A stretch of DNA of 64,000 nucleotides from Sulfuricurvum sp. (GTDB taxonomy: Bacteria; Campylobacterota; Campylobacteria; Campylobacterales; Sulfurimonadaceae). The position numbers were made by a program, and so were the translations under genes. The notes under the pieces were generated by a model that was given only the letters and a program-made list of their open reading frames with translations, ran no database searches and was not told where the DNA came from. Every line of letters begins with the position of its first letter. Position 1 is the stretch's first letter. Below, piece by piece: positions 1 to 64,000 of this stretch. The DNA is taken from assembly GCF_023229695.1 (NCBI RefSeq), contig NZ_JALNYS010000014.1, positions 20,540 through 84,539 of the forward strand, written 5' to 3'.

Positions 1-2603
1 TGGCTGAGTCTTATGATATTGAAAAAGGGGATACGAATGACCCTAATGAAAAAGCAAGATTATTAGACCGTATTGTAGAAAAAGTAACTGCAAATAATGT
101 AGAAAGCATTAAGTTGCTTCAAGTAATAGCATTATTTAAAATGTTTCCAAATAAAGCTGAATTACAGCCCTATAAAAAGATTATTTTTGAACATTTAGGA
201 ATTAATCATGCATCAGCGTCACTCGCGATTAAAGACTTTATAAAAAAAGGAATTATCAGAGAAGGTGGAAGATTTTTATATATCAGTCCAAGACCTGTTT
301 CTATTCATCTATTTAACCAATTTATAGAGATTAATGATTATGAATTTATTAATGAATTGTTTCAAAAACTAAATAATGAAGGTTTGATGAATAGTTTTTT
401 TGAAAAACTTCAAGGTATTCCATTTGACGCACGTCAACACAAGGATTTACTTTTTCAAGTTTTATCGAAAATTACATATGAAGAAATAAAAGATGGATTT
501 GGATCAAAAATATTTTACTCGTTATGTCTAAAAGATCGAGTGCTTTCTATAGAGATTTTAAATAATTTACTCAGAGATAAAACTAAAGATGACTTGTTGC
601 AGCTAAATGATGGAAGAAGATATTTAGTCCATTCGCTTGAAGAACTGATTGCATTTCAAAATACATATTTGGAAAGTGTAAAAATATTGTTCAAACTTGC
701 AAGAGCTGAAAATGAGTCATGGGGTAATAATTCGAAAGGGATATTTATTGAATCTTTTCAATGGATTCTCGGAGGAACAGAAGTTAACATTGTAAAGAGA
801 CTTGAAGTATTAAAAAGTCTATATCAAGAATATATATCTGATGAAGATAGAATTATTTTATTGAACGCATTAAAAAGAGCGTATCCTCAACATAATTATA
901 TGGCAACACATAAAAACCATTCGACTTTCCCAGAAGATATTCCAGAGCATTATCGTCCAACTTCTCAAGAGGAGATTGATCTCTATTTTAAAAAATTAAA
1001 AGAGTTGATAGAGGTTTTTTATAACCTGTCATCTGAAGTAATACAATCGAAAATTATCAATGATTTAATTGACTCATTTAGAATGCTAATACGGTACTCT
1101 CAGATCAATAATTGGATTTTAGATTTTATAGAACAATCAATTAATAAACATACTCAATTAAAGACACATTTTTTTGAAATCCTATCAATATTTCTTGAGT
1201 TTGACAAAGATGATAAATTATCAGACGATATTACAAATCGTGTCAGCAGTTTATATGACAAATATACCAAAGCAGAAAGCATTGATGAGATAAGAGAATT
1301 GTTTTTGAACACGGAAAAATATAGATATTATTCTGAAGAAGTATTTGAAAATCACTGCCAGACTATTGCTCAAGATATTGTGCAAAATAAAAATTTTGAT
1401 GTTTTATTGAACAAAAACACTGCTAACCTCTTTGAACTCGGAAGAGAAGTGGCAAAAATTGATGATGAGTCTAAACTGTATGAAGATATTTTGAATCTTA
1501 TTCCTCTTTTGACACAAAATTCAAGTAATAGATTTGTTTTGGCTTATATTTTTAATAGTAAGATGGGTACTGAAGACAACTATGAAAAACTTTTTAAAGA
1601 AATTTACGCGAAACTAAATGATAAAAGTTTGATGTTTGATTTTATACATTATTCGAAACCGACAGAAATAAGTATGAATTACATATGCAGACTTTTGGAA
1701 AATAAAGAAATAAAATCAGAAGTATTGGAAAACTTGACCTTTGGATTTTGGTTAAGAGAACTTCAAAAAAGTGAATTCATCATTTTTATTGATAAGATTA
1801 ATACCATAATAGAGGATAAATGCGATAGCTTTGATTTATGTATGCAGTATATTCATACAAATAAAGACACGGAATTAATTAAAAAATACACAGAATACTA
1901 TATTGAGCATAATCTATTTGGTTGTATTGGTAAGCGTAGAATGATAACCTATCTGAATGAGATAGTTGATGAATACTTTTCAAGTAATTTTGAGTTGAAT
2001 GAAGCATTACTAGCAAAGGTGTGGGATTTTATTTTAATAGAATTGAAAGGAAAGGGTAAATTTGACGAAAGAACTTTTCAGCCAGTATATAAAATAATAA
2101 AAAGTAATTCAAATTACTTTTGGAAAAATATTAGAGATTTACTTGAAGAATTAAAACCTCAAAAATATCCACTTTATGGAAGTTTTACTCATTTTATGCA
2201 GGGAGGGTATTTATCAGATACATATGAACAATCTATATTTTCATTTATTGACTCAAATCATGTAATAGATTGGTTAAAATCTACTTCTTTTAAAGAAGCC
2301 AAATACATTATTGCTGATACATTGAATATAGATTTTGAAACGGATTCTTTGCCTGAAATCGTTATTCAATTATTAACTGAGTTTTCTGATGACAGAGATT
2401 TATATGCAAGTATCAAATCAAGAAGTGAAGGTTGGACTGGCTCATATGTACCTGTAGCTAATAAAAAAATCTCTAATATTGACAGAATGTTAGAATATTA
2501 TCAAAATAATAAAAATGTGATAGAGTTTTTAAAATGGGCGAAAAAAAGCTTTGAATATCACAGAGATAGAGAACAAATAAGAGATGAAGAGAGATTATAT
2601 TGA
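1..2603 (+). CDS. Large hypothetical protein, 5' end outside the window; possible winged-helix plus alpha-helical-repeat C-terminal region of a STAND-type NTPase
   Basis: The frame of ORF 114..2603 stays open back to the window edge (AESYDIEKGDTNDPNEK... reads through). The TTG at 114 is therefore probably not the real start. AT-rich codon usage. The segment LGINHASASLAIKDFIKKGIIREGGRFLYISPRPVSIHLF looks like a winged helix. The remaining ~700 aa are helix-rich (L/I/K/E/N/F/Y) and contain no P-loop. Confidence 0.5.
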   Translation, partial: AESYDIEKGDTNDPNEKARLLDRIVEKVTANNVESIKLLQVIALFKMFPNKAELQPYKKIIFEHLGINHASASLAIKDFIKKGIIREGGRFLYISPRPVSIHLFNQFIEINDYEFINELFQKLNNEGLMNSFFEKLQGIPFDARQHKDLLFQVLSKITYEEIKDGFGSKIFYSLCLKDRVLSIEILNNLLRDKTKDDLLQLNDGRRYLVHSLEELIAFQNTYLESVKILFKLARAENESWGNNSKGIFIESFQWILGGTEVNIVKRLEVLKSLYQEYISDEDRIILLNALKRAYPQHNYMATHKNHSTFPEDIPEHYRPTSQEEIDLYFKKLKELIEVFYNLSSEVIQSKIINDLIDSFRMLIRYSQINNWILDFIEQSINKHTQLKTHFFEILSIFLEFDKDDKLSDDITNRVSSLYDKYTKAESIDEIRELFLNTEKYRYYSEEVFENHCQTIAQDIVQNKNFDVLLNKNTANLFELGREVAKIDDESKLYEDILNLIPLLTQNSSNRFVLAYIFNSKMGTEDNYEKLFKEIYAKLNDKSLMFDFIHYSKPTEISMNYICRLLENKEIKSEVLENLTFGFWLRELQKSEFIIFIDKINTIIEDKCDSFDLCMQYIHTNKDTELIKKYTEYYIEHNLFGCIGKRRMITYLNEIVDEYFSSNFELNEALLAKVWDFILIELKGKGKFDERTFQPVYKIIKSNSNYFWKNIRDLLEELKPQKYPLYGSFTHFMQGGYLSDTYEQSIFSFIDSNHVIDWLKSTSFKEAKYIIADTLNIDFETDSLPEIVIQLLTEFSDDRDLYASIKSRSEGWTGSYVPVANKKISNIDRMLEYYQNNKNVIEFLKWAKKSFEYHRDREQIRDEERLY

Positions 2604-2625
2604 TTTACGAAATTAAATTCATACC

Positions 2626-3225
2626 ATGACCCCCATCACCGATAACATGGACGTATTCGCCGAAAAATTCGAGAACGTTGATCTCTATGGCAAAAAGATC
2701 ACCAAAGCCGAATTTGATGACTGCACCTTCGTTTCCTGCGATTTCAGCGAGACCTTTTTCTCCTTCTGTAAATTTACCGAATGCCGTTTTGAAAACTGCA
2801 ATCTGAGCCTCATGAAGCTCACCAACACCAAAATGAGCGATGTCGATTTTGTCTCGTGCAAGATGATCGGGATCGATTGGACGATGGCGGATTGGAAGAG
2901 TCTTCTCAATGCCGACCCTTTGCGTTTTCGTGAGTGTATTCTCAATGATAGCAATTTTTTCGGGCTGAATATAGAGGGATTGGTGATGCGGGAATGCCGA
3001 GCCAAAGAGGTTGATTTTCGCAACGGGAGCTTTCAAAAAGCCGACTTTAGCTTGAGCGATTTCAAAGGGGCGCTGTTCGGTAATACCCACCTCGAAGGTG
3101 CCAACTTTACCGACTCCTCTAACACCTCTATCGATATACGCTCCAACCATCTCAAGGGGGCGATATTCAACCGTTATGAGGCGCTCTTTTTACTTGAATC
3201 GATGGGGATTGTGTTGGTTGATTGA
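2626..3225 (+). CDS. Pentapeptide-repeat protein (Qnr/MfpA-like fold)
   Basis: Tandem A(D/N)LxX-type pentapeptides run through most of the 199 aa (e.g. AEFDDCTFVSCDFSETFFSFCKFTECRFENCNLSLMKLTNTKMSDVDF..., ADFSLSDFKGALFGNTHLEGANFTDS). Confidence 0.85.
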   Translation: MTPITDNMDVFAEKFENVDLYGKKITKAEFDDCTFVSCDFSETFFSFCKFTECRFENCNLSLMKLTNTKMSDVDFVSCKMIGIDWTMADWKSLLNADPLRFRECILNDSNFFGLNIEGLVMRECRAKEVDFRNGSFQKADFSLSDFKGALFGNTHLEGANFTDSSNTSIDIRSNHLKGAIFNRYEALFLLESMGIVLVD

Positions 3226-3299
3226 GTTACATTCTTTGCTTGACACGCTAATTCAAAAACACTACAATTGTATCTACAAATACAGAACAAGGCAATCCG

Positions 3300-3530
3300 A
3301 TGAAACAGGCGATTAATATCCGTCTCGAAAAAGAGATGATTGAAGCGTTGGACGAATATGCGTCAGAGCTGGACAAAACACGTACGGGACTGATCGAAAA
3401 AGCGATAGAACTCTATTTTGATACGCTTGATGAGATGGTGGCGGACAAACGGATCGACAATCTCAAAAGCGGAAAATCACACGTCGTATCCCTCGAAGAG
3501 GTATTTAAACAAGCCGGAATCAATGTTTAA
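3300..3530 (+). CDS. Ribbon-helix-helix type II antitoxin (RelB/ParD-like)
   Basis: N-terminal RHH-like INIRLEKEMIEALDEYASELDKTRTGLIEKAIELYF. Its stop overlaps the start of the downstream toxin (ATGTTTAA). Confidence 0.8.
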   Translation: MKQAINIRLEKEMIEALDEYASELDKTRTGLIEKAIELYFDTLDEMVADKRIDNLKSGKSHVVSLEEVFKQAGINV

Positions 3531-3774
3531 AGTCGCATTTGAAAAAGAGGCGCAAAAAGAGTTTTTAAAACTCGCCGATGAGGCAAAAAATCTGATTGCC
3601 AAAAAAATTTTAGACCTGCAATCGGGTAACTTCACCGGAGACAAAGCCCTGAAAGGGAAACACAAAGGGAAATTCCGTAAACGTGCCGGAGATTATCGGG
3701 TGATTTATCTGCGCGAAAACGAACTGGTGCTGATTACGATTATCTGTGTGGCGCATCGCAAAGAGGTCTATTAG
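3523..3774 (+). CDS. RelE/ParE-family type II toxin
   Basis: Internal ATG at 3523 of ORF 3418..3774. The 83-aa product ends ...KGKFRKRAGDYRVIYLRENELVLITIICVAHRKEVY, the typical RelE/ParE C-terminal signature. Confidence 0.85.
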   Translation: MFKVAFEKEAQKEFLKLADEAKNLIAKKILDLQSGNFTGDKALKGKHKGKFRKRAGDYRVIYLRENELVLITIICVAHRKEVY

Positions 3775-3839
3775 CTAAGAGAAAGGATCTCATTGCTGCA
3801 TCATCTTGACATGATGTATTGTAAAGGAGAGAAGTTATT

Positions 3840-4097
3840 ATGAAAAAAATCCCTGAACTAAAAACCGAAGAAGAGATTGCCGAGTTTTGGGACGAACACG
3901 ATTCGGCGGAATATATCGATTGGGATAAAGCCAAACCGGTTCGCCTTACCAAGCTGCAAAAGAGCGCGAAAACGATCTCGATCCGTATGCCGATCGATAT
4001 GATTGAAACGCTCAAAATCCAAGCGAACAAAAACGACATTCCCTATCAGTCGTATTTAAAGATGTTGATTGCGGATGGGTTGAAGGCGCATGGGTGA
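3840..4097 (+). CDS. BrnA-like (CopG/RHH) antitoxin with no adjacent BrnT
   Basis: MKKIPELKTEEEIAEFWDEHDSAEYIDWDKAKPV...KTISIRMPIDMIETLKIQANKNDIPYQSYLKMLIADGL matches the BrnA pattern (FWDxHDS ... ISIRLP ... IPYQSLIK). AAGGAG lies upstream. Confidence 0.7.
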   Translation: MKKIPELKTEEEIAEFWDEHDSAEYIDWDKAKPVRLTKLQKSAKTISIRMPIDMIETLKIQANKNDIPYQSYLKMLIADGLKAHG

Positions 4098-4811
4098 TTC
4101 GTTAGGTATCTCTTCTTGAGTTAATATCTGATACTCCCCCTCTTTTAAATCCCCCAGTCTCAAATCTCCGAAGTGTGAACGGTGGAGTGCGGTGACATGA
4201 TTCCCCACCGCCGCAAACATCCGCCGTACCTGATGGTAGCGCCCTTCGGTGATTTCGAGTGCCACGTGAGTATCATCGAGTATCGTAAGCTTTGAAGGGA
4301 GGCAGGGGGTTTTTTCACCGTGCAACATCAACGTTCCCGAAGCAAATATTGCTGCTTCGTCTCCGTTTAGCGGTCGATCCAACGTCGCTTCGTACACTTT
4401 TGGCACTTTATGTTTGGGGGAGGTGAGGCGGTGTAGCAGTGCGCCGTCGTCGGTGAGGAGCAATAATCCGCTGGTGTCCTTGTCGAGCCGCCCTATGGTC
4501 GATATTTTCGGATCGCGCATTCTCCATCGTGGCGGGAGGAGGTCGTAGACGAGTCTCCCTTCTCCTTCATCATGGCTACAGACCAGCCCTGCGGGCTTGT
4601 ACATCAAAATTACCATCCCAGAGGGGGGATCGAGGGGCTCGCCCTTGAAGCGGATCTCTTCGTGCAGCACTTTGGTGTCGGGTTTGAGAGGGAGATTTTC
4701 GGTGTGGGTGACTATGCCATCTTTGATGAGTGCCGCGACTTCGCGGCGCGCGCAATACCCCAGGGAGCCGAGGAGTTTGTCGAGGCGAACTTTAGAATTT
4801 GAGGTTTTCAC
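4056..4811 (-). CDS. Pseudouridine synthase, RsuA/RluB/RluE family (S4 domain + catalytic domain)
   Basis: N-terminal S4-like RLDKLLGSLGYCARREVAALIKDG. Catalytic GRLDKDTSGLLLLTDDG and RYHQVRRMF motifs. Confidence 0.85.
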   Translation of the reverse strand: MKTSNSKVRLDKLLGSLGYCARREVAALIKDGIVTHTENLPLKPDTKVLHEEIRFKGEPLDPPSGMVILMYKPAGLVCSHDEGEGRLVYDLLPPRWRMRDPKISTIGRLDKDTSGLLLLTDDGALLHRLTSPKHKVPKVYEATLDRPLNGDEAAIFASGTLMLHGEKTPCLPSKLTILDDTHVALEITEGRYHQVRRMFAAVGNHVTALHRSHFGDLRLGDLKEGEYQILTQEEIPNESPMRLQPIRNQHL

Positions 4812-4817
4812 AATTTT

Positions 4818-5471
4818 TTAAGAAAAAAGTTTGAGAAATGCTTTGAAATCAGTAAGGGCTTCATGCTCAAAATTCCAAATAGGTTTTTTGATGGCAATCT
4901 CATTTTTACATTTTCTATCAGCTTGTGTTTGTTCTCTTTTTGTGCATGTATCGTATCTTAGATAGTTATTGACCCAAAATTTGTTAAATTCTTTATCACT
5001 GATTTTTTTGCCATTTTTATCAAGACATTCTCTCCAAGCATCTAAACAATCTGCATAAGTTGAGTCTTCTAATTTTACAGTTTTAAGGAGTGTTTCGAGT
5101 TCGCCGTGTCCATCTACATTGGTGATATAGCAGATAAATTCAAGATCAAGTTTATCACTTCTTATGGGTGTATTAATATTTTTGATTTCAATAGTATCAT
5201 CAAACTTTTTAACAACAGAGTCGATCTGTGCTAACCGATTTTCGATACCTTCTTTATCAGCATCGATAACAATGCCGATTTTAGTGTAGTCATCAAATTT
5301 AATCTCTTCGAGACATTGTAAAAGTTTTGCTTCTGAAAGACCGTTTAAGCATTCATAATCATCTATCTGGCATATTGGCTGATTAACTTTTATGTCAATA
5401 GTCAAAGATTCACTTAATGCCTCAATAAAGTATTTGTCGTTATGACTCTCTACAATCAAAAGATTACTCAC
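4818..5471 (-). CDS. Toprim-like protein (DUF4276/DUF3226/DUF4435 class), partner of the upstream ATPase
   Basis: AT-rich. N-terminal LLIVESHNDKYFIEAL (Toprim-like Glu) and IGIVIDADKEG (DxD). The GTG start overlaps the ATPase stop by 8 nt. Confidence 0.55.
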   Translation of the reverse strand: MSNLLIVESHNDKYFIEALSESLTIDIKVNQPICQIDDYECLNGLSEAKLLQCLEEIKFDDYTKIGIVIDADKEGIENRLAQIDSVVKKFDDTIEIKNINTPIRSDKLDLEFICYITNVDGHGELETLLKTVKLEDSTYADCLDAWRECLDKNGKKISDKEFNKFWVNNYLRYDTCTKREQTQADRKCKNEIAIKKPIWNFEHEALTDFKAFLKLFS

Positions 5472-6429
5472 CTCTAAATTCTCCGTTATGAGATAGTGAA
5501 TATTCTAATTGCTCTTTGTTTCGTTGTTTCACATTAATTTGGTTGGTTTTTTTACTTTGATAAAATTCAAGATATACACCAGCATCTTCACAATTTACTT
5601 CATTAAATGCTTCAATGCATTCTTTTGAATGGGTGGTAGCAAATACTTGGCAATTTACATCTTTTGAAATTTGAAAAATCAGTTTCCAAATATTTTTAAT
5701 TTGGGCATAGTGAATACCATTGTCTATTTCATCAATAAAAAGCTGGCCATTTTTAGATCCATAAAGAGCACAAATTATTGAGATAAAATGTTTTAAACCA
5801 TCCCCAAATTCTGTAAGATCAATGTATTCGTCATTTATTTTACATTTTGGCTTATCGCCTATTACTTTGAAAAATTCAATCTTTGGATCAAAATTATTAA
5901 TTAAATTATTAAGTTCATTTTCTTTGTCTTGTTCTTGAATAGCAATATAATTGGCAATTAATTCTTGGTCAGAAAATCCAAAGTTATCAATATAGTCAAC
6001 ATTTGAACCTACATACTCTATTGAAAAATCATTTGCATTGATGATTTTTTCATTTTCATTAATCATGAATAGATATTCTTTAATACCATCTTTATTTGAA
6101 AATTGAAATTTGATTTTTTGATTGTTTGAAGTTGTCGAATAATATTTTGTTGATTCTAAATATTCTTTTGGATTAAATTTTTTGTTTGTTGAGATAACCT
6201 CATTAAGGATATTAATATTTTCTCGTGCAACTTTAATATGTGCAAGAGAGGCCGCGAATGATGCAACATTTTTTGTAAACGCATGAATGTAGCATGCTTC
6301 TAAAAAAGCAGTTTTACCTATATTGTTTTTGCCACCGATAAGATTAACGCGTCGCAAATTATTTACTTCAAATTCATGGAAGCATTTAAAATCAACAATG
6401 TTAATCCATTTTAAAAAATGTTCTTCCAT
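5464..6429 (-). CDS. Small ABC/SMC-type AAA ATPase (AAA_21-like)
   Basis: Walker A GGKNNIGKTAFLEA. Walker B/D-loop QLFIDEIDNGIH. H-loop ATTHSKE. AT-rich composition. Confidence 0.8.
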   Translation of the reverse strand: MEEHFLKWINIVDFKCFHEFEVNNLRRVNLIGGKNNIGKTAFLEACYIHAFTKNVASFAASLAHIKVARENINILNEVISTNKKFNPKEYLESTKYYSTTSNNQKIKFQFSNKDGIKEYLFMINENEKIINANDFSIEYVGSNVDYIDNFGFSDQELIANYIAIQEQDKENELNNLINNFDPKIEFFKVIGDKPKCKINDEYIDLTEFGDGLKHFISIICALYGSKNGQLFIDEIDNGIHYAQIKNIWKLIFQISKDVNCQVFATTHSKECIEAFNEVNCEDAGVYLEFYQSKKTNQINVKQRNKEQLEYSLSHNGEFRGE

Positions 6430-6499
6430 ATTAATCCTTTGATTGTGTATTAAAAAAATGTACTTATTCTACAGTGCATCATCTAAAAAAATGTAATAG

Positions 6500-8335
6500 T
6501 CATGACAACTCTTCAAGTTTTTCCTCGTATTCGGCTTCGATCCGCGTGATCTCGTCACTCGCGATTTCGAGCCTCTCGAACAGCTCTTCAATCATTTTCT
6601 CATCCTCGCCGACCTGCTTGGAGAGTTCGAGGAGCTTGGAGGTCTCCCCCTGATTCGAATAGGTCGTTAGGAGTTCATGGGAGGTTTTGAGTTTCTCTTC
6701 GAGCTTCATGATCGTACTCTCGCAATAATCCGCCTCTTTTTTCAGCGGGCTGAGGAGTTTGGAACGCTCCTGAATCAATGCGGCACGTTGTTGTTTGTTC
6801 TCTTTTTTATTGACGTTTTGGGTCACTTTGGCAGGTTTGGGGGCGTCGGTGATCTCTTCATCCCATCCGATTTTATCCAAGAATTCGTCGTAGTTGCCGT
6901 CGAAAAATTCCGCATTACCTTCGCGAAAGATGATGAGCTGGTCGGCGAGTTCGCGGAGCAGCATTTCGGAGTGGGTGACGAGGACGACGGAGCCCTCAAA
7001 CCGCTTTAGCGCGTCGCAGAGCGAATCGATCGACTGCATATCGAGGTGGTTGGTCGGCTCATCGAGGAAGAGGAGGTTGGCGGGGGTGGCGATGATTTTC
7101 CCCAGCATAACGCGGCTGCGTTCTCCCCCTGAGAGGATGGAGATCTTTTTGTCGGCATCGTCGCCGCTGAACATCATCGTTCCGCAGATACCGCGAATGC
7201 GGACGTTGGGGAGGGTGTTGTCGGCGCTTTGGATTTCGTCGGTGATCGTGCGGTTTTTGTCGAGGCGGTCGATGTTGGTCTGGCCGAAATGGGCGATGGC
7301 GGTGGAGGGGTGAGCGGTGATCTCTCCATTGGGTGTCAAAACTCCGGCGAGGGTGTTGAGCAATGTCGATTTCCCTTTGCCGTTTTTACCGATGATGGCG
7401 AGGCACTTTTTCGCCTCCAGTGCAAAGGAGAGGTTTTTAAATAATAGCTCATCCGGGGTGTATCCGAAGGAGAGATCTTTGACCTGCATGATCACTTTTG
7501 CGGGGATAGGCTTATAGGAGAACGAAAACGAGAGATCTTTTTCACCCTCCAGTGACTCCATGACCCCCATCTTGTCCAGCTCTTTTTGTTTGGATTGGGC
7601 GAGTGTCGCGGTGGAAGCGCGGGCTTTGTTGCGGGCGACAAAATCCTCTAACTCGGCACGCTTTTTATCGTGGTTGATTTTGGTTTTCTCATACAGCTCA
7701 TCTTCGCCCGCCATCATCTCGTAATATTTATGGCTGTTCCCTTTGATGATACTGACACAGCGGCGGCGAAGTCCCATCGTGTGGGTCGTGACCGAATCCA
7801 TAAAATCGCGGTCGTGGGTGATGAGGATCACTTCCCCCTCGAAACTGCGGATAAAGCTTGCAAGCCACCGGAGCGAGACGATGTCGAGGTAGTTGGTCGG
7901 CTCATCGAGCAGCAGGAGGTTGGGTTCGGTGACAAGGAGTTTGACGAGGTTGAGACGGATCTGGTACCCCCCCGAAAAGCTCAGCGGGTCACGGTCCAGA
8001 TCCTCCTGGGTAAATCCGAGGCCGAAAAGGATTTTTTCGACGCGGTAGACTTCGTGCTCCATATCGCCCTCTAGAACCGATGCACACTCTTCCCGGACGG
8101 TTTTATGGGTAAAATGGAGGTGTTGTCGGAGGGTGCCGATCCGGTAGTTTTTGGGGAGGATCACTTCGCCGCCCTCATAAGGCTCTTCGCCGAGGATGAT
8201 TTTAAAGAGGGTCGATTTCCCCGTGCCGTTGCGCCCGACGAAGCCCACTTTGTTCCCCGCGTTCAGTTTTAGCGAGAGGTTGTCGAACAAGACGCGCGTT
8301 CCGTAGCTTTTGGTGAGGTTGTTGATCTGAATCAT
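6500..8335 (-). CDS. ABC-F family ATPase (two ABC domains, C-terminal coiled coil)
   Basis: Two Walker A motifs (GRNGTGKST, GKNGKGKST). Two signature motifs (FSGGYQIRL, LSGGERSRV). No TM segments. Lys/Glu-rich C-terminal tail. Confidence 0.9.
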   Translation of the reverse strand: MIQINNLTKSYGTRVLFDNLSLKLNAGNKVGFVGRNGTGKSTLFKIILGEEPYEGGEVILPKNYRIGTLRQHLHFTHKTVREECASVLEGDMEHEVYRVEKILFGLGFTQEDLDRDPLSFSGGYQIRLNLVKLLVTEPNLLLLDEPTNYLDIVSLRWLASFIRSFEGEVILITHDRDFMDSVTTHTMGLRRRCVSIIKGNSHKYYEMMAGEDELYEKTKINHDKKRAELEDFVARNKARASTATLAQSKQKELDKMGVMESLEGEKDLSFSFSYKPIPAKVIMQVKDLSFGYTPDELLFKNLSFALEAKKCLAIIGKNGKGKSTLLNTLAGVLTPNGEITAHPSTAIAHFGQTNIDRLDKNRTITDEIQSADNTLPNVRIRGICGTMMFSGDDADKKISILSGGERSRVMLGKIIATPANLLFLDEPTNHLDMQSIDSLCDALKRFEGSVVLVTHSEMLLRELADQLIIFREGNAEFFDGNYDEFLDKIGWDEEITDAPKPAKVTQNVNKKENKQQRAALIQERSKLLSPLKKEADYCESTIMKLEEKLKTSHELLTTYSNQGETSKLLELSKQVGEDEKMIEELFERLEIASDEITRIEAEYEEKLEELS

Positions 8336-8455
8336 TTTGGTTCTTTTATTTATTTTCTTTGTTATTCCCGCGAAGGCGGGCGAAGTGCCCTTTAGGGTGA
8401 ATCCAGCTTTCGCTTGGGGATGGATCCACGGGTCAAGCCCGAGGATGACGATAGA

Positions 8456-9532
8456 TTATTCCTCTATTTTATGAGAAAGTTTTCCCGGCATCGCCTCTTT
8501 GTTGGCGAGGAGATCTTCGATTTGACGTTTCACCTTATCGTAGCGGAATTGCTCTTTGAACCCGTTGATCCGTCCGCCGGCGGCGTTGGGATGACCGCCC
8601 CCTCCGACCCATTCGCCTGCCATGAGAGCCACATCGACCTGATTGTGTCCGCGTATGCTCAACGTCCCTCGGGTGCCGACATCAATGATAAAATCGAAAT
8701 CGGGGAATGCGGTGACAAAACCGTTTCCGATAATCGAGGTATTTCCCAATCCGTAGCTCAAAAAGCCGCGCCATCCTTTGTAATAGATCGTCATCTCGCT
8801 ACGTTTGGTCCCCAGCAATGCGACGATGTATTTGGTCGAGAGATTATCGAGGGTATTGTCGGCATCGTCTTTGAAAAAATCTTTTTTCATTGTATGAAGG
8901 GCCTCGTCAAGGAGGATATTGGCGTTGGGGAGATCGCGCATCTGTGCCGCTTGTTCGAGCATGGCGAGCTTGTAGGTGCGGTCTTCATCGCCGAACATGA
9001 CACGGCTGAGCTCTTTGGCATCACTGATGAGACGCATACACACTTTGCCGTATTCGAAATCCTCTTCTTCGTCCTGATGCCACAGATCGACGGCATTGAC
9101 CACTTTGACAAACGGCTCCAGCCATCCTCCCGCCTGAAGGCCGTAGTGTTCGAGTGCGTACTCGTAGACGATTTTCGTTGCGCATCGCTGGGTATCGAGA
9201 AAATACCACGGATATTGGGCTGCGGTATCTTTTCCGCTGCCGTGGTGGTCGAGGAGGGTGATGGTGAGGCTCCATCCGTTTTCGTTGAGGCGGTTGACTT
9301 CGTTATTGAGCCATTTGGCCTCTTCGGGATAGAGATTGAGGTCACTGATGAGGATCGTAGCCGTCTGTTTTGTTTTTTTGATTGTCTCGATAATTTGTTC
9401 GAGGCGGTCCATCACTTCGGCACCGTAGTTGGCGTTGAAGCTGATCATCGTGTGGGGAGTCTGGGCCATGACAAGCTGGCAGCTGTAGCCGTCAAGATCG
9501 ATATGGGAGAGGTGGTAGATGGTTTTTGTCAT
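8456..9532 (-). CDS. DHH/DHHA1-family phosphoesterase
   Basis: HIDLDGYSC, LLDHHGSG (DHH) and GGGHPNAAGG (DHHA1) motifs. Confidence 0.85.
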   Translation of the reverse strand: MTKTIYHLSHIDLDGYSCQLVMAQTPHTMISFNANYGAEVMDRLEQIIETIKKTKQTATILISDLNLYPEEAKWLNNEVNRLNENGWSLTITLLDHHGSGKDTAAQYPWYFLDTQRCATKIVYEYALEHYGLQAGGWLEPFVKVVNAVDLWHQDEEEDFEYGKVCMRLISDAKELSRVMFGDEDRTYKLAMLEQAAQMRDLPNANILLDEALHTMKKDFFKDDADNTLDNLSTKYIVALLGTKRSEMTIYYKGWRGFLSYGLGNTSIIGNGFVTAFPDFDFIIDVGTRGTLSIRGHNQVDVALMAGEWVGGGGHPNAAGGRINGFKEQFRYDKVKRQIEDLLANKEAMPGKLSHKIEE

Positions 9533-9641
9533 TTAATGATGTTCCTTTTTAGATAACAAGATTCAAAATTTCTGCCCCCTCAGGGGCAAGCTTCAGTGCC
9601 ATAGCGGCAAGCGTAGCCAGCGGGATTTTATTCCTCTGGCG

Positions 9642-11825
9642 TTATCCCAAACTAATAGACCCGAGCACTTCAAATTTTGCTCCGGAATCAATTTCGGCGT
9701 GAGAGAGGGTGGCGATATCAAGACTGAACCGTTCATAGATTTCAGCCAACGGGCGGCGGAGTTTTGGGTCAACAATAACGACGATCGGAGATATCCCTTT
9801 CTGGAGGAGTTCGCTTGCTTTTTGACTGGTTGCCTGGATCAGACTGTTGATCTCTCCGACATTAAGCATGAGCTGCCGGGTTCCATCCCGTTCGCTTGAT
9901 TTTTCCAGCAGTTTTTGTTCACTCATCGCATCAAACGTCAGCAGTTTGATCACCCCGTCAGGACTGGTATAGGCCTGTGTAATAATGCGGGAGAGTTTGG
10001 CACGGACGTGTTCGGTGATGGTGTCGACGCTTTTGGTGTATTCAGCGACGTCGGCGATCGTCTCTAGAATCGTAATCATATCTTTCAGCGGGACACGCTC
10101 ATGCAACAGTGCTTTAAGAACCCGCTGGATAAGGCCGATATTGGCCATTCGAAGAAGATCGTCCACCACGACGGGGTAGTCGTTTTTGATTTTCTCGATC
10201 AGTGATTGGGTCTCTTGACGGGTAAGAAGCTCTTCGGCATATTTTTTCACCAGTTCGCTCATGTGCGTCGAGATAACGGTAGCCGGGTCAACGACGGTAT
10301 AGCCGTTCATAATCGCGTCTTCTTTGATACTGGGGTCAATCCAGTAGGCATCCAGTCCGAAGGCCGGTTCTTTGGTCGCTTCCCCCTCGATCTCCGCCAT
10401 CGCCATACCGCTGTCCATAGCGAGAAATCGGTCCGGCTGGATGATGCCGTCTCCGATATTGACCCCTTTGAGGAGGATTTCGTACTGATTCGGTTTGAGG
10501 TGGAGATTGTCGCGGATACGTACCTGCGGCATCAGAAACCCGAAATCGGAAGCGATTTTACGCCGCATTGAGCGGATACGCTCCAGCAGGTCCCCCCCCT
10601 GATTCGTATCGGCGAGACGGATGAGCTGATAGCCCAGAGTGAGTTCGAGCATCTCGATTTTGAGGATGTCTTCGAGGGCGGCTTCCTCCTCTTTGGCGAT
10701 CTCTTCGTTGCTTTTTTTACGAGGCGCGGCAGGAACGCTCCCCTCGGCCCCTGCACCGGCTGCTCCGGCAGCTGCCGGTGTAGCCCCTTTTTTGGGTGCG
10801 GTGGAGAGGAGAAGATCCCCTTTTTCGTATTTGTAGAGGGCGTAGCCCAAGCCGGCAAAAATCAGCCCCACAAATCCCATGGAGAGGGTCGGAAGACCCG
10901 GAACGGCAGCGAAAAGGATCATGATAAAACCGACGATCATCATCACTTTCGCATTTCCCATCAGCTGGTTGATACTTCCCTCGGCAAAATTGCCCGAATC
11001 ATTCGAACCGCGGGTGATCATGATACCGGTAGCGGTCGAGATAATCAGAGCGGGGATCTGGGAGACCAGACCGTCCCCGATGGTCAGAATGGTAAACGTT
11101 TGAGCACTCGTAGAGACGTCGAGATCAAACTGGAAAACCCCGATCAAAAATCCGCCGATAATATTGATCATCGTAATGATGATCCCGGCAATCGCATCCC
11201 CTTTGATAAATTTACTCGATCCGTCCATCGCCCCGTAAAAACTGGCATCCTGCAAGATTTCGGCACGCCGTATTTTTGCCTCTTTTTCATCGATGAGACC
11301 GCTGTTGAGATCGGCATCGATTGCCATCTGTTTTCCGGGCATCGCATCGAGGGTGAAGCGGGCCGCTACCTCTGCGACCCTTCCGGATCCTTTGGTAATA
11401 ACCATAAAGTTGATCAATACTAAGATGACAAAGACAATCACACCGATAACGTAATTTCCCCCGACGACGAAGTTTCCGAAACTCGTAATGATGTCACTGA
11501 CCGCTTCGGGCCCCTCATGCCCGTGACTGAGAATCATCCGTGTCGTGGCAATATTCAAGGAGAGACGAAAGAGGGTAATAATCAGCAGCAATGTCGGAAA
11601 GGTGGTCAGATCGGTCGGTTTGGGAATATAAAGGGAGATCAATAAAATCAAGACCGAAATGGCGATAACGACGGCAAGGAGCAGGTCGAGCATCGCACTC
11701 GGCAGGGGGACGATGATGATCGCCAAAATGGCCATAACAAAAAAGACGACGCTTAAATCACGAGAGGCAAATATAATGCCTAAAAGATTCTTTACGCCCG
11801 GGGTTTTGTCTTTTGCTTTTGCCAA
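9642..11825 (-). CDS. flhA: Flagellar type III export protein FlhA
   Basis: 727 aa. N-terminal polytopic domain with [24 protein letters not shown] and [25 protein letters not shown]-terminal cytoplasmic domain. Synteny with rrf2 and rpsO as in Campylobacter. Confidence 0.95.
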
Positions 11826-11828
11826 CGG

Positions 11829-12239
11829 TTACTCTTCTAAAATGGCTTCAAGGGTTAAAATTCCTAAAAAAGCATCCACTTTTCCCTGAAGGCGGTTGAG
11901 AAACGGCCATAAACCGCAGGTAGGTGCTTTGTTAGAGGGGCAATCTTCTTGGGAGGGGGAGCAGTTAAAAACCGCCGGGCTTTTCCCCTCCGCCGCTTCC
12001 ATCACTTCGAGTACGGTGATCTCACTGCTTTTGCGCGCCAGTTCAAATCCGCCGTTCACCCCTTTGTAGGAGTTTAAAATCCCTTTTCGGGCAAGCGACT
12101 GAAGAATTTTGGCCAAAAAACTTTTTGAGATATCGAGTTCGCGGGAGAGGGTATCGGCATCCATTGCACGATCCGCTTTTGCCAAGACGATCAGCGATAA
12201 TAATGCGTACTCGCTCGCTTTGGTCATTAGCATCGGCAT
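11829..12239 (-). CDS. Rrf2-family transcriptional regulator
   Basis: MTKASEYALLSLIVLAK...LSRELDISKSFLAKILQSLARKGILNSYKGVNGGFELAR. The start could be one of three closely spaced Met codons. Confidence 0.85.
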   Translation of the reverse strand: MPMLMTKASEYALLSLIVLAKADRAMDADTLSRELDISKSFLAKILQSLARKGILNSYKGVNGGFELARKSSEITVLEVMEAAEGKSPAVFNCSPSQEDCPSNKAPTCGLWPFLNRLQGKVDAFLGILTLEAILEE

Positions 12240-12411
12240 CCTTGATAATTATTTTTTTTGATGTGCCGCCCGTGCGGCATCGGAAGTTTGCCTCGGCAAG
12301 AGGCAGAAAATAGCGTTATCGTATTTTCTTTCTTTATTTAGGGCAATTATAGCTAAAAAAAATAAGAGGTTACTTTCGGAATTTTTTACCGCAAACGGGA
12401 AATTTATTCGC

Positions 12412-12417
12412 TATAAT
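12412..12417 (+). promoter_or_regulatory. Candidate -10 box (TATAAT) upstream of rpsO
   Basis: gcTATAATtcc lies ~65 nt upstream of the rpsO ATG and is preceded by T-rich sequence. Position only, no experimental support. Confidence 0.3.
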
Positions 12418-12481
12418 TCCGACCCTGCTTTATGAAGAATTGTCTTTATCGAGTAAATATCATACCCATCAGGAGGCTACC

Positions 12482-12757
12482 ATGGCTTTAGATACGGCTA
12501 AAAAAGCACAGATTATTGAACAATACCAAAGAACTTCCGGTGATACCGGTTCAAGCGAAGTACAAATCGCACTTCTCTCTACCCGCATCGCCGGTCTTAC
12601 AGAGCACTTGAAAACATTCAAAAAAGACCACTCTTCACGTCTCGGTCTTTTGAAATTGGTTGGTCAGCGTCGTCGTTTGATGCGTTATTTGAAACGTACT
12701 AACCGCGAAAGCTACAACAAATTGGTTGCTGATCTCGGTATCCGCGACAATATCTAA
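12482..12757 (+). CDS. rpsO: 30S ribosomal protein S15
   Basis: [76 protein letters not shown] lies 5 nt upstream of the ATG at 12482. The 12440 start given in the ORF track is an upstream extension. Confidence 0.95.
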
Positions 12758-12826
12758 GTATTACTCTATTCAGAGCGCCAAAGGAATTCATCCCTTTGGC
12801 TTCGCTAGCCGCTACGGCACTGCATC

Positions 12827-12852
12827 TTGCCTCTTTCGAGGCAAATTTTCTC
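12827..12852. terminator. Candidate intrinsic terminator between convergent rpsO and the 113-aa gene
   Basis: TTGCCTC-tttc-GAGGCAA followed by ATTTTCTC. A second 8-bp hairpin GCCAAAGG...CCTTTGGC lies at 12777-12800. Confidence 0.4.
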
Positions 12853-12909
12853 ATACAGTCACTTCTTGAATCTTCGACAAATGTTTCAAAACTTCATTAT
12901 AATAATCGC

Positions 12910-13251
12910 TCACGCATCGTGATGATAATGTTCCAATACCCGTTTGTACTCTTCATACACCTGTCGCGGTGTCAGTGAACCTGTATACATTTTGAGGATT
13001 TGGCGGGTAAAATCGAGCGGATACTCAATCGACAGACCTGCATTGCGTTTGTATACCGCATCCAAGGTTTCGTACATCCCCTCGTAGACTTCCGGATCTT
13101 CGTGTTTGAGACGTTGAAGGTTCTCTTCGGCTTGGATGAGCGAAGCGTCGTTGAACTCTCCGCGTGTTTTGATCGTTTTACGTACCTCTACGTAATCTTT
13201 TAGACTTTTTCGATTCAGGATATAGTCGGTAAAGATTTCTATGAGTAACAT
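12910..13251 (-). CDS. Hypothetical protein (113 aa)
   Basis: AAGGAG lies 6 nt upstream of the ATG. Core-like composition. No recognisable motif. Confidence 0.6.
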   Translation of the reverse strand: MLLIEIFTDYILNRKSLKDYVEVRKTIKTRGEFNDASLIQAEENLQRLKHEDPEVYEGMYETLDAVYKRNAGLSIEYPLDFTRQILKMYTGSLTPRQVYEEYKRVLEHYHHDA

Positions 13252-13353
13252 GGTTTCTCCTTATGTGTCCATTGAAACCATTCTACTCTTCAACCGTAGC
13301 AATAGTGTAGCAAGCGTATCATCGAAACTTTTTTCTTGTTTCTAGCACGGTAA

Positions 13354-14568
13354 TCATATTTTGTTTTTATCGATCTCTATTCCGCCGCATTCAAGGGTAT
13401 TGACCAGATCGGAAGTGTAGAGTTTGTCAAAATTGGCGAGCATGATTTTTCTGAGGTACTCTTTTTCCGCCTGTTCCGCCCGCATCAAGCTCCCCGCAAA
13501 GATCCCTTTTTTCTCCAGAACCAGCGAAGTGATGTCGCTGTCCATGTGGATGTGATGCATTAGCTCTTTGATATTGGTTTCAAAAATGGACCCCAGGAGG
13601 GAAAACATTCCGGCCAAATAGGCTTTTTCCTTATTTCTAGGGGATGCTTCGGCTTCCATCCTTTCGGCCCTTTTAATCGCAAGTTCAAGCAGGGTTTTCG
13701 ACGCCGGATTTCGTGAAAGTTCCGAGTACAGATAAACCAAAAGCCAACGGAGAAGTTTTTGTCTCCCCATCAGGTTGATCACTTGGGTCAGCGATTCGAC
13801 TTTGATATTGAGCTTTTCGGAGTTATTGAAAAACTGGATGAGTTTGAACGAGAGATCGGCCTGTTTTTTTAAAAAGAGTTCAAGCTGTTCATTGGCAGTA
13901 TTGTCCTCTTTGATAATCTTGATGAGTTGAAGAATGACAAACTGAGCGGCCTCTTTCGGCCCGACGATCTCGATCACTTCAGGCCGGTCGAGATAGTATC
14001 CCTGAAACCAGTGAAACCCGAGTTCCTGACACCGCTTATAATCTTCATTCGTTTCGATATTCTGGGCTAAGAGCCGGATACGGGTCCCTTTGAATTTTTT
14101 CACCACTTTTTCGAGATTCTCAGGGAGGGAGAGGGCAATATCCATCTTGATAATGTCGATAAAATTAAACAGCCGTCTGAATTTATGGAGCATCTGAGCA
14201 CTGGAATCAAAACGCTCCAGTGAGAGCATGAACCCCCTTTTTTTATACTGGATGATTTTATTGATGATGTTGTCATCGAGTTTGATGTTCTCGTGGATAT
14301 TGAGGACAAACCGATCCTTGTCAAGGACATCGAGAATCCCTTTGGTGATGGTCGATTCATCGATGTTTACAAAACCGAGACTGTTTCTCCCCAGCAGCCT
14401 GTCAAGCTCCGGACTGGTGATGGAACTCATGATCAGCTGCGATGTCCCTTTGACACTGTCAATCAGCCCGGTCTCTTTGTCATAACCGTCCTTAAATAGG
14501 AGCTCATAGGCAAAAACTTCGTTTTTTTGGTTAAAAATTTTTTGTTTTGAGAGGCGTATAATATTCAT
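13354..14568 (-). CDS. EAL-like + HDOD domain protein (c-di-GMP related)
   Basis: N-terminal FAYELLFKDG (EAL-type ELL motif) and QGYYLDRP. The C-terminal half is HDOD-like. The ATG at 14568 with AAGGA upstream is preferred over the TTG at 14574. Confidence 0.8.
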   Translation of the reverse strand: MNIIRLSKQKIFNQKNEVFAYELLFKDGYDKETGLIDSVKGTSQLIMSSITSPELDRLLGRNSLGFVNIDESTITKGILDVLDKDRFVLNIHENIKLDDNIINKIIQYKKRGFMLSLERFDSSAQMLHKFRRLFNFIDIIKMDIALSLPENLEKVVKKFKGTRIRLLAQNIETNEDYKRCQELGFHWFQGYYLDRPEVIEIVGPKEAAQFVILQLIKIIKEDNTANEQLELFLKKQADLSFKLIQFFNNSEKLNIKVESLTQVINLMGRQKLLRWLLVYLYSELSRNPASKTLLELAIKRAERMEAEASPRNKEKAYLAGMFSLLGSIFETNIKELMHHIHMDSDITSLVLEKKGIFAGSLMRAEQAEKEYLRKIMLANFDKLYTSDLVNTLECGGIEIDKNKI

Positions 14569-14609
14569 CGTCAATTCCTTAGGCAGTTTGCGTGTGTGGG
14601 GAAATAAAC

Positions 14610-15329
14610 TTATACCCCGAAAATCTTCTTCGCCCGCTCTAAATCTTCCACCGTATCGATCCCAAACCCGCTACTCGCTACTTTGACCATCGAGATTTTT
14701 TTGCCGTGATAGAGGGCGCGGAGCTGTTCGAGTTTTTCGATGTCTTCCAGCGGTGCTTCGCCGAGGGCGCAGAAATCGTGGAGCGATTTTTTGGTAAAGC
14801 CATAAATCCCGATATGGCCGAAATAGTTCGCCTCTCCGCTGCGGTTGAACGGGATAGGAGAGCGGGAGAAATAGATCGCGTTGTGATCTGCATCGGTGAT
14901 GACCTTGACGAGGTTCGGATCTTGCGCCGATTCGGTATTGATTGCGTTGTAACAGCTTCCCATGATGAACGGAGCATTTTGTGCTTTGAGGGCGTTGAGA
15001 CGTTCGATCAGGAGTTCGAGTACTTCCGTTTCGATAAACGGCTCATCGGCTTGGACGTTGATGATCAGCTCATCATCGGGGATGTCGAGGATTTGGGCGC
15101 ATTCGTTGATCCGGTCGGTTCCGCTTTTGTGGGTAGTAGAGGTGAGACGCGCTTCGACACCGTGAGCGGCGCAGATGTCGAGGATTTTTTCATCGTCACA
15201 CGCGACGACGACACGGTCGATGGAGGCGACCCGTTTGGCAGTACGGATCACCATCGGCAAACCGCCGATATCGGCGAGCACTTTTTCAGGAAAGCGGGTG
15301 GAGGCGAGACGGGCAGGGATGATAATCAT
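14610..15329 (-). CDS. kdsB: 3-deoxy-manno-octulosonate cytidylyltransferase
   Basis: MIIIPARLASTRFPEKVLADIGGLPMV..., NVQADEPFI, ...EQLRALYHG. Confidence 0.9.
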   Translation of the reverse strand: MIIIPARLASTRFPEKVLADIGGLPMVIRTAKRVASIDRVVVACDDEKILDICAAHGVEARLTSTTHKSGTDRINECAQILDIPDDELIINVQADEPFIETEVLELLIERLNALKAQNAPFIMGSCYNAINTESAQDPNLVKVITDADHNAIYFSRSPIPFNRSGEANYFGHIGIYGFTKKSLHDFCALGEAPLEDIEKLEQLRALYHGKKISMVKVASSGFGIDTVEDLERAKKIFGV

Positions 15330-15531
15330 AGTTAAACCTGATATGAAGTGATATAATTGTTGAATTATATCCCAAAGGGTGAGAGATTGGGTGGTCTGGA
15401 GTTATAGAGACAGTTTTATCAGGCTTTTCCAAATGGTCACACACTGTGTGATGAGCTCGCTGATTGCTTCGTAGGGTTATAATTCTCTCCACATTGTAGA
15501 GAGAATTGAATTGAAGCGGCAGAAAATTAGG

Positions 15532-15816
15532 TTAATAATTTTTCCAATTATTTTGAATCCATTGTTTCACATTGATTTGGCTTCTCATATCAGATGGCAA
15601 ATGATTTCGAATCATTTTTTCCATTTTTTCAGCAGAGGATTTTTGTTTCCAATCCCACATTTTTGCTAATTTATTGATTAAGTATAAAACTTCATAGCCT
15701 TCATGTCTATTGAATAATGTACTATCCGGCTCACCTGTCACTTTTGGGTTATCCCCAGATACAGCAGTCCAACTGTAATCTTTATAGATTAAATCGCTTT
15801 TTGAGATTAAACTCAT
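15532..15816 (-). CDS. Hypothetical small protein (94 aa), AT-rich
   Basis: An internal ATG is preceded by AAGGAAG. No recognisable motif. It is the first AT-rich gene after kdsB. Confidence 0.5.
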   Translation of the reverse strand: MSLISKSDLIYKDYSWTAVSGDNPKVTGEPDSTLFNRHEGYEVLYLINKLAKMWDWKQKSSAEKMEKMIRNHLPSDMRSQINVKQWIQNNWKNY

Positions 15817-16181
15817 TTTTACTTCCTTTTTAGTTGAATAAAATGAGCAATTTAGTAACATCAATGTGACAGGTGAAAACAGGAGTCTACTGAATCATAA
15901 AAAATTTAGTGCTTATCTGCTATAGTCATTATCACATTAACTAGCGCGTTAATTGCTCAATACAAGAGTATCTCTATTGGCGTAGAGTTACTCAATCTCA
16001 TTTACTGCAATCACAAATCATAATCGCAATAATTCCTCTGTTACTTAGTTATGCTGTAACATTAGCATAAGTATAGCATATTTTAGCGGAATTGTAAATA
16101 ATAAATCTTATTTTTGTAAAATTTATGCAAAAATGTAATTTATTATGATATTATTTCTGACAATATACGGAGGTGGGAGAT

Positions 16182-17456
16182 ATGTTAGTAGAATTTAAAG
16201 TTAATAATTTTCGTTCTATCAAAGATACTGCAACATTTAGTATGCTTACTTCCTCGAAAGATGAGGAAAATTATTTTCCAGTTAGAGATTATAACTTGTT
16301 AAGAAGTTCGATCGTGTACGGTGCAAATGCAAGTGGAAAGAGTAATCTACTTAGAGCAATGGCTTTTATGGGAAGATTAGTATTAAATCGCTATAAGATT
16401 ATGCAATCTACCGATCTATTACCACATGATCCTTATCGATTGTCTATAGAGACAGAAAATGAGTCAAGTACATTTGAAATTGTTTTTTTTATCGATGAAA
16501 TCAAATATAGATATGGATTTGAAACAGACAGTGAAGTTGTTTACAGTGAATGGCTTTTTGCTGATGAAAAAGGTAAAGAAGCAAAACTCTTTTTCAGAGA
16601 CTCAGAAGAGTCAAGTTATGTCAATCCTAATAAGTTTAAAGAGGGGTATGACTTTTTCAATAAAAAAGATGAAAAAATAAAAATTGCAAAAAATCAGCTT
16701 TTCATCTGGAAATGTGACCAATCAGATGGAGAAATTTCTAAGGCGATTCTCGGATGGTTCAATCAATTTAATATGATTGATGGGATGGATCACAATGGAT
16801 ATATCAATTTTACAATGAAAAAAATGGAAGATGAAGTATTTAGAAAAAAGATAATTGATCTTGTTAAAACAGCTGACATTGGCATTGATGATATTCAAAT
16901 TGATGAAGAAGAAATGTCGGTAGATGTTATTAATGGGCTTCCATTTACGGATGCGTTTAAAACGGAACTTTTTAATAAAGGAGCTATGAAATCTATTTCA
17001 CTTAATACAATCCATCAAAAATTTGATCAAGATGGTGAAGTAGTTGGCAATGTTGTTTTTGAGCTAAATGAAGATGAATCAAAAGGTACAAAAAAGTTTT
17101 TTGCAATGTCGGCACCAATTTTGGATACATTGCAGCATGGAAAAATTTTAATTATTGATGAGTTAGATGCAAGTTTGCATCCTATCTTGACTCAGCATCT
17201 TATTAAACTTTTTCATGATGAGAAGATTAATAAAGAAAAAGCGCAACTCATTTTTGCGACGCATGATACTAACCTTTTAAAGCCTGAACTTTTTAGAAGA
17301 GATCAAATTTGGCTTACAGAAAAAGATCAATATGGCGCAACAAATATCTATTCGTTGGCACAATTTAAAAATGTGAGAAAACAAGAAGATTTTGAAAAAC
17401 AGTATATTCAAGGTAAGTATGGAGCCATCCCTTATCTTGGTAAATTTGAGTTTTAG
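16182..17456 (+). CDS. AAA_21-type ATPase, AbiLi/RloA-like
   Basis: Walker A GANASGKSNLLRA. Walker B ILIIDELDASLHP. FATHDTNLL. C-terminal YIQGKYGAIPYLG. GGAGG lies 8 nt upstream of the ATG at 16182. Confidence 0.8.
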   Translation: MLVEFKVNNFRSIKDTATFSMLTSSKDEENYFPVRDYNLLRSSIVYGANASGKSNLLRAMAFMGRLVLNRYKIMQSTDLLPHDPYRLSIETENESSTFEIVFFIDEIKYRYGFETDSEVVYSEWLFADEKGKEAKLFFRDSEESSYVNPNKFKEGYDFFNKKDEKIKIAKNQLFIWKCDQSDGEISKAILGWFNQFNMIDGMDHNGYINFTMKKMEDEVFRKKIIDLVKTADIGIDDIQIDEEEMSVDVINGLPFTDAFKTELFNKGAMKSISLNTIHQKFDQDGEVVGNVVFELNEDESKGTKKFFAMSAPILDTLQHGKILIIDELDASLHPILTQHLIKLFHDEKINKEKAQLIFATHDTNLLKPELFRRDQIWLTEKDQYGATNIYSLAQFKNVRKQEDFEKQYIQGKYGAIPYLGKFEF

Positions 17457-17464
17457 GAAGCATC

Positions 17465-18217
17465 ATGGCACGGAGAAGTGGTGGGGATAAACTTTTTCAA
17501 AAAAATAAAGAAAAAGCCAAAGTAGACTTCAAAAGAGCTACTAATGATAGACACACAGTTAATGATGTAATTATTGCGTGTGAAGATAGTGTCTCTTCTC
17601 CTGCTTACTTTATGATGATAATAGAAGAACTTATTAAAGCGAAAAAAATCACACAAGACTCTATCGTTATCGTGCCGCACGATGGTGCAACACATCCAAC
17701 AGGAGTTTTGGAAAATCTCAAAAGTTACAAAAATCAATATGGGAAAACTTACAAAGAATTTGATCATAAATGGATAGTGATTGATAGGGATGTTGAAAAA
17801 GTTAATGCTGGAGGACATACAGCACAAGATTTCAATAATGCTATTGAAAATGCAAAAAATAGAAGAAAAGATTTAAATGTTGATGTGGCTTATGCCAATG
17901 ATGCCTTTGAACTTTGGTATCTTTTGCATTTTGAATATAGAACGACAGCTATAATTAGAGATAAAATAGTGCAGCAAGTTGTAAAAAAACTCAAAGAGGT
18001 TGAGCCCCATAAATTTTCTAATTTAAATAAAGATAATATTAAGCAAGCAAATTATGCAAAATTGATATTTGAAACTCTTCAGAATAGCCAATTTACAGCA
18101 ATAAATAACGCTAATAGATTACTAAATAGTTATGGTGAAAATCATAATCCAGAAAATGACAATCCCTCTACAACGATACATCGATTAGTTATACTACTGA
18201 AGGAAATAGCTAATTAA
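17465..18217 (+). CDS. RloB-family (AbiLii-like, Toprim-related) protein
   Basis: IIACEDSVSSPAYF (compare CEGxxTExxYF), WIVIDRD, and ANDAFELWYLLHFEY (compare SNPCFELWLLLHF). Confidence 0.8.
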   Translation: MARRSGGDKLFQKNKEKAKVDFKRATNDRHTVNDVIIACEDSVSSPAYFMMIIEELIKAKKITQDSIVIVPHDGATHPTGVLENLKSYKNQYGKTYKEFDHKWIVIDRDVEKVNAGGHTAQDFNNAIENAKNRRKDLNVDVAYANDAFELWYLLHFEYRTTAIIRDKIVQQVVKKLKEVEPHKFSNLNKDNIKQANYAKLIFETLQNSQFTAINNANRLLNSYGENHNPENDNPSTTIHRLVILLKEIAN

Positions 18218-18247
18218 AAAACCCGTAAAATTTAGGCAAAGATATTT

Positions 18248-18535
18248 ATGAATAAAAGTTTGATACTCAATTTTTTGAAACAAAATAAAGAGATGATAGA
18301 AACCAAATATCAGGTCAAGCAAATCGGGCTTTTTGGCAGTTATGTCAAAGGGTTGGAAACCGATGAGAGCGATATTGATATTTTGGTCGATATGCCCTCA
18401 AGTTTTGATAACTATTATGATCTCAAAGAGTTTTTAGAGGCAAATTTACAAAAAAAAGTAGATTTAGGATTGATCGGGACGGTACGAGAACATTTGAAAG
18501 AGAAGATTTTTAGTGAGGTGGAATATGTCCGATAG
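18248..18535 (+). CDS. mntA: MntA-type nucleotidyltransferase antitoxin
   Basis: GLFGSYVKGLETDESDIDILVD (GSx10-SDxD minimal NTase motif). 95 aa. Confidence 0.85.
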   Translation: MNKSLILNFLKQNKEMIETKYQVKQIGLFGSYVKGLETDESDIDILVDMPSSFDNYYDLKEFLEANLQKKVDLGLIGTVREHLKEKIFSEVEYVR

Positions 18536-18959
18536 AGATCATTCGTTCTATGTTGTCGATATTTTTATCGCTATGAATAAAATAGAGAGATATACCCATA
18601 AGTTTGAAAATGCGCAAGATTTTCTCGATAGCGAATTGGAATGGGACGGTGCTATCCGAGAGTTGGAGATAATCGGTGAAGCGACAAATTATCTCCTAAA
18701 AGCCAATCTGATTGATCCGACCTACAGACGAATCGTCGATTTTAGAAATCAAATTATCCATGGGTATTTCGGTATAGATGAAAATATCGTTTTCGATGTA
18801 ATAAAAAATAAACTACCCCTCTATTATGACGATCTTTTAGAACTCTCCAAACTGCAAAATATAGATATTTTAGAAGCAATTAATGCATCAAGAAAAGAAA
18901 ATTTCGGCAATAAAAATGTACTCAATTTTTTAAATCAGTTAGTTTTGGAAATAGAATGA
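18525..18959 (+). CDS. hepT: HepT-type HEPN (DUF86) toxin
   Basis: RNQIIHGYF matches the Rx4HxY HEPN motif. The ATG at 18525 overlaps the mntA 3' end. Confidence 0.85.
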   Translation: MSDRDHSFYVVDIFIAMNKIERYTHKFENAQDFLDSELEWDGAIRELEIIGEATNYLLKANLIDPTYRRIVDFRNQIIHGYFGIDENIVFDVIKNKLPLYYDDLLELSKLQNIDILEAINASRKENFGNKNVLNFLNQLVLEIE

Positions 18960-19069
18960 CCTCAAGTGCTCTCAAAACTCTACCCCCCCCAAAAGAGATA
19001 GAAACCACTAAAATCCTCAAAAAATCGATAAGTGCGATTCTCATCAACTTTGATAGGAAATATATTTAA
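18956..19069 (+). pseudogene. Truncated 5' fragment of a fic-type gene (Fic_N-like MTSSALKTLPPPKEIETTKILKKSISA...)
   Basis: 37-codon ORF. The ATG overlaps the hepT stop (ATGA). The LPPxxEIET..ILK...A pattern is typical of Fic N-terminal regions. No Fic core follows. Contains a C8 tract at 18983-18990. Confidence 0.5.
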
Positions 19070-20100
19070 TGAAACCAATGATCAATGAAACACAATTGTT
19101 AGATGATTTAAAAACGATTATTTTAGAATCGAAGAATCGAGTTATACAAAGCGCAAATAGTATTTTAACGACGATGTATTGGGAAATCGGTCATAAAATC
19201 AATCAAGAAACTTTAAAAAACAGTCGTGCTGAATATGGAAAGTCAATTGTCGTAACACTGTCACGACAATTAAAACAAGAGTTTGGTAATGGATTTGAAG
19301 AGAAAAATTTGAGAAGAATGATGCAATTCGCGACATTTTTTGAAAAAGAGAAAGTCGTATCGCTGATGCGAGAATTATCTTGGAGTCATTTTTTAGTTGT
19401 TCTGCCTATCAAAGATGAAACTCAAAGAGATTTTTATCTTCAAATATGTAAAAATGAAAAATGGAGCGTAAGAACGTTTCGAGATAGAGTGAATTCGATG
19501 CTTTATGAGCGAACGGCCCTATCAAAAAAACCGGATGAGTTGATCAAATACGAATTAGAAGAGCTGCAAAAAGGGACAATAAAAGATAGTTTAGTTCTTA
19601 AAGATCCTTATTTGCTCGATTTTTTAGATTTGAAAGATAGATTTTTAGAAAAAGATCTCGAAGATGCTATTTTACGACAACTGGAAGAATTTTTACTAGA
19701 ACTTGGAAATGGATTTTCGTTTATAGCACGACAAAAAAGAATCCAGTTGGATGGAGATGATTATTATATTGATCTCCTTTTTTACAATAGAAAACTCAAA
19801 AAACTCATAGCAATAGATTTGAAAATCGGGGAATTTAAACCCGAGTATAAAGGACAAATGGAACTTTATCTAAGATGGCTTGATAAATATGAAAAGCAAG
19901 ACGATGAACAAAGCCCGATAGGGATTATCCTCTGTACGGGTAAAAAAGATGAACAGATAGAACTTCTGGAAGTGGAAAAAAGCGGTATTCATGTAGCTGA
20001 ATATTTGACGGTTTTGCCACCAAAAGAGGTACTTCAAAATAAATTGCATCAAGCCATAGAATATGCGAAATTAAAGCATTTGGAAGATAGTAATGGATAA
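19069..20100 (+). CDS. DUF1016/YhcG-family PDDEXK nuclease-like protein
   Basis: YIDLLFYNRKLKKLIAIDLKIGEFKPEYKGQMELYLRWL (D...D/ExK core). N-terminal helical region typical of YhcG. Confidence 0.85.
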   Translation: MKPMINETQLLDDLKTIILESKNRVIQSANSILTTMYWEIGHKINQETLKNSRAEYGKSIVVTLSRQLKQEFGNGFEEKNLRRMMQFATFFEKEKVVSLMRELSWSHFLVVLPIKDETQRDFYLQICKNEKWSVRTFRDRVNSMLYERTALSKKPDELIKYELEELQKGTIKDSLVLKDPYLLDFLDLKDRFLEKDLEDAILRQLEEFLLELGNGFSFIARQKRIQLDGDDYYIDLLFYNRKLKKLIAIDLKIGEFKPEYKGQMELYLRWLDKYEKQDDEQSPIGIILCTGKKDEQIELLEVEKSGIHVAEYLTVLPPKEVLQNKLHQAIEYAKLKHLEDSNG

Positions 20101-20116
20101 GTTAGTGGAAAATAAA

Positions 20117-20221
20117 ATGACCCCATTCACACTTAAAACTCTACCCGTTCAAAAAGAGATAGAAACCACCAGGATCCTCAAGAACTCGATCAGTGCGAAC
20201 CCTTCGACAGGCTCAGGGTGA
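20117..20221 (+). pseudogene. Second truncated fic-type 5' fragment (MTPFTLKTLPVQKEIETTRILKNSISA...)
   Basis: Its first 81 nt are 64/81 identical to 18956-19036 by my manual count. It terminates after 34 codons inside a REP-like segment (ccttcgacaggctcagggtgaacgg). Confidence 0.5.
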
Positions 20222-20321
20222 ACGGGAAAAATATACCGATAAAAGTGAAAAATTTCGGTATATCTTCAAAATATGTCGAAAAACAGCAAAATTTACACAT
20301 TACACAAAAAGGTATCTAAAT

Positions 20322-21020
20322 ATGCTCCTTTATCAGCCCGATGGCGGCTATTGTTACAACAGTGATTCGATATTGCTGTACGGATTCATTTCCCGTTTTG
20401 CCCCGCGTGGGAAGGTACTCGATGTCGGTGCGGGGAGTGGAATCGTGGGATTGCTGGTAGGGCGGGATTTTCCGGAGATCACCTTGGAGTCCGTTGAAAA
20501 ACAGCCTTTGTATATGGAGTTTGCCCGTCGAAATGCGGCGATCAACCGTATCGGCTATACGCTCCATGAGGGGGATTTTTTGGAACTCGGAAATCATGGG
20601 AGTTATGACTGGATCGTATCGAATCCTCCGTTTTACCATGAAAATGTGTCGCGCTCTCTTAATCCTATCCTCCATCAGGCACGCTACAACGTCCATTTGC
20701 CGATTGAGCCGTTTATCACTAAAATCTCCAAACTTCTCAAATCCAACGGCGAAGCGGCGATCTGTTACGATGCGCGTCAATTTGTACTGTTGTGCGGTGC
20801 GTGTGAACGTACAGGATTAAGAGTCGTTGATGTACAATTCGTCCATTCGAAAGAGGATCGTCCCAGCACATTGGTGATGCTCCATCTGAAAAAAAACAGC
20901 AAAGCAATGCTGAATGTTCTCCCTCCGTTGATCACATTTTCGGAGGAGAGTTATACCCCTGCGGTGCAGGCGATTTACGATAAAGCAAAGGTACACAGTA
21001 TCAAATGTCCGAGTATATGA
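20322..21020 (+). CDS. Class I SAM-dependent methyltransferase with NPPF motif (TrmN6/YfiC-like N6-adenine MTase)
   Basis: VLDVGAGSGIVGL (motif I) and IVSNPPFY (motif IV). The ATG at 20322 is preferred because the longer ORF-track start runs through the REP-like segment. Confidence 0.75.
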   Translation: MLLYQPDGGYCYNSDSILLYGFISRFAPRGKVLDVGAGSGIVGLLVGRDFPEITLESVEKQPLYMEFARRNAAINRIGYTLHEGDFLELGNHGSYDWIVSNPPFYHENVSRSLNPILHQARYNVHLPIEPFITKISKLLKSNGEAAICYDARQFVLLCGACERTGLRVVDVQFVHSKEDRPSTLVMLHLKKNSKAMLNVLPPLITFSEESYTPAVQAIYDKAKVHSIKCPSI

Positions 21021-21385
21021 CACGAGAAGGATTCAGCTACGCATTTGACCCCTCCGCCTGCGCCAAATGCGGGGGGAATTGCTGTACGGGGGAGAGCGGC
21101 AATATTTTTGTCTCTGTGACCGAAATCGAGACTATCGCAAAGCTGCTGGAGATGGAGGAGGGGGAGTTTCGCCGTACCTATCTTCGCAAAGAGGGTTACC
21201 GTTTTTCGATTAAAGAACGCCAGGTAAACGGGTCGTATGATTGTATATTTTTTAATCGTTCACTAAATGGGTGTAGTATTTACGAAGCAAGACCGTTGCA
21301 GTGCCGGACGTTCCCTTTTTGGGACTATTTTCGCCACCGCATCGATGAGCTCAAAGCTGAGTGTCCGGGGATAATTCATGAATAA
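21017..21385 (+). CDS. YkgJ-family (UPF0153) cysteine-cluster protein
   Basis: CAKCGGNCCTG plus downstream CIFF...C...C cysteines. The ATG at 21017 forms an ATGA overlap with the upstream stop. 21005 is an alternative start. Confidence 0.75.
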   Translation: MTREGFSYAFDPSACAKCGGNCCTGESGNIFVSVTEIETIAKLLEMEEGEFRRTYLRKEGYRFSIKERQVNGSYDCIFFNRSLNGCSIYEARPLQCRTFPFWDYFRHRIDELKAECPGIIHE

Positions 21386-22628
21386 AATACTTTTGGCGGC
21401 ACTGGTCCTCGTAAGTGGACTGCATGCAACCCCAATGTTAAGCAAGAGGGTATTTGAAGATACGTTTATCCTCTATGCTTTCGATGCGCAAATGCGTCAT
21501 AAGCCTCATGATGCATCGGAATATTTTTCCGAGCTCTACAAGCGAACGTCCAAAAAAGAGTATCTGTACCAATCCCTGCGGATGCTGGAAGAGGCGAATG
21601 AGCTCCCGTTACTCTCCCAGAGGGTGAAGGAGTCTTTAAAAGAGCTTCCCGAAGATGAGATGCTTCAGCGTTTCGGGATAATTGTATTGCTGCAAGAGGG
21701 GAGTTTTGCGGAAGCTTCCCAAAAAGGGCTGGAATTAAGCAATAAAACGAAAAAAGCACCGGATTATCTTCTGTATGCCGAAGCACGTCTTAAAATCAGC
21801 GATTTCGAGGGGACCCTTTCGGCGCTTAAAAAGGCGTATGATTTGACGTATGACGAACGGACGGCAGAGCGGATAGCTCTGGTGTATTATGCCCACATGA
21901 ATCAGAAAAAAGAGGGGATCCAATTTTTAAAAGAGCACATCAGCGCACACGGGAACAGTGGATTGATCGGGAAACGGCTGGGGAGTCTGTATGCCGACAG
22001 CGGCGCGCTAGACGATGCGGCCGAGATTTATGCCCAAACGTATGAGCTGACCAAGGAGGCGGAGATTGCGGATGAAGCGGTCAGAGTGTACCTTCACACC
22101 CAAAAGTACACCAAGGTTGTAGCGATTCTGGAAAAATCGGGGGTGAACGATCCGATGCTATTGGAATTTTATGTGAAAGAAAAAGAGTTTAACAAAGCTT
22201 CGGCCCTTGCTCAAAAACTCTATCTTCATCAGAACAATCCCCTCTACCTTGCCCAAAGCGCCGTATTTATGTACGAAGGGGCAAAAGACAAGCACGATGC
22301 CGCAGTCATAGCCAAGGTCGTAGAGAGTCTCAAAAAAGCGACCTCTATGGTCGAAGATCCCCTCTACCTCAATTATCTGGGGTATTTGATGATCGATCAT
22401 GATCTCAATGTCACCGAAGGGATGGGGTACGTCCGCCGTGCCCTCAACAAACAGCCCGATTCCCCGTTTTACATCGATTCGCTGGCATGGGGGAATTACA
22501 AACAAGGCGAGTGTGCCGAAGCGCTGCGCCTGATGAAACAGGTCGAATCGATGATAGGCAGCAATGAGCAAGATGTTAAAGAACATCTTAAAGCGATTGA
22601 AGCGTGTAAAACCAAGGAGAAGAAATGA
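21378..22628 (+). CDS. Secreted helical-repeat (TPR-like) protein
   Basis: Signal-peptide-like [17 protein letters not shown]. Repeated A/Y/L-rich helical pairs. Overlaps neighbouring genes on both sides, indicating an operon. Confidence 0.6.
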
Positions 22629-23410
22629 TCTTAGACGATATTATCAAAAAAACCAAAGAAGATTTAATCGAGAGGGAAGCTAGATTCAGTATGGACTGGC
22701 TGGGAAAATCGTTAGCGTTTAATGCCCGGGCTCCCCGTGATGTGCGCCCTTTTTTAACCTCAACTCCCGATGAGCCCTACCGCATTATCTCCGAGGTGAA
22801 AAAAGCGAGCCCGTCGAAAGGGGTGATCCGTGAGGATTTTGACCCTTTGGCGATTGCTCAAGCCTATGAGCGCGGCGGGGCGAATGCGATTTCGATTCTG
22901 ACCGAACCCCATTTTTTTCAGGGGAATCTCGATTATCTGGCGGAGATACGTCGCTATGTGAGTATCCCGCTGTTGCGCAAGGATTTTATCGTCTCCAAAT
23001 ACCAGCTCCTCGAAGCACTCGTGTACGGAGCCGATTTCGTCCTTCTTATCGCGGCGGCATTGTCCAAAAATGAGCTCAAAGAGCTTCTCGACTATACCCG
23101 TCATCTGGGGATGGAAGCGCTGGTCGAGATCCACGATAAAGTAGAACTGACCAAAGCTATTTATGCCGGAGCCGATATCATCGGGATTAACCACCGCAAT
23201 CTGCAAACGTTTGAGATGAATATGAATCTCAGCTATGAATTGATCCCGTTGATCCCTAACGGTAAGATTATCGTTGCCGAAAGCGGTATCTACGAACACG
23301 GACAACTGGAAGATCTGAACAAAGCAGGCGTGGACGCGTTTCTCGTCGGTGAGTCGCTGATGCGCCAGGATGATGTCGAAACGGCACTCCGCACCCTTAA
23401 AAACGGTTAA
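22625..23410 (+). CDS. trpC: Indole-3-glycerol phosphate synthase
   Basis: [42 protein letters not shown] and ESGI motifs. Confidence 0.92.
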
Positions 23411-23421
23411 TTCCACTTTTA

Positions 23422-23988
23422 ATGAAGAAAACGATTAAAACCCTTTCCGGTGTTGTTTTGATCGTTATGGGATTCGGGCTGATCGTTGCGCTGGCCTTTC
23501 CGTCGCTGAGCGATTCGGCCCATGCCGGACGGAGCGAAAAAAAAATCCCCCTTGAATTTTCATTTTTGAAAGAGGAACACGCCCCGCTGGTATTGATCTA
23601 TTTCGGATACGTCGGTTGTACCCGGGTCTGTACCCCGGCACTGAGCGATCTGGCCCAAATTTACCGTCTCCGAAAAATCGCCTCCGCAGATCATCTGCCC
23701 GCACTCTGGTTTGTCAATATGACCCCCCGGATGGATTCTGCCTCAGTGCAGAGCTGGGCGGAACATTTTGATTCTGATTTTAAATCCTATGCCCCGAGCG
23801 AGAGCGAGCTGCAAACGATTTCCCAAACTCTGAACCTCGTTTATACCAATCTCGGCGTCAAAGCGGAACACATGCCTTATGCGTATTTGGCTAAAAAAAC
23901 CGATATCGGCTATGAACTGGTTTACATTTATACATCTTCACCGTATAATCGCACAGTAATGTTACAAGATATGGAGGCACTGCAATGA
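23422..23988 (+). CDS. SCO1/SenC-like thioredoxin-fold protein (membrane-anchored, CxxxC + His)
   Basis: N-terminal TM segment. [17 protein letters not shown] (compare SCO FGYTxCPDVCP). Downstream AEHMPYAYL (the conserved His position of SCO proteins). Confidence 0.75.
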
Positions 23989-25508
23989 ATTTTAATTTCC
24001 TTTTTCCGGCCCATGACACCTCTCACAGCCCTGATATCCGATTGCGGCTTCATGAAGATTTTGTTAAAGCCGATAAAGTTATGCTGATTATCGGAATAGT
24101 CTCCTTCCTCGCTGTTGCGTTCGTAACCTCGATTCGCTACTCCACCTACTCGTTCGGAATGATTAACGGCGCATTGGCTCTGGGACTTATCGTGATCGCT
24201 TTTATGGCGTTTCGAGGGACGACGATCGGGCGGATTATCATTGCACTTGGGCTGTCGATTTTTCCGATGATTATGATCCAGCAGCAGCTGGGGATGATCG
24301 AGATGCATTTTGCCCTTTTTTTTATGGCCGCTTTTTTGGCGATTTATAAAGACATCATCCCCGTTCTGACGGCTACGGTGGCGGTCGCGTTTCACCATAT
24401 TCTTTTCTTTTTTCTCCAGCTCAATCATGCGTCGATGTTTGGTTTTGAGGTGATTGTATTTGCCAGCGGCTGCGATGTCTGGATTTTATTGACCCATATT
24501 ATCATGTTTACGGTACAGGTTATCGGCCTCGTGTACATTATCGTCAATACGACTCACCAGTTTATCAAAAGCAACGAACTTCAGATAGCATCGGATAACA
24601 ACGTCAAATTGATGGAAGAGGGGATCCGTCAGGATGCCCATATGGTTCAGGAGGCGGTCGGTATCGTGGCGGAGGTTTCGAAAGGGATACTGGATCGCAA
24701 TCTCAAGGCGGTTCCGGCAAATTCTCAGTTGAGAGAACTGCGGGATGTTTTTAATACCATGTTGGGCGATCTGCGCCGGATGGTTGGCCCCAATATCGTT
24801 GAAATTACCCGTGTCGTTGAAGCGTACGGCGATTTTGACTTTACCAAACGGATTTCCCACAACAGCGGAAAAATCGAACAGCTGGTGAATAAGCTCGGCG
24901 ATGATATTTCGGCGATGCTGCGTACCAATCTGGCCAACGGGACCGAAATGGATGAGAGTGCACAGCGCCTTAAGAAAAACGTTGACGAATTAGCCAGCTC
25001 TTCCAAAGAGCAAGCCAAAGGGATCCAAAAAACCTCCCAGCAGGTCGATCACATGACCCAAAGCGTTGAAGGGGTTCTTCAGCGTACGCAGGAGGTGAGC
25101 CATCAGTCCGAAGACATTAAAATGATTATTACCGTCATCGGCGACATCGCGGATCAAACCAATCTGTTGGCATTGAATGCGGCTATCGAAGCGGCACGGG
25201 CAGGGGAACACGGAAGAGGATTCGCCGTTGTCGCCGATGAGGTGCGAAAACTGGCGGAACGGACCCAAAAATCACTCTCTGATATCAATGCAAATGTTGG
25301 ATTATTGGTGCAGTCGATTAACGATATCGGTGATGCGATCGAACATCAAGCCGGAGGGATCCGTCAGATCAATCACATCATCAGCGAATTTGAAGGGGAG
25401 ATTCAAAACAATGCAAAAATCGCTTCCAATACCGATGCAATCGCGAATGAGGTATTTGTGATGGCGGATCGCGTTCTAAGCGACGTCAAATCGAAAAAAT
25501 TTAATTGA
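23985..25508 (+). CDS. Methyl-accepting chemotaxis protein with an unusual 6-TM His-containing N-terminal input domain
   Basis: C-terminal MCP signalling core [37 protein letters not shown]-terminal ~200 aa with about 6 TM helices carrying IEMHF, YKDIIPV and [15 protein letters not shown] overlap with the SCO-like gene. Confidence 0.9.
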
Positions 25509-25645
25509 CCCCTGCTAAAAGGGAACATTGGGGCACTCAGAGCAGCAAAAACAGTTAAAAATAAAATTTGAGTATTTTTTAAGCAATCCTTGATGTTAGT
25601 TTAGGATATTATTGAGATAGTCCTATTTTTTCACAAGGGGTGTTT

Positions 25646-27010
25646 ATGATTGAACCGATAAGTCCGGAATTACAAAAATTTTATGATGTTTTTGAAGGTG
25701 TGGATCAGACAAAGGTTTCTGAGTTCAAAGATTTTTTAGAGGCAAATGCGGTCAATTTCAATCTATTCAAAGATGGCAGTTTTATTGAACGCTCTTTTCC
25801 GTTTGATATGATTCCCCGTATAATCCCGAAAGCGGAGTTTGACCATTTGGAAGCGGGAATCATTCAACGGGTTAAAGCGCTGAACGCCTTTCTAAACGAT
25901 GTTTATACCGAGCAGAAGATTCTAAAAGAGGGGATCGTTCCGCGTGAATACGTCGATTCGGCCAAAGGGTTTTTAGGCGAATTTATGGGGGTTGTCCCTC
26001 CCAAAGAGATCCGTACCCATATCAGCGGAATCGACTTGGTCAAAGATGCGGTGAGCGGTAACTGGATTATTCTGGAAGATAACCTTCGTGTCCCCAGCGG
26101 AGTGAGCTACCCCCTCACGATTCGACGTGCGTTTCGCCATACCTACCCCGAGTTTTTTGAATCCATGAAAATCTCGAAAATCAAACAATACGGCGATCAG
26201 CTCAAAGCGGCAATGGATTACGTCAATACCGGCGGATTGAATGTCATTTTGACTCCGGGTCGGTACAATTCGGCCTATTACGAACACAGTTATCTGGCGA
26301 AAATCACGGGAGCGACACTGGCGGAGGGGGAGGATCTGATTGTCGAAGAGAATGAGGTCTTTTTACGCAGTTATAACGGCCAGATGCTTCGCGTCGGAGC
26401 TATTTACCGCCGTCTTGACGACGATTTTCTCGACCCCAAAGAGTTTGATCCCGAAAGCCTTATCGGAGTGCCCTACCTTGCGAGCGCCTACCGAACGGGA
26501 AATGTTGCGATTATGAACAGTATCGGCAACGGTGTCGCCGATGATAAAGGGATCTATTATTTCGTCCCGCAGATGATCCGGTATTATCTGGATGAAGAGC
26601 CGATTTTAAGCAATGCACCGACGTACCTGCCGTATTACGAAAAAGATCGCGAATATGTGCTGGCAAATATCGATAAATTGGTCATTAAAGACGTTGCGGA
26701 AGCGGGGGGGTATGGCGTATTGTTCGGCAATCGTCTGAACCCGGAACAGCGTGAAGAGATTATCGGGATGATTTTGGCCGATCCCCGCCGTTTTATTGCT
26801 CAGGAGGTGATCGAGTTTTACGACCTTCCGTGCATGATGAACGGAGAGATTTTACCGCGTAAAGCCGATTTGCGGGCATATGTTATACACGGTGAAGAGA
26901 TTAGCGTCAGTATGGGGGGATTGACCCGTTATGCGATGGAAGAAGGCAATTACCTCGTCAACTCTTCACAGGGGGGGGGATTTAAAGATACATGGGTGGT
27001 GGAATTATGA
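25646..27010 (+). CDS. Circularly permuted type-2 ATP-grasp protein (COG2308/DUF404-DUF407 class)
   Basis: The length, the FPFDMIPRIIP..., NSIGNGVADDKGIYYFVP and LTRYA...LVNSSQGGG pattern are characteristic of this family. Followed by an alpha-E gene, as in the described operons. Confidence 0.8.
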   Translation: MIEPISPELQKFYDVFEGVDQTKVSEFKDFLEANAVNFNLFKDGSFIERSFPFDMIPRIIPKAEFDHLEAGIIQRVKALNAFLNDVYTEQKILKEGIVPREYVDSAKGFLGEFMGVVPPKEIRTHISGIDLVKDAVSGNWIILEDNLRVPSGVSYPLTIRRAFRHTYPEFFESMKISKIKQYGDQLKAAMDYVNTGGLNVILTPGRYNSAYYEHSYLAKITGATLAEGEDLIVEENEVFLRSYNGQMLRVGAIYRRLDDDFLDPKEFDPESLIGVPYLASAYRTGNVAIMNSIGNGVADDKGIYYFVPQMIRYYLDEEPILSNAPTYLPYYEKDREYVLANIDKLVIKDVAEAGGYGVLFGNRLNPEQREEIIGMILADPRRFIAQEVIEFYDLPCMMNGEILPRKADLRAYVIHGEEISVSMGGLTRYAMEEGNYLVNSSQGGGFKDTWVVEL

Positions 27011-27708
27011 TGACAAACGGTGTAGCTATTTCCGTCAATACGGCGCAGCAGCTTTATTGGTTCGGGCGCTATGTACAGCGTGCGGAGACGATTTTACGCG
27101 AATTGGTGAAGAGTTACGATTATGTGATCGATCGGGATGTGGATGACGGACGCAAGCTGTATGCAAAATTAGGGGTAGAGATCGATTATCGGAGTGCCTG
27201 TGATTTTTTGAAGCAGGGGGTTTACGGAAAACAGGGGGGAAGTATTGAATCCATTATCACCTGGGCGAGAGAAAATGCGATAGAGACCCGCCATCTTCTG
27301 GATGAACGGGGTTTCGCCGCACTGAATAAAATCTACAATCATATATCGGCGGGGCGTGAACGTGCCGTCAGCCCTACCTATCTGGAAGAGGCGATTGATA
27401 ATTTCGCCCTTATTCTGGGGATATTTTCATCCGAATTAGGACGCCCGAAAGCGTATAATTTTATCCGTCTCGGTCAGCAGGTGGAGCGTTTTGACCTGAT
27501 TTTACGTTTATACGACGGCATCGATCTTGTGAATGCCGAGCTTGAGTCGATGAATGCGATCGGAAGACGGCTGAACCGGAATTATCAGCCGCTTAAAATT
27601 ACGTCATCGAGCATTCCCAAAGCGTTGAGTGCCGTCAACGGCGTCATCGATCGTGTGATCGTAAAATCCGAAGTTGCGTCGGAGTCTTCCCAGAGACAAG
27701 GACAATAG
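27007..27708 (+). CDS. Alpha-E domain protein (COG2307/DUF403 class)
   Basis: QLYWFGRYVQRAE near the N-terminus is the typical alpha-E opening. The ATG at 27007 overlaps the ATP-grasp stop (ATGA). Confidence 0.8.
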   Translation: MMTNGVAISVNTAQQLYWFGRYVQRAETILRELVKSYDYVIDRDVDDGRKLYAKLGVEIDYRSACDFLKQGVYGKQGGSIESIITWARENAIETRHLLDERGFAALNKIYNHISAGRERAVSPTYLEEAIDNFALILGIFSSELGRPKAYNFIRLGQQVERFDLILRLYDGIDLVNAELESMNAIGRRLNRNYQPLKITSSSIPKALSAVNGVIDRVIVKSEVASESSQRQGQ

Positions 27709-27759
27709 CGTTTTATCTCTCGAAAAGCAAAGAGAAGGGATGGTATATTTCCATCATTA

Positions 27760-27906
27760 ACTGATGTTACGCACTTTTCAGGCAAAGCCCGTAAAGTGGC
27801 GGGGACAATTTGTTCCCTGCACCCCCCTAAAGCTACCCGCATCTGTCGGATGCGGGAGAAAAACTTCCCTTTACACACTTGCTAAAGCAAGGTGCGTAAG
27901 GTCAGT
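27760..27906 (+). mobile_element. MITE copy 1 (147 bp, 15-bp imperfect TIRs, 5-bp TSD CATTA)
   Basis: Left end ACTGATGTTACGCAC. The right end GTGCGTAAGGTCAGT is the reverse complement of ACTGACCTTACGCAC. CATTA is present at 27755-27759 and 27907-27911. About 96% identical to 54681-54827 (6 mismatches by manual count). Confidence 0.85.
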
Positions 27907-27939
27907 CATTAAATAGTTACGCGTCGAAGAGGAGAAAAT

Positions 27940-28878
27940 GTGGGTGTTATTGAAGAGGTTTTTTCGATCGAATTGCCGGTAGGGGAACAGTTTCGGATAC
28001 AGCGGTGCCGTTACACCCCCTCTAGCGGTGAGACGGATAAGAGGATTTCGATTGTCAGCGGAATCCATGGAGACGAACTGGAAGGTCAATACGTCTGTTT
28101 TTTGTTGGGAGAGTGGCTTCGGGACAACAGGGAGAAGATTACGGGGACGATTGACATCTATCCGGCGATCAACAGTCTGGGACTTGATAGTATCACCCGT
28201 TCCGTCCCTTTTTATGATGTCGATCTGAATCGGAATTTTCCCGGCAGCAAAAACGATTTTCTCCCGGCACAAATCGCCGATGGGGTGGTAACGGCGATGA
28301 AGGGATCCGAGATTGCCATTGATATCCATTCGAGTAATATTTTTTTACGGGAGATTCCTCAGGTCCGTATCGCAAAATCTCAAGAAGCCGTTTTGGTCCC
28401 TCTGGCCAACAAACTGAATATCGATTTTGTGTGGGTGCATGATGCGGTGACGGTTCTGGAATCGACGTTTGCCCACGCGATGAATATGGAAGGGACCAAA
28501 ACCCTTGTCGTTGAGATGGGTGTCGGGATGCGTCTGAGCAAAATGTACGGTCTTCAACTTTTGGACGGTTTGCTCAATCTAATGGCGTGCGAAGGATTTT
28601 TATCGATAAACCCGTTGGATGTCCGTATGCCGATCCAGTCGCATGTGGGGGAAGTTGCATATCTTAATGCTTCGCAACCCGGACTTTTTGTCTCGGCGAT
28701 CGAGCATTGTCAAATAATCGAGGAAGGTTCGATTGTCGGTCACATCGTCGATCCGCTCAGCGGGGAGAGGCTGGATGAAGTGATCGCTCCGATTGCCGGG
28801 GTCCTTTTTACCCTCAGAGCCTATCCGATTGTGTATGAAGGCTCTTTGGTGGGACGAATTTTTGGAGAAAAACGATGA
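27940..28878 (+). CDS. Succinylglutamate desuccinylase/aspartoacylase (AstE/AspA, M14-like) family deacylase, ligands intact
   Basis: ISIVSGIHGDELEG (HxxE), DLNRNFPG and AIDIHSS (third His). GTG start 7 nt after GAGGAG. Confidence 0.8.
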   Translation: MGVIEEVFSIELPVGEQFRIQRCRYTPSSGETDKRISIVSGIHGDELEGQYVCFLLGEWLRDNREKITGTIDIYPAINSLGLDSITRSVPFYDVDLNRNFPGSKNDFLPAQIADGVVTAMKGSEIAIDIHSSNIFLREIPQVRIAKSQEAVLVPLANKLNIDFVWVHDAVTVLESTFAHAMNMEGTKTLVVEMGVGMRLSKMYGLQLLDGLLNLMACEGFLSINPLDVRMPIQSHVGEVAYLNASQPGLFVSAIEHCQIIEEGSIVGHIVDPLSGERLDEVIAPIAGVLFTLRAYPIVYEGSLVGRIFGEKR

Positions 28879-29807
28879 AACGACTGGAAATACTTGCGCT
28901 TAAATCCCCCAATCGTGCACCGCTTAAAGTCGAAGGATTTGTATTCGGGGACGAAGAGGATGACGCCCCATCGATAGCGATTGTGGGGGCGATGAGCGGC
29001 GATCACATCAATCAGCTCTATGTCGCATCCCGTTTTGTCGATTACCTCCGCCAAAAAGAGGAAGAGGGGAAAATCACGGGAAAAATTCTGGTGATTCCGG
29101 CGGTGAATACCTATGCGTTGAATATGGGAGAAAAGTTTTGGCCTTTGGACAAAACCGATCTGAATATGATGTTTCCCGGCTACAAAGAGGGGGAGACGAC
29201 ACAGAGGATTGCGTCGGCACTTTTTGAAGCACTGCAGGGGTTTGATTATGGGATCATTCTTGAGGGGCGTCGGGATCAGGGGATGTGCATCCCCTATGTA
29301 AAACTGATCAAAAGCGGTTATGAAGATATAGAGGCGGCGAAGGATCTGGGGATGCGCTTTATCCATTACCGCGAGTACAGTCCGATCGAGACGGTGATGC
29401 TTCAGTACAATTGGCAGTTGTGGGAGACCCGGGCCATGTCGCTTGTTTTCGGTAAGAACGGAACCATCGATGCGGTGACGAGCGGTGAAGTGCAGGGGGC
29501 TCTGGTCCGTTTCATGAGCAAGCGGGGGATTCTTAAAAACGGAGTTTTTAACGGATTTTTAAGCAATATTATCGGACCGGAAAACATTACGATCCTGAAA
29601 GCTTCACGTGCCGGGATCTTTGAATCGGTCGTTGCATGCGGCACCCGTGTCCAAAAAGGGGAGAAACTGGGGCGCATCACCGACTCTTTAAGCGGGGAAA
29701 AATTAGAAAAAATTGTTGCCCCGCGCGATGGTGTGGTGACGTGCCAGTATTCCCATCCGCTGATTTTTCAAAATTCGATCGCTTTTAGAATCGCGTCGGT
29801 AGAGTAA
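28875..29807 (+). CDS. AstE/AspA-family paralogue with substituted metal ligands (probable pseudoenzyme)
   Basis: Same architecture as the upstream gene. The corresponding positions read IAIVGAMSGDHINQ (H->S, E->H), DLNMMFPG (R->M) and GIILEGRR (H->E). ATGA overlap with the upstream gene. Confidence 0.75.
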   Translation: MKRLEILALKSPNRAPLKVEGFVFGDEEDDAPSIAIVGAMSGDHINQLYVASRFVDYLRQKEEEGKITGKILVIPAVNTYALNMGEKFWPLDKTDLNMMFPGYKEGETTQRIASALFEALQGFDYGIILEGRRDQGMCIPYVKLIKSGYEDIEAAKDLGMRFIHYREYSPIETVMLQYNWQLWETRAMSLVFGKNGTIDAVTSGEVQGALVRFMSKRGILKNGVFNGFLSNIIGPENITILKASRAGIFESVVACGTRVQKGEKLGRITDSLSGEKLEKIVAPRDGVVTCQYSHPLIFQNSIAFRIASVE

Positions 29808-30251
29808 TCAGCCTAAAATTTTTTTGGCACACTCGTTGATCCGTTTACCGTCCGCCTGAGCTCCGAGCGCTTTGGAGGCGGCACCCATCACTTTTCCTAT
29901 CTCTTTCATTGAGCTTGCACCCACTTCGGCAATAATGGCCCGGATGGCGGATTCAAGCTCTTCGTCGGAGAGCTGTGTCGGGAGGTAGGTTTCAAAAATA
30001 GCCGCTTCCGAAGCCTCTTTGTCATACAAATCTTCACGCCCCGCATCGCGGTACTGCACCATGGCATCGTTGCGCTGTTTCACCTGTTTTTGGATAATCT
30101 TGATCACATCGTCGTCGCTAAGCTCTTTGCGCTCATCCACTTCGACCTGTTTCATCGCACTGCTGAGAAGTCGAAGGGCATCGCGTTTTTCGACATTTTT
30201 CTCTTTCATAGCGGTTTTGATATCGTCGTTAATCTGTTCTCGTAATGTCAT
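29808..30251 (-). CDS. GatB/YqeY domain protein
   Basis: MTLREQINDDIKTAMKEKNVEKRDALRLL...VKQRNDAMVQYRDAGREDLYDKE...MKEIGKVMG. Confidence 0.85.
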   Translation of the reverse strand: MTLREQINDDIKTAMKEKNVEKRDALRLLSSAMKQVEVDERKELSDDDVIKIIQKQVKQRNDAMVQYRDAGREDLYDKEASEAAIFETYLPTQLSDEELESAIRAIIAEVGASSMKEIGKVMGAASKALGAQADGKRINECAKKILG

Positions 30252-30261
30252 AAGTATCCTT

Positions 30262-30278
30262 TGGAACTATTTTTGCTT
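30262..30278 (+). promoter_or_regulatory. Sigma54 (RpoN) -24/-12 promoter upstream of flgH
   Basis: TGGAACtatttTTGCTT. The GG (30263-64) and GC (30275-76) have canonical 12-nt register, matching the TGGCAC-N5-TTGCW / Campylobacter GGAAC-N-TTGCTT consensus. Lies ~36 nt upstream of the flgH ATG. Confidence 0.6.
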
Positions 30279-30313
30279 TATTATAGCTAAATTACGATTC
30301 GGATGGGAAAACA

Positions 30314-31030
30314 ATGCGCGTACACCTCTATCTTTCGATACTGTCGGCTTCGTTGCTGCTAAGCGGCTGTACAACACGAACCCTTGATCCCGAAATAAGT
30401 TTTGTCCCCCCTACCTACGTGCAGGAGATGCCGGCACGGGAGGAAGAGAGCAGTTTCGTCTCTCGCGGAAGCCTTTTCGGGCAGGGGGACAGCCCTCTTT
30501 TTTCCGATCATAAGGCAATGCATGTTAACGACATCGTTACGGTGGTGATTTCGGAAACGGCGACAAGTTCGAATAAAGCGAGCAAGGCGCTCAGCGAAAA
30601 CGATAAGCTGGGATTGAACGGAGGAGCCTTTACCTCAGGAGGGCAGAATGCCGCCGTTAATTCAGCGGTGGGATCGCTAAACGGCTTGGCCAATATCGGA
30701 TTTAGTGCAGGTTCGAGCTCCAATTATACCGGTTCGGGTTCCGCAACGAAAAATGCAACGTTTACGACAACGGTATCGGCCCGTATCGTCAAAGTGATGG
30801 CCAACGGGAACTATTTTATCACCGGACGGCGGGAAATTATGGTTGACGATCAAAAACAGGTGATGCAGCTCAGCGGCGTGATCCGCCCCTACGATATCGA
30901 CCAGAACAATCAGATCAATTCCGCAAAAGTTTCCGATGCCAAAATTCTTTATGCCAACCAGGGGGATATTGACCGTTCTGTCAATCAAGGGTGGGGGAGC
31001 AAAATAGTGGGGGCTATCTGGCCGTTTTAA
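30314..31030 (+). CDS. flgH: Flagellar L-ring lipoprotein FlgH
   Basis: Lipobox LLLSGC. SLFGQGDSPLFSDHKAMHVNDIVTVVISE and VMANGNYFITGRREIMVDDQKQVMQLSGVIRPYDI. Confidence 0.92.
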   Translation: MRVHLYLSILSASLLLSGCTTRTLDPEISFVPPTYVQEMPAREEESSFVSRGSLFGQGDSPLFSDHKAMHVNDIVTVVISETATSSNKASKALSENDKLGLNGGAFTSGGQNAAVNSAVGSLNGLANIGFSAGSSSNYTGSGSATKNATFTTTVSARIVKVMANGNYFITGRREIMVDDQKQVMQLSGVIRPYDIDQNNQINSAKVSDAKILYANQGDIDRSVNQGWGSKIVGAIWPF

Positions 31031-31119
31031 GCTTCACTCAATCCATACGGTTACTATGGTATGATAACCTGCTGAATGCTATGAGCAAGCGCAAATAAAG
31101 CGTGAGGAGCGGCAGTACG

Positions 31120-33648
31120 ATGAAATACCCCGAAAATTCGCATTCCAAAATGGCGGAAGAGCTTTATATACTTTTGGAGAGTTCCCCTTTGGGGATAGCG
31201 GTGGACGAAGCGCACAGACGTTTGGCTACATTCGGTCCCAATCGATTAAAAGAGGAGGGGCGATCCCTTTTTGCTATCTTCATCGATCAGTTTAAAAGTC
31301 CGATCGTCGCGATTCTGGTCGCCGCGGCGCTGCTCTCTTTTGGCATGGGACAAATGAACGATAGTCTGATCATCGCCGGAATTTTGGTCGTCAACGGCCT
31401 CCTCGGCTTTTTTCAGGAATACCGGGCAGAAACATCGATCCGCGCCCTTAAAAAACTGACCGAAACCCATACACGAGTCCTTCGAATGGGACTTGAAGCG
31501 AGTATCGCTTCCGATGAAATTGTAGTGGGGGATATTGTCCTCTTAGCCGAAGGGGATTTGATTCCGGCCGATATTCGTCTGATCGAATCGCACGGATTGC
31601 AAGCCGATGAGGCAATTTTGACTGGGGAATCGGTCCCGAGTACCAAACAATCACTTCAGCTCCTTTCCCCCGATGCCCCTGTGTATGAACAGAGCAATCT
31701 CCTTTTTTCCGGAACTCATATTCTTAAAGGTGTGGCTAGAGGGATTGTCACGGCGACCGGAGAACATACCTATCTGGCGACGATTGCCAGAAGCGCACAA
31801 GAACAATCTCCCAATTCTCCTCTGACACGTGCATTGGCCCTTTTCTCCAAACGGCTTATTTTTCTTTTGGTCGGAATGTTACTCCTTATAGGGATAATCG
31901 GAATGGCACAGGGACGCAGCGGTGTCGATATGGCCAGCATATTGATCGCGGAGCTTGTGTCGGCTGTTCCAGAGGGACTTCCGATCGTGGTGACGCTTAT
32001 TTTGGCATTGGGGGCTTACCGCCTCAGCCGCTATAAAGTGCTTGTTCGTCATCTCCCTTCCGTCGAATCTCTGGGAAGCGCCTCGGTAATCGCTACGGAC
32101 AAGACGGGAACAATTACCGAAGGGTTTCTTTCGGTACAAAAAATCGAAACACTCGACGAAGAGGGGTTGCGACGTTGTGCCGCACTCTGCAACGATGCCA
32201 CGATTGAGCAGGGGGATCCGGTCGAAACGGCTCTGGCCCGCTGGATCGGCGATGAGTATTCTGCATTGCGGGAGGCGAATCCCCGTATCTTTTACCATCC
32301 GTTTGATCCGAAACTGCGATTAATGGCCACCGTCAATCAAATCGGCACTCAAGAGTCTCTCTATATCAAAGGGGCGTATGAAGCCCTTGTCGGGCTCTCT
32401 CGAAATTCAATTGAAGAAATAAAGAAGCTGAAAAGTGCGCACGATGCGATGGCGTCAGAGGGCTTGCGGGTATTGGCATTTGGAATCAGTGACGAGAAAT
32501 GGGAAGATCCGGAACAATGGAGTGTTCAAATTGTCGGTTTGATTGGGTTTGCGGACGGTGCAAAAAAGGATGCTGCATTGGCCGTCGCTCAGGCTAAAGA
32601 TGCCGGAATCCGGGTCATGATGATTACGGGAGATAACCCGTTGACGGCAAAAGTGATTGCTAAAGAGGTCGGAATATGGGGTGAAGGGGATACCGTCATT
32701 AGCGGGACCGAAATCGAGGTGATGGGAGATGAAGAGCTTCATAAAGCGCTGATAGGGTGCACGGTGGTTGCACGGGCGCTTCCCGAACATAAATACCGGA
32801 TCGTCAAGATGCTTCAGGAAGAGGGTGAAATTGTTGCGGTGACGGGGGATGGGGTAAATGACGTCCCGGCACTCAAAGCGGCCGATTTGGGGATAGCGAT
32901 GGGGGGAGGGAGCGAGGCGGCGAAATCGACCGCCAAGATGGTGATTACCGACAATAATCTCGGTGTGATCGTCGATGCGATTCGTCAGGGGAGGATCATC
33001 ACCGCCAATTTGCGGAAAGTGATTTTTTATCTTCTCGCTACTTGTTTTGATGAAATCATCGTGATCAGCGGAGCCATTTTCATGGGGCTCCCGCTCCCGA
33101 TCCATCCGACCCAGATTCTCTGGATCAATATCGTCACCGACGGCGTGACCGATAAAACCTTTCCGATGTGCCGGGAGGAGGGAAATGTGATGAAACACCC
33201 CCCAAGACGGCTGGAAAAGCAGTTTTTCGACCGGTGGCAGATGGCGAGGATCGGGTGGGTTTCACTGGTCAACGCTTCGGTGACGCTGAGCGTTTTTTAT
33301 TATCTGCTCTCTAGCGGCCACAGCTATGAGGTTGCCCTGACGGTCTCGTTTTGTACGATCGTCACCTCCCAGTGGGTCAACGGTATCCTCGCCCAAAAAG
33401 AGAACGAACCGTTTCTTCTGAATATCAGACGCAGTTTAACGATCAATCCGGCGATATGGATCGGTATCGGCATCGGAATAACCCTTCAGGGGGTCGCCTT
33501 ATATGCCATACCGGAGTGGTTTCACGCCATCCCTCCGACGCAAGAGATGGTGAAAATAATCGTTGAATCGACGGTAGTGGTGTTTGTCTTGATAGAGAGT
33601 TATAAATGGGGGGAATGGAGTTTGAAAAAGCGGCTCAAAAGAGCTTAG
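31120..33648 (+). CDS. Cation-translocating P-type ATPase (P2-type, Ca2+/Mg2+-like)
   Basis: TGES, ATDKTGTIT (DKTGT), MITGDN and VTGDGVNDVPALK motifs with 10 predicted TM regions. The ATG at 31120 follows GAGGAG. Confidence 0.9.
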   Translation: MKYPENSHSKMAEELYILLESSPLGIAVDEAHRRLATFGPNRLKEEGRSLFAIFIDQFKSPIVAILVAAALLSFGMGQMNDSLIIAGILVVNGLLGFFQEYRAETSIRALKKLTETHTRVLRMGLEASIASDEIVVGDIVLLAEGDLIPADIRLIESHGLQADEAILTGESVPSTKQSLQLLSPDAPVYEQSNLLFSGTHILKGVARGIVTATGEHTYLATIARSAQEQSPNSPLTRALALFSKRLIFLLVGMLLLIGIIGMAQGRSGVDMASILIAELVSAVPEGLPIVVTLILALGAYRLSRYKVLVRHLPSVESLGSASVIATDKTGTITEGFLSVQKIETLDEEGLRRCAALCNDATIEQGDPVETALARWIGDEYSALREANPRIFYHPFDPKLRLMATVNQIGTQESLYIKGAYEALVGLSRNSIEEIKKLKSAHDAMASEGLRVLAFGISDEKWEDPEQWSVQIVGLIGFADGAKKDAALAVAQAKDAGIRVMMITGDNPLTAKVIAKEVGIWGEGDTVISGTEIEVMGDEELHKALIGCTVVARALPEHKYRIVKMLQEEGEIVAVTGDGVNDVPALKAADLGIAMGGGSEAAKSTAKMVITDNNLGVIVDAIRQGRIITANLRKVIFYLLATCFDEIIVISGAIFMGLPLPIHPTQILWINIVTDGVTDKTFPMCREEGNVMKHPPRRLEKQFFDRWQMARIGWVSLVNASVTLSVFYYLLSSGHSYEVALTVSFCTIVTSQWVNGILAQKENEPFLLNIRRSLTINPAIWIGIGIGITLQGVALYAIPEWFHAIPPTQEMVKIIVESTVVVFVLIESYKWGEWSLKKRLKRA

Positions 33649-33655
33649 ACCCGCT

Positions 33656-34867
33656 TTAGCGGATCATCTGCATCGGATCGATATGGGCGTTGCGCTGGGT
33701 TACCTGAAACATCAGTTCCCGTCCGACACGGCCGATGATAGCCCCTTGTTTAATCCGTTTGCCCACCTCTACGGTCGGGGCGATTTTATCCAGGTGGGCA
33801 TAAATCGTGTGCAAGCCGTTGTCGTGTTCGATAATAATGACGTTATCGAGCATCGCGGTCGGTTTGGCCAGAATAACCTTTCCGTTGAGAACCGCTTTGA
33901 CTTTGTCATCGCCGGTCGGTTTGAGGGAGACCGATTCGTTATTGATTCGGATGCCGTAAACCGGATCGGTATAGGGGCCGAACCGTTTGAGAAGAATGTA
34001 TCCGTCGAGCGGCGCAATGGTACGTTCTCCGCTGTAGGCAGAGATTTTGGTCGGTTCATACTCAATTGCGGCTTGTTTTACCTCTTCGTGAACCGGTTTG
34101 GCTCCGGGTTTCGGTGCGACGAGCGGCGGCGGGGCTTTTTTCGGTTTGAGTGCTTCGCGCTTGATAATGTTGAGACTTGCAAGGGTATTTTGGAGTGAAC
34201 GCTGTTGCGAGATGATTTTATCGAGGGACTTTTTATACTCGAGTTTCTCTTTTTCAAGGGTGCTGATCGCTTTTTCATTCTCTTGCTTCGTCACCAAAAC
34301 CTTTTTCTTTTGTTGATCAATAACGGCGATTGATTTTTTGAGCACCGTTGTCTGCGACGCAAGGTTGGCAATTTTATCGGCATTTTCGGTGAAAATGAAG
34401 TTGAGTTCTTTGATCTCCTGTTTGATCTGTTTGAGGTGGAGTTTGAGCGCCTCCTCCGTGATGATCGCCTCGGCCTCTTTTGCCCGGTCGTCGTTGATCA
34501 GCAGAGAGATCGAGGTATTGCGCGCAATGGCGAATACGAGACGCTGCTCAATCTCGTTCTGGGTTTTAATCAGATTATTTTGATGCGTTTCGAGCCCTTT
34601 TAGGGTCATTTTGGTGGATTGGTAGACACTCTCTTTGGATTTGAGTTCATCGACGAGGGAGTTGAGGTGTTCTTGCTGTGCACCGACCAGTTGTTTTTGA
34701 TGCACAATCTTTCCGGCGGTCTCTTCGAGTTTGGCACTCAGTGCCGAATAGGTTTGTTTCGTTTCGTTCAGCTTTAATGCGGTCGTGTGGATCTTCTCAT
34801 CGATTTTTGCCCCGTTTAGGGTACACCCCAAGAGCGAAAGGAGGAGAAGAGAATGGGTAAATTTCAT
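33656..34867 (-). CDS. M23/LytM peptidase with long coiled coil (EnvC-like)
   Basis: Signal/lipobox-like LLLLSLLGC, ~250 aa coiled coil, and C-terminal IIIEHDNGLHTIYAHL (HxxxD...HxH). Confidence 0.85.
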   Translation of the reverse strand: MKFTHSLLLLSLLGCTLNGAKIDEKIHTTALKLNETKQTYSALSAKLEETAGKIVHQKQLVGAQQEHLNSLVDELKSKESVYQSTKMTLKGLETHQNNLIKTQNEIEQRLVFAIARNTSISLLINDDRAKEAEAIITEEALKLHLKQIKQEIKELNFIFTENADKIANLASQTTVLKKSIAVIDQQKKKVLVTKQENEKAISTLEKEKLEYKKSLDKIISQQRSLQNTLASLNIIKREALKPKKAPPPLVAPKPGAKPVHEEVKQAAIEYEPTKISAYSGERTIAPLDGYILLKRFGPYTDPVYGIRINNESVSLKPTGDDKVKAVLNGKVILAKPTAMLDNVIIIEHDNGLHTIYAHLDKIAPTVEVGKRIKQGAIIGRVGRELMFQVTQRNAHIDPMQMIR

Positions 34868-35680
34868 CTATTCCTCTTCTTCATGGCCGATAACGATGGT
34901 GAGGGTCAAGACGATGGCGACTCCCAGTGCGATCAGAAGCGATCGGAGCGAATCGTTGAGAAAATCGAACAGTTTGATCTCAATACCGACCGTATTGAGA
35001 AGCAGATTCATCCAGCCGTACTGATCGATCGCAAAAAAAGTGAGGCATAATAAAACCGTTGCGATCAGCGCATCAACGATTGCGAGACGGAAAAGGACCG
35101 CCGATCGGAGCCATACGGGGGCACCGAAAAGGGCCATGATACTCATCCGCTCCGCGTGCTGAAACTGCCACAAACGCATCTCTTTTAGGATCAGCAATGA
35201 GGTGACGGCGGCGATGGCGATGGAGAAAAGCTGTACGACGTCTTTGAACAGGAGCATCAGCTTATAGACGGTATCGTGGGTTTGGGAGTACCCTTCAATC
35301 CGTTGAATCGCACTGTTACGCTGCAGCCGTTTTTGGAGTTTTCCGATTTCATCGGGAGTCGGAAAACGGGTGAGATAGACACGATAAAACTTGGGGAGGG
35401 TGAGGCGCAAAAGGTCGAGATTCTTTTTGCTCATCTCCCCCTCAAGCCGTTCCAATACCTGATCGACGCTGATGGATTCACTCCGTTCGATCAAGGAATC
35501 CATCGCTTTAAATTCGACGGGGGTGAGGGTTTTGGAAGCAACGACGATAATGGAATAATCGTTTTTCAAACGGGTTTCATACGCGGCAATGGTACGATCA
35601 ACCCCGACATAAATCTGAACCGAAAACAAGACGGTAAAGAGGGCAACAATCAGCGAGATATGGTTTTTAAGCGATTTCAT
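34868..35680 (-). CDS. ftsX: FtsX-like permease
   Basis: Four TM segments with a periplasmic loop. Located between the ftsE-like and envC-like genes and overlaps ftsE. Confidence 0.8.
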
Positions 35681-36338
35681 GGATAGTTCCCAACTCGATA
35701 TGGAAGTGTTTGAACGGAACGTTCATCTCTTCAGGAATGTGGTGGGTGACAACCACCACCGTTGTCTTGAGCTGCGTATTCGCCCCCTCCAGCAGATTCC
35801 AGATCACCTGGGAGGAGTATTCATCCAGATTTCCGGTCGGTTCATCGGCCAGGATCAGGATCGGGTTATGGGCAAGGGCGCGTGCCATCGCAACACGCTG
35901 CTGCTCTCCTCCGCTCAGTTCCGGGGGGTATTTCCCCGCCTGATGGCCAAGTTTGACATGGGAGAGGAGTTTATCCACCTGCTCACCGCTCACCTCTTTG
36001 GTATATCCGGAGATAATGAGGGGGAGCATGACGTTTTTTTCGATCGTCCACTCTTTGATCAGTTTGTAGTCTTGGAAGACGATACCGATATGACGGCGCA
36101 GGTAATTGAGCTTTGAGGTGCTGATGCGGTTCATTTTAACGCCGCCGACGACGAGTGACCCGGCGCGGGGCTCGATGGCTCCGTAAAACGATTTGAGGAG
36201 TGTCGATTTCCCGCTTCCGCTGGCACCGGTGATAAATACAAAACTTCCCGCATCGATCGAGAAACTCGCTTTGGAGATAATGGACTCAAACTCTTTGTAG
36301 GAGAGGGAGAGGTTTTCGGCAATGATGACTTTATCCAT
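35667..36338 (-). CDS. ftsE: FtsE-like ABC ATPase
   Basis: [26 protein letters not shown] and [12 protein letters not shown]. Confidence 0.88.
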
Positions 36339-37506
36339 GGAGTAACTCGTCTAGTAAGATATGGGCGTTTAGGTTGGCGGAGGAGTGGACGGGATCGGTC
36401 GGATAGTAGCGGGCATCCCCATTGTCGACGATCAGATAGCTGTGCTCGGGGCGATCATAGCTTCCCATCGCCAGACGGACCATCCACCGGTTCTCATCGA
36501 TCGTAAAACGGCGCTCGCAGTGGAGAAAACCCCAGTCGCGTTTGTAGGTCTCGGTTCCGATCCGCTCATACGCATCGGGAGATATCATTTTTGAAGAGAA
36601 GGAGAAATCCCCCTGGATCATCGATTCTAGGCTTTGCTCTTCGCACGTGAAGGTGACGTCATAGATGTTTTTTTCGAGGCGTTTCCATCGGTCTTCGTAT
36701 TTGCTGCTGATGGCGATATCCTGATTTTTTCGGACATCAAAACGGCTTTTTGCCGGGGTGCTGAACGTCTCAAGGGCAAATCGGTAGTAGTTTTCGCTAT
36801 CGGTACGCAGCTCCAGCGTCCCCCCTGCCTTTAAGACCCGATTGGATTCCTCTAAAAAATCATTCGAGATGACCCGACGGTGCGGTTTTTTGTCCCACGG
36901 AACGGGGAAATGGACGTATATTTTACCGACAACGTTGGAGGGGACAAACTCCAAGAAGAGGCGCGCATCGTAATCGATGATCATCAGATTGTTCAATCCC
37001 TGAATGGCGATCTGTTTGAGTGCCTGCTCGATGGAGGGTTTGTGGATCTCCAATCCGATAAAGGTGACGTCGGGATGAGCGGCGGCTTGGTGGAGAAGAT
37101 GGCGGGCGGAGCCAAATCCGATCTCGATTCGCACTTCGCGATCCGCAGGGAAACGGGCCGCAAAATAATCGATTGATTTGAGCGGCGCATGGGTTTTAAG
37201 GTGGGTGTTTTCGGGAGCATTGTCGACATTTGAAGCGATGATTTTCGATCCTGAACACTCGGCATACGCCAAAAGGGCATGCTTAACCAAAAAATTGGGG
37301 GAAGGGCGGGTGATTTTTTCGCTTTTGAGGAGCTCTTTGGCCTCTGTTTTTTTGTGGAGGAGAAAGAAATTTCTCCCTTTGTAGCGGGTAGCGATCAGGG
37401 ACTCTTCTTCGCGATCGCGGTTGTATGCGATAAAGTCGAATTCGACTTCGCCGCATTGGGTAGGAAAGGTGAGGGGGTTAAACGATTCGAGATGTAAATG
37501 CGGCAT
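36331..37506 (-). CDS. trmB: tRNA (guanine-N7)-methyltransferase with long N-terminal extension
   Basis: EIGFGSARHL...FIGLEIH...VHFPVPWDKKPHRRV core. The ~390-aa form is as in Campylobacter/Helicobacter. Confidence 0.85.
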   Translation of the reverse strand: MPHLHLESFNPLTFPTQCGEVEFDFIAYNRDREEESLIATRYKGRNFFLLHKKTEAKELLKSEKITRPSPNFLVKHALLAYAECSGSKIIASNVDNAPENTHLKTHAPLKSIDYFAARFPADREVRIEIGFGSARHLLHQAAAHPDVTFIGLEIHKPSIEQALKQIAIQGLNNLMIIDYDARLFLEFVPSNVVGKIYVHFPVPWDKKPHRRVISNDFLEESNRVLKAGGTLELRTDSENYYRFALETFSTPAKSRFDVRKNQDIAISSKYEDRWKRLEKNIYDVTFTCEEQSLESMIQGDFSFSSKMISPDAYERIGTETYKRDWGFLHCERRFTIDENRWMVRLAMGSYDRPEHSYLIVDNGDARYYPTDPVHSSANLNAHILLDELLHG

Positions 37507-37511
37507 AGGGG

Positions 37512-38765
37512 TTACTTCGCCTCATAACTGAGTTCGATCGGTTTGGTCGGAAGTGATCGTATCCCATTTTTATCAACGCTGAGAATTTCATATTGGTAGC
37601 CGATGTTCGGTTTGATATCGGAATCGTGAAACTTCGGTTCGGTAATGTCTTTGATCTCAACGTTTTCACGGCTGATCCAGCTGGTTTTGACCGTTTTGAT
37701 AATGATGTACGAAACGGTACGCGGATCGTTGTTGCTCCATTGGAGTTCAACCGCTTTGTTCGCTATTTTGCCGTCAACCGCAATCGGTGTTTGCGGTTTG
37801 GAGAGGGTGGAACCTTGGGTTGAGATAGGTGAAATAAGCCCCTCCAATCCGTCTTTGTCCACGGCGGTGATTTTGTAAAAATAGTTTTTACCGTCTTCGT
37901 CTATCGCATCGGTAAAGGTGGTCGTTTCGAGTTTCACATGGTAATCAAACGAACCATTCGGAGAGGTGGAGCGGTAAATGTTGTAATGACTGATATCTTT
38001 GAGTTCACTCGGTTCCCAGGTAAGGGTAATAACACGGGGACGTTCGGTCGTCGCGGTGGTATTTTTGATTTGGGGAGGGAGCGGTTTCGTGATTACTTTG
38101 GTAATCTCACTGGGTTCGGTGACCAATTTGTCATGGGTATAGGCTTTGATCCGGTAGTGGTAGACCTGAGCGTCTTTGAGGTCACGATCGATGTACTCGG
38201 CATTCAAGCGGCCGCTGATCGTGGCGATTTCATGCCATGTCTGGTCATTGACATTGAGACGGTCGATGATGTAACCGGCAATTTTTCCGTTTGAATGGGG
38301 ACGCCAGAGGAGTTTTGCACTGCGGGGCATATTGCCGACCGATTGGAAAAAAACGACCGGAGCGATCATCGGTTGGGTGGCGACGGTGATGGTTTCCGAT
38401 CCGACCGACTCGCTCCCCTCTTTGGTAAAGGTAGCAAAGCGGTACTGGTACTGCACATTGGGTTTAAGATCGCTGTCGACATAATGGGTCGCAAAACGGC
38501 TCTCTACCGTAGCAATACGGTGAAGTTTCTGACCGGCTTCGCCGGGAGTGTCGCGGTAGATGTAATATCCGATAACGCGGGGGTCATCGATCGGTTTCCA
38601 TTCAAATGCCGCAGAGGTGATATCGGAGATAAATCCGTTAATCGTGAGGACCGGAAGGGTAGAATCGATGGTGATGGCTTTTTCGGGTTTGGGCGTCGGG
38701 GCACAACCGCTAAACAGACTCAGGGCTAAAGAGATGCTCAAAGCGTAACGGATCGATGTGTGCAT
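37512..38765 (-). CDS. Fibronectin type III repeat lipoprotein (FlpA-like)
   Basis: Lipobox LFSGC. Repeated ~95-aa units with W.P...P....Y.IYR...Y.Y.V.A. pattern. Same position relative to trmB as flpA in C. jejuni. The start at 38765 still overlaps rluD by 56 nt. Confidence 0.8.
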   Translation of the reverse strand: MHTSIRYALSISLALSLFSGCAPTPKPEKAITIDSTLPVLTINGFISDITSAAFEWKPIDDPRVIGYYIYRDTPGEAGQKLHRIATVESRFATHYVDSDLKPNVQYQYRFATFTKEGSESVGSETITVATQPMIAPVVFFQSVGNMPRSAKLLWRPHSNGKIAGYIIDRLNVNDQTWHEIATISGRLNAEYIDRDLKDAQVYHYRIKAYTHDKLVTEPSEITKVITKPLPPQIKNTTATTERPRVITLTWEPSELKDISHYNIYRSTSPNGSFDYHVKLETTTFTDAIDEDGKNYFYKITAVDKDGLEGLISPISTQGSTLSKPQTPIAVDGKIANKAVELQWSNNDPRTVSYIIIKTVKTSWISRENVEIKDITEPKFHDSDIKPNIGYQYEILSVDKNGIRSLPTKPIELSYEAK

Positions 38766-39687
38766 GAAATTCCTTTGGATCAAAATGTTTTAGGATGTAA
38801 TCTTCCATCACCGCCTCCAGAGGGGCAACAAACTGAACCCTCTCCTGGGTGGTGGGATGGGTAAAATAGAGTATGTATGCATGAAGCAAGATACGTTCCA
38901 TTTTATCACTTTTTGGCTGCAGCGCGTAGATATGATCGCCGATGATATGGCGGCTCATTGACTCCAGATGGACTCGGATTTGATGGGTTCTTCCGGTATA
39001 AAGTTTACAGCCGATCAGCTCCTGTGTCTCATCATGAGAGAGGAGTACTTTTTGAAACTGAGTCTTGGCATTTTTACCGCTCTCACTAATCGCCATCTTG
39101 AGACGGTTATGGCTGCTTCGTCCGATCGGTTTGTCGATAATGATCCCGTCCTCTTTGAGCGGCGGTGTCACTACGGCCATGTAATAGCGTCCCATGCTCT
39201 TGTCCTGCAACTGCGCCGATAGGGCTTCGTGGGCAACATTGTTTTTGGCGATTACCATCGCTCCGCTGGTCCCTCGGTCGAGACGGTGTACAATCCCGTG
39301 GCGCTCTTCGCCGCTGAGGGTCGAGAGGCTGATCCCTTTATGTTTGAGCCAATCGACCAACGTGGGTTCTTTGACGCTGGGGGCCGGATGGACGGTCAGG
39401 GAACTGGGTTTGTTGATGACGAGAATATCGTCGTCTTCGAACAGCACCTCGACGTCAAAATCGATCACCTGTGCCGGAGTCGATTTCGCCTCCGGAAAAA
39501 TAATTGCGACGTTTTGGGAAATTTTGAGTTTGAGACCCGGTTTGGAGGTCGCTTTACCATCGACGCGGATACAATCTTGTTCGATCAACTGGGATATCTG
39601 ATTCCGGGTTTGCCCAAGTTTTTGGACTAAAAATAGGTCAAGACGAATCGCTTCCTCGACATAAAGTGTCACATTTTCTCTGTTCAT
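38710..39687 (-). CDS. rluD: RluA-family 23S rRNA pseudouridine synthase (RluD-like, S4 domain)
   Basis: S4-like RLDLFLVQKLGQTRNQISQLIEQDCIRVDG. HRLDRGTSGAMVIAKN and GRTHQIRVHL. Confidence 0.88.
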   Translation of the reverse strand: MNRENVTLYVEEAIRLDLFLVQKLGQTRNQISQLIEQDCIRVDGKATSKPGLKLKISQNVAIIFPEAKSTPAQVIDFDVEVLFEDDDILVINKPSSLTVHPAPSVKEPTLVDWLKHKGISLSTLSGEERHGIVHRLDRGTSGAMVIAKNNVAHEALSAQLQDKSMGRYYMAVVTPPLKEDGIIIDKPIGRSSHNRLKMAISESGKNAKTQFQKVLLSHDETQELIGCKLYTGRTHQIRVHLESMSRHIIGDHIYALQPKSDKMERILLHAYILYFTHPTTQERVQFVAPLEAVMEDYILKHFDPKEFHAHIDPLRFEHLFSPESV

Positions 39688-39699
39688 TGACGCCCTTTA

Positions 39700-39708
39700 T
39701 GATACAAT
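39700..39708 (+). promoter_or_regulatory. Candidate extended -10 (TGaTACAAT) upstream of rodA
   Basis: TGATACAAT lies ~32 nt upstream of the GTG start. Sequence pattern only. Confidence 0.3.
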
Positions 39709-39739
39709 CAGCTAAAAATTTTAAAGTAATGAGATTGCA

Positions 39740-40849
39740 GTGCTTAATATAGATCGCCGAATTCTAGCACATTTTGATTTTATAATTATCATTTTGTTGA
39801 TTCCCCTCGTATTTACCTCCGGTTGGCTGATCCATGAGATCCATCCGGTATTGGGACAAAAGCATCTGGTGTACGTTGCTGTCGGGATCGGGGCGTTTTT
39901 TACCCTCTTTTTGTTGCCGGTGCGTCAGATGTTCTGGACGATCCCTATTTTTTATTGGGGGAGTATCCTCCTCCTCGTTGCCGTCGAGTTTGTAGGGCAT
40001 GCACGGCTGGGAGCGAAACGGTGGATTGAGATCCCGTTTGTCCATTTCACCCTCCAGCCCTCTGAGCTGATCAAACCGGCGTTTGTCCTGATGCTTGCTT
40101 ATCTGATCAGCCGAAACCCTCCGCCGCGTGACGGATACCGTCTGAAAGATTTTTCGAAGATCATGTTTTTTATTATCCTCCCTTTTCTCCTCATCGCCAA
40201 GGAACCCGATTTGGGGACGGCGACGGTCTTGCTGCTGCTGGGGGTGGGGATTTTGTTTATCGTCGGGGTTCACTGGAAAATATGGGTGGGGCTGAGCACG
40301 GCTTTCATCATCTCGCTCCCGCTGATCTATACCCAGCTGCACGATTATCAAAAACAGCGGTTGACCGACTTTATCAGTGAAAAACCGAGCTACCACGTCG
40401 AGCAGTCGATCATTGCCGTCGGTTCGGGGGGATTTTTCGGTAAAGACAAAGAGGATGCCACTCAGACCCAGATGAAATTCCTCCCCATTGCATCGAGCGA
40501 TTTTATCTTCGCTTACGTCGTCGAGCGGTTCGGGTTTTTCGGGGCGTTTTTGCTCATCTCCCTCTACGCCGCGATTATCATCCATCTGCTGATGATCGCC
40601 AACTGGGCGCAGGATTACTACATCAAGGTGGTGACGGCAGGGCTCTCCCTCTTTGTCTTCATCTATATGAGTGTCAATATTGCCATGACAATCGGATTTG
40701 CCCCCGTCGTCGGGGTACCGCTGCCGATGTTCAGCTACGGAGGGAGCAGTTTCGTCAATTTTATGATTTTGTTCGGAATTATGGAGAACCTTCTCGCTTA
40801 CCGATTTCGCTATTTGTACAACAATAGCGGTAAAAAAAGCTTCGTCTAA
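39740..40849 (+). CDS. rodA: SEDS-family peptidoglycan polymerase RodA (FtsW/RodA/SpoVE)
   Basis: 10-TM protein with LQPSELIKP, EPDLGTA, ASSDFIFAYVVERFGFFG and PLPMFSYGGSS. Confidence 0.9.
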   Translation: MLNIDRRILAHFDFIIIILLIPLVFTSGWLIHEIHPVLGQKHLVYVAVGIGAFFTLFLLPVRQMFWTIPIFYWGSILLLVAVEFVGHARLGAKRWIEIPFVHFTLQPSELIKPAFVLMLAYLISRNPPPRDGYRLKDFSKIMFFIILPFLLIAKEPDLGTATVLLLLGVGILFIVGVHWKIWVGLSTAFIISLPLIYTQLHDYQKQRLTDFISEKPSYHVEQSIIAVGSGGFFGKDKEDATQTQMKFLPIASSDFIFAYVVERFGFFGAFLLISLYAAIIIHLLMIANWAQDYYIKVVTAGLSLFVFIYMSVNIAMTIGFAPVVGVPLPMFSYGGSSFVNFMILFGIMENLLAYRFRYLYNNSGKKSFV

Positions 40850-40881
40850 TCAAAGAACGAGTATAATACCGCTCCTCAATC

Positions 40882-40957
40882 GGGTCAATAGTTCAGCGGT
40901 TAGAGCCCTCCGCTCATAACGGAGTAGTCGCAGGTTCAAATCCTGCTTGACCCACCA
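40882..40957 (+). tRNA. tRNA with CAU anticodon (elongator Met, or Ile2 if lysidinylated)
   Basis: Cloverleaf with acceptor GGGTCAA/TTGACCC. Anticodon arm CTCCG-CTCATAA-CGGAG. T-arm GCAGG-TTCAAAT-CCTGC. Encoded CCA. TATAAT at 40862-40867. The anticodon stem lacks the three GC pairs of initiator tRNA. Confidence 0.88.
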
Positions 40958-41133
40958 CCTCCTCTCGATAAATACAATCCACAATATAACGTCAGTCCCT
41001 ACGATTTAAAAAGTATGTTTTTGTTTTTGAGATAAAAGCACGATTATTATAGATATTCGTACCAAATATGGTATGATTAAATCAATAATTCAACCTGATT
41101 GAAAATAATCGATACTCAAAGGCAATACAGTAG

Positions 41134-42264
41134 ATGAAACGCTGGATATGGGAGAGGGAGACTTATCCCCATTTTACCTATGATTTGAACCGACTTGAGC
41201 ATTTGATTCAAGAGGTTTCATTGGAGCAGGGGTATTTGATTGCCATAACCCAAACGATGGATCGCAATAATATCGCCCAAAGACAACTCGAAGCACTGAT
41301 GAATGAAGCGATTAGTACCTCTGCGATAGAGGGGGAAATCCTCAATCGTGACAGCGTCAAAGCCTCCATCCAACGAAAGCTTGGGTTTGCAGAGATAGAT
41401 TCTTACAAACGGGATATTTCTACCGATTATCTGATAGAAGTACTCATCGATGCCAACACCAATTACGATCAAGATTTGAGCCTTGAGAGGCTCTTTGGCT
41501 GGCACAATGCTCTTTTTCCGAGTGGGTATAGTGCTCTTTCTAAAATCAATGTTGCCTCGTTCAGGGGTGAAGAGATTATGGAAGTCATCGGAGGAGCCGC
41601 AGGAAAAGAGAAAACGTATTATGTAGCACCTCCAAGAGCCACGCTCGAAGATGAGATGGCTCGATATCTAGCATGGTTTAATGCCACACCTCCGAGTCTG
41701 CTCAAAGCGTGTATTTCCCATTTATGGTTTGTTATCATTCACCCGTTTGATGACGGTAACGGCAGAATAGGGCGCGCGATCACCGATTTGGTTTTGTCTA
41801 ACATCGAAAAATCGACCATATCGAGACTCTATTCGATGTCTAGTGCGATCAACAGCGATAGAAGCGGGTATTACAAGGTATTGGAAAAAACAACGGGGTA
41901 CATTCGCAAGGAGAGGAATCATTTGGATATCACCGACTGGTGCGAATGGTTTCTCACTACGTTAAACACTGCATTGGGCGACACGAAAAAAAAGCTAGGA
42001 TACATCGTACAAAAAACGACGTTTTGGGACAAATACAAAACTCATAATCTCAATGCGAGACAAACCAAAGTTCTCAATAGAATCCTCGATATGGGAACTG
42101 AAAATTTCCAAGGTGCTTTGAGTAAAAAGAAATATATGAGCCTAACGGACACGGCATCCACCACCGCTTCCAGAGATATTACCCAATTGATCGAGATCGG
42201 CTGTATCCGTCAAATCGAGGGGACAAACGGTAGAAATGTTCGGTATGAGATTGTTTTTGAGTAA
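41134..42264 (+). CDS. Fic-family protein (AMPylase-type motif) with C-terminal wHTH-like region
   Basis: HPFDDGNGRIGRA matches HxFx(D/E)GNGRxxR. Confidence 0.9.
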   Translation: MKRWIWERETYPHFTYDLNRLEHLIQEVSLEQGYLIAITQTMDRNNIAQRQLEALMNEAISTSAIEGEILNRDSVKASIQRKLGFAEIDSYKRDISTDYLIEVLIDANTNYDQDLSLERLFGWHNALFPSGYSALSKINVASFRGEEIMEVIGGAAGKEKTYYVAPPRATLEDEMARYLAWFNATPPSLLKACISHLWFVIIHPFDDGNGRIGRAITDLVLSNIEKSTISRLYSMSSAINSDRSGYYKVLEKTTGYIRKERNHLDITDWCEWFLTTLNTALGDTKKKLGYIVQKTTFWDKYKTHNLNARQTKVLNRILDMGTENFQGALSKKKYMSLTDTASTTASRDITQLIEIGCIRQIEGTNGRNVRYEIVFE

Positions 42265-42354
42265 TAGATTTTAAAAAGTGAAGATTGAATATATGACCGC
42301 TAATCTGCGTAAAAAAGTAGTCTGTCGCCTTTTTCCTTCGTTTTTATTTCAAGT

Positions 42355-43638
42355 TTATAATTGACTTGTTAAATAATCTATTTTCTCTTTTACTATTTTT
42401 AAATCCATATTAATTGAATCATGAGTAATTTCACCTGCATAATTATTACTGGTAATGTGCTCAGCGTATATTTTATAAATTGGCGATCTAAAACAGTAAT
42501 GATTAGCTCTTTTTATGATTATTGCTCCTTTTTCACTTTTTACTAATTGTTTTAAATAGCTCGATAAGTTCCCTGCTGGATACTTTGATTCAGTTTCTTG
42601 AATTTTTAGCAGTAAATCATGTTGTTCTGCCCCCTCCATCGAGAAGGAAGATAAGGCTTTAAATATCAACATGGCATTCTTGTAGGTTCCTTTTCTTTGT
42701 ACCAATGCAATTTCGAAGTCAGCTTTAATTGAATCTGATGAATCTTGAATATATCCTTTGATGCCTGATTCAAACATTTTCATGTCAATAACTATTTTTG
42801 AGTTGCTTTTAGTATATATACCCATTGCGAAACATATTTGTAAACAAATTGAATGACACACCGATGGAACACCATTCGCAACTTTTATGATGTTATTTTT
42901 AATAAAAGCAGGTATTTCGATATTTAATAACGGAAACCCAATGTCAATAATTTGTGCAATTTCGGTGTCAGTCATTAAAGGTACATTTATTTCTGCAACT
43001 CTTGACTTGAGTTCAGGGTCATATTGAACAACTTCTCGACCAGTATCCACAGCACCTATACATATGATTTTTAGCTCAGGGTACTCTTCAGCCATATCAA
43101 CAAAAAGCTTCATTGTCTGAGATACCTTTGTCTTCTCATCAGCATTAATTTTATGAAAATCTTCTAAAACAAAGCAACATTTGGCATTGCCTAAAAATCG
43201 AGCAAGTGTTTGCATTGTTAATTTAGGTGGAATTACTCTTTTAATTGTCCCTTGTTCTGTTGTTGTTTTTGTTCCTCCAAGCTCTGCTTTAATTAGTGCA
43301 TAATCTGACGCTAATTTTATGGATGTGGCATTACTTATAGTGGATACTTTACTATCTTGGTAATAGGGATTTAACTCATCAAATGCTTGCAATACAATTT
43401 CTTCATATGTCAGTGTAGAAGTACATCTTACTGTAATGTGGTTTTCATATATTTGCATCAGTTTATTGACAATAAGCGTAGTCTTTCCACAGCCAGAATG
43501 CCCATATATTACTAGTTGCTTTCCAGGGGTATTTAAAGCATTTACAATTTGGTTATTAACAGATTCTCTTTCAACAAAAGTTAGTTTTGCAGATGTTGAT
43601 GGTGTAAATACTTCATTGGATTTAATTTGTTTTTCCAT
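42355..43638 (-). CDS. Orphan P-loop NTPase (AAA_16/ATPase_2-like), AT-rich
   Basis: FTPSTSAKLTFVERESVNNQI...LVIYGHSGCGKTTL (Walker A). CCFVLEDFH (Walker B). ~200-aa C-terminal domain without recognisable motifs. Confidence 0.7.
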   Translation of the reverse strand: MEKQIKSNEVFTPSTSAKLTFVERESVNNQIVNALNTPGKQLVIYGHSGCGKTTLIVNKLMQIYENHITVRCTSTLTYEEIVLQAFDELNPYYQDSKVSTISNATSIKLASDYALIKAELGGTKTTTEQGTIKRVIPPKLTMQTLARFLGNAKCCFVLEDFHKINADEKTKVSQTMKLFVDMAEEYPELKIICIGAVDTGREVVQYDPELKSRVAEINVPLMTDTEIAQIIDIGFPLLNIEIPAFIKNNIIKVANGVPSVCHSICLQICFAMGIYTKSNSKIVIDMKMFESGIKGYIQDSSDSIKADFEIALVQRKGTYKNAMLIFKALSSFSMEGAEQHDLLLKIQETESKYPAGNLSSYLKQLVKSEKGAIIIKRANHYCFRSPIYKIYAEHITSNNYAGEITHDSINMDLKIVKEKIDYLTSQL

Positions 43639-43782
43639 AAATATATCCTTTTACTTGTGATATTTTATACTAATAATAAAATTTTTGGTGAAGAAATTTA
43701 GGTGTCAATAGTGTTTAGTGTAAACAATATGTATGATTAATCAATTTATGTTGATGAATTTTGGAAAAAAGGGGACAGGCTA

Positions 43783-43800
43783 GAATGGCACTTACTTAAG
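43783..43800. repeat. Outer inverted repeat, left arm (GAATGGCACTTACTTAAG)
   Basis: Perfect 18-bp reverse complement of 46610-46627. Preceded by GGGACAGGCTA (43772-43782). Confidence 0.9.
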
Positions 43801-44028
43801 CTTTTAAGCCTTATTTCCGAGACTAAAACAAATGAAATTTAAATCCTGCAAAAAACGGAGCCATTCGGCCACCTGTGACGTTTTTATCCGGCCACCCATG
43901 ACGGTGGCATTCGGCCACTAAAAACGGTCATTATCCGGCCACTTTTTAGGAAAAAACGTCACGGAGTTTTTATGAATGAAGGGTGTTTTCTGAATTGACT
44001 ACACTGCCGTTTAAAAACGGGAGTGTTG

Positions 44029-45582
44029 ATGAGGAAGATACAGATGAAAAAAGTACGTGAAGCTCTACGGCTTCATATTGGGATGAACCTTTCGGTTCGT
44101 CAGGCACACAGAGCTGCAGGGGTTCCAAGAACAACCATACAAGACTATATCCGCCGCTTTAAGTCTTCCGCAATGACGATTGACGAAGTGGAAGGGATGA
44201 GTGATAATGTCCTCCATTCCAGATTGTTTCCCGAACAGCGCAGTGCCACACCTTCCAAAAAACCATTACCCGATATGCTCTACCTGCATAACGAACTCAA
44301 GCAGCGTAAACAGACGAAAGTGACTCTCATGCTGCTATGGGAAGAGTACAAAGAACAATATCCCGATGGATACGAGTATACCCAGTTTAGGGTTCTCTAT
44401 AAAAAGCATGTTGAAAAGCTGAATCCTTCGATGCGTCAGGTCCATTTAGGAGGAGAAAAAGTATTTGTCGACTACAGCGGTCTGACGATGCCGATTTACG
44501 ATATCCAAACCGGCGAGATCGTCAAATGTCAGGTTTTTATTGCGGTTCTGGGTGCTAGTGGCTATACCTTTGCCCATGCGACTCCATCCCAGAAACAAGA
44601 AGATTTTTTTCAAGCTCATGTATTGGCATACCGATACTTTGAAGGAGTACCGCGAATCGTAGTGAGCGATAATCTCAAATCAGCGGTGATTACTCATTCT
44701 AATGGAGAAATCGTTATCAACGAAGGATACGCCGACCTTGCCCGCCATTACAACATGGCGATAGAACCTGCACGTCCCTATAAACCCAAAGACAAACCGA
44801 AAGTCGAGCAAGGAGTTCAGGGGATTCAGCGCTATATCCTCGCACGCTTTCGCCATCGGAAGTTTTACAGTGTCGATGAGCTCAATGAATCGATCGGTCC
44901 GCTACTGGATGATTACAACAACAAGATCGTCAAACATTTGGAACAAAGCCGCACCCAGATGTTTGAAACACTGGATAAGCCCCATCTCAAACCACTTCCC
45001 GCCAACCGTTACAGCTACAAAGAGTTCAAAGTTGCACGAGTCAACCAAGATTACCACATCACTTTGGACAAATGCAATTACTCTGTCCCTTATGGGTATC
45101 TCAAAGAACTTGTCGATGTGCATTACAATTCACACAGTGTAAAAATCTATCACAACAACACTTTGATCGCCACCCATCCAAGACTGCGACGCACGGGCGA
45201 TGTCTCCACACTCAAAGAGCATATGCCCTCGTCGCATCAATATGTCCATGAAAAAATGAATCCGGATCGATTACGCAACTGGGCGAAGAATATCGGTTCC
45301 AATGCATCCGCATTCGTTGAAGCACGCTTCGCCGCCGCTGAATATGAAGCAACTGCCTACCGTCCGATCATCGCTGTCCTTTCACTGGCCAAGTTGCATG
45401 GAAAATCAGAATTGGAACTGGCGCTGATGTTTGCATTGGAGAAGCAGACTCTGAAGACGAAGTCGATCAAGTCGATTCTGGAGAAAAAACTTTATCCGGG
45501 TAGAAGTGCCAACAACATCATGACAACTCCTCCTATCCTAAATACCCATGACAATCTTCGTAATGCTCAAGAGTATCAATAA
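44029..45582 (+). CDS. istA: IS21-family transposase IstA
   Basis: N-terminal HTH (LSVRQAHRAAGVPRTTIQDYIRR), DDE-type core (VFVDYSG..., VVSDNLKSAV..., KPKVEQGV). ~515 aa. The start could be 44029 or 44044. Confidence 0.9.
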   Translation: MRKIQMKKVREALRLHIGMNLSVRQAHRAAGVPRTTIQDYIRRFKSSAMTIDEVEGMSDNVLHSRLFPEQRSATPSKKPLPDMLYLHNELKQRKQTKVTLMLLWEEYKEQYPDGYEYTQFRVLYKKHVEKLNPSMRQVHLGGEKVFVDYSGLTMPIYDIQTGEIVKCQVFIAVLGASGYTFAHATPSQKQEDFFQAHVLAYRYFEGVPRIVVSDNLKSAVITHSNGEIVINEGYADLARHYNMAIEPARPYKPKDKPKVEQGVQGIQRYILARFRHRKFYSVDELNESIGPLLDDYNNKIVKHLEQSRTQMFETLDKPHLKPLPANRYSYKEFKVARVNQDYHITLDKCNYSVPYGYLKELVDVHYNSHSVKIYHNNTLIATHPRLRRTGDVSTLKEHMPSSHQYVHEKMNPDRLRNWAKNIGSNASAFVEARFAAAEYEATAYRPIIAVLSLAKLHGKSELELALMFALEKQTLKTKSIKSILEKKLYPGRSANNIMTTPPILNTHDNLRNAQEYQ

Positions 45583-45618
45583 CAAAGTATCCAAAAAAGT
45601 AAAAAAAGGAAATAACCT

Positions 45619-46377
45619 ATGCAGCATTCACAACTTATTGAAAAAATCACCCAGCTCGGTCTTCACGGATTTAAAGAGGCGTATGCGCGTCAAAGCGAAG
45701 ATGTCAACTATCACTCTCTAGCATTCGAAGAGAGGCTTTATCAGCTCCTTGATGCGCAAAGTCTCTATCTTCGCAACAAGGCAATCGCTATGAATCGCAA
45801 GCTCTCTAAAATTAAAGAGAAACATGCCCTCATCGAAGAGATCGATTTTAATCCCAAACGCTGCCTCGACAAAGCGTTCATACACTCTTTGGCTACCTTG
45901 AACTTTATTCGAAGCCATCAGAACATTATTATGACCGGAAAAACCGGTACCGGTAAAAGCTATCTTGCACAAGCGTTTGCCAATCGTGCCATCATGGATG
46001 GATTCAGAGTCCATTACATTCGTACTCCGACACTTCTTGAGGAGATAAGAATTTCAAGGATTGACGGCACCTATACCAATCTACTCAAAAAATATTCGAA
46101 GTTCCATCTATTGATCCTGGATGATTTCGGAGTATCCGCCATGCATGAAGATGACGCAACCAACTTATTTGAAATCATTGAAGATCGTACCCAGATTAAC
46201 TCGACCATTATCACTTCTCAACTCCCAGTGTGCGACTGGTATGATTATCTCAATAACAATACTATTGCCGATGCAATCCTTGATCGTATCGTCCATTCAT
46301 CGCACCGAATTGAAATGGAGGGGGATTCTATGCGCAAGCTTCACTCTACTATCAATAAATCAATCACTGAAAAATAA
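45619..46377 (+). CDS. istB: IS21-family helper ATPase IstB
   Basis: Walker A GKTGTGKSYLA. Walker B LLILDDFG. C-terminal AILDRIVHSSHRIEMEGDSMR. Confidence 0.9.
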   Translation: MQHSQLIEKITQLGLHGFKEAYARQSEDVNYHSLAFEERLYQLLDAQSLYLRNKAIAMNRKLSKIKEKHALIEEIDFNPKRCLDKAFIHSLATLNFIRSHQNIIMTGKTGTGKSYLAQAFANRAIMDGFRVHYIRTPTLLEEIRISRIDGTYTNLLKKYSKFHLLILDDFGVSAMHEDDATNLFEIIEDRTQINSTIITSQLPVCDWYDYLNNNTIADAILDRIVHSSHRIEMEGDSMRKLHSTINKSITEK

Positions 46378-46609
46378 GAAATTTAGATGATCAAGGAACC
46401 AATATCCGGCCACTTTATGTTAAAATCCAAACACAGAAAATATCTCTCTTCAAGTGGCCGAATAATCTCCGCGATCACTGGCCGAATACTCCGTCATATG
46501 CAAATCGGAAGTGGGACTTCAGTCCCGCACGATGGCGAGGCTAAAGCCTCACTTCCAAATAGATTTACAAAAACAAGTAAATATGTTAGGCTTTTTAGAC
46601 TCTTTTTTC

Positions 46610-46627
46610 CTTAAGTAAGTGCCATTC
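46610..46627. repeat. Outer inverted repeat, right arm (CTTAAGTAAGTGCCATTC)
   Basis: Perfect reverse complement of 43783-43800. Followed by GGGATAAGCTA (46628-46638), which matches the 11 nt preceding the left arm at 9 of 11 positions. Confidence 0.9.
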
Positions 46628-46657
46628 GGGATAAGCTACTTTTTTACAATAGAAATT

Positions 46658-47371
46658 TTATTGAAATAATTTTACCAATTTCATACGCATCTCATCAAAT
46701 GTTTGAATCTCACCCACTAGCCCCGCCAACCCTTCATCACGTTCCGCTAAATATTTTTTAGTTTTAAAACTCTCTAGCCACATCGTTTGGAAATATTCTT
46801 TTGTGTAATAAAGCGGTTCATGTTGCATAATAAGCGTTTTGGTCGCAACAGGTGTAAATCGATCATAATCATTTAGCGTATAGAAGCAGAGCATATCGTA
46901 GAGGTCTCGTGATTTGGTTCGTTTGTAGAACATCAAAGATTTTATTTTAAATATCGTTTCTAGGGAGGCTATCTTGATGTTTCCGATGGTTGTGTAAATA
47001 TCATCGGCAAGAAATTCTTTTGTGCCTGGATTGCTTCCACCGTCGAAAAATTGAATTTTAATGCCGTTGACCATCCATGTTTGAAGATAGTATTCGACAT
47101 TATCTCCGCCGATTAAGAAATCTTCCTTGATTGCTTGAGAAGGTTCAATATAGTCGATATTGTCCATACCGAATTTCTCTACACAAAACTCAATAAATGC
47201 TTGAATATCCTCTAAAGGAAGTTCTTGTGTGAGGCAAAAATCTAAATCCTCAGAAATGCGATGATTGATATGATAGGAAAGTGCGGTTCCACCGACCAGT
47301 CTGAAATCATGCTTTTTGAAAATCTCGTGATCTTGGATGATCGGTAGAATCTGTTTGATCGCTTCGGTCAT
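46658..47371 (-). CDS. AbiEii/AbiGii-family nucleotidyltransferase toxin (DUF1814)
   Basis: FRLVGGTALSYHINHRISEDLDF (GG[ST]AL...R.S.DlDF NTase motif). Overlaps the upstream partner gene (ATGA-type). Confidence 0.8.
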   Translation of the reverse strand: MTEAIKQILPIIQDHEIFKKHDFRLVGGTALSYHINHRISEDLDFCLTQELPLEDIQAFIEFCVEKFGMDNIDYIEPSQAIKEDFLIGGDNVEYYLQTWMVNGIKIQFFDGGSNPGTKEFLADDIYTTIGNIKIASLETIFKIKSLMFYKRTKSRDLYDMLCFYTLNDYDRFTPVATKTLIMQHEPLYYTKEYFQTMWLESFKTKKYLAERDEGLAGLVGEIQTFDEMRMKLVKLFQ

Positions 47372-47976
47372 GCGCTCAGTCCTGTCATCTTTTTAATCTG
47401 AAAGAGGGTATTGAACGGTACTTTTTTCTCTTGAGCCATTTTTACCAACTCATCGGCACTGTATTGTTTGCTCAGATAGGTAATATACCGTTTTTTAGGA
47501 TGGCGTAGAAGTTCCTCTAGTGCAGGCAACGGATGAACCTCAAAATAGGTTTCAGGGTCTATGGAAAATTCAATCTGCTCTGAAGCCTCATTATAATCTT
47601 CGATTGGCATGCTATTTTTGAGTTTCATCAAAATCATCCTAACTCGTTCGATACCAAATAGACGGATGAGCGTTTGGGTATCCTCTTGATTCGGTGTAGA
47701 GAGATAAATGGAAATGAGGCTGTTGATCTCTATGAGGGAATGATCTTGCCGTGACCACAATAGATCAATGCTAAACCACTCTTTTCGAAGTTTGGCGAAA
47801 CGGGTTTTTGGGCTAAATTTTGGCGGGGTATTTTTAGGCTGTAAATACTTTTCTGCCTCGTCAAGGCTGATAGTACGAAGGAGGGTAAGGAGCTTTTGGC
47901 GCTTTGGATTGGATTCCCAATCACTGAGAGTGCTATCAGCAATATGAAAAAACTGTGTGATTTCTGCTGTTGTCAT
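47368..47976 (-). CDS. Putative AbiEi-like antitoxin/transcriptional regulator
   Basis: N-terminal HTH-like TAEITQFFHIADSTLSDWESNP. ~200 aa. Lies immediately upstream of, and overlaps, the AbiEii-like gene. Confidence 0.6.
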   Translation of the reverse strand: MTTAEITQFFHIADSTLSDWESNPKRQKLLTLLRTISLDEAEKYLQPKNTPPKFSPKTRFAKLRKEWFSIDLLWSRQDHSLIEINSLISIYLSTPNQEDTQTLIRLFGIERVRMILMKLKNSMPIEDYNEASEQIEFSIDPETYFEVHPLPALEELLRHPKKRYITYLSKQYSADELVKMAQEKKVPFNTLFQIKKMTGLSA

Positions 47977-48027
47977 ATTCTCCTCCTCTTCGAAGTTAAT
48001 ATTGCTATTATATCCGAATATCGGAAA

Positions 48028-48867
48028 TTATACAATCTTATTTCGTTCTGTGGCTTCCAATACACTTTTTGCATTCAAGCTCGTTACCACTTTTTTACCC
48101 GTTTGCGCTTCCAACTCTTGGAGGGCTACTTTGGCAACTTTTCCGCCTTGAGCTGCTACTTTTTTGCTTTCTTCAAACGTTTCAGGGCTTAGTGCTTGCG
48201 AAATATCTTTTGTAGAAGCTTCCGCTAACATATTTAAAATAAGTTCGGTGTTGGTCATGTTATCCCGTAGGTTCTCTTTTTTTAACCCTTTTAGAATTTT
48301 ATACTCTTTGGTGGTTTTATCTGCCCATGTTTTGGTGATAATATCGGTGAGAGTTGCAAACTGCATCCCCTCTCTTATCCCTCTTGATTTCCACTCATCG
48401 GTAAGTTCTTTGCGGATTTCGATACTTTTTAGCCGTTGGTTGATCCAGTTCTCACTGTATCCTAGCTCTAAATATTGTTTTAATGCTCTATCTATACTTA
48501 GCTCAGGGTCTTGCATTTCATCTAAGCGCTCACTAGCGATTTGTGCTAACCAAAGTTTAAAGGGTTCTGCTTTTGGGCTTGGAATAGACTGTATTAATCT
48601 GAAAATTTGTTCGGTATCGGCAACATCGGTTTTGTAAAATTTACCGTCTGAAGATTTCATTTTCAGTTGTCCGATTTTTTCGGACAACTGACTTCCCTCT
48701 TTTTCTAACTTCTTTTTTAAATCTGACCAATATTTTCTTGGTCGCTCATTATTCGTCAAAACTTCAATAACATCAATAATAGAGATATACCACTTTTCAT
48801 TCTCCTCATCCCAGAGGGTGCGTACTTTTTTAGTGTCAAAAATTTGAATGGTATCGTGCGTGTTCAT
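48028..48867 (-). CDS. Bro-N domain protein (DinD/antirepressor-like)
   Basis: N-terminal IQIFDTKKVRTLWDEENEKWYISIIDVIEVLT resembles Bro-N. The C-terminal part resembles the DinD-type helical region. Confidence 0.65.
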   Translation of the reverse strand: MNTHDTIQIFDTKKVRTLWDEENEKWYISIIDVIEVLTNNERPRKYWSDLKKKLEKEGSQLSEKIGQLKMKSSDGKFYKTDVADTEQIFRLIQSIPSPKAEPFKLWLAQIASERLDEMQDPELSIDRALKQYLELGYSENWINQRLKSIEIRKELTDEWKSRGIREGMQFATLTDIITKTWADKTTKEYKILKGLKKENLRDNMTNTELILNMLAEASTKDISQALSPETFEESKKVAAQGGKVAKVALQELEAQTGKKVVTSLNAKSVLEATERNKIV

Positions 48868-49035
48868 CTCAATACCTCACCACAAATTTCAATCTTCATT
48901 TTTAATGTTCCTCGTCTGGCGCATATCCGATTTGTTTTATTTTATCCAAACACGTTTAAATGGATCGATATGTTGACAATTTGTTATATTTTCAATTTTT
49001 TAAAAAGTGGAATGGACTCAAAGAGCAGACACTTT

Positions 49036-49368
49036 TTAAGACGGTGATTGGTGCGATAAGCGATGCTTTTCAATGATCTGTGTAAATGCCGTTTGCAGCA
49101 TCACAACATCTGCCAGCTCACCGCATTCTGCTTTACCCTTAAGATCGTAGAGTTCAAAAAGACGTTCGATATCTTCTCTGCCGAGTTCGAAATGTTTTGC
49201 TTCTATTGATCTGAGGAGCCCCTCACTGATGGCAATTTGTTGTGCTTTGTTTGCTTCAGTCCACGCATCGCCCATGTACACATAGACAATCAAATCAGTG
49301 ACGGGATAATGGCCTTTTCGTATGTAGGTGTAGTCCTCGAAATATCGTTCCAGTCGATTTAATGGCAT
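49036..49368 (-). CDS. Hypothetical protein (110 aa)
   Basis: ORF downstream of the thioredoxin gene on the same strand. No recognisable motif. Confidence 0.45.
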   Translation of the reverse strand: MPLNRLERYFEDYTYIRKGHYPVTDLIVYVYMGDAWTEANKAQQIAISEGLLRSIEAKHFELGREDIERLFELYDLKGKAECGELADVVMLQTAFTQIIEKHRLSHQSPS

Positions 49369-49409
49369 TTGCTTTCCTTCTGCATCGCTTTATATTGTCA
49401 AGAATTGGT

Positions 49410-49784
49410 TTACGGCTGTTGCTTGCGTGCTGCTTTTTTCGCTGCTTTTTCCGCACGGAATCTATCCATATCGGTCGCTTTTGTCTGCTCAATGAGATCA
49501 ATCAGTTCCTCTTGGGATAATAATCCCGGTGTTTTGAAAATAACCGTCTTCTCTTTCATAAGTACCGTCGTTGGAAGATTTTGGATAAAGAAATAGTCTG
49601 AAAGAGCGGTTTCTTCTTCCGTATGGAGTTTTGCAAACGTGATGTCGGGGTATTTTCCAGATACTTTTTCAAATATCGGTCCATACTGTTTGCACGGAGT
49701 ACACCATTGCGACCAAAAATCGATAACCACTATCTCGTTTTCTTGAACGGTTTTATCATAATTCTCTTTTGTCAATATGAGCAT
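49410..49784 (-). CDS. Thioredoxin-family protein with Lys/Ala-rich C-terminal tail
   Basis: VVIDFWSQWCTPCKQYGPIF (WCxPC). The internal Met at 49784 gives a typical thioredoxin N-terminus. Confidence 0.8.
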   Translation of the reverse strand: MLILTKENYDKTVQENEIVVIDFWSQWCTPCKQYGPIFEKVSGKYPDITFAKLHTEEETALSDYFFIQNLPTTVLMKEKTVIFKTPGLLSQEELIDLIEQTKATDMDRFRAEKAAKKAARKQQP

Positions 49785-50088
49785 ATTCCATAGTATCCTG
49801 TTTTCGAAAATGTAAGTCAATAAGGCGAACGGGTTGCTTAACGCTCAATCACTGTTATTCCTTGATAGTTAGATTAGGTATGTTAAGGAGTAAATGCATA
49901 GGCCATTCTAAATCGGGGTGTCATTCCAGATTGAACATCTGACCCAAATTTGCTAGTGATATATATAAAATACATTTTTGCGATACAATTAGCAATAAGA
50001 TCATAGACAAAGTAAGAGATATTTTAATATCTATTATTCTATATTTATTGCTTTAATCTATAATATACTATCTTTTAAGTGAGATGCA

Positions 50089-50388
50089 ATGTTGCAGCTA
50101 TATACTGAACAAGAGATGTTGTCTCGTCTGGCAGAGATGTTTGAAAAAGAACGTATTAAGCAAAATATCACCCAGAAAGAGCTTTCATCACGTGCAGGGA
50201 TTCCACTCCCTACCTACCGTGCATTTTTAAAAAATGGTACATTGTCTGCTAAAAATATGTTCAAATTACTCTTTGTTTTGCAGTTGGATGAAAAGGGCGA
50301 GAATCTCGTTAAAGAACGTGCATTAAAAACATTGGAAGACATCCGTGTGAATGTTTCACAACAAGATCGTAAAAGGGTTCGTAAATGA
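50089..50388 (+). CDS. hipB: XRE-family HTH antitoxin (HipB-like)
   Basis: ERIKQNITQKELSSRAGIPLPTYRAFLKNG. Overlaps the hipA start (ATGA). Confidence 0.75.
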   Translation: MLQLYTEQEMLSRLAEMFEKERIKQNITQKELSSRAGIPLPTYRAFLKNGTLSAKNMFKLLFVLQLDEKGENLVKERALKTLEDIRVNVSQQDRKRVRK

Positions 50389-51638
50389 CAGAGATTACTG
50401 CAAAACTGTATGGTCATACCGTTGGGACATTACTGTATGACGGACGGACGGTCTATTTTGAATATGATCCGATATTTCAAAAGATGGGACTGGAAATTTC
50501 GCCTCATAAACTTGCAATCAATAGTTTAAAAGGTGCATATAGCAACACAGATACTACTTATTTCCAAGGTATTCCCGGTGTTTTTCATGATAGTTTGCCG
50601 GATAAATTTGGGATGAGGGTAATCGATCGCTATTACGAGGAAAAAGGGAAAAGCATAGCAGATGTAAATCTCTTGATGCGATTATCCTATATCGGTTCAC
50701 GCGCAATGGGAGCATTGGAGTATGAACCGAGCGATCAGCCACAATTTGCTGCTCTAAAAGCCGAAATCATGGATTTGCGTCAGATGTATTTGGATTCTCA
50801 AGTAATCATCAAAGGTGAACAATCCGATGCACTTCATCACATCGCAGCCTTTATGGAAAATGCTGCATCACCCGGAGGTGCACAGCCAAAAGCTTCTATC
50901 GGATGGAACCGTGAAACGAAAGAGATCATCAGCGGTGCACAGTTGGGTGTGCCGGAGGGGTTTGAGCACTGGCTAGTAAAATTTAGTAAATCGGACCAAT
51001 TTGGTCAAGCTCTGGATTTTACCAAACTCGAATACCTCTATATGCAGATGGCGGGAGAGATTGGGATAAGTGTTCCTCAAACGCAAATGCTCTATGATAG
51101 AAATGACTGGCACTACGCCATCAAACGATTTGATCGTGTTGATGGTCGCAAGATCCATATGCACACGTTAGCCGGCTTGACCCATATCGATTTCAATGAA
51201 CCGGGGCATTATTCGTATGAGCAGTTCTGGCGCATCGCCAAAGCATTGACCCGAGATAACTCGGTCAATCTTGAGATATTTAAGCGGGCTGTTTTTAATG
51301 TGATTGCCCGTAATCAAGATGACCACGCAAAAAACTTTTCATTTTTGATGGATGAATCAGGGAAATGGAGCCTCTCTCCAGCGTATGATATTACCTTTGC
51401 CAATGGGGAAAAATATACAGCCAATCATCAGATGTCGATTGGTGCAAAACTAAACAATTTCACGCGCAAAGATTTGATCGCTTTTGGGTTATCGCTTGAA
51501 ATGAAAGAAAGTGCCGTAAAAGAGATAATTCAGCAGACTATTGAGGTTCTCAGTTCCTTCAGCCAGAGAGCCAAAGAGATAGAAATTCGAGATGATTTGA
51601 TTAGGCTTGTCGAAACAGGGCTCAGATTAGAGATATAG
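50385..51638 (+). CDS. hipA: HipA-family serine/threonine kinase toxin
   Basis: N-terminal coupling domain (VGTLLYDGRTVYFEYD). GGAQPKAS P-loop-like motif. Catalytic RNQDDHAKNFSF. Confidence 0.9.
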   Translation: MTEITAKLYGHTVGTLLYDGRTVYFEYDPIFQKMGLEISPHKLAINSLKGAYSNTDTTYFQGIPGVFHDSLPDKFGMRVIDRYYEEKGKSIADVNLLMRLSYIGSRAMGALEYEPSDQPQFAALKAEIMDLRQMYLDSQVIIKGEQSDALHHIAAFMENAASPGGAQPKASIGWNRETKEIISGAQLGVPEGFEHWLVKFSKSDQFGQALDFTKLEYLYMQMAGEIGISVPQTQMLYDRNDWHYAIKRFDRVDGRKIHMHTLAGLTHIDFNEPGHYSYEQFWRIAKALTRDNSVNLEIFKRAVFNVIARNQDDHAKNFSFLMDESGKWSLSPAYDITFANGEKYTANHQMSIGAKLNNFTRKDLIAFGLSLEMKESAVKEIIQQTIEVLSSFSQRAKEIEIRDDLIRLVETGLRLEI

Positions 51639-51695
51639 GGAGAAATTTTCTATTTTTATCGATTTTCTGCTTTCTTTAAAATCGAGTCATTCATA

Positions 51696-51740
51696 GAAAA
51701 TTCAAATTAATTTTAATAAATAAAATTAATTTGAATTTTC
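51696..51740. repeat. Perfect 20-bp inverted repeat with 5-nt spacer
   Basis: GAAAATTCAAATTAATTTTA-ataaa-TAAAATTAATTTGAATTTTC. Lies 58 nt downstream of the hipA stop, at the AT-rich to core transition. Confidence 0.9.
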
Positions 51741-51887
51741 CGGCTGAGTAAAAAGTTATTGCGTTAGAATCATCACCGAAAAGATTATTTAATGGGTCAG
51801 TCGGTGCATAATTTAATCTTTTCTTGTTTTTAGCTCTCTTAATGACACTCCCGTGTCCATTTCTCCAACCTTAAATCCTATCGTTGC

Positions 51888-54506
51888 CTAACCTGTTATC
51901 TCTTCTTTCGAATCAAAAAGATAGTATCGGTTTTTACCCGATTGTTTGGCCTCATACATTGCCTGATCGGCCTGACGGATCAGCTGGTCTCCGTCCACTT
52001 CGTGCTCCTGCGGGTAAAAGGTAACTCCGATACTAGCGGATACCTGAACCGTTAACGACTCAAGCCGGATGGGGTTTCCTGCCGCTTCAAGGAGTCTGTG
52101 AATGATCGGTATTGCGGCGGAGGTGTCTTTTAAATCTACGAGAATGGCGACAAATTCATCTCCGCCTAATCTGGCAAGGGTATCCCCTTCCCGCAATGAT
52201 TGTTTCATCCTTGCCGAAAGGGCGATCAGCAATTGGTCTCCTACGGAATGCCCATAGGTATCATTGATGTGTTTAAACCCGTCAAGATCAAGATAAAGGA
52301 CGGCCAGCCGCTCTTTGCGTCGTTGCGTTTGGATCATCCCCTGATGCAGGCGATCGGATTCTAGAATACGGTTCGGCAGACCGGTCAGCGCGTCGTAATG
52401 GGCCAAAAATTCGAGCTGCTGTGCATGGAGGTTCATTGCGCTAACATCTTTGGTACTGACCAGAATACGTTTTTTGTCGGGCAGGAGAGTGGCTGTCATG
52501 TTGATGTAGAGCTGTTTTCCGTCTTTTACGATGCAGGTTTTTTCAAAACCTTTGACAAAGCCGTGTTCCAAAACTTTTTTCATCATTTCGGTTGCACGTT
52601 CTCTGTCTTGCGGAATGCTCAGCGAAATACAATTCATTTGTAGAAGTTCTTCACGGGAAAAACCGGTCATTTCCATATACGCATCATTAAAATCGAGAAA
52701 ATTCGATTCGGTATCCAAGATGGCGATGCCGTCCTTGGAGGTATTGAAAATGGTTTTAAATTCGTCTCGTTGCTCTGCCAAATCTTTTTGCAGATTTTTT
52801 TCTTCCGTAATATCGTAAAACCACCCCAAAACACAGGGTTCTGCTTCAAACTCTATCGGCATATACGAAGCCAATACCCAGATCGTCTGATGATTAATGG
52901 AGAGTTCTACCAGTCGATTGAAGATGATCTCTTTCGCGTTGATTTGTTTCAGGATTGCATCGTATTCTTCATGGCGGGCATAATAATTTTTCGGATTGTT
53001 GCCTAATACGGCAGAAATATCGGTTTGGGTCAAACGGGAATAGGCTTCATTGGCAAAAACAACTTCACTCCCTTCGCTTTTTGCGATTCTGACGGCAATC
53101 GGGCTCATTTTCAACAGAAAGAGAAGGGTGTTTTCACTTTTTTCCAAGCGGATTTGATAGTGCATCGCTTCCGTGATATCTTGAACCGTACCAAAGGAAC
53201 ACAGCGGACTATTATCCGTCTGGTCGAATTTTGTATCGCATTGTTCACTGACATACTTGATTCTTCCGTCTCTCATCCGAAGTCTGTGGACTATTTCGTA
53301 TTTTTGTTGGGTAACGAGTGAATTTTGATAGGCATTTTCAACATTTTTTCGGTCATCCGGATGGATAACCGTTAGAAATGCATCGTAGGTGGGTTCAAAG
53401 TTCTCTTTATCCAGTTCAAAAATATGAAAAATCTCATCTGACCATTCCAGAGTATTGGAACGCAAGTCCAGATGCCAATTGCCGATTTGAGCAATTTTTT
53501 CGGCTTGTCTGAGGTTTTTCAGAAGCTTTTGGGTCTCTACATCAGCCATTTTTCGTTCGGTGATATCCTCGATGATGGCAATTCCCCCCTCGATGGTATT
53601 ATCGGTGTCGCGGAGCGGGGCATAGAACATAATGATCCACAAATGGGCATTGCTCAGGGTTGAGTGGTACGGGGTTTCCAATGATCCCTCTTTGCCCTCA
53701 ATCGCTTCTGTTAATACCGGCAGGATACGTTGATCTTTCAGCGTATGCATATCAAGGCCGATCAGCTTCTCTTTCGGGGCTTTCATAAGCTGTGCAAAGC
53801 GGTCGTTGCAGTAGGTGATTACCAGCTCTTTATTGTAATGAAGTATTCCCGCCGGCGTATGTTGAAGGATGAGACGATAGCGTTCCTCGCTGACCCATGC
53901 CTCTTTTTCACTCGCTTCCGCTTTGTGTTGCATCATACTGCTCTGGAGGATACTTGTGTGGATGAATTTTCCGATAACGGTTAAGAATACGAAATAAAGG
54001 AGCAGTGCCATCCCCATATAAACGGATAGAGTATTTTCGTCCAAGAATAAATAAACCGTAATGGGGGACAACGTCAAAATGGAAAAACCGATGCTGCTGG
54101 GAAGGTCGGATCCGTTTGACACCGTATTCCCGGCTGTCAGACCGGCTAAAATAAAAATTAAAAAAAACAGGTGATCAAAATCATTGGAAGAGAACAATAA
54201 AAATCCGATTGCGCCCCATATTGTACCGGATACAAAGGTACCGATCCGGATATTTCTCAGACGTAGGCGCGTATCGGACACCGTGGTGTCGGCACTCCGT
54301 TGATAGGCGCTGATAAGGGAGATTCGGAGAAATGATACCAGAACGAGGGCAAGAAACCAGAGTATCAATGTTTTAGGATCGGAGAGGTTTCGCTCACCAA
54401 AAATAAGTACCATGCCCAATAGCAAGCTGGCAAGTACTCCAAACTTACTGCTTTTAAGCAAGTTTTTCATTTGATCCGTTTGTGTTAGAGAATTCAGGGC
54501 AGTCAT
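51888..54506 (-). CDS. Membrane-anchored multi-PAS diguanylate cyclase (GGDEF)
   Basis: ~6 N-terminal TM helices, several PAS/PAC repeats (..WEWD-like HLDLRSNTLEWSDE.., ..ITERK..), and a C-terminal RLGGDEFVAIL with the LTGLPNR linker. Confidence 0.9.
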   Translation of the reverse strand: MTALNSLTQTDQMKNLLKSSKFGVLASLLLGMVLIFGERNLSDPKTLILWFLALVLVSFLRISLISAYQRSADTTVSDTRLRLRNIRIGTFVSGTIWGAIGFLLFSSNDFDHLFFLIFILAGLTAGNTVSNGSDLPSSIGFSILTLSPITVYLFLDENTLSVYMGMALLLYFVFLTVIGKFIHTSILQSSMMQHKAEASEKEAWVSEERYRLILQHTPAGILHYNKELVITYCNDRFAQLMKAPKEKLIGLDMHTLKDQRILPVLTEAIEGKEGSLETPYHSTLSNAHLWIIMFYAPLRDTDNTIEGGIAIIEDITERKMADVETQKLLKNLRQAEKIAQIGNWHLDLRSNTLEWSDEIFHIFELDKENFEPTYDAFLTVIHPDDRKNVENAYQNSLVTQQKYEIVHRLRMRDGRIKYVSEQCDTKFDQTDNSPLCSFGTVQDITEAMHYQIRLEKSENTLLFLLKMSPIAVRIAKSEGSEVVFANEAYSRLTQTDISAVLGNNPKNYYARHEEYDAILKQINAKEIIFNRLVELSINHQTIWVLASYMPIEFEAEPCVLGWFYDITEEKNLQKDLAEQRDEFKTIFNTSKDGIAILDTESNFLDFNDAYMEMTGFSREELLQMNCISLSIPQDRERATEMMKKVLEHGFVKGFEKTCIVKDGKQLYINMTATLLPDKKRILVSTKDVSAMNLHAQQLEFLAHYDALTGLPNRILESDRLHQGMIQTQRRKERLAVLYLDLDGFKHINDTYGHSVGDQLLIALSARMKQSLREGDTLARLGGDEFVAILVDLKDTSAAIPIIHRLLEAAGNPIRLESLTVQVSASIGVTFYPQEHEVDGDQLIRQADQAMYEAKQSGKNRYYLFDSKEEITG

Positions 54507-54680
54507 GAATTAGAGTAACCTTTTAAAGCAATGGATAGGTAAATGGATATTTTTTCTCCGCCTCTTGGTATGATCGGAGACACCGTTTTTATGAGAGTTC
54601 TTGCAGAACTCTCTTTTAAACGTGCTTTGAGCAAAGCCCAAAGCACTACGCTAGCCGCTATGGCGCTAATTAGATTATTT

Positions 54681-54827
54681 ACTGATGTTACGCACTTTTC
54701 GGGCAAAGCCCGTAAAGTGGCGGGGACAATTTGTCCCCTGCACCCCCCTAAAGCTACCCGCATCTGTCGGATGCGCGAGAAAAACTTCCCTTTACGTACT
54801 TGCTAAAGTAAGGTGCGTAAGGTCAGT
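54681..54827 (+). mobile_element. MITE copy 2 (147 bp, TSD TATTT)
   Basis: Same TIRs as copy 1. TATTT is present at 54676-54680 and 54828-54832. Confidence 0.85.
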
Positions 54828-55044
54828 TATTTATCATTATAGCAAAAGTCAGTTCGGATTTTTTCATAAAAGAAATTTTCCGATAGGGATGGGATCTATC
54901 GTACGATAAACAATAGCGATAGTTTCGACAGGAGAATTCTCTTTATCGGAATTATTTTGAGAAAATATTGAGAAAAATATGTAAAAATCCCGATATTTAA
55001 AAATAATATTTAATAGTAATTTATAAAAATTAGCGTAATCCGTA

Positions 55045-56709
55045 GTGCATGAGTGCATACAAAGGATAGGCGGGAGAGAACAAATAGTGCCTCAGAAAAA
55101 AAAATTTAAAATTTGTGATACCTTTATCAACCACTCTTCGATCGTTTTTTTTTCATGGGTGACTGACACGCAATGGAGTGTGGACTATCTATCGGAAGGG
55201 ATCAGACAGTTTGGCTACACCACTGAAGAGTTTTTATCCGGTGAGAAAAACTACCTCCATATTATCTATCCTGATGATGCTGAATGGGTGGTTCGTGAAG
55301 CTGAAACGCATACTGAGAATGGGGTCAAGAGCTTTAATCTGGTATACCGTATCGTTACGGCAGACGGTAGGATTCGGTGGATCGATCACCACACGGTTGT
55401 TGCACGAGAGAGGAGGGAAGAAGGGGTCTGCTGTGTGGGGGCGATTATGGATATCACCGAGCGTAAAACGATCGAACAAGAGCTCATCGACAGCGAAGCA
55501 AAATTTCGGACTATTGCTGAGAGCACGACGGTCGGATTCTTTATTTATCAGGAACGTTTTGTGTATGTCAATCAGGCAATTTGTGATGTTTCCGGCTATA
55601 CGCAAGAAGAGCTGTATGATATGAATGTTTGGGATTTTGCCCATGAATCGTCCAAAGAGAGGGTGAAAGAAATCGTTTTGAAGCGATGCCGGGGAGAAGA
55701 GGTTGAGAGCCGGTCGGATGATTTGGAACTGGTTACCAAAAAGGGGGAGATCAAAATTGTTCGTAGCATGGCGCATACGGTTCCCTATAAAGGGGGATGG
55801 GCCGGCGCGGGGACAATTATCGATATTACCGATATCGCTGAAGCAAAAGAGCAGGTGAACCTTTTGGCGCATGCGGTAAAGCAGACGGACGATATGGTCC
55901 GTATTACCGATAGAAACGGTACGATTACGTTCGCAAATGAAGCGATACTGAAGCATTCGGGATACACTCTCAACGAAGTGATCGGGCAAACGCCGCGAAT
56001 CTTTAAATCCGGCAAACACGACAAAGCCTTTTATCGTCATCTCTGGAAGACGATCCTTGCCGGGGAGACCTACCGAGGCGTTTTTCAAAATCGAAAGCGC
56101 GACGGGACGCTATATCACGAAGCTGAAACCATTACGCCGATTAGGGATATGAAAAACAGCGTTCAATATTTCGTCGTGACAGGAAAAGATATTTCCGAAC
56201 AGGTTGCATGGGAAAATGAGCTGCATCGTCAAGCCACGACCGATGCTCTGACGGGCGTATACAATCGGCAAAAGTTTATGGAAGAACTCGAAGCGGAGCT
56301 CGATAAATTCCGGCGCTATAACAATACGTTTACCGTCATCATGGTGGATATCGACCATTTTAAAGAGATCAATGATACCTATGGTCATGATACCGGAGAT
56401 AAAATTCTGAAAGAGTTGTCCCGATTGATGAACAGCAGTATTCGCAAAACCGATCTGTTTGCCCGGTGGGGGGGAGAAGAGTTTATGATTCTTTCTCCTT
56501 CATTGTCGTATGAAAATGCGATTGTCTTTGCCGAGAAGATAAGGGGGTACGTTGAATCTTTTGTATTTGACGACATTAACCATCTGACGGTGAGTATAGG
56601 GATAACGGTTCCGAAAGAGGAAGATACCTTTGAAAAGATTTTGAAGCGGGTAGACAAGGCTCTCTATTATTCTAAAAACAACGGCCGAAACCAAGTGAAT
56701 TTTATGTGA
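55045..56709 (+). CDS. Cytoplasmic triple-PAS diguanylate cyclase (GGEEF)
   Basis: Three PAS/PAC units and a C-terminal RWGGEEFMIL with the LTGVYNR linker. The start is uncertain: ATG 55045 lacks an RBS, whereas GTG 55087 follows GGGAGAG. Confidence 0.85.
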   Translation: MHECIQRIGGREQIVPQKKKFKICDTFINHSSIVFFSWVTDTQWSVDYLSEGIRQFGYTTEEFLSGEKNYLHIIYPDDAEWVVREAETHTENGVKSFNLVYRIVTADGRIRWIDHHTVVARERREEGVCCVGAIMDITERKTIEQELIDSEAKFRTIAESTTVGFFIYQERFVYVNQAICDVSGYTQEELYDMNVWDFAHESSKERVKEIVLKRCRGEEVESRSDDLELVTKKGEIKIVRSMAHTVPYKGGWAGAGTIIDITDIAEAKEQVNLLAHAVKQTDDMVRITDRNGTITFANEAILKHSGYTLNEVIGQTPRIFKSGKHDKAFYRHLWKTILAGETYRGVFQNRKRDGTLYHEAETITPIRDMKNSVQYFVVTGKDISEQVAWENELHRQATTDALTGVYNRQKFMEELEAELDKFRRYNNTFTVIMVDIDHFKEINDTYGHDTGDKILKELSRLMNSSIRKTDLFARWGGEEFMILSPSLSYENAIVFAEKIRGYVESFVFDDINHLTVSIGITVPKEEDTFEKILKRVDKALYYSKNNGRNQVNFM

Positions 56710-56712
56710 AAA

Positions 56713-56857
56713 TCTTACCTTTCGTACTTTGTCTAAACAACTGTACAAAGGTTAGTAATCTCTCGTATCCGAAAGATACGGGAAGCTTTAGGGGGGTGCA
56801 GGGGACAATTTGTCCCTGCCACTTTACGGGCTTCGCCCGAAAAGTGCGTATCATCAG
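56713..56857 (-). mobile_element. MITE copy 3 (inverted orientation, one half diverged, TSD GAAAA)
   Basis: 56784-56857 is a near-exact reverse complement of the left 74 bp of copies 1 and 2. 56713-56783 is recognisably related but diverged. GAAAA is present at 56708-56712 and 56858-56862. Confidence 0.65.
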
Positions 56858-56887
56858 TGAAAATGTTTGAAGTGAGGATAAGAGAGA

Positions 56888-57592
56888 ATGGAAACGGAGT
56901 TTAAAAGCACGTTAAAATCGATAAAAATGCTTTATATTATCGAAGATGGAGTGGCTCACGATTATCATGTCATGCCTTTTGAATTGATGTGTGAACGGAT
57001 TCATCTGAGCGATTTTAACAATGGATGGGGAGATTATTTAAAGATAGAGCCCAATATGGTGATGATCCATACGGTGTCGAATTTTCATTTCTGTGAGGAG
57101 ATTGTCCGTAAAATTCAGAAAATCAATCCTCAATGCCCCTTTTTAATCCTCACCGAGGAGGTATTTCGAGAATCGGTTCTGCATCTTCCGATAGGAGAGA
57201 ACAGCAGAACCCTTTTTCTCCCCATTACGTTCGAAGAGATGGTGCGGGCATTGAAGGAGATTATCGAATCCAACAGCATAACCTATTTTCTGCGGGATCA
57301 AATATTTTTTGAACCGTCGAACAGCGTCTTGATTCGCGATAAGAAGCGGGTGCCGCTAACATCGAAAGAGAATAAACTGCTCCTCTACCTGATTCACAAC
57401 AGCCATCGAATCGTCTCGTATGAGGAAATTGAAAATTATGTATGGGGAGATACGGCGATGAACCGAAATACCCTGACCACCATCATCAGCAATCTCCGGA
57501 AAAAAGCGGGGAATCAACCCTTTTTGGAAAATCATTCAAATCAGGGATATAAGATTCTTCTTCATAATCTTGTAGTAAAAAAAGAACTCTAG
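56888..57592 (+). CDS. OmpR/PhoB-type winged-helix regulator with degenerate receiver domain
   Basis: C-terminal LTSKENKLLLYLIHNSHRIVSYEEIENYVWGD...TLTTIISNLRKK...GYKI. The N-terminal REC-like fold reads MVMIHTVSN where the phospho-acceptor Asp is expected. The start could be 56888 or 56927. Confidence 0.7.
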   Translation: METEFKSTLKSIKMLYIIEDGVAHDYHVMPFELMCERIHLSDFNNGWGDYLKIEPNMVMIHTVSNFHFCEEIVRKIQKINPQCPFLILTEEVFRESVLHLPIGENSRTLFLPITFEEMVRALKEIIESNSITYFLRDQIFFEPSNSVLIRDKKRVPLTSKENKLLLYLIHNSHRIVSYEEIENYVWGDTAMNRNTLTTIISNLRKKAGNQPFLENHSNQGYKILLHNLVVKKEL

Positions 57593-57689
57593 TCTATTTG
57601 TGCGCGCCCTTTGGCAAGAAGAGGAGCGGTTTATCAAAAGATCATCAAAAAACATGTTATAATATGTTACTGTTACTATGTAGGGTGAA

Positions 57690-59201
57690 ATGAGAAAAAT
57701 TTTATTTTTATTGCTTCTGATCTCCTTCTCGTCGGTGGGTGTTTATGCACAGGCAAAGAGACAGGTTTTTATTCTTCACTCCTATTCTCAGGAGTACACC
57801 TGGACCAAATCTCAGCATCAAAATTTCATCTTTGCTTTCGATAATACGTTTCCCTCCGTCAATTTTGCAGCCGAATATCTTGATACGAAACGGGTTAAAA
57901 TGGACGGCGTATACGAGAATTTCATGCTGCGCTATCTTCAGGAAAAATACAAAGGGTATCGTCCCGATATCATCTATGTGACCGACGACGATGCCTTGAC
58001 ATTTTTCATGCACCACCGCAGCGAGTTATTCCCCCAGGTTCCGATCGTTTTTTCGGGGGTCAATAATTTAAACCTTCAGGGGAGACTCGATTCGGAGAAA
58101 TTTACCGGTGTTTATGAAACCAAAGATATTCTCCCCAATATCGATCTAATCCATCAGCTATCGCCGCAAACGAGGGATATCTGGATTGTCGGAGATGCAT
58201 CCACCACCTATCAATCGATTGAAGAGGAGATTCGGCGAAAAATTAAAGATTTTACGAAATACCGTTTCCATTTTTTATCGGGGGAACGGATATCGGATAT
58301 CGTCGATCATCTTCCCCGTCGGCAAAAAACCTTTGTAATTCTGACGACGATCGGAAAATGGACCGACGAGAGAGGGGATAATATGGCGATCAAAAATTCG
58401 ATCGCCACCTTGTTGAAACTCCCCAATATCGTTTTATTGAGTATGGAAGATGCCTATGTGGGGAGCGGTGCGGTCGGAGGTTTTGTAAGCAGCGCAAAGG
58501 AGCAGGGGAGCGGTGCGGCGGGATTGGCTATCCGCTATTTGCGAGGGGAGCCGTTTCGCGATATCCGCTCTCTCGACAAAAGTCCGAATATTTATATGTT
58601 TGACCGCAATGCATTAATCCGTTCGCGATTGATTCTTTCGGAGTATACCGCGCGAAACGCAACGATGCTTTATCCGGAAAAAAGTTTTTTTGATCTTTAT
58701 CAAAATATACTGATCAACGTGCTGTTTGTGTTATTTCTCCTGTTATTGATTTTCAGCGTCTTTGCTTTCTTTTTGTTTCGTGAAAAAAATCGTCAAATCG
58801 AGTTTCATAAACACGATTGTACGGAGTTTCGAACCCTCTCGGCAAAACTGAAGAATCTGTTTGAAACGGTGGAAAATAGCTTTCATCTTGGATACTGGCA
58901 GTGGGAACTCGGGGACGGTAGCGTCGTCTGTTCGGACGGCCTCGGGAAAATACTCCAAACGGATACCGGCGACGTGAGGGATATCGATACGATGATGCTG
59001 TCGATTTATCCTGCGGACAAATCATTGCTTCACACCATGATTAAAGAGGTGATGGAAACTTGTTCGGTCCGAAAATTTCACCATAAAATAGTGGCTCAAG
59101 ACGGCAACGTCGAATCCGTCGTCCATCGGATTTCCCCGATTACAAATGAGGAGGGGGAGATTAAAACTCTCATAGGTTTGGTGCAGAAACTTGATCTCTA
59201 A
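57690..59201 (+). CDS. Sensor protein: periplasmic ABC-substrate-binding-like domain + TM + single PAS, no output domain
   Basis: Signal peptide. RQVFILHSYSQEYTWTKSQ... (typical of PF04392-like sensor input domains). A TM segment at ~aa 340-365. C-terminal PAS (GYWQWELGDGSVVCSDGL...). Ends 11 nt into the next gene. Confidence 0.7.
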   Translation: MRKILFLLLLISFSSVGVYAQAKRQVFILHSYSQEYTWTKSQHQNFIFAFDNTFPSVNFAAEYLDTKRVKMDGVYENFMLRYLQEKYKGYRPDIIYVTDDDALTFFMHHRSELFPQVPIVFSGVNNLNLQGRLDSEKFTGVYETKDILPNIDLIHQLSPQTRDIWIVGDASTTYQSIEEEIRRKIKDFTKYRFHFLSGERISDIVDHLPRRQKTFVILTTIGKWTDERGDNMAIKNSIATLLKLPNIVLLSMEDAYVGSGAVGGFVSSAKEQGSGAAGLAIRYLRGEPFRDIRSLDKSPNIYMFDRNALIRSRLILSEYTARNATMLYPEKSFFDLYQNILINVLFVLFLLLLIFSVFAFFLFREKNRQIEFHKHDCTEFRTLSAKLKNLFETVENSFHLGYWQWELGDGSVVCSDGLGKILQTDTGDVRDIDTMMLSIYPADKSLLHTMIKEVMETCSVRKFHHKIVAQDGNVESVVHRISPITNEEGEIKTLIGLVQKLDL

Positions 59202-59775
59202 AAAAGCGGTTCTCGCAATGGTCGTATTGACTCTTTTTGCGATGGGGGCCCCATTGCTGTTTTCGGCCCTTTTTTCGAATCAGAATCAGGGAAAAATCGA
59301 AGTCAACCGGCCGATTGAGGCAGAGTACCTGAGGGGGGGAAAAGAAGAGCTGCAACTCGTTTTTTTCGGCTATGTCGGATGTACGAAGATATGTACCCCT
59401 ATTTTGCATCAGTTAAGCGATTTTTATCAATCGAAAGCGTTTGAACCGTTGAAGGGGAGTGTCGGATTTACCTTTGTCAATCTGATGCCCGAGGTCACTC
59501 CCGACCAACCCGGAATATTTGCCCAGTCGTTTAATCCGGCGTTTCGGGGAGTCTATTTGACGCAGCGCCGGTTAATGGATATTGATCGCGATTTCAACCT
59601 GTTTTTTTCAAAGAGTATCCAAGATGCCGGCGAAATCAACCATAGCGATTACGTCTACCTCGTCCGTACGGAAAAAAACGGCGATTTGAAACTGATCACC
59701 ATCTACATGACCCATCCGCTGAAAAGGGATACCATTGTAGAGGATATTCTCGCATACCAAAAGGGGATGAAATGA
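59191..59775 (+). CDS. SCO1/SenC-like thioredoxin-fold protein, paralogue of 23422..23988
   Basis: LVFFGYVGCTKICTPIL (CxxxC) and INHSDYVYLV (conserved His). N-terminal TM segment. An alternative ATG start lies at 59218. Confidence 0.75.
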   Translation: MISKKAVLAMVVLTLFAMGAPLLFSALFSNQNQGKIEVNRPIEAEYLRGGKEELQLVFFGYVGCTKICTPILHQLSDFYQSKAFEPLKGSVGFTFVNLMPEVTPDQPGIFAQSFNPAFRGVYLTQRRLMDIDRDFNLFFSKSIQDAGEINHSDYVYLVRTEKNGDLKLITIYMTHPLKRDTIVEDILAYQKGMK

Positions 59776-61700
59776 ACCGATCCATGACGAATTTGTTTAC
59801 ACTCCCGAAAATTCCGCCATTTGCACGTGAAAATTTTGATGCGAGTTTTGTCCAGGCAGACAAAGTGATGATGGTACTGCTCCTTGTACAGTGGGCGATT
59901 GCCACGTTTATCACCTCCGTCAGTTTTGATACCTATCTGTACGGTTTCATTAGCGGGGGGAGCATTACCCTCAGCGCTTTGGGGGTATACCGCTATTATA
60001 AAGGGACGCAGCTGATGCGTGTCGTCGCTGCGATTGCGATGATGCTTTTTTCGGTTGTCTATATTCAGCAGCATTACGGCCGAATTGAAATGCATTTTCA
60101 TGTTTTTATCGCGATGGCCATCTTATCGTTGTACAAGGATATCGTTCCGGTTGTCGTTGCGGCGATGACGACGATACTGCATCACTTTGTCTTTAATTAT
60201 CTTCAGTTGTATGAGGTGTCGTTGTTTGATATGCCGGTCATGGTGTTCAATTACGGGTGCGGTATCGATATCGTCTTGCTGCACGGCGTATTTGTACTCG
60301 TCGAAGTGATTGTGATCGCCTATATTATCAAGCTTCAGATCGAATACGGGGTGGAACTGAACCGGAGTGAAAATCAGATTTTGGGGCTGAACGAAGAGCT
60401 CAGCTACACCTCGATGCACGATACCCTTACCGGGCTTCCCAATCGCCAGAGCCTCCGTTCGAAACTCAACCTGATTTTGGCCAATGCCGATCGGAATCAG
60501 AAGAAATTTGCCGTTTTATTTCTCGATCTGGACCATTTTAAAAATGTCAACGATACCCTCGGACACGTCGTCGGAGATGCATTGCTTAAAACCGTTGCCA
60601 AAAAACTGACATCGATTGTCCGTGCCAATGATGTGGTCTCCCGAATCGGCGGGGATGAGTTTATCATCATTCTAAACGAGGTCAAAGAGAATACGGCACT
60701 GGAAAATGTCATCATCAAAATTCTTGAGGCATTCCGGAAAGAGTGGATTATTCAGGGCCATTTTCTCCGATTGTCGGTGAGTATCGGGGCCTCCGTCTAT
60801 CCGGACGATTCGAAAGAGATCGATGAACTGATGAAATTTGCCGATATCGCGATGTACAAAGCCAAAGCCGAGGGGCGCGATCAGTTCAGCTTCTTTACCG
60901 GCGAACTCAACCGTAAAATTCATGAAGAGGTTGAAATCGCCAACGATATGTTCCGCGCTCTGGAGGAGGAGGAATTTCTCCTCTATCTTCAGCCCAAAAT
61001 TGAGATTGCAACGGGCAAAATCATCGGGGCCGAAGCACTGATCCGCTGGAATCATTGTACCAAAGGGCTCATTTATCCGAACAGCTTTATCCCTATCGCC
61101 GAAAATAACGGGTTCATTTTAAAACTGGGGACATGGATTTTGTACGAAACGGCGCGGATGATCCGACGTCTGGAGAGGGCCGGTTATAACGACATCCATA
61201 TCTCCTGTAACGTATCGACGCGCCAGTTTCAAAATCTCAATATGTATTCCGATATCGACACGGCTATCCGCGAACACGGGATCAATCCGAATCTTTTCGC
61301 GATCGAAATTACCGAAAGCGTCATGATGCAGTATCTTGAAGTGACCCTCGAAGTGCTCAAAAAAATCAAAAATCTCGGAGTCCATATCTGCATGGACGAT
61401 TTTGGGACAGGGTATTCATCGCTCTCCTATCTTCAGAAATTTCCGATCGATTCGTTGAAAATCGATAAAAGTTTTGTAGACGATATCTCCGAAAACGGCG
61501 ATAACGAACACATTCTGATCAATACAATCATTGCAATGGGGCAGACGCTGAACCTTCATGTCATCGCCGAAGGGGTCGAAGAGAGCTACCAGGAAGAGTA
61601 TCTCAAAAGTCGCGGATGTTCCTATTATCAGGGGTACTATTTCTCAAAACCGATCGGGGAAGAGCGTTTTTTCGAGCTTTTGGCCCGAAACCGTTCTTGA
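59772..61700 (+). CDS. GGDEF-EAL protein with the same 6-TM His-containing input domain as the MCP at 23985
   Basis: The N-terminal domain carries IEMHF, YKDIVPV and LHHFVFNYLQL. RIGGDEFIIIL, GAEALIRW and the EAL-domain DDFGTGYSSLSYL follow. ATGA overlap with the SCO-like gene. Confidence 0.9.
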   Translation: MNRSMTNLFTLPKIPPFARENFDASFVQADKVMMVLLLVQWAIATFITSVSFDTYLYGFISGGSITLSALGVYRYYKGTQLMRVVAAIAMMLFSVVYIQQHYGRIEMHFHVFIAMAILSLYKDIVPVVVAAMTTILHHFVFNYLQLYEVSLFDMPVMVFNYGCGIDIVLLHGVFVLVEVIVIAYIIKLQIEYGVELNRSENQILGLNEELSYTSMHDTLTGLPNRQSLRSKLNLILANADRNQKKFAVLFLDLDHFKNVNDTLGHVVGDALLKTVAKKLTSIVRANDVVSRIGGDEFIIILNEVKENTALENVIIKILEAFRKEWIIQGHFLRLSVSIGASVYPDDSKEIDELMKFADIAMYKAKAEGRDQFSFFTGELNRKIHEEVEIANDMFRALEEEEFLLYLQPKIEIATGKIIGAEALIRWNHCTKGLIYPNSFIPIAENNGFILKLGTWILYETARMIRRLERAGYNDIHISCNVSTRQFQNLNMYSDIDTAIREHGINPNLFAIEITESVMMQYLEVTLEVLKKIKNLGVHICMDDFGTGYSSLSYLQKFPIDSLKIDKSFVDDISENGDNEHILINTIIAMGQTLNLHVIAEGVEESYQEEYLKSRGCSYYQGYYFSKPIGEERFFELLARNRS

Positions 61701-61704
61701 GCAA

Positions 61705-62043
61705 TCACTGCATTAAATAGCTCTCTGCCCGCTCAAAAGCGGTGATCGAACTGTTGCAGTAGCTTCGGTTGTTGCTCACCGAATGGATTCTTTTCGTATA
61801 TCGGGTGCACAGCATTGCGAGGATACCGAGCAACCGTTGATTGACGATCCCCTCTCCATCTTTTCCGTAGGTGATGTAGTCGTTGAGTGCACGGATATCT
61901 TCATCGTCGTCATGGGCAAACTCTTCCAGAAACTGGGAACATACCTCGTAGCTTTTATCCCCTTCCGTTTCAATATCAATATAAAGAATGGAATCGTTGT
62001 TTTTTGCTCTAAAAGAGTGTAGGGCATGACTAAACATGATCAA
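61705..62043 (-). CDS. Hypothetical protein (112 aa)
   Basis: ORF with an acidic central region. No recognisable motif. The start codon is uncertain. Confidence 0.4.
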   Translation of the reverse strand: MIMFSHALHSFRAKNNDSILYIDIETEGDKSYEVCSQFLEEFAHDDDEDIRALNDYITYGKDGEGIVNQRLLGILAMLCTRYTKRIHSVSNNRSYCNSSITAFERAESYLMQ

Positions 62044-62141
62044 TCTCTCCTTTTGATTTTCGGATTCAATATCTTACTTCCCCTTTATTTCCGGACGGAA
62101 ACAAAATAGGGGGATGAGGTTACTTTTCGGTTACGGGATAA

Positions 62142-63284
62142 ATGAAAAATTATCGGCATAATTTCGCCATGATACGGGTAGAAATGGACGATTTGAATCG
62201 ATCGGATGCAAAGCTTTTCGTGAGGGGAGATTGGACCAAAGAGAAGTTGGACGATGCGAATCGCAGGGAGGAAAATATCGCGTCGGTTTCGGATGTTCAG
62301 GTCACTTTTGATTTTAGCGAGTGTACCCGGATCGATTCTGCGGGCGCCGTTGAAATCATCCGGCTCAAAAACAGACTGATTCAGAACCGTTGCACGCTCC
62401 TTTTTGTCCATCAAAACGAAGAGGATGCCAGACTTTTAAATTTTTATGAAAAAAATTTTCATGCCAAACCGGATAGCCGCCGACAAAAAACGTTCTCGAT
62501 CGAGGGTATCGGGATGAGGATAGTTGAGCGGTTTAAAGGGATCGGGGAGTTTTTAACGTTTATCGGTGCAATGGTTTTTGCCGTCGCGAAAATAGTTGTT
62601 TCTCCGTGGAAATTTCGTTTTACCGCTTTTGTACGGCATGTCGATACCTCCGCGATCGGAGCGATCCCGATTATCGCGATTTTATCCTTTTTGATAGGGG
62701 TTGTCATTGCGTATCAATCCGCCGGTTATCTGAGCAAAATCGGGGGGGATATTTTTATCGTTGATTTGAGTGTGATGTCCGTTTTTCGGGAACTTTCGCC
62801 GATGATAACGGCCATTTTGATCGCGGCACGAAGCGCCAGCTCGTTTACGGCCCAGATCGGGACGATGAAAATAACTGAAGAGATCGATGCGATGCGGACG
62901 ATGGGATTTGACCCGTTTATTTTTCTGGTCGTGCCGAGAGTTTTTGCTCTGATCCTGACGATGCCGTTTTTGATTTTCATTGCTGATATGGCGGGAATGC
63001 TCGGAGCTTTGGGCGTCGCGACCTTTCATCTGGGGATTAGTCCGAATGCATTTATGGACCGGATGTATCTGGAAGTTTCGGTGAACGAATTCTATGTCGG
63101 TTTGGCGAAATCACCGATTTACGGGGGGATCGTCGCCATCGTCGGGTGTTATCGGGGGTTTCAGGTGAAGGGGAGTACCGACAGTATCGGGGCTTATACG
63201 ACCAAAAGTGTCGTGAGTGCCATCTTCTGGGTCATCATCTGCGATGCGTGCATTGCGATAGCCCTGACAAAGCTGGGCATATGA
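62142..63284 (+). CDS. MlaE-family ABC permease with N-terminal STAS-like domain
   Basis: LSPMITAILIAARSASSFTAQIGTMKITEEIDAMRTMGFDPFIFLVVPRV (MlaE signature). The N-terminal ~110 aa are STAS-like. Confidence 0.85.
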   Translation: MKNYRHNFAMIRVEMDDLNRSDAKLFVRGDWTKEKLDDANRREENIASVSDVQVTFDFSECTRIDSAGAVEIIRLKNRLIQNRCTLLFVHQNEEDARLLNFYEKNFHAKPDSRRQKTFSIEGIGMRIVERFKGIGEFLTFIGAMVFAVAKIVVSPWKFRFTAFVRHVDTSAIGAIPIIAILSFLIGVVIAYQSAGYLSKIGGDIFIVDLSVMSVFRELSPMITAILIAARSASSFTAQIGTMKITEEIDAMRTMGFDPFIFLVVPRVFALILTMPFLIFIADMAGMLGALGVATFHLGISPNAFMDRMYLEVSVNEFYVGLAKSPIYGGIVAIVGCYRGFQVKGSTDSIGAYTTKSVVSAIFWVIICDACIAIALTKLGI

Positions 63285-64000
63285 ATCCTGTTATCAAGGT
63301 GGAGAACATCGTTACGAAACTGGGGAACCGCCTGATTCACGACAAGATCTCGTTTGAGGTCAACCGGTCGGAAATATTCGGGATACTGGGGGGGAGCGGT
63401 GCGGGCAAATCGACCCTGATTCGTCAACTTCTGATGCTGGAGACATTCCAATCGGGCACCATTGAGATTTTGGGAACGTCGCTGCACCGTATCACGGAAA
63501 AAAAAGCCGATATCTTGCGCCAAAAATGGGCGGTTCTGTTTCAGTTCGGTGCCCTTTTCTCCTCCCTGAGCGTACTGGAAAATATTGCTCTGCCGCTGAT
63601 CGAATATACCCGGCTCCCCAAAGAGCTGATCGACAATATGGCCATGACAAAGCTCAGTATGGTGGGGCTCCCCCCTTCGGCCGCCTCTCTCTACCCCGGC
63701 GAACTCAGCGGCGGGATGAAAAAAAGGGTGGGGCTGGCACGGGCTCTCGCCCTTGATCCCGAGCTCCTTTTTCTGGATGAACCGACCAGCGGACTCGATC
63801 CTGCCAGTGCCGAAGCGTTTGACAGACTGATCGTGGAACTGAGAGATATACTGGGGTTCAGTGTGATCATCGTCACGCACGATCTGGATACGATCAAAAG
63901 TACGCTGGATCGCTTTATCGTCCTTCACGACCATAAGATTTGCTTTGAGGGCAGCTACGGGGAGGCACTGCAAAGTGATGTGGCGTTTTTGAAAGATTTT
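63281..64000 (+). CDS. MlaF-like ABC ATPase, 3' end outside the window
   Basis: The ATG at 63281 overlaps the permease stop. The translation reads MNPVIKVENIVTKLGNRLIHDKISFEVNRSEIFGILGGSGAGKSTL...LSGGMKKRVGLARAL...LFLDEPTSGLD. The frame is open to the window end and is not in the ORF track because there is no stop. Confidence 0.85.
   Translation, partial: MNPVIKVENIVTKLGNRLIHDKISFEVNRSEIFGILGGSGAGKSTLIRQLLMLETFQSGTIEILGTSLHRITEKKADILRQKWAVLFQFGALFSSLSVLENIALPLIEYTRLPKELIDNMAMTKLSMVGLPPSAASLYPGELSGGMKKRVGLARALALDPELLFLDEPTSGLDPASAEAFDRLIVELRDILGFSVIIVTHDLDTIKSTLDRFIVLHDHKICFEGSYGEALQSDVAFLKDF

Follow-up and report, generated by a model that had tools for sequence, protein, structure and literature searches.

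A candidate six-helix histidine-cluster sensor domain and its SCO-like partner protein, encoded twice in Sulfuricurvum sp.

Results

Two gene pairs with different signalling outputs

We found that a stretch of Sulfuricurvum DNA (64,000 nucleotides, called the window here) carries two copies of a two-gene arrangement, in which a protein that belongs by sequence to the SCO1/SenC family is encoded directly upstream of a sensor protein, and the N-terminal six transmembrane (6-TM) helices of that sensor define what is, on profile and fold searches, a large and previously undescribed domain family. The first-pass annotation of this DNA had read the cassette as a sensory module, and our analysis supported this reading overall. 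The best reading of the pairs is a copper-dependent intramembrane sensor that has an SCO-type partner of its own, to which we give close to an even chance; the metal and the signal are the parts of it that we infer.

All features described here lie on the + strand. In pair A (23422-25508), SCO-like protein A (23422..23988, 188 aa) has a Pfam SCO1-SenC match, and its translation, which includes [17 protein letters not shown] and AEHMPYAYL, runs from a hydrophobic N-terminus (signal or anchor) into a putative SCO domain of thioredoxin type. Its stop codon overlaps the start of sensor A (23985..25508, 507 aa) in an ATGA junction (23985..23988). The 6-TM domain of sensor A occupies aa 1-190 (23985..24554), as delimited by an AlphaFold2 model and the invariant columns, and the MCP signalling domain (aa 359-491, 25059..25457; Pfam MCPsignal PF00015, 127.2 bits) identifies sensor A by sequence as a methyl-accepting chemotaxis protein. 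In pair B (59191-61700), SCO-like protein B (59191..59775, 194 aa) has a TTG start with an in-frame alternative ATG at 59218, and an ATGA junction (59772..59775) was again read between it and sensor B (59772..61700, 642 aa). Sensor B scored 286.9 bits against the family HMM, and its 6-TM domain (aa 1-190, 59772..60341) was recognized by 38% identity to that of sensor A (E 1e-36), a similarity confined to residues ~15-186 with nothing alike beyond. In place of the MCP domain it carries GGDEF (aa 215-371) and EAL (aa 391-627) domains (60414..61652; Pfam 171.8 and 229.9 bits), and the signature motifs RIGGDEF and GAEALIRW were intact in the translation, so sensor B is by its domains and motifs a c-di-GMP protein with predicted activity. 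Both pairs were therefore present as first annotated, and an HMM scan of all window ORFs returned exactly two of each partner.

The lineage of pair B has a third operon gene (57690..59201, 503 aa; Pfam PF04392, 27 bits), and the stop codon of this gene overlaps with the TTG at which SCO-like protein B begins. The product has a signal peptide, a periplasmic ABC_sub_bind-like domain, one TM helix and a cytoplasmic tail of ~140 aa, which is PAS-like by eye only and gave no output domain and no Pfam PAS match. Of ~160 loci, 56 had a homologue of this protein immediately upstream in the same orientation.

The SCO-like proteins keep the copper ligands of their family

Assignment of the upstream proteins to the SCO1/SenC family rests on Pfam PF02630, for which SCO-like A and B scored 33.8 and 41.4 bits (cut-off 22.8), and on matches to the solved SCO structures 2k6v, 4wbr, 6n5u and 2rli with E values from 4e-7 to 1e-3. 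The copper site of SCO proteins is made of two Cys and a distal His (PMC7558416). The corresponding codons were read directly for C66 (23617-23619), C70 (23629-23631) and H150 (23869-23871) of protein A and for C64 (59380-59382), C68 (59392-59394) and H151 (59641-59643) of protein B, and these positions aligned with the Cu ligands of 2k6v and 4wbr. The CxxxC motif and the distal His were kept in 66-67 of 68 subfamily members (the His in 67), and C64/C68/H151 was invariant among 29 diverse members. This means that the copper ligands are retained, and copper binding is predicted. A hydrophobic N-terminus was found by a strict criterion, under which a cleavable signal and an anchor look the same, in both window proteins and 49 of 68 members, and the distance from the anchor to GCxxxC had a median of 36 residues.

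The 6-TM domain matches no family searched

The 6-TM regions of sensors A and B had zero Pfam or NCBIfam matches up to E=10, Pfam had no match on this region in any of 83 family members (E<=1e-5), and NCBIfam assigned no known domain to it in 8 full-length members. A sequence profile search of the PDB returned nothing, and Foldseek against the PDB gave a best E of 1.3 with TM-scores <=0.41. Among the individual candidates, MHYT (PF03707) had no Pfam match up to E=10, and the domain has a single MHF motif and six TM helices; MASE1-9, 5TMR_LYT, 7TMR-DISM, HisKA_7TM and similar families had no Pfam match on the TM region of the window proteins or of the 83 members (E<=1e-5). For RegB/PrrB there was no NCBIfam match on the TM region and no such model among the 25 best families listed for each histidine-kinase member. 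Literature searches with the motif strings, SenC/MCP, MASE6-12 and copper chaperone plus sensor domain found no description of the domain or of the pairing. Identity with a domain of the collections searched was therefore rejected, in agreement with the suspicion in the first-pass annotation that the membrane domain lies outside known families.

The AlphaFold2 model of domain A (pLDDT 87.3, pTM 0.84) predicted helices at residues 16-51, 55-75, 80-100, 108-121, 124-146 and 165-189, and the K+R count was ~8.4 for the cytoplasmic segments and ~1.0 for the periplasmic loops. The model and this positive-inside bias support the ~6 TM helices first proposed for the N-terminal ~200 aa, and the bias implies an N-in/C-in topology that puts the E/H residues into the outer leaflet. 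The periplasmic loops have <=18 residues, so a periplasmic ligand-binding domain is absent.

The family comprised 4539 representative clusters (50%-identity clusters, E<=1e-10). Output domains among the 83 members were MCP (37), HATPase (31), GGDEF (6), SpoIIE (5) and HD_5 (1), and the histidine-kinase members resembled BarA/TorS-type hybrids in NCBIfam. The family outputs are thus MCP, histidine kinase, GGDEF/EAL, PP2C and HD-GYP, which confirmed the idea of a portable input module and widened it from two outputs to at least five classes.

The two partners are linked and diverge together

A neighbourhood survey, which the first-pass annotation had proposed as a check, was done in both directions. 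From 80 loci fetched by the sensor domain, 79 were testable and 65 had an adjacent SCO-like gene; in an independent collection, the SCO-like protein as query gave 80 loci, of which 75 were testable and 72 (96%) had an adjacent sensor. The arrangement therefore recurs in 137 other loci (65 forward and 72 reverse), and the unit is kept across hundreds of genomes. The linkage extends over Campylobacterota, Balneolales and MAGs of gamma- and deltaproteobacteria. Chance adjacency or plain synteny was rejected by the reverse search together with this spread across phyla. With ORF starts as called, 37 of the 57 genome loci with co-directional genes had the 4-bp overlap, as did 27 of 70 loci from metagenomes.

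SCO-like proteins A and B are 28% identical (E 4e-26); like that of the sensors, this similarity greatly exceeds chance. This value and the 38% identity of the sensors indicate that the pairs are old paralogues. Since the copies are so distant and each groups with its own orthologues, in separate lineages in other genomes, a recent local duplication was rejected; the concern that the two pairs might be a local duplication only was likewise set aside by linkage that is conserved in both directions and in several phyla. Genomes had 2-4 paralogous pairs in which the SCO paralogues track the sensor paralogues, and the divergence of the two partners was correlated (r=0.87; Mantel test, value reached in 0 of 2000 permutations). 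The 96% reverse linkage and this co-divergence lead us to regard the SCO-like proteins, on sequence grounds, as a divergent SCO subfamily dedicated to sensors and not to oxidases.

The pairing had first been called obligate, which did not hold for the whole superfamily: ~14 of the 79 core-clade sensor loci lacked an adjacent SCO gene, and in a deep actinobacterial branch none of 4 contexts examined had an SCO neighbour. At one locus (L084) an upstream thioredoxin-fold gene was considered as an SCO gene and rejected, being a cytoplasmic peroxiredoxin. Two unlinked sensors adjoin a different SCO gene and a COX1 operon. The actinobacterial branch (121 sequences) keeps the His cluster and adds H30, H99 and H161.

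We also clustered 1049 ORFs flanking the pairs. The only recurring neighbours were the PBP-like protein of lineage B, generic PAS/GGDEF proteins, syntenic 2-oxoacid:ferredoxin oxidoreductase genes and antisense artefacts; no gene for PCuAC, CopZ, a Cu-ATPase or an oxidase recurred, so a further copper gene as a constant companion of the pairs was rejected, and no other copper-handling gene was seen among the window genes examined.

A sensor without a periplasmic domain of its own, translationally coupled to its partner in a way that suggests 1:1 stoichiometry, would also fit an unlikely alternative, in which the SCO-like protein is itself the receptor for periplasmic Cu(I) availability or thiol-redox poise and acts by state-dependent binding or by handing copper over to a 6-TM domain that is mainly a transducer, as in chemoreceptors and kinases that depend on a solute-binding protein. 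A co-diverging SCO-like paralogue for each sensor fits the specific, stable protein interface that this would need, and SCO proteins have a documented role in thiol-disulfide oxidoreductase and redox chemistry besides copper delivery (PMC7558416). However, the His/Glu cluster is kept in the SCO-less actinobacterial branch, which argues that the site in the membrane has its own function, and a genome that keeps 2-4 pairs, with outputs in taxis, c-di-GMP, kinase and phosphatase signalling, would be investing unusually much in the sensing of a single metal.

Conserved residues point to a metal-type site near the outer face

Conservation was analysed in 289 sequences, 168 of the core clade and 121 of the actinobacterial branch, which form two deep branches. 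G103, E106, H108, H110, Y121, D123, H137, H138 and H171 were conserved in both; E106, Y121 and D123 were invariant, H108, H138 and H171 invariant or nearly so, and H137 and H110 nearly invariant. The first-pass annotation had pointed to conserved His residues in this domain, and H108, H137, H138 and H171 are kept almost throughout the set. In the window they are encoded, for sensor A, at 24300-24314 (E106-M-H108-F-A110), 24393-24398 (H137-H138) and 24495-24497 (H171), and for sensor B at 60087-60101 (E106-M-H108-F-H110), 60180-60185 (H137-H138) and 60282-60284 (H171), with position 110 being Ala in sensor A and His in sensor B. By predicted topology, TM4 begins with E106, M107, H108 and H110, TM5 holds H137-H138 and TM6 holds H171, while Y121 and D123 are at the cytoplasmic TM4-TM5 turn. 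On this topology, E106, H108, H110, H137, H138 and H171 would cluster in space as a metal-type ligand set near the periplasmic face.

In the TM5-TM6 loop, Cys163 (motif NYGCG) was found in 105 of 168 core members (63%) and replaced by S, T or A in the other 37%, and the loop had a Cys in 0 of 121 actinobacterial sequences. The idea that the SCO partnership depends on Cys163 was supported only in part: the SCO-less branch lacks this residue, yet only 63% of the core has it, and its frequency was equal in SCO-linked and unlinked loci.

The conserved His, four to five in number and spread over three helices, could instead serve heme b as bis-His ligands (for example H138/H171), or the domain could sense the quinone pool, with the SCO-like protein as an oxidoreductase acting on loop C163 or as a redox relay; we consider this improbable. 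The presence of Cys163 in the SCO-linked core and its absence from the SCO-less branch would suit such a scheme, as would the ability of SCO proteins to act as oxidoreductases (PMC7558416). But the topology puts the His in one layer near the outer face and not in ligand pairs, the HH doublet is unable to give both axial ligands, and the extra actinobacterial His suit a multi-His metal site better. The SCO distal His, which redox chemistry does not need, is almost universal, while Cys163 is missing from over a third of the core. Neither Pfam nor Foldseek against the PDB returned a cytochrome b or ferric-reductase-type family or fold, and direct reading found the GGxxNPF quinone motif absent from both window sensors.

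It is very unlikely that the cluster binds Zn, Fe or Ni in a structural or sensing role, or senses pH, next to an SCO-like gene that is accessory and unrelated to sensor metallation (for example, oxidase assembly under sensor control): a set of 5 His, Glu, Asp and Tyr is specific to no single metal, an SCO-less branch exists and two sensors do adjoin another SCO gene and a COX1 operon, but the reverse linkage and co-divergence tie this SCO subfamily to sensors and not to oxidases, whose genes do not recur beside the pairs.

Discussion

The pairing suggests a copper or redox signal, and a copper-dependent intramembrane sensor could work as follows. Each pair would be a two-protein sensory module made of a membrane-tethered periplasmic SCO protein and a 6-TM sensor. 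The SCO-like partner would dock from the periplasmic side onto its cognate sensor, where it would probably remain as a stable 1:1 subunit, and would deliver copper to, or hold copper in, the intramembrane His/Glu site. The copper centre might then bind a small membrane-permeant ligand or change its redox state; O2 would be the most likely ligand in sulfur oxidizers that dwell in gradients, and NO, CO, sulfide and ethylene are possible. Helix movement would pass via TM6 to the cytoplasmic output, which would mean control of CheA through the MCP domain in pair A and control of c-di-GMP synthesis and hydrolysis in pair B; the sensors would thereby probably govern swimming and the signals for biofilm formation. 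We infer the SCO-sensor contact, the choice of copper as the metal, its part as a cofactor and not as the signal, and what the stimulus is; the model draws by analogy on MHYT as a functional precedent (PMC11347149). The broader proposal, to which we give somewhat less than an even chance, is a new class of membrane sensors in which an SCO metallochaperone, as stoichiometric partner, installs or holds copper in a 6-TM His cluster, so that the sensor responds to O2, NO, CO, sulfide, ethylene or membrane redox state and drives chemotaxis, c-di-GMP, two-component and PP2C signalling.

Several observations speak against the copper model. The actinobacterial branch and the ~14 core loci without an SCO gene imply that the site can presumably be filled without a dedicated SCO protein, and a purely catalytic chaperone would need no co-diverging paralogue for each sensor. 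No other copper-handling gene recurs near the pairs, H110 is Ala in pair A, and Cys163 occurs in just part of the core.

Most bacterial sensor domains that lie in the membrane still lack a known ligand, and here thousands of 50%-identity clusters have gone unannotated despite a clear invariant ligand set. The SCO partner of the core clade has a well-understood chemistry (Cu(I)/Cu(II) and thiol redox) and so offers a testable cofactor hypothesis for an orphan sensor domain. If copper is indeed the metal, the clients of SCO proteins would extend from respiratory enzymes to signal transduction, and the sensors could explain how sulfur-oxidizing Campylobacterota (Sulfuricurvum, Sulfurimonas) position themselves in counter-gradients of O2 and sulfide; copper-based transmembrane gas or redox sensing would then have been invented independently once more besides MHYT and ETR1. 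If the whole model is true, this would be the first family of signalling receptors with its own copper chaperone. From our results, a new Pfam/InterPro entry can be defined for the domain, and a new subfamily for the SCO-like proteins.

The SCO-like proteins share with the canonical SCO1/SenC/ScoI proteins, which are copper chaperones of heme-copper oxidases and NosZ, the Pfam family, the CxxxC motif with distal His and, putatively, the N-terminal membrane tether. They differ in being short (~185-200 aa), in having GC-T/x-x-x-C-T/x-P where the canonical motif is CPDVCP and FVN where the canonical stretch is (S/V)DPxRD, and in a client that would be a signalling protein instead of the CuA/CuB centre of an oxidase. 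In Rhodobacter, the SCO-family protein SenC/PrrC is genetically associated with the 6-TM redox sensor kinase RegB/PrrB and influences its signalling, while its main role is the assembly of cbb3 oxidase. An SCO-family gene is tied to a 6-TM sensor in both systems, so the precedent invoked in the first-pass annotation stands as an analogy; it does not extend to the sensors themselves, as the TM domain here has no detectable RegB similarity and no GGxxNPF, and our SCO subfamily adjoins a sensor at nearly every locus where SenC serves chiefly oxidase assembly. The ethylene receptor ETR1 of plants and cyanobacteria has a Cu(I) cofactor in a TM helical sensor, a dedicated copper-trafficking route and kinase-type outputs, with 3 TM helices, the ligands Cys65/His69 and copper supplied via the P-type ATPase RAN1. 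By analogy, our proposed site would also lie within a TM sensor domain with kinase-type outputs, but the sequences are unrelated and an SCO partner would take the place of the RAN1 route.

Among bacterial input domains, MASE1-12 are likewise multi-TM, with ligands not known, and are defined by fusion to several output classes. MASE10 (VC1295-type), too, has six TM helices and is combined with HD-GYP and PP2C outputs; it has conserved loop Cys/Ser/Trp and TM Arg/Asp/Lys/Asp residues, is always followed by HAMP and is without a His cluster (bioRxiv 10.1101/2021.11.05.467447). By this published description only, our domain is set apart from MASE10 by its His cluster and by HAMP in just 7 of 83 members; it also gave no Pfam MASE match, and an SCO partner has been reported for no MASE domain. 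Of the 7 TM helices of MHYT, three (TM2, TM4 and TM6) each carry an MHYT motif at their C-terminal end, and PMC11347149 mentions no dedicated chaperone gene for it, whereas the domain described here has 6 TM helices with an unrepeated ExHxH / YxD / HH / H pattern. Both are promiscuous integral-membrane input modules, MHYT being stand-alone or fused to HK, GGDEF, EAL or PAS. In CoxC of Afipia carboxidovorans, MHYT requires copper for CO/O2 sensing via Met, His and Tyr near the periplasmic face (PMC11347149), and the M-H-F motif of our domain is predicted to sit where a TM helix has its outer end, which places Met, His and an aromatic residue near the periplasmic face in both.

Two SCO-like/sensor gene pairs

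The first-pass annotation described two SCO-like/sensor gene pairs joined by ATGA overlaps, and we recovered both by ORF calling, reading of the junctions and Pfam searches. In pair A, the gene for SCO-like A (188 aa; 23422-23988, +) is followed by that for sensor A (507 aa; 23985-25508, +), and in pair B, SCO-like B (194 aa, TTG start; 59191-59775, +) is followed by sensor B (642 aa; 59772-61700, +). At both junctions the sequence is ATGA, the stop codon of the SCO-like gene overlapping the start codon of the sensor gene. The SCO1/SenC model of Pfam matched SCO-like A with 33.8 bits and SCO-like B with 41.4 bits (curated cut-off 22.8), and the outputs were an MCP signalling domain in sensor A and GGDEF plus EAL in sensor B. 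The SCO-like proteins were 28% identical (E = 4e-26) and the sensors 38% identical (E = 1e-36) over residues ~15-186 only, with no relatedness outside that region. Scanning all window ORFs with HMMs gave these two copies of each partner and no others. The nearest relatives were Sulfuricurvum MAGs (76-79% domain identity), with which the window shares the gene order TPR/trpC/SCO/MCP/ATP-grasp.

The upstream proteins are bona fide members of the SCO family with intact copper-site residues. The accepted copper site of SCO consists of two Cys and a distal His (PMC7558416); these were kept in 66-67 of 68 members of the subfamily, were invariant in 29 diverse members and aligned to the Cu ligands of Thermus thermophilus Sco and Bradyrhizobium japonicum ScoI.

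Structure and conservation of the 6-TM domain

The AlphaFold2 model of the sensor domain, built from a 16-sequence alignment, was confident (pLDDT 87.3, pTM 0.84) and showed six TM helices at about residues 32-51, 55-75, 80-100, 108-121, 124-146 and 165-189, with a short beta-hairpin in the TM5-TM6 loop. Topology prediction for 82 family members gave periplasmic loops that were all 18 residues or shorter, and Lys+Arg averaged ~8.4 in the predicted cytoplasmic segments versus ~1.0 in the periplasmic loops. This bias indicated an N-in/C-in topology, which is consistent with cytoplasmic placement of the output domains.

G103, E106, H108, H110, Y121, D123, H137, H138 and H171 were invariant or nearly so across 168 core-clade and 121 actinobacterial sequences; the suggestion of conserved membrane His residues thus holds, with H108, H138 and H171 at least nearly invariant over the 289 sequences of both branches. 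The core clade additionally kept Q99, Q100, Q145 and Y161. By topology, E106/M107/H108/H110 (start of TM4), H137/H138 (TM5) and H171 (TM6) lie in the outer leaflet, and from this placement they may form one single site. Towards the periplasmic leaflet, the strongly conserved polar residues of the domain are classic metal ligands only. A second conserved cluster (D30, R83, Y121-K122-D123) lies at the cytoplasmic face.

Family size and output domains

A word-indexed search returned only 25 relatives of the TM domain, but an exhaustive profile search of 1.84 billion cluster representatives returned 6404 at E ≤ 1e-3, 4539 at E ≤ 1e-10 and 319 at E ≤ 1e-30. Taking one genome per species, a motif-seeded scan gave 480 sensor loci. 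Most came from Sulfuricurvum and Sulfurimonas, and others from Sulfurospirillum, Balneolales, a thiotrophic gammaproteobacterial symbiont and deltaproteobacterial MAGs. The second deep branch belongs to Actinomycetota (Acidimicrobiia); for nearly all of its members the annotation reads "hypothetical protein" or is generic ("signal transduction histidine kinase", for instance), and their TM region is outside every Pfam model.

That one portable input domain serves several outputs was borne out in 83 diverse members: MCP signalling domains occurred in 37, HATPase/HisKA kinase domains in 31/25 (often hybrid kinases with REC and Hpt), GGDEF in 6, SpoIIE-type PP2C phosphatases in 5, EAL in 4 and HD-GYP in 1, frequently behind PAS or HAMP linkers. 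Counting the window with the 80 genome loci, GGDEF-EAL was the output in 34, MCP in 32, HK in 9 and GGDEF in 3. In two family representatives (P0037 and P0050) PAS connects the domain to a PP2C phosphatase resembling SiaA and a kinase module resembling SiaB, so that signalling of the partner-switching type joins the outputs. The actinobacterial domain stands alone as a ~275-aa protein, with an abutting or overlapping REC-GAF-HK or REC gene, or a PAS gene 8 bp on, downstream (fetched loci L081, 4001-6474; L083, 4001-5193; L084, 4001-5280).

Linkage and co-divergence with SCO-like genes

Starting from the sensor in 80 genome loci, we found an adjacent SCO-like gene in 65 of the 79 testable ones: directly upstream on the same strand in 57 (37 with a 4-bp overlap), divergent and immediately upstream in 6, and convergent and immediately downstream in 2. 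No SCO-like gene was nearby in 14 loci, and one was untestable at a contig edge. The reverse test started from an alignment of 29 SCO-like proteins and fetched 80 loci from an independent metagenome collection, in which a sensor was linked in 72 of 75 testable loci (5 others ended at a contig edge). The sensor was immediately downstream on the same strand in 70 loci (71 with one ORF start corrected), and one locus had a sensor-HK/RR/SCO-like operon; an IS element lay 3' of the SCO gene in one locus, and in two the SCO gene was alone. At locus L151 (338-4043) the order is sensor-histidine kinase (703 aa), response regulator (349 aa) and SCO-like gene, third in the operon.

Thus the linkage extends well beyond a local duplication, but the pairing is not obligate as had been claimed, given the 14 unlinked loci and the lack of a SCO neighbour in the four actinobacterial contexts examined. 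One upstream actinobacterial thioredoxin-fold gene was rejected as SCO because it encodes a cytoplasmic peroxiredoxin. Conservation of the sensor residues was equal in SCO-linked and unlinked loci.

Identities among SCO-like proteins tracked those of the adjacent TM domains (r = 0.871, 67 pairs), a value reached by none of 2000 Mantel permutations. Pair A clustered with MCP-type pairs of other genomes and pair B with GGDEF-EAL-type pairs. From this co-divergence and clustering, the two pairs of the window go back to an ancient duplication in which SCO-like gene and sensor gene were copied together, and both sensors have kept a cognate SCO-like partner. The module consists of two genes (three in lineage B, to which pair B belongs) that are translationally coupled and co-diverging.

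Other neighbouring genes

Clustering of 1049 neighbouring ORFs revealed no recurrent copper-handling or oxidase gene beside the pairs. The only conserved additional partner was a 503-aa protein of lineage B (57690-59201, +), with a stop codon that overlaps the TTG at which SCO-like B starts; in 56 of ~160 loci a homologue directly precedes the pair in the same orientation. Behind its signal peptide the protein has a periplasmic domain resembling ABC_sub_bind (PF04392), then a single TM helix and a cytoplasmic tail of ~140 aa, PAS-like to the eye but unmatched by Pfam PAS; it has no output domain. Possibly it acts as an additional co-sensor for the GGDEF-EAL protein.

The pair-B operon is closely preceded by genes for two further multi-PAS GGDEF proteins (51891-54506, -; 55045-56706, +) and an orphan winged-helix (Trans_reg_C) protein (56888-57592, +) with no receiver-domain match in its first ~150 residues; the surroundings are thus a c-di-GMP signalling neighbourhood. 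Between the pairs, a Mu-type/rve transposase (44023-45579, +) and a HipA-family toxin kinase (50385-51635, +) suggest a mobile or variable part of the genome. An 829-aa ORF (114-2600, +) had no Pfam match at E ≤ 1e-5.

At locus L075 (features at 1638-4095, -, and 4557-6812, +), a 6TM-PAS-PAS-GGDEF sensor without a dedicated SCO-like gene is divergent from an operon with genes for an SCO of another kind, 262 aa long (PF02630, 33 bits), and for subunit I of a heme-copper oxidase (PF00115, 497 bits), which may connect the sensor with terminal oxidases. At L063 (91-879, -; 1315-3594, +) the same 262-aa SCO is divergent from a similar sensor without a dedicated SCO, and the contig ends before any oxidase gene.

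Proposed mechanism and alternatives

We infer that the SCO-like protein would dock onto its cognate sensor and supply or hold copper at the His/Glu site; the copper centre would sense a small membrane-permeant ligand or a redox change, and the signal would pass via TM6 to the output domain. As a whole, we put this mechanism at slightly under an even chance. One co-diverging SCO per sensor and the widespread 4-bp overlap suggest that the SCO-like protein may be a stable subunit rather than only a catalytic chaperone.

A co-receptor role, in which the SCO-like protein itself does the sensing and copper or the redox state of thiols would serve as signal, not as cofactor, is unlikely; its pure form is weakened by the SCO-less actinobacterial branch, where the His cluster is even richer (His at 30, 99 and 161, 121 sequences). 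Judging by this branch, the membrane site has a function in its own right and can be filled without a dedicated SCO. Redox sensing through heme or quinone, with Cys163 as the target of SCO oxidoreductase activity, is less likely still; C163 is present in 63% of core-clade members, and the actinobacterial loop has no cysteine. That the site takes a non-copper metal or protons, with a merely accessory SCO, we consider improbable. The finding is concrete and broadly distributed, and it gives an orphan sensor family a cofactor hypothesis open to direct test.

Comparison with known systems

The TM domain had been suspected to fall outside known sensor families, and four comparisons agreed: neither Pfam nor NCBIfam matched it up to E = 10, and PDB had no match by sequence profile or among its folds (best Foldseek E 1.3). 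None of the 83 diverse members matched Pfam on the TM region, and NCBIfam matches of full-length members started past residue ~165-200, all under curated cut-offs. MHYT, Pfam MASE and 5TM/7TM receptor domains were excluded as its identity, their profiles giving no match, as was a RegB-like identity, NCBIfam giving none on the TM region. MASE10, judged by its published description, is a poor fit. A literature search found no description of the domain or of the SCO/sensor pairing. Set against known domains, local duplication and His conservation, the earlier interpretation was supported overall, and none of these three tests refuted it.

The ~190-aa SCO-like proteins form a divergent subfamily within SCO1/SenC, with GCxxxC(T)P instead of CPDVCP and FVN where SCO1/SenC has DPxRD, and their client is apparently a signalling protein. 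The closest functional precedent for copper-based sensing by the TM domain is MHYT, which needs copper for CO/O2 sensing via Met/His/Tyr close to the periplasmic face (PMC11347149). Metal-dependent integral-membrane input domains are a known kind, to which the present one adds a widespread and so far undescribed family that has an SCO-type partner of its own.
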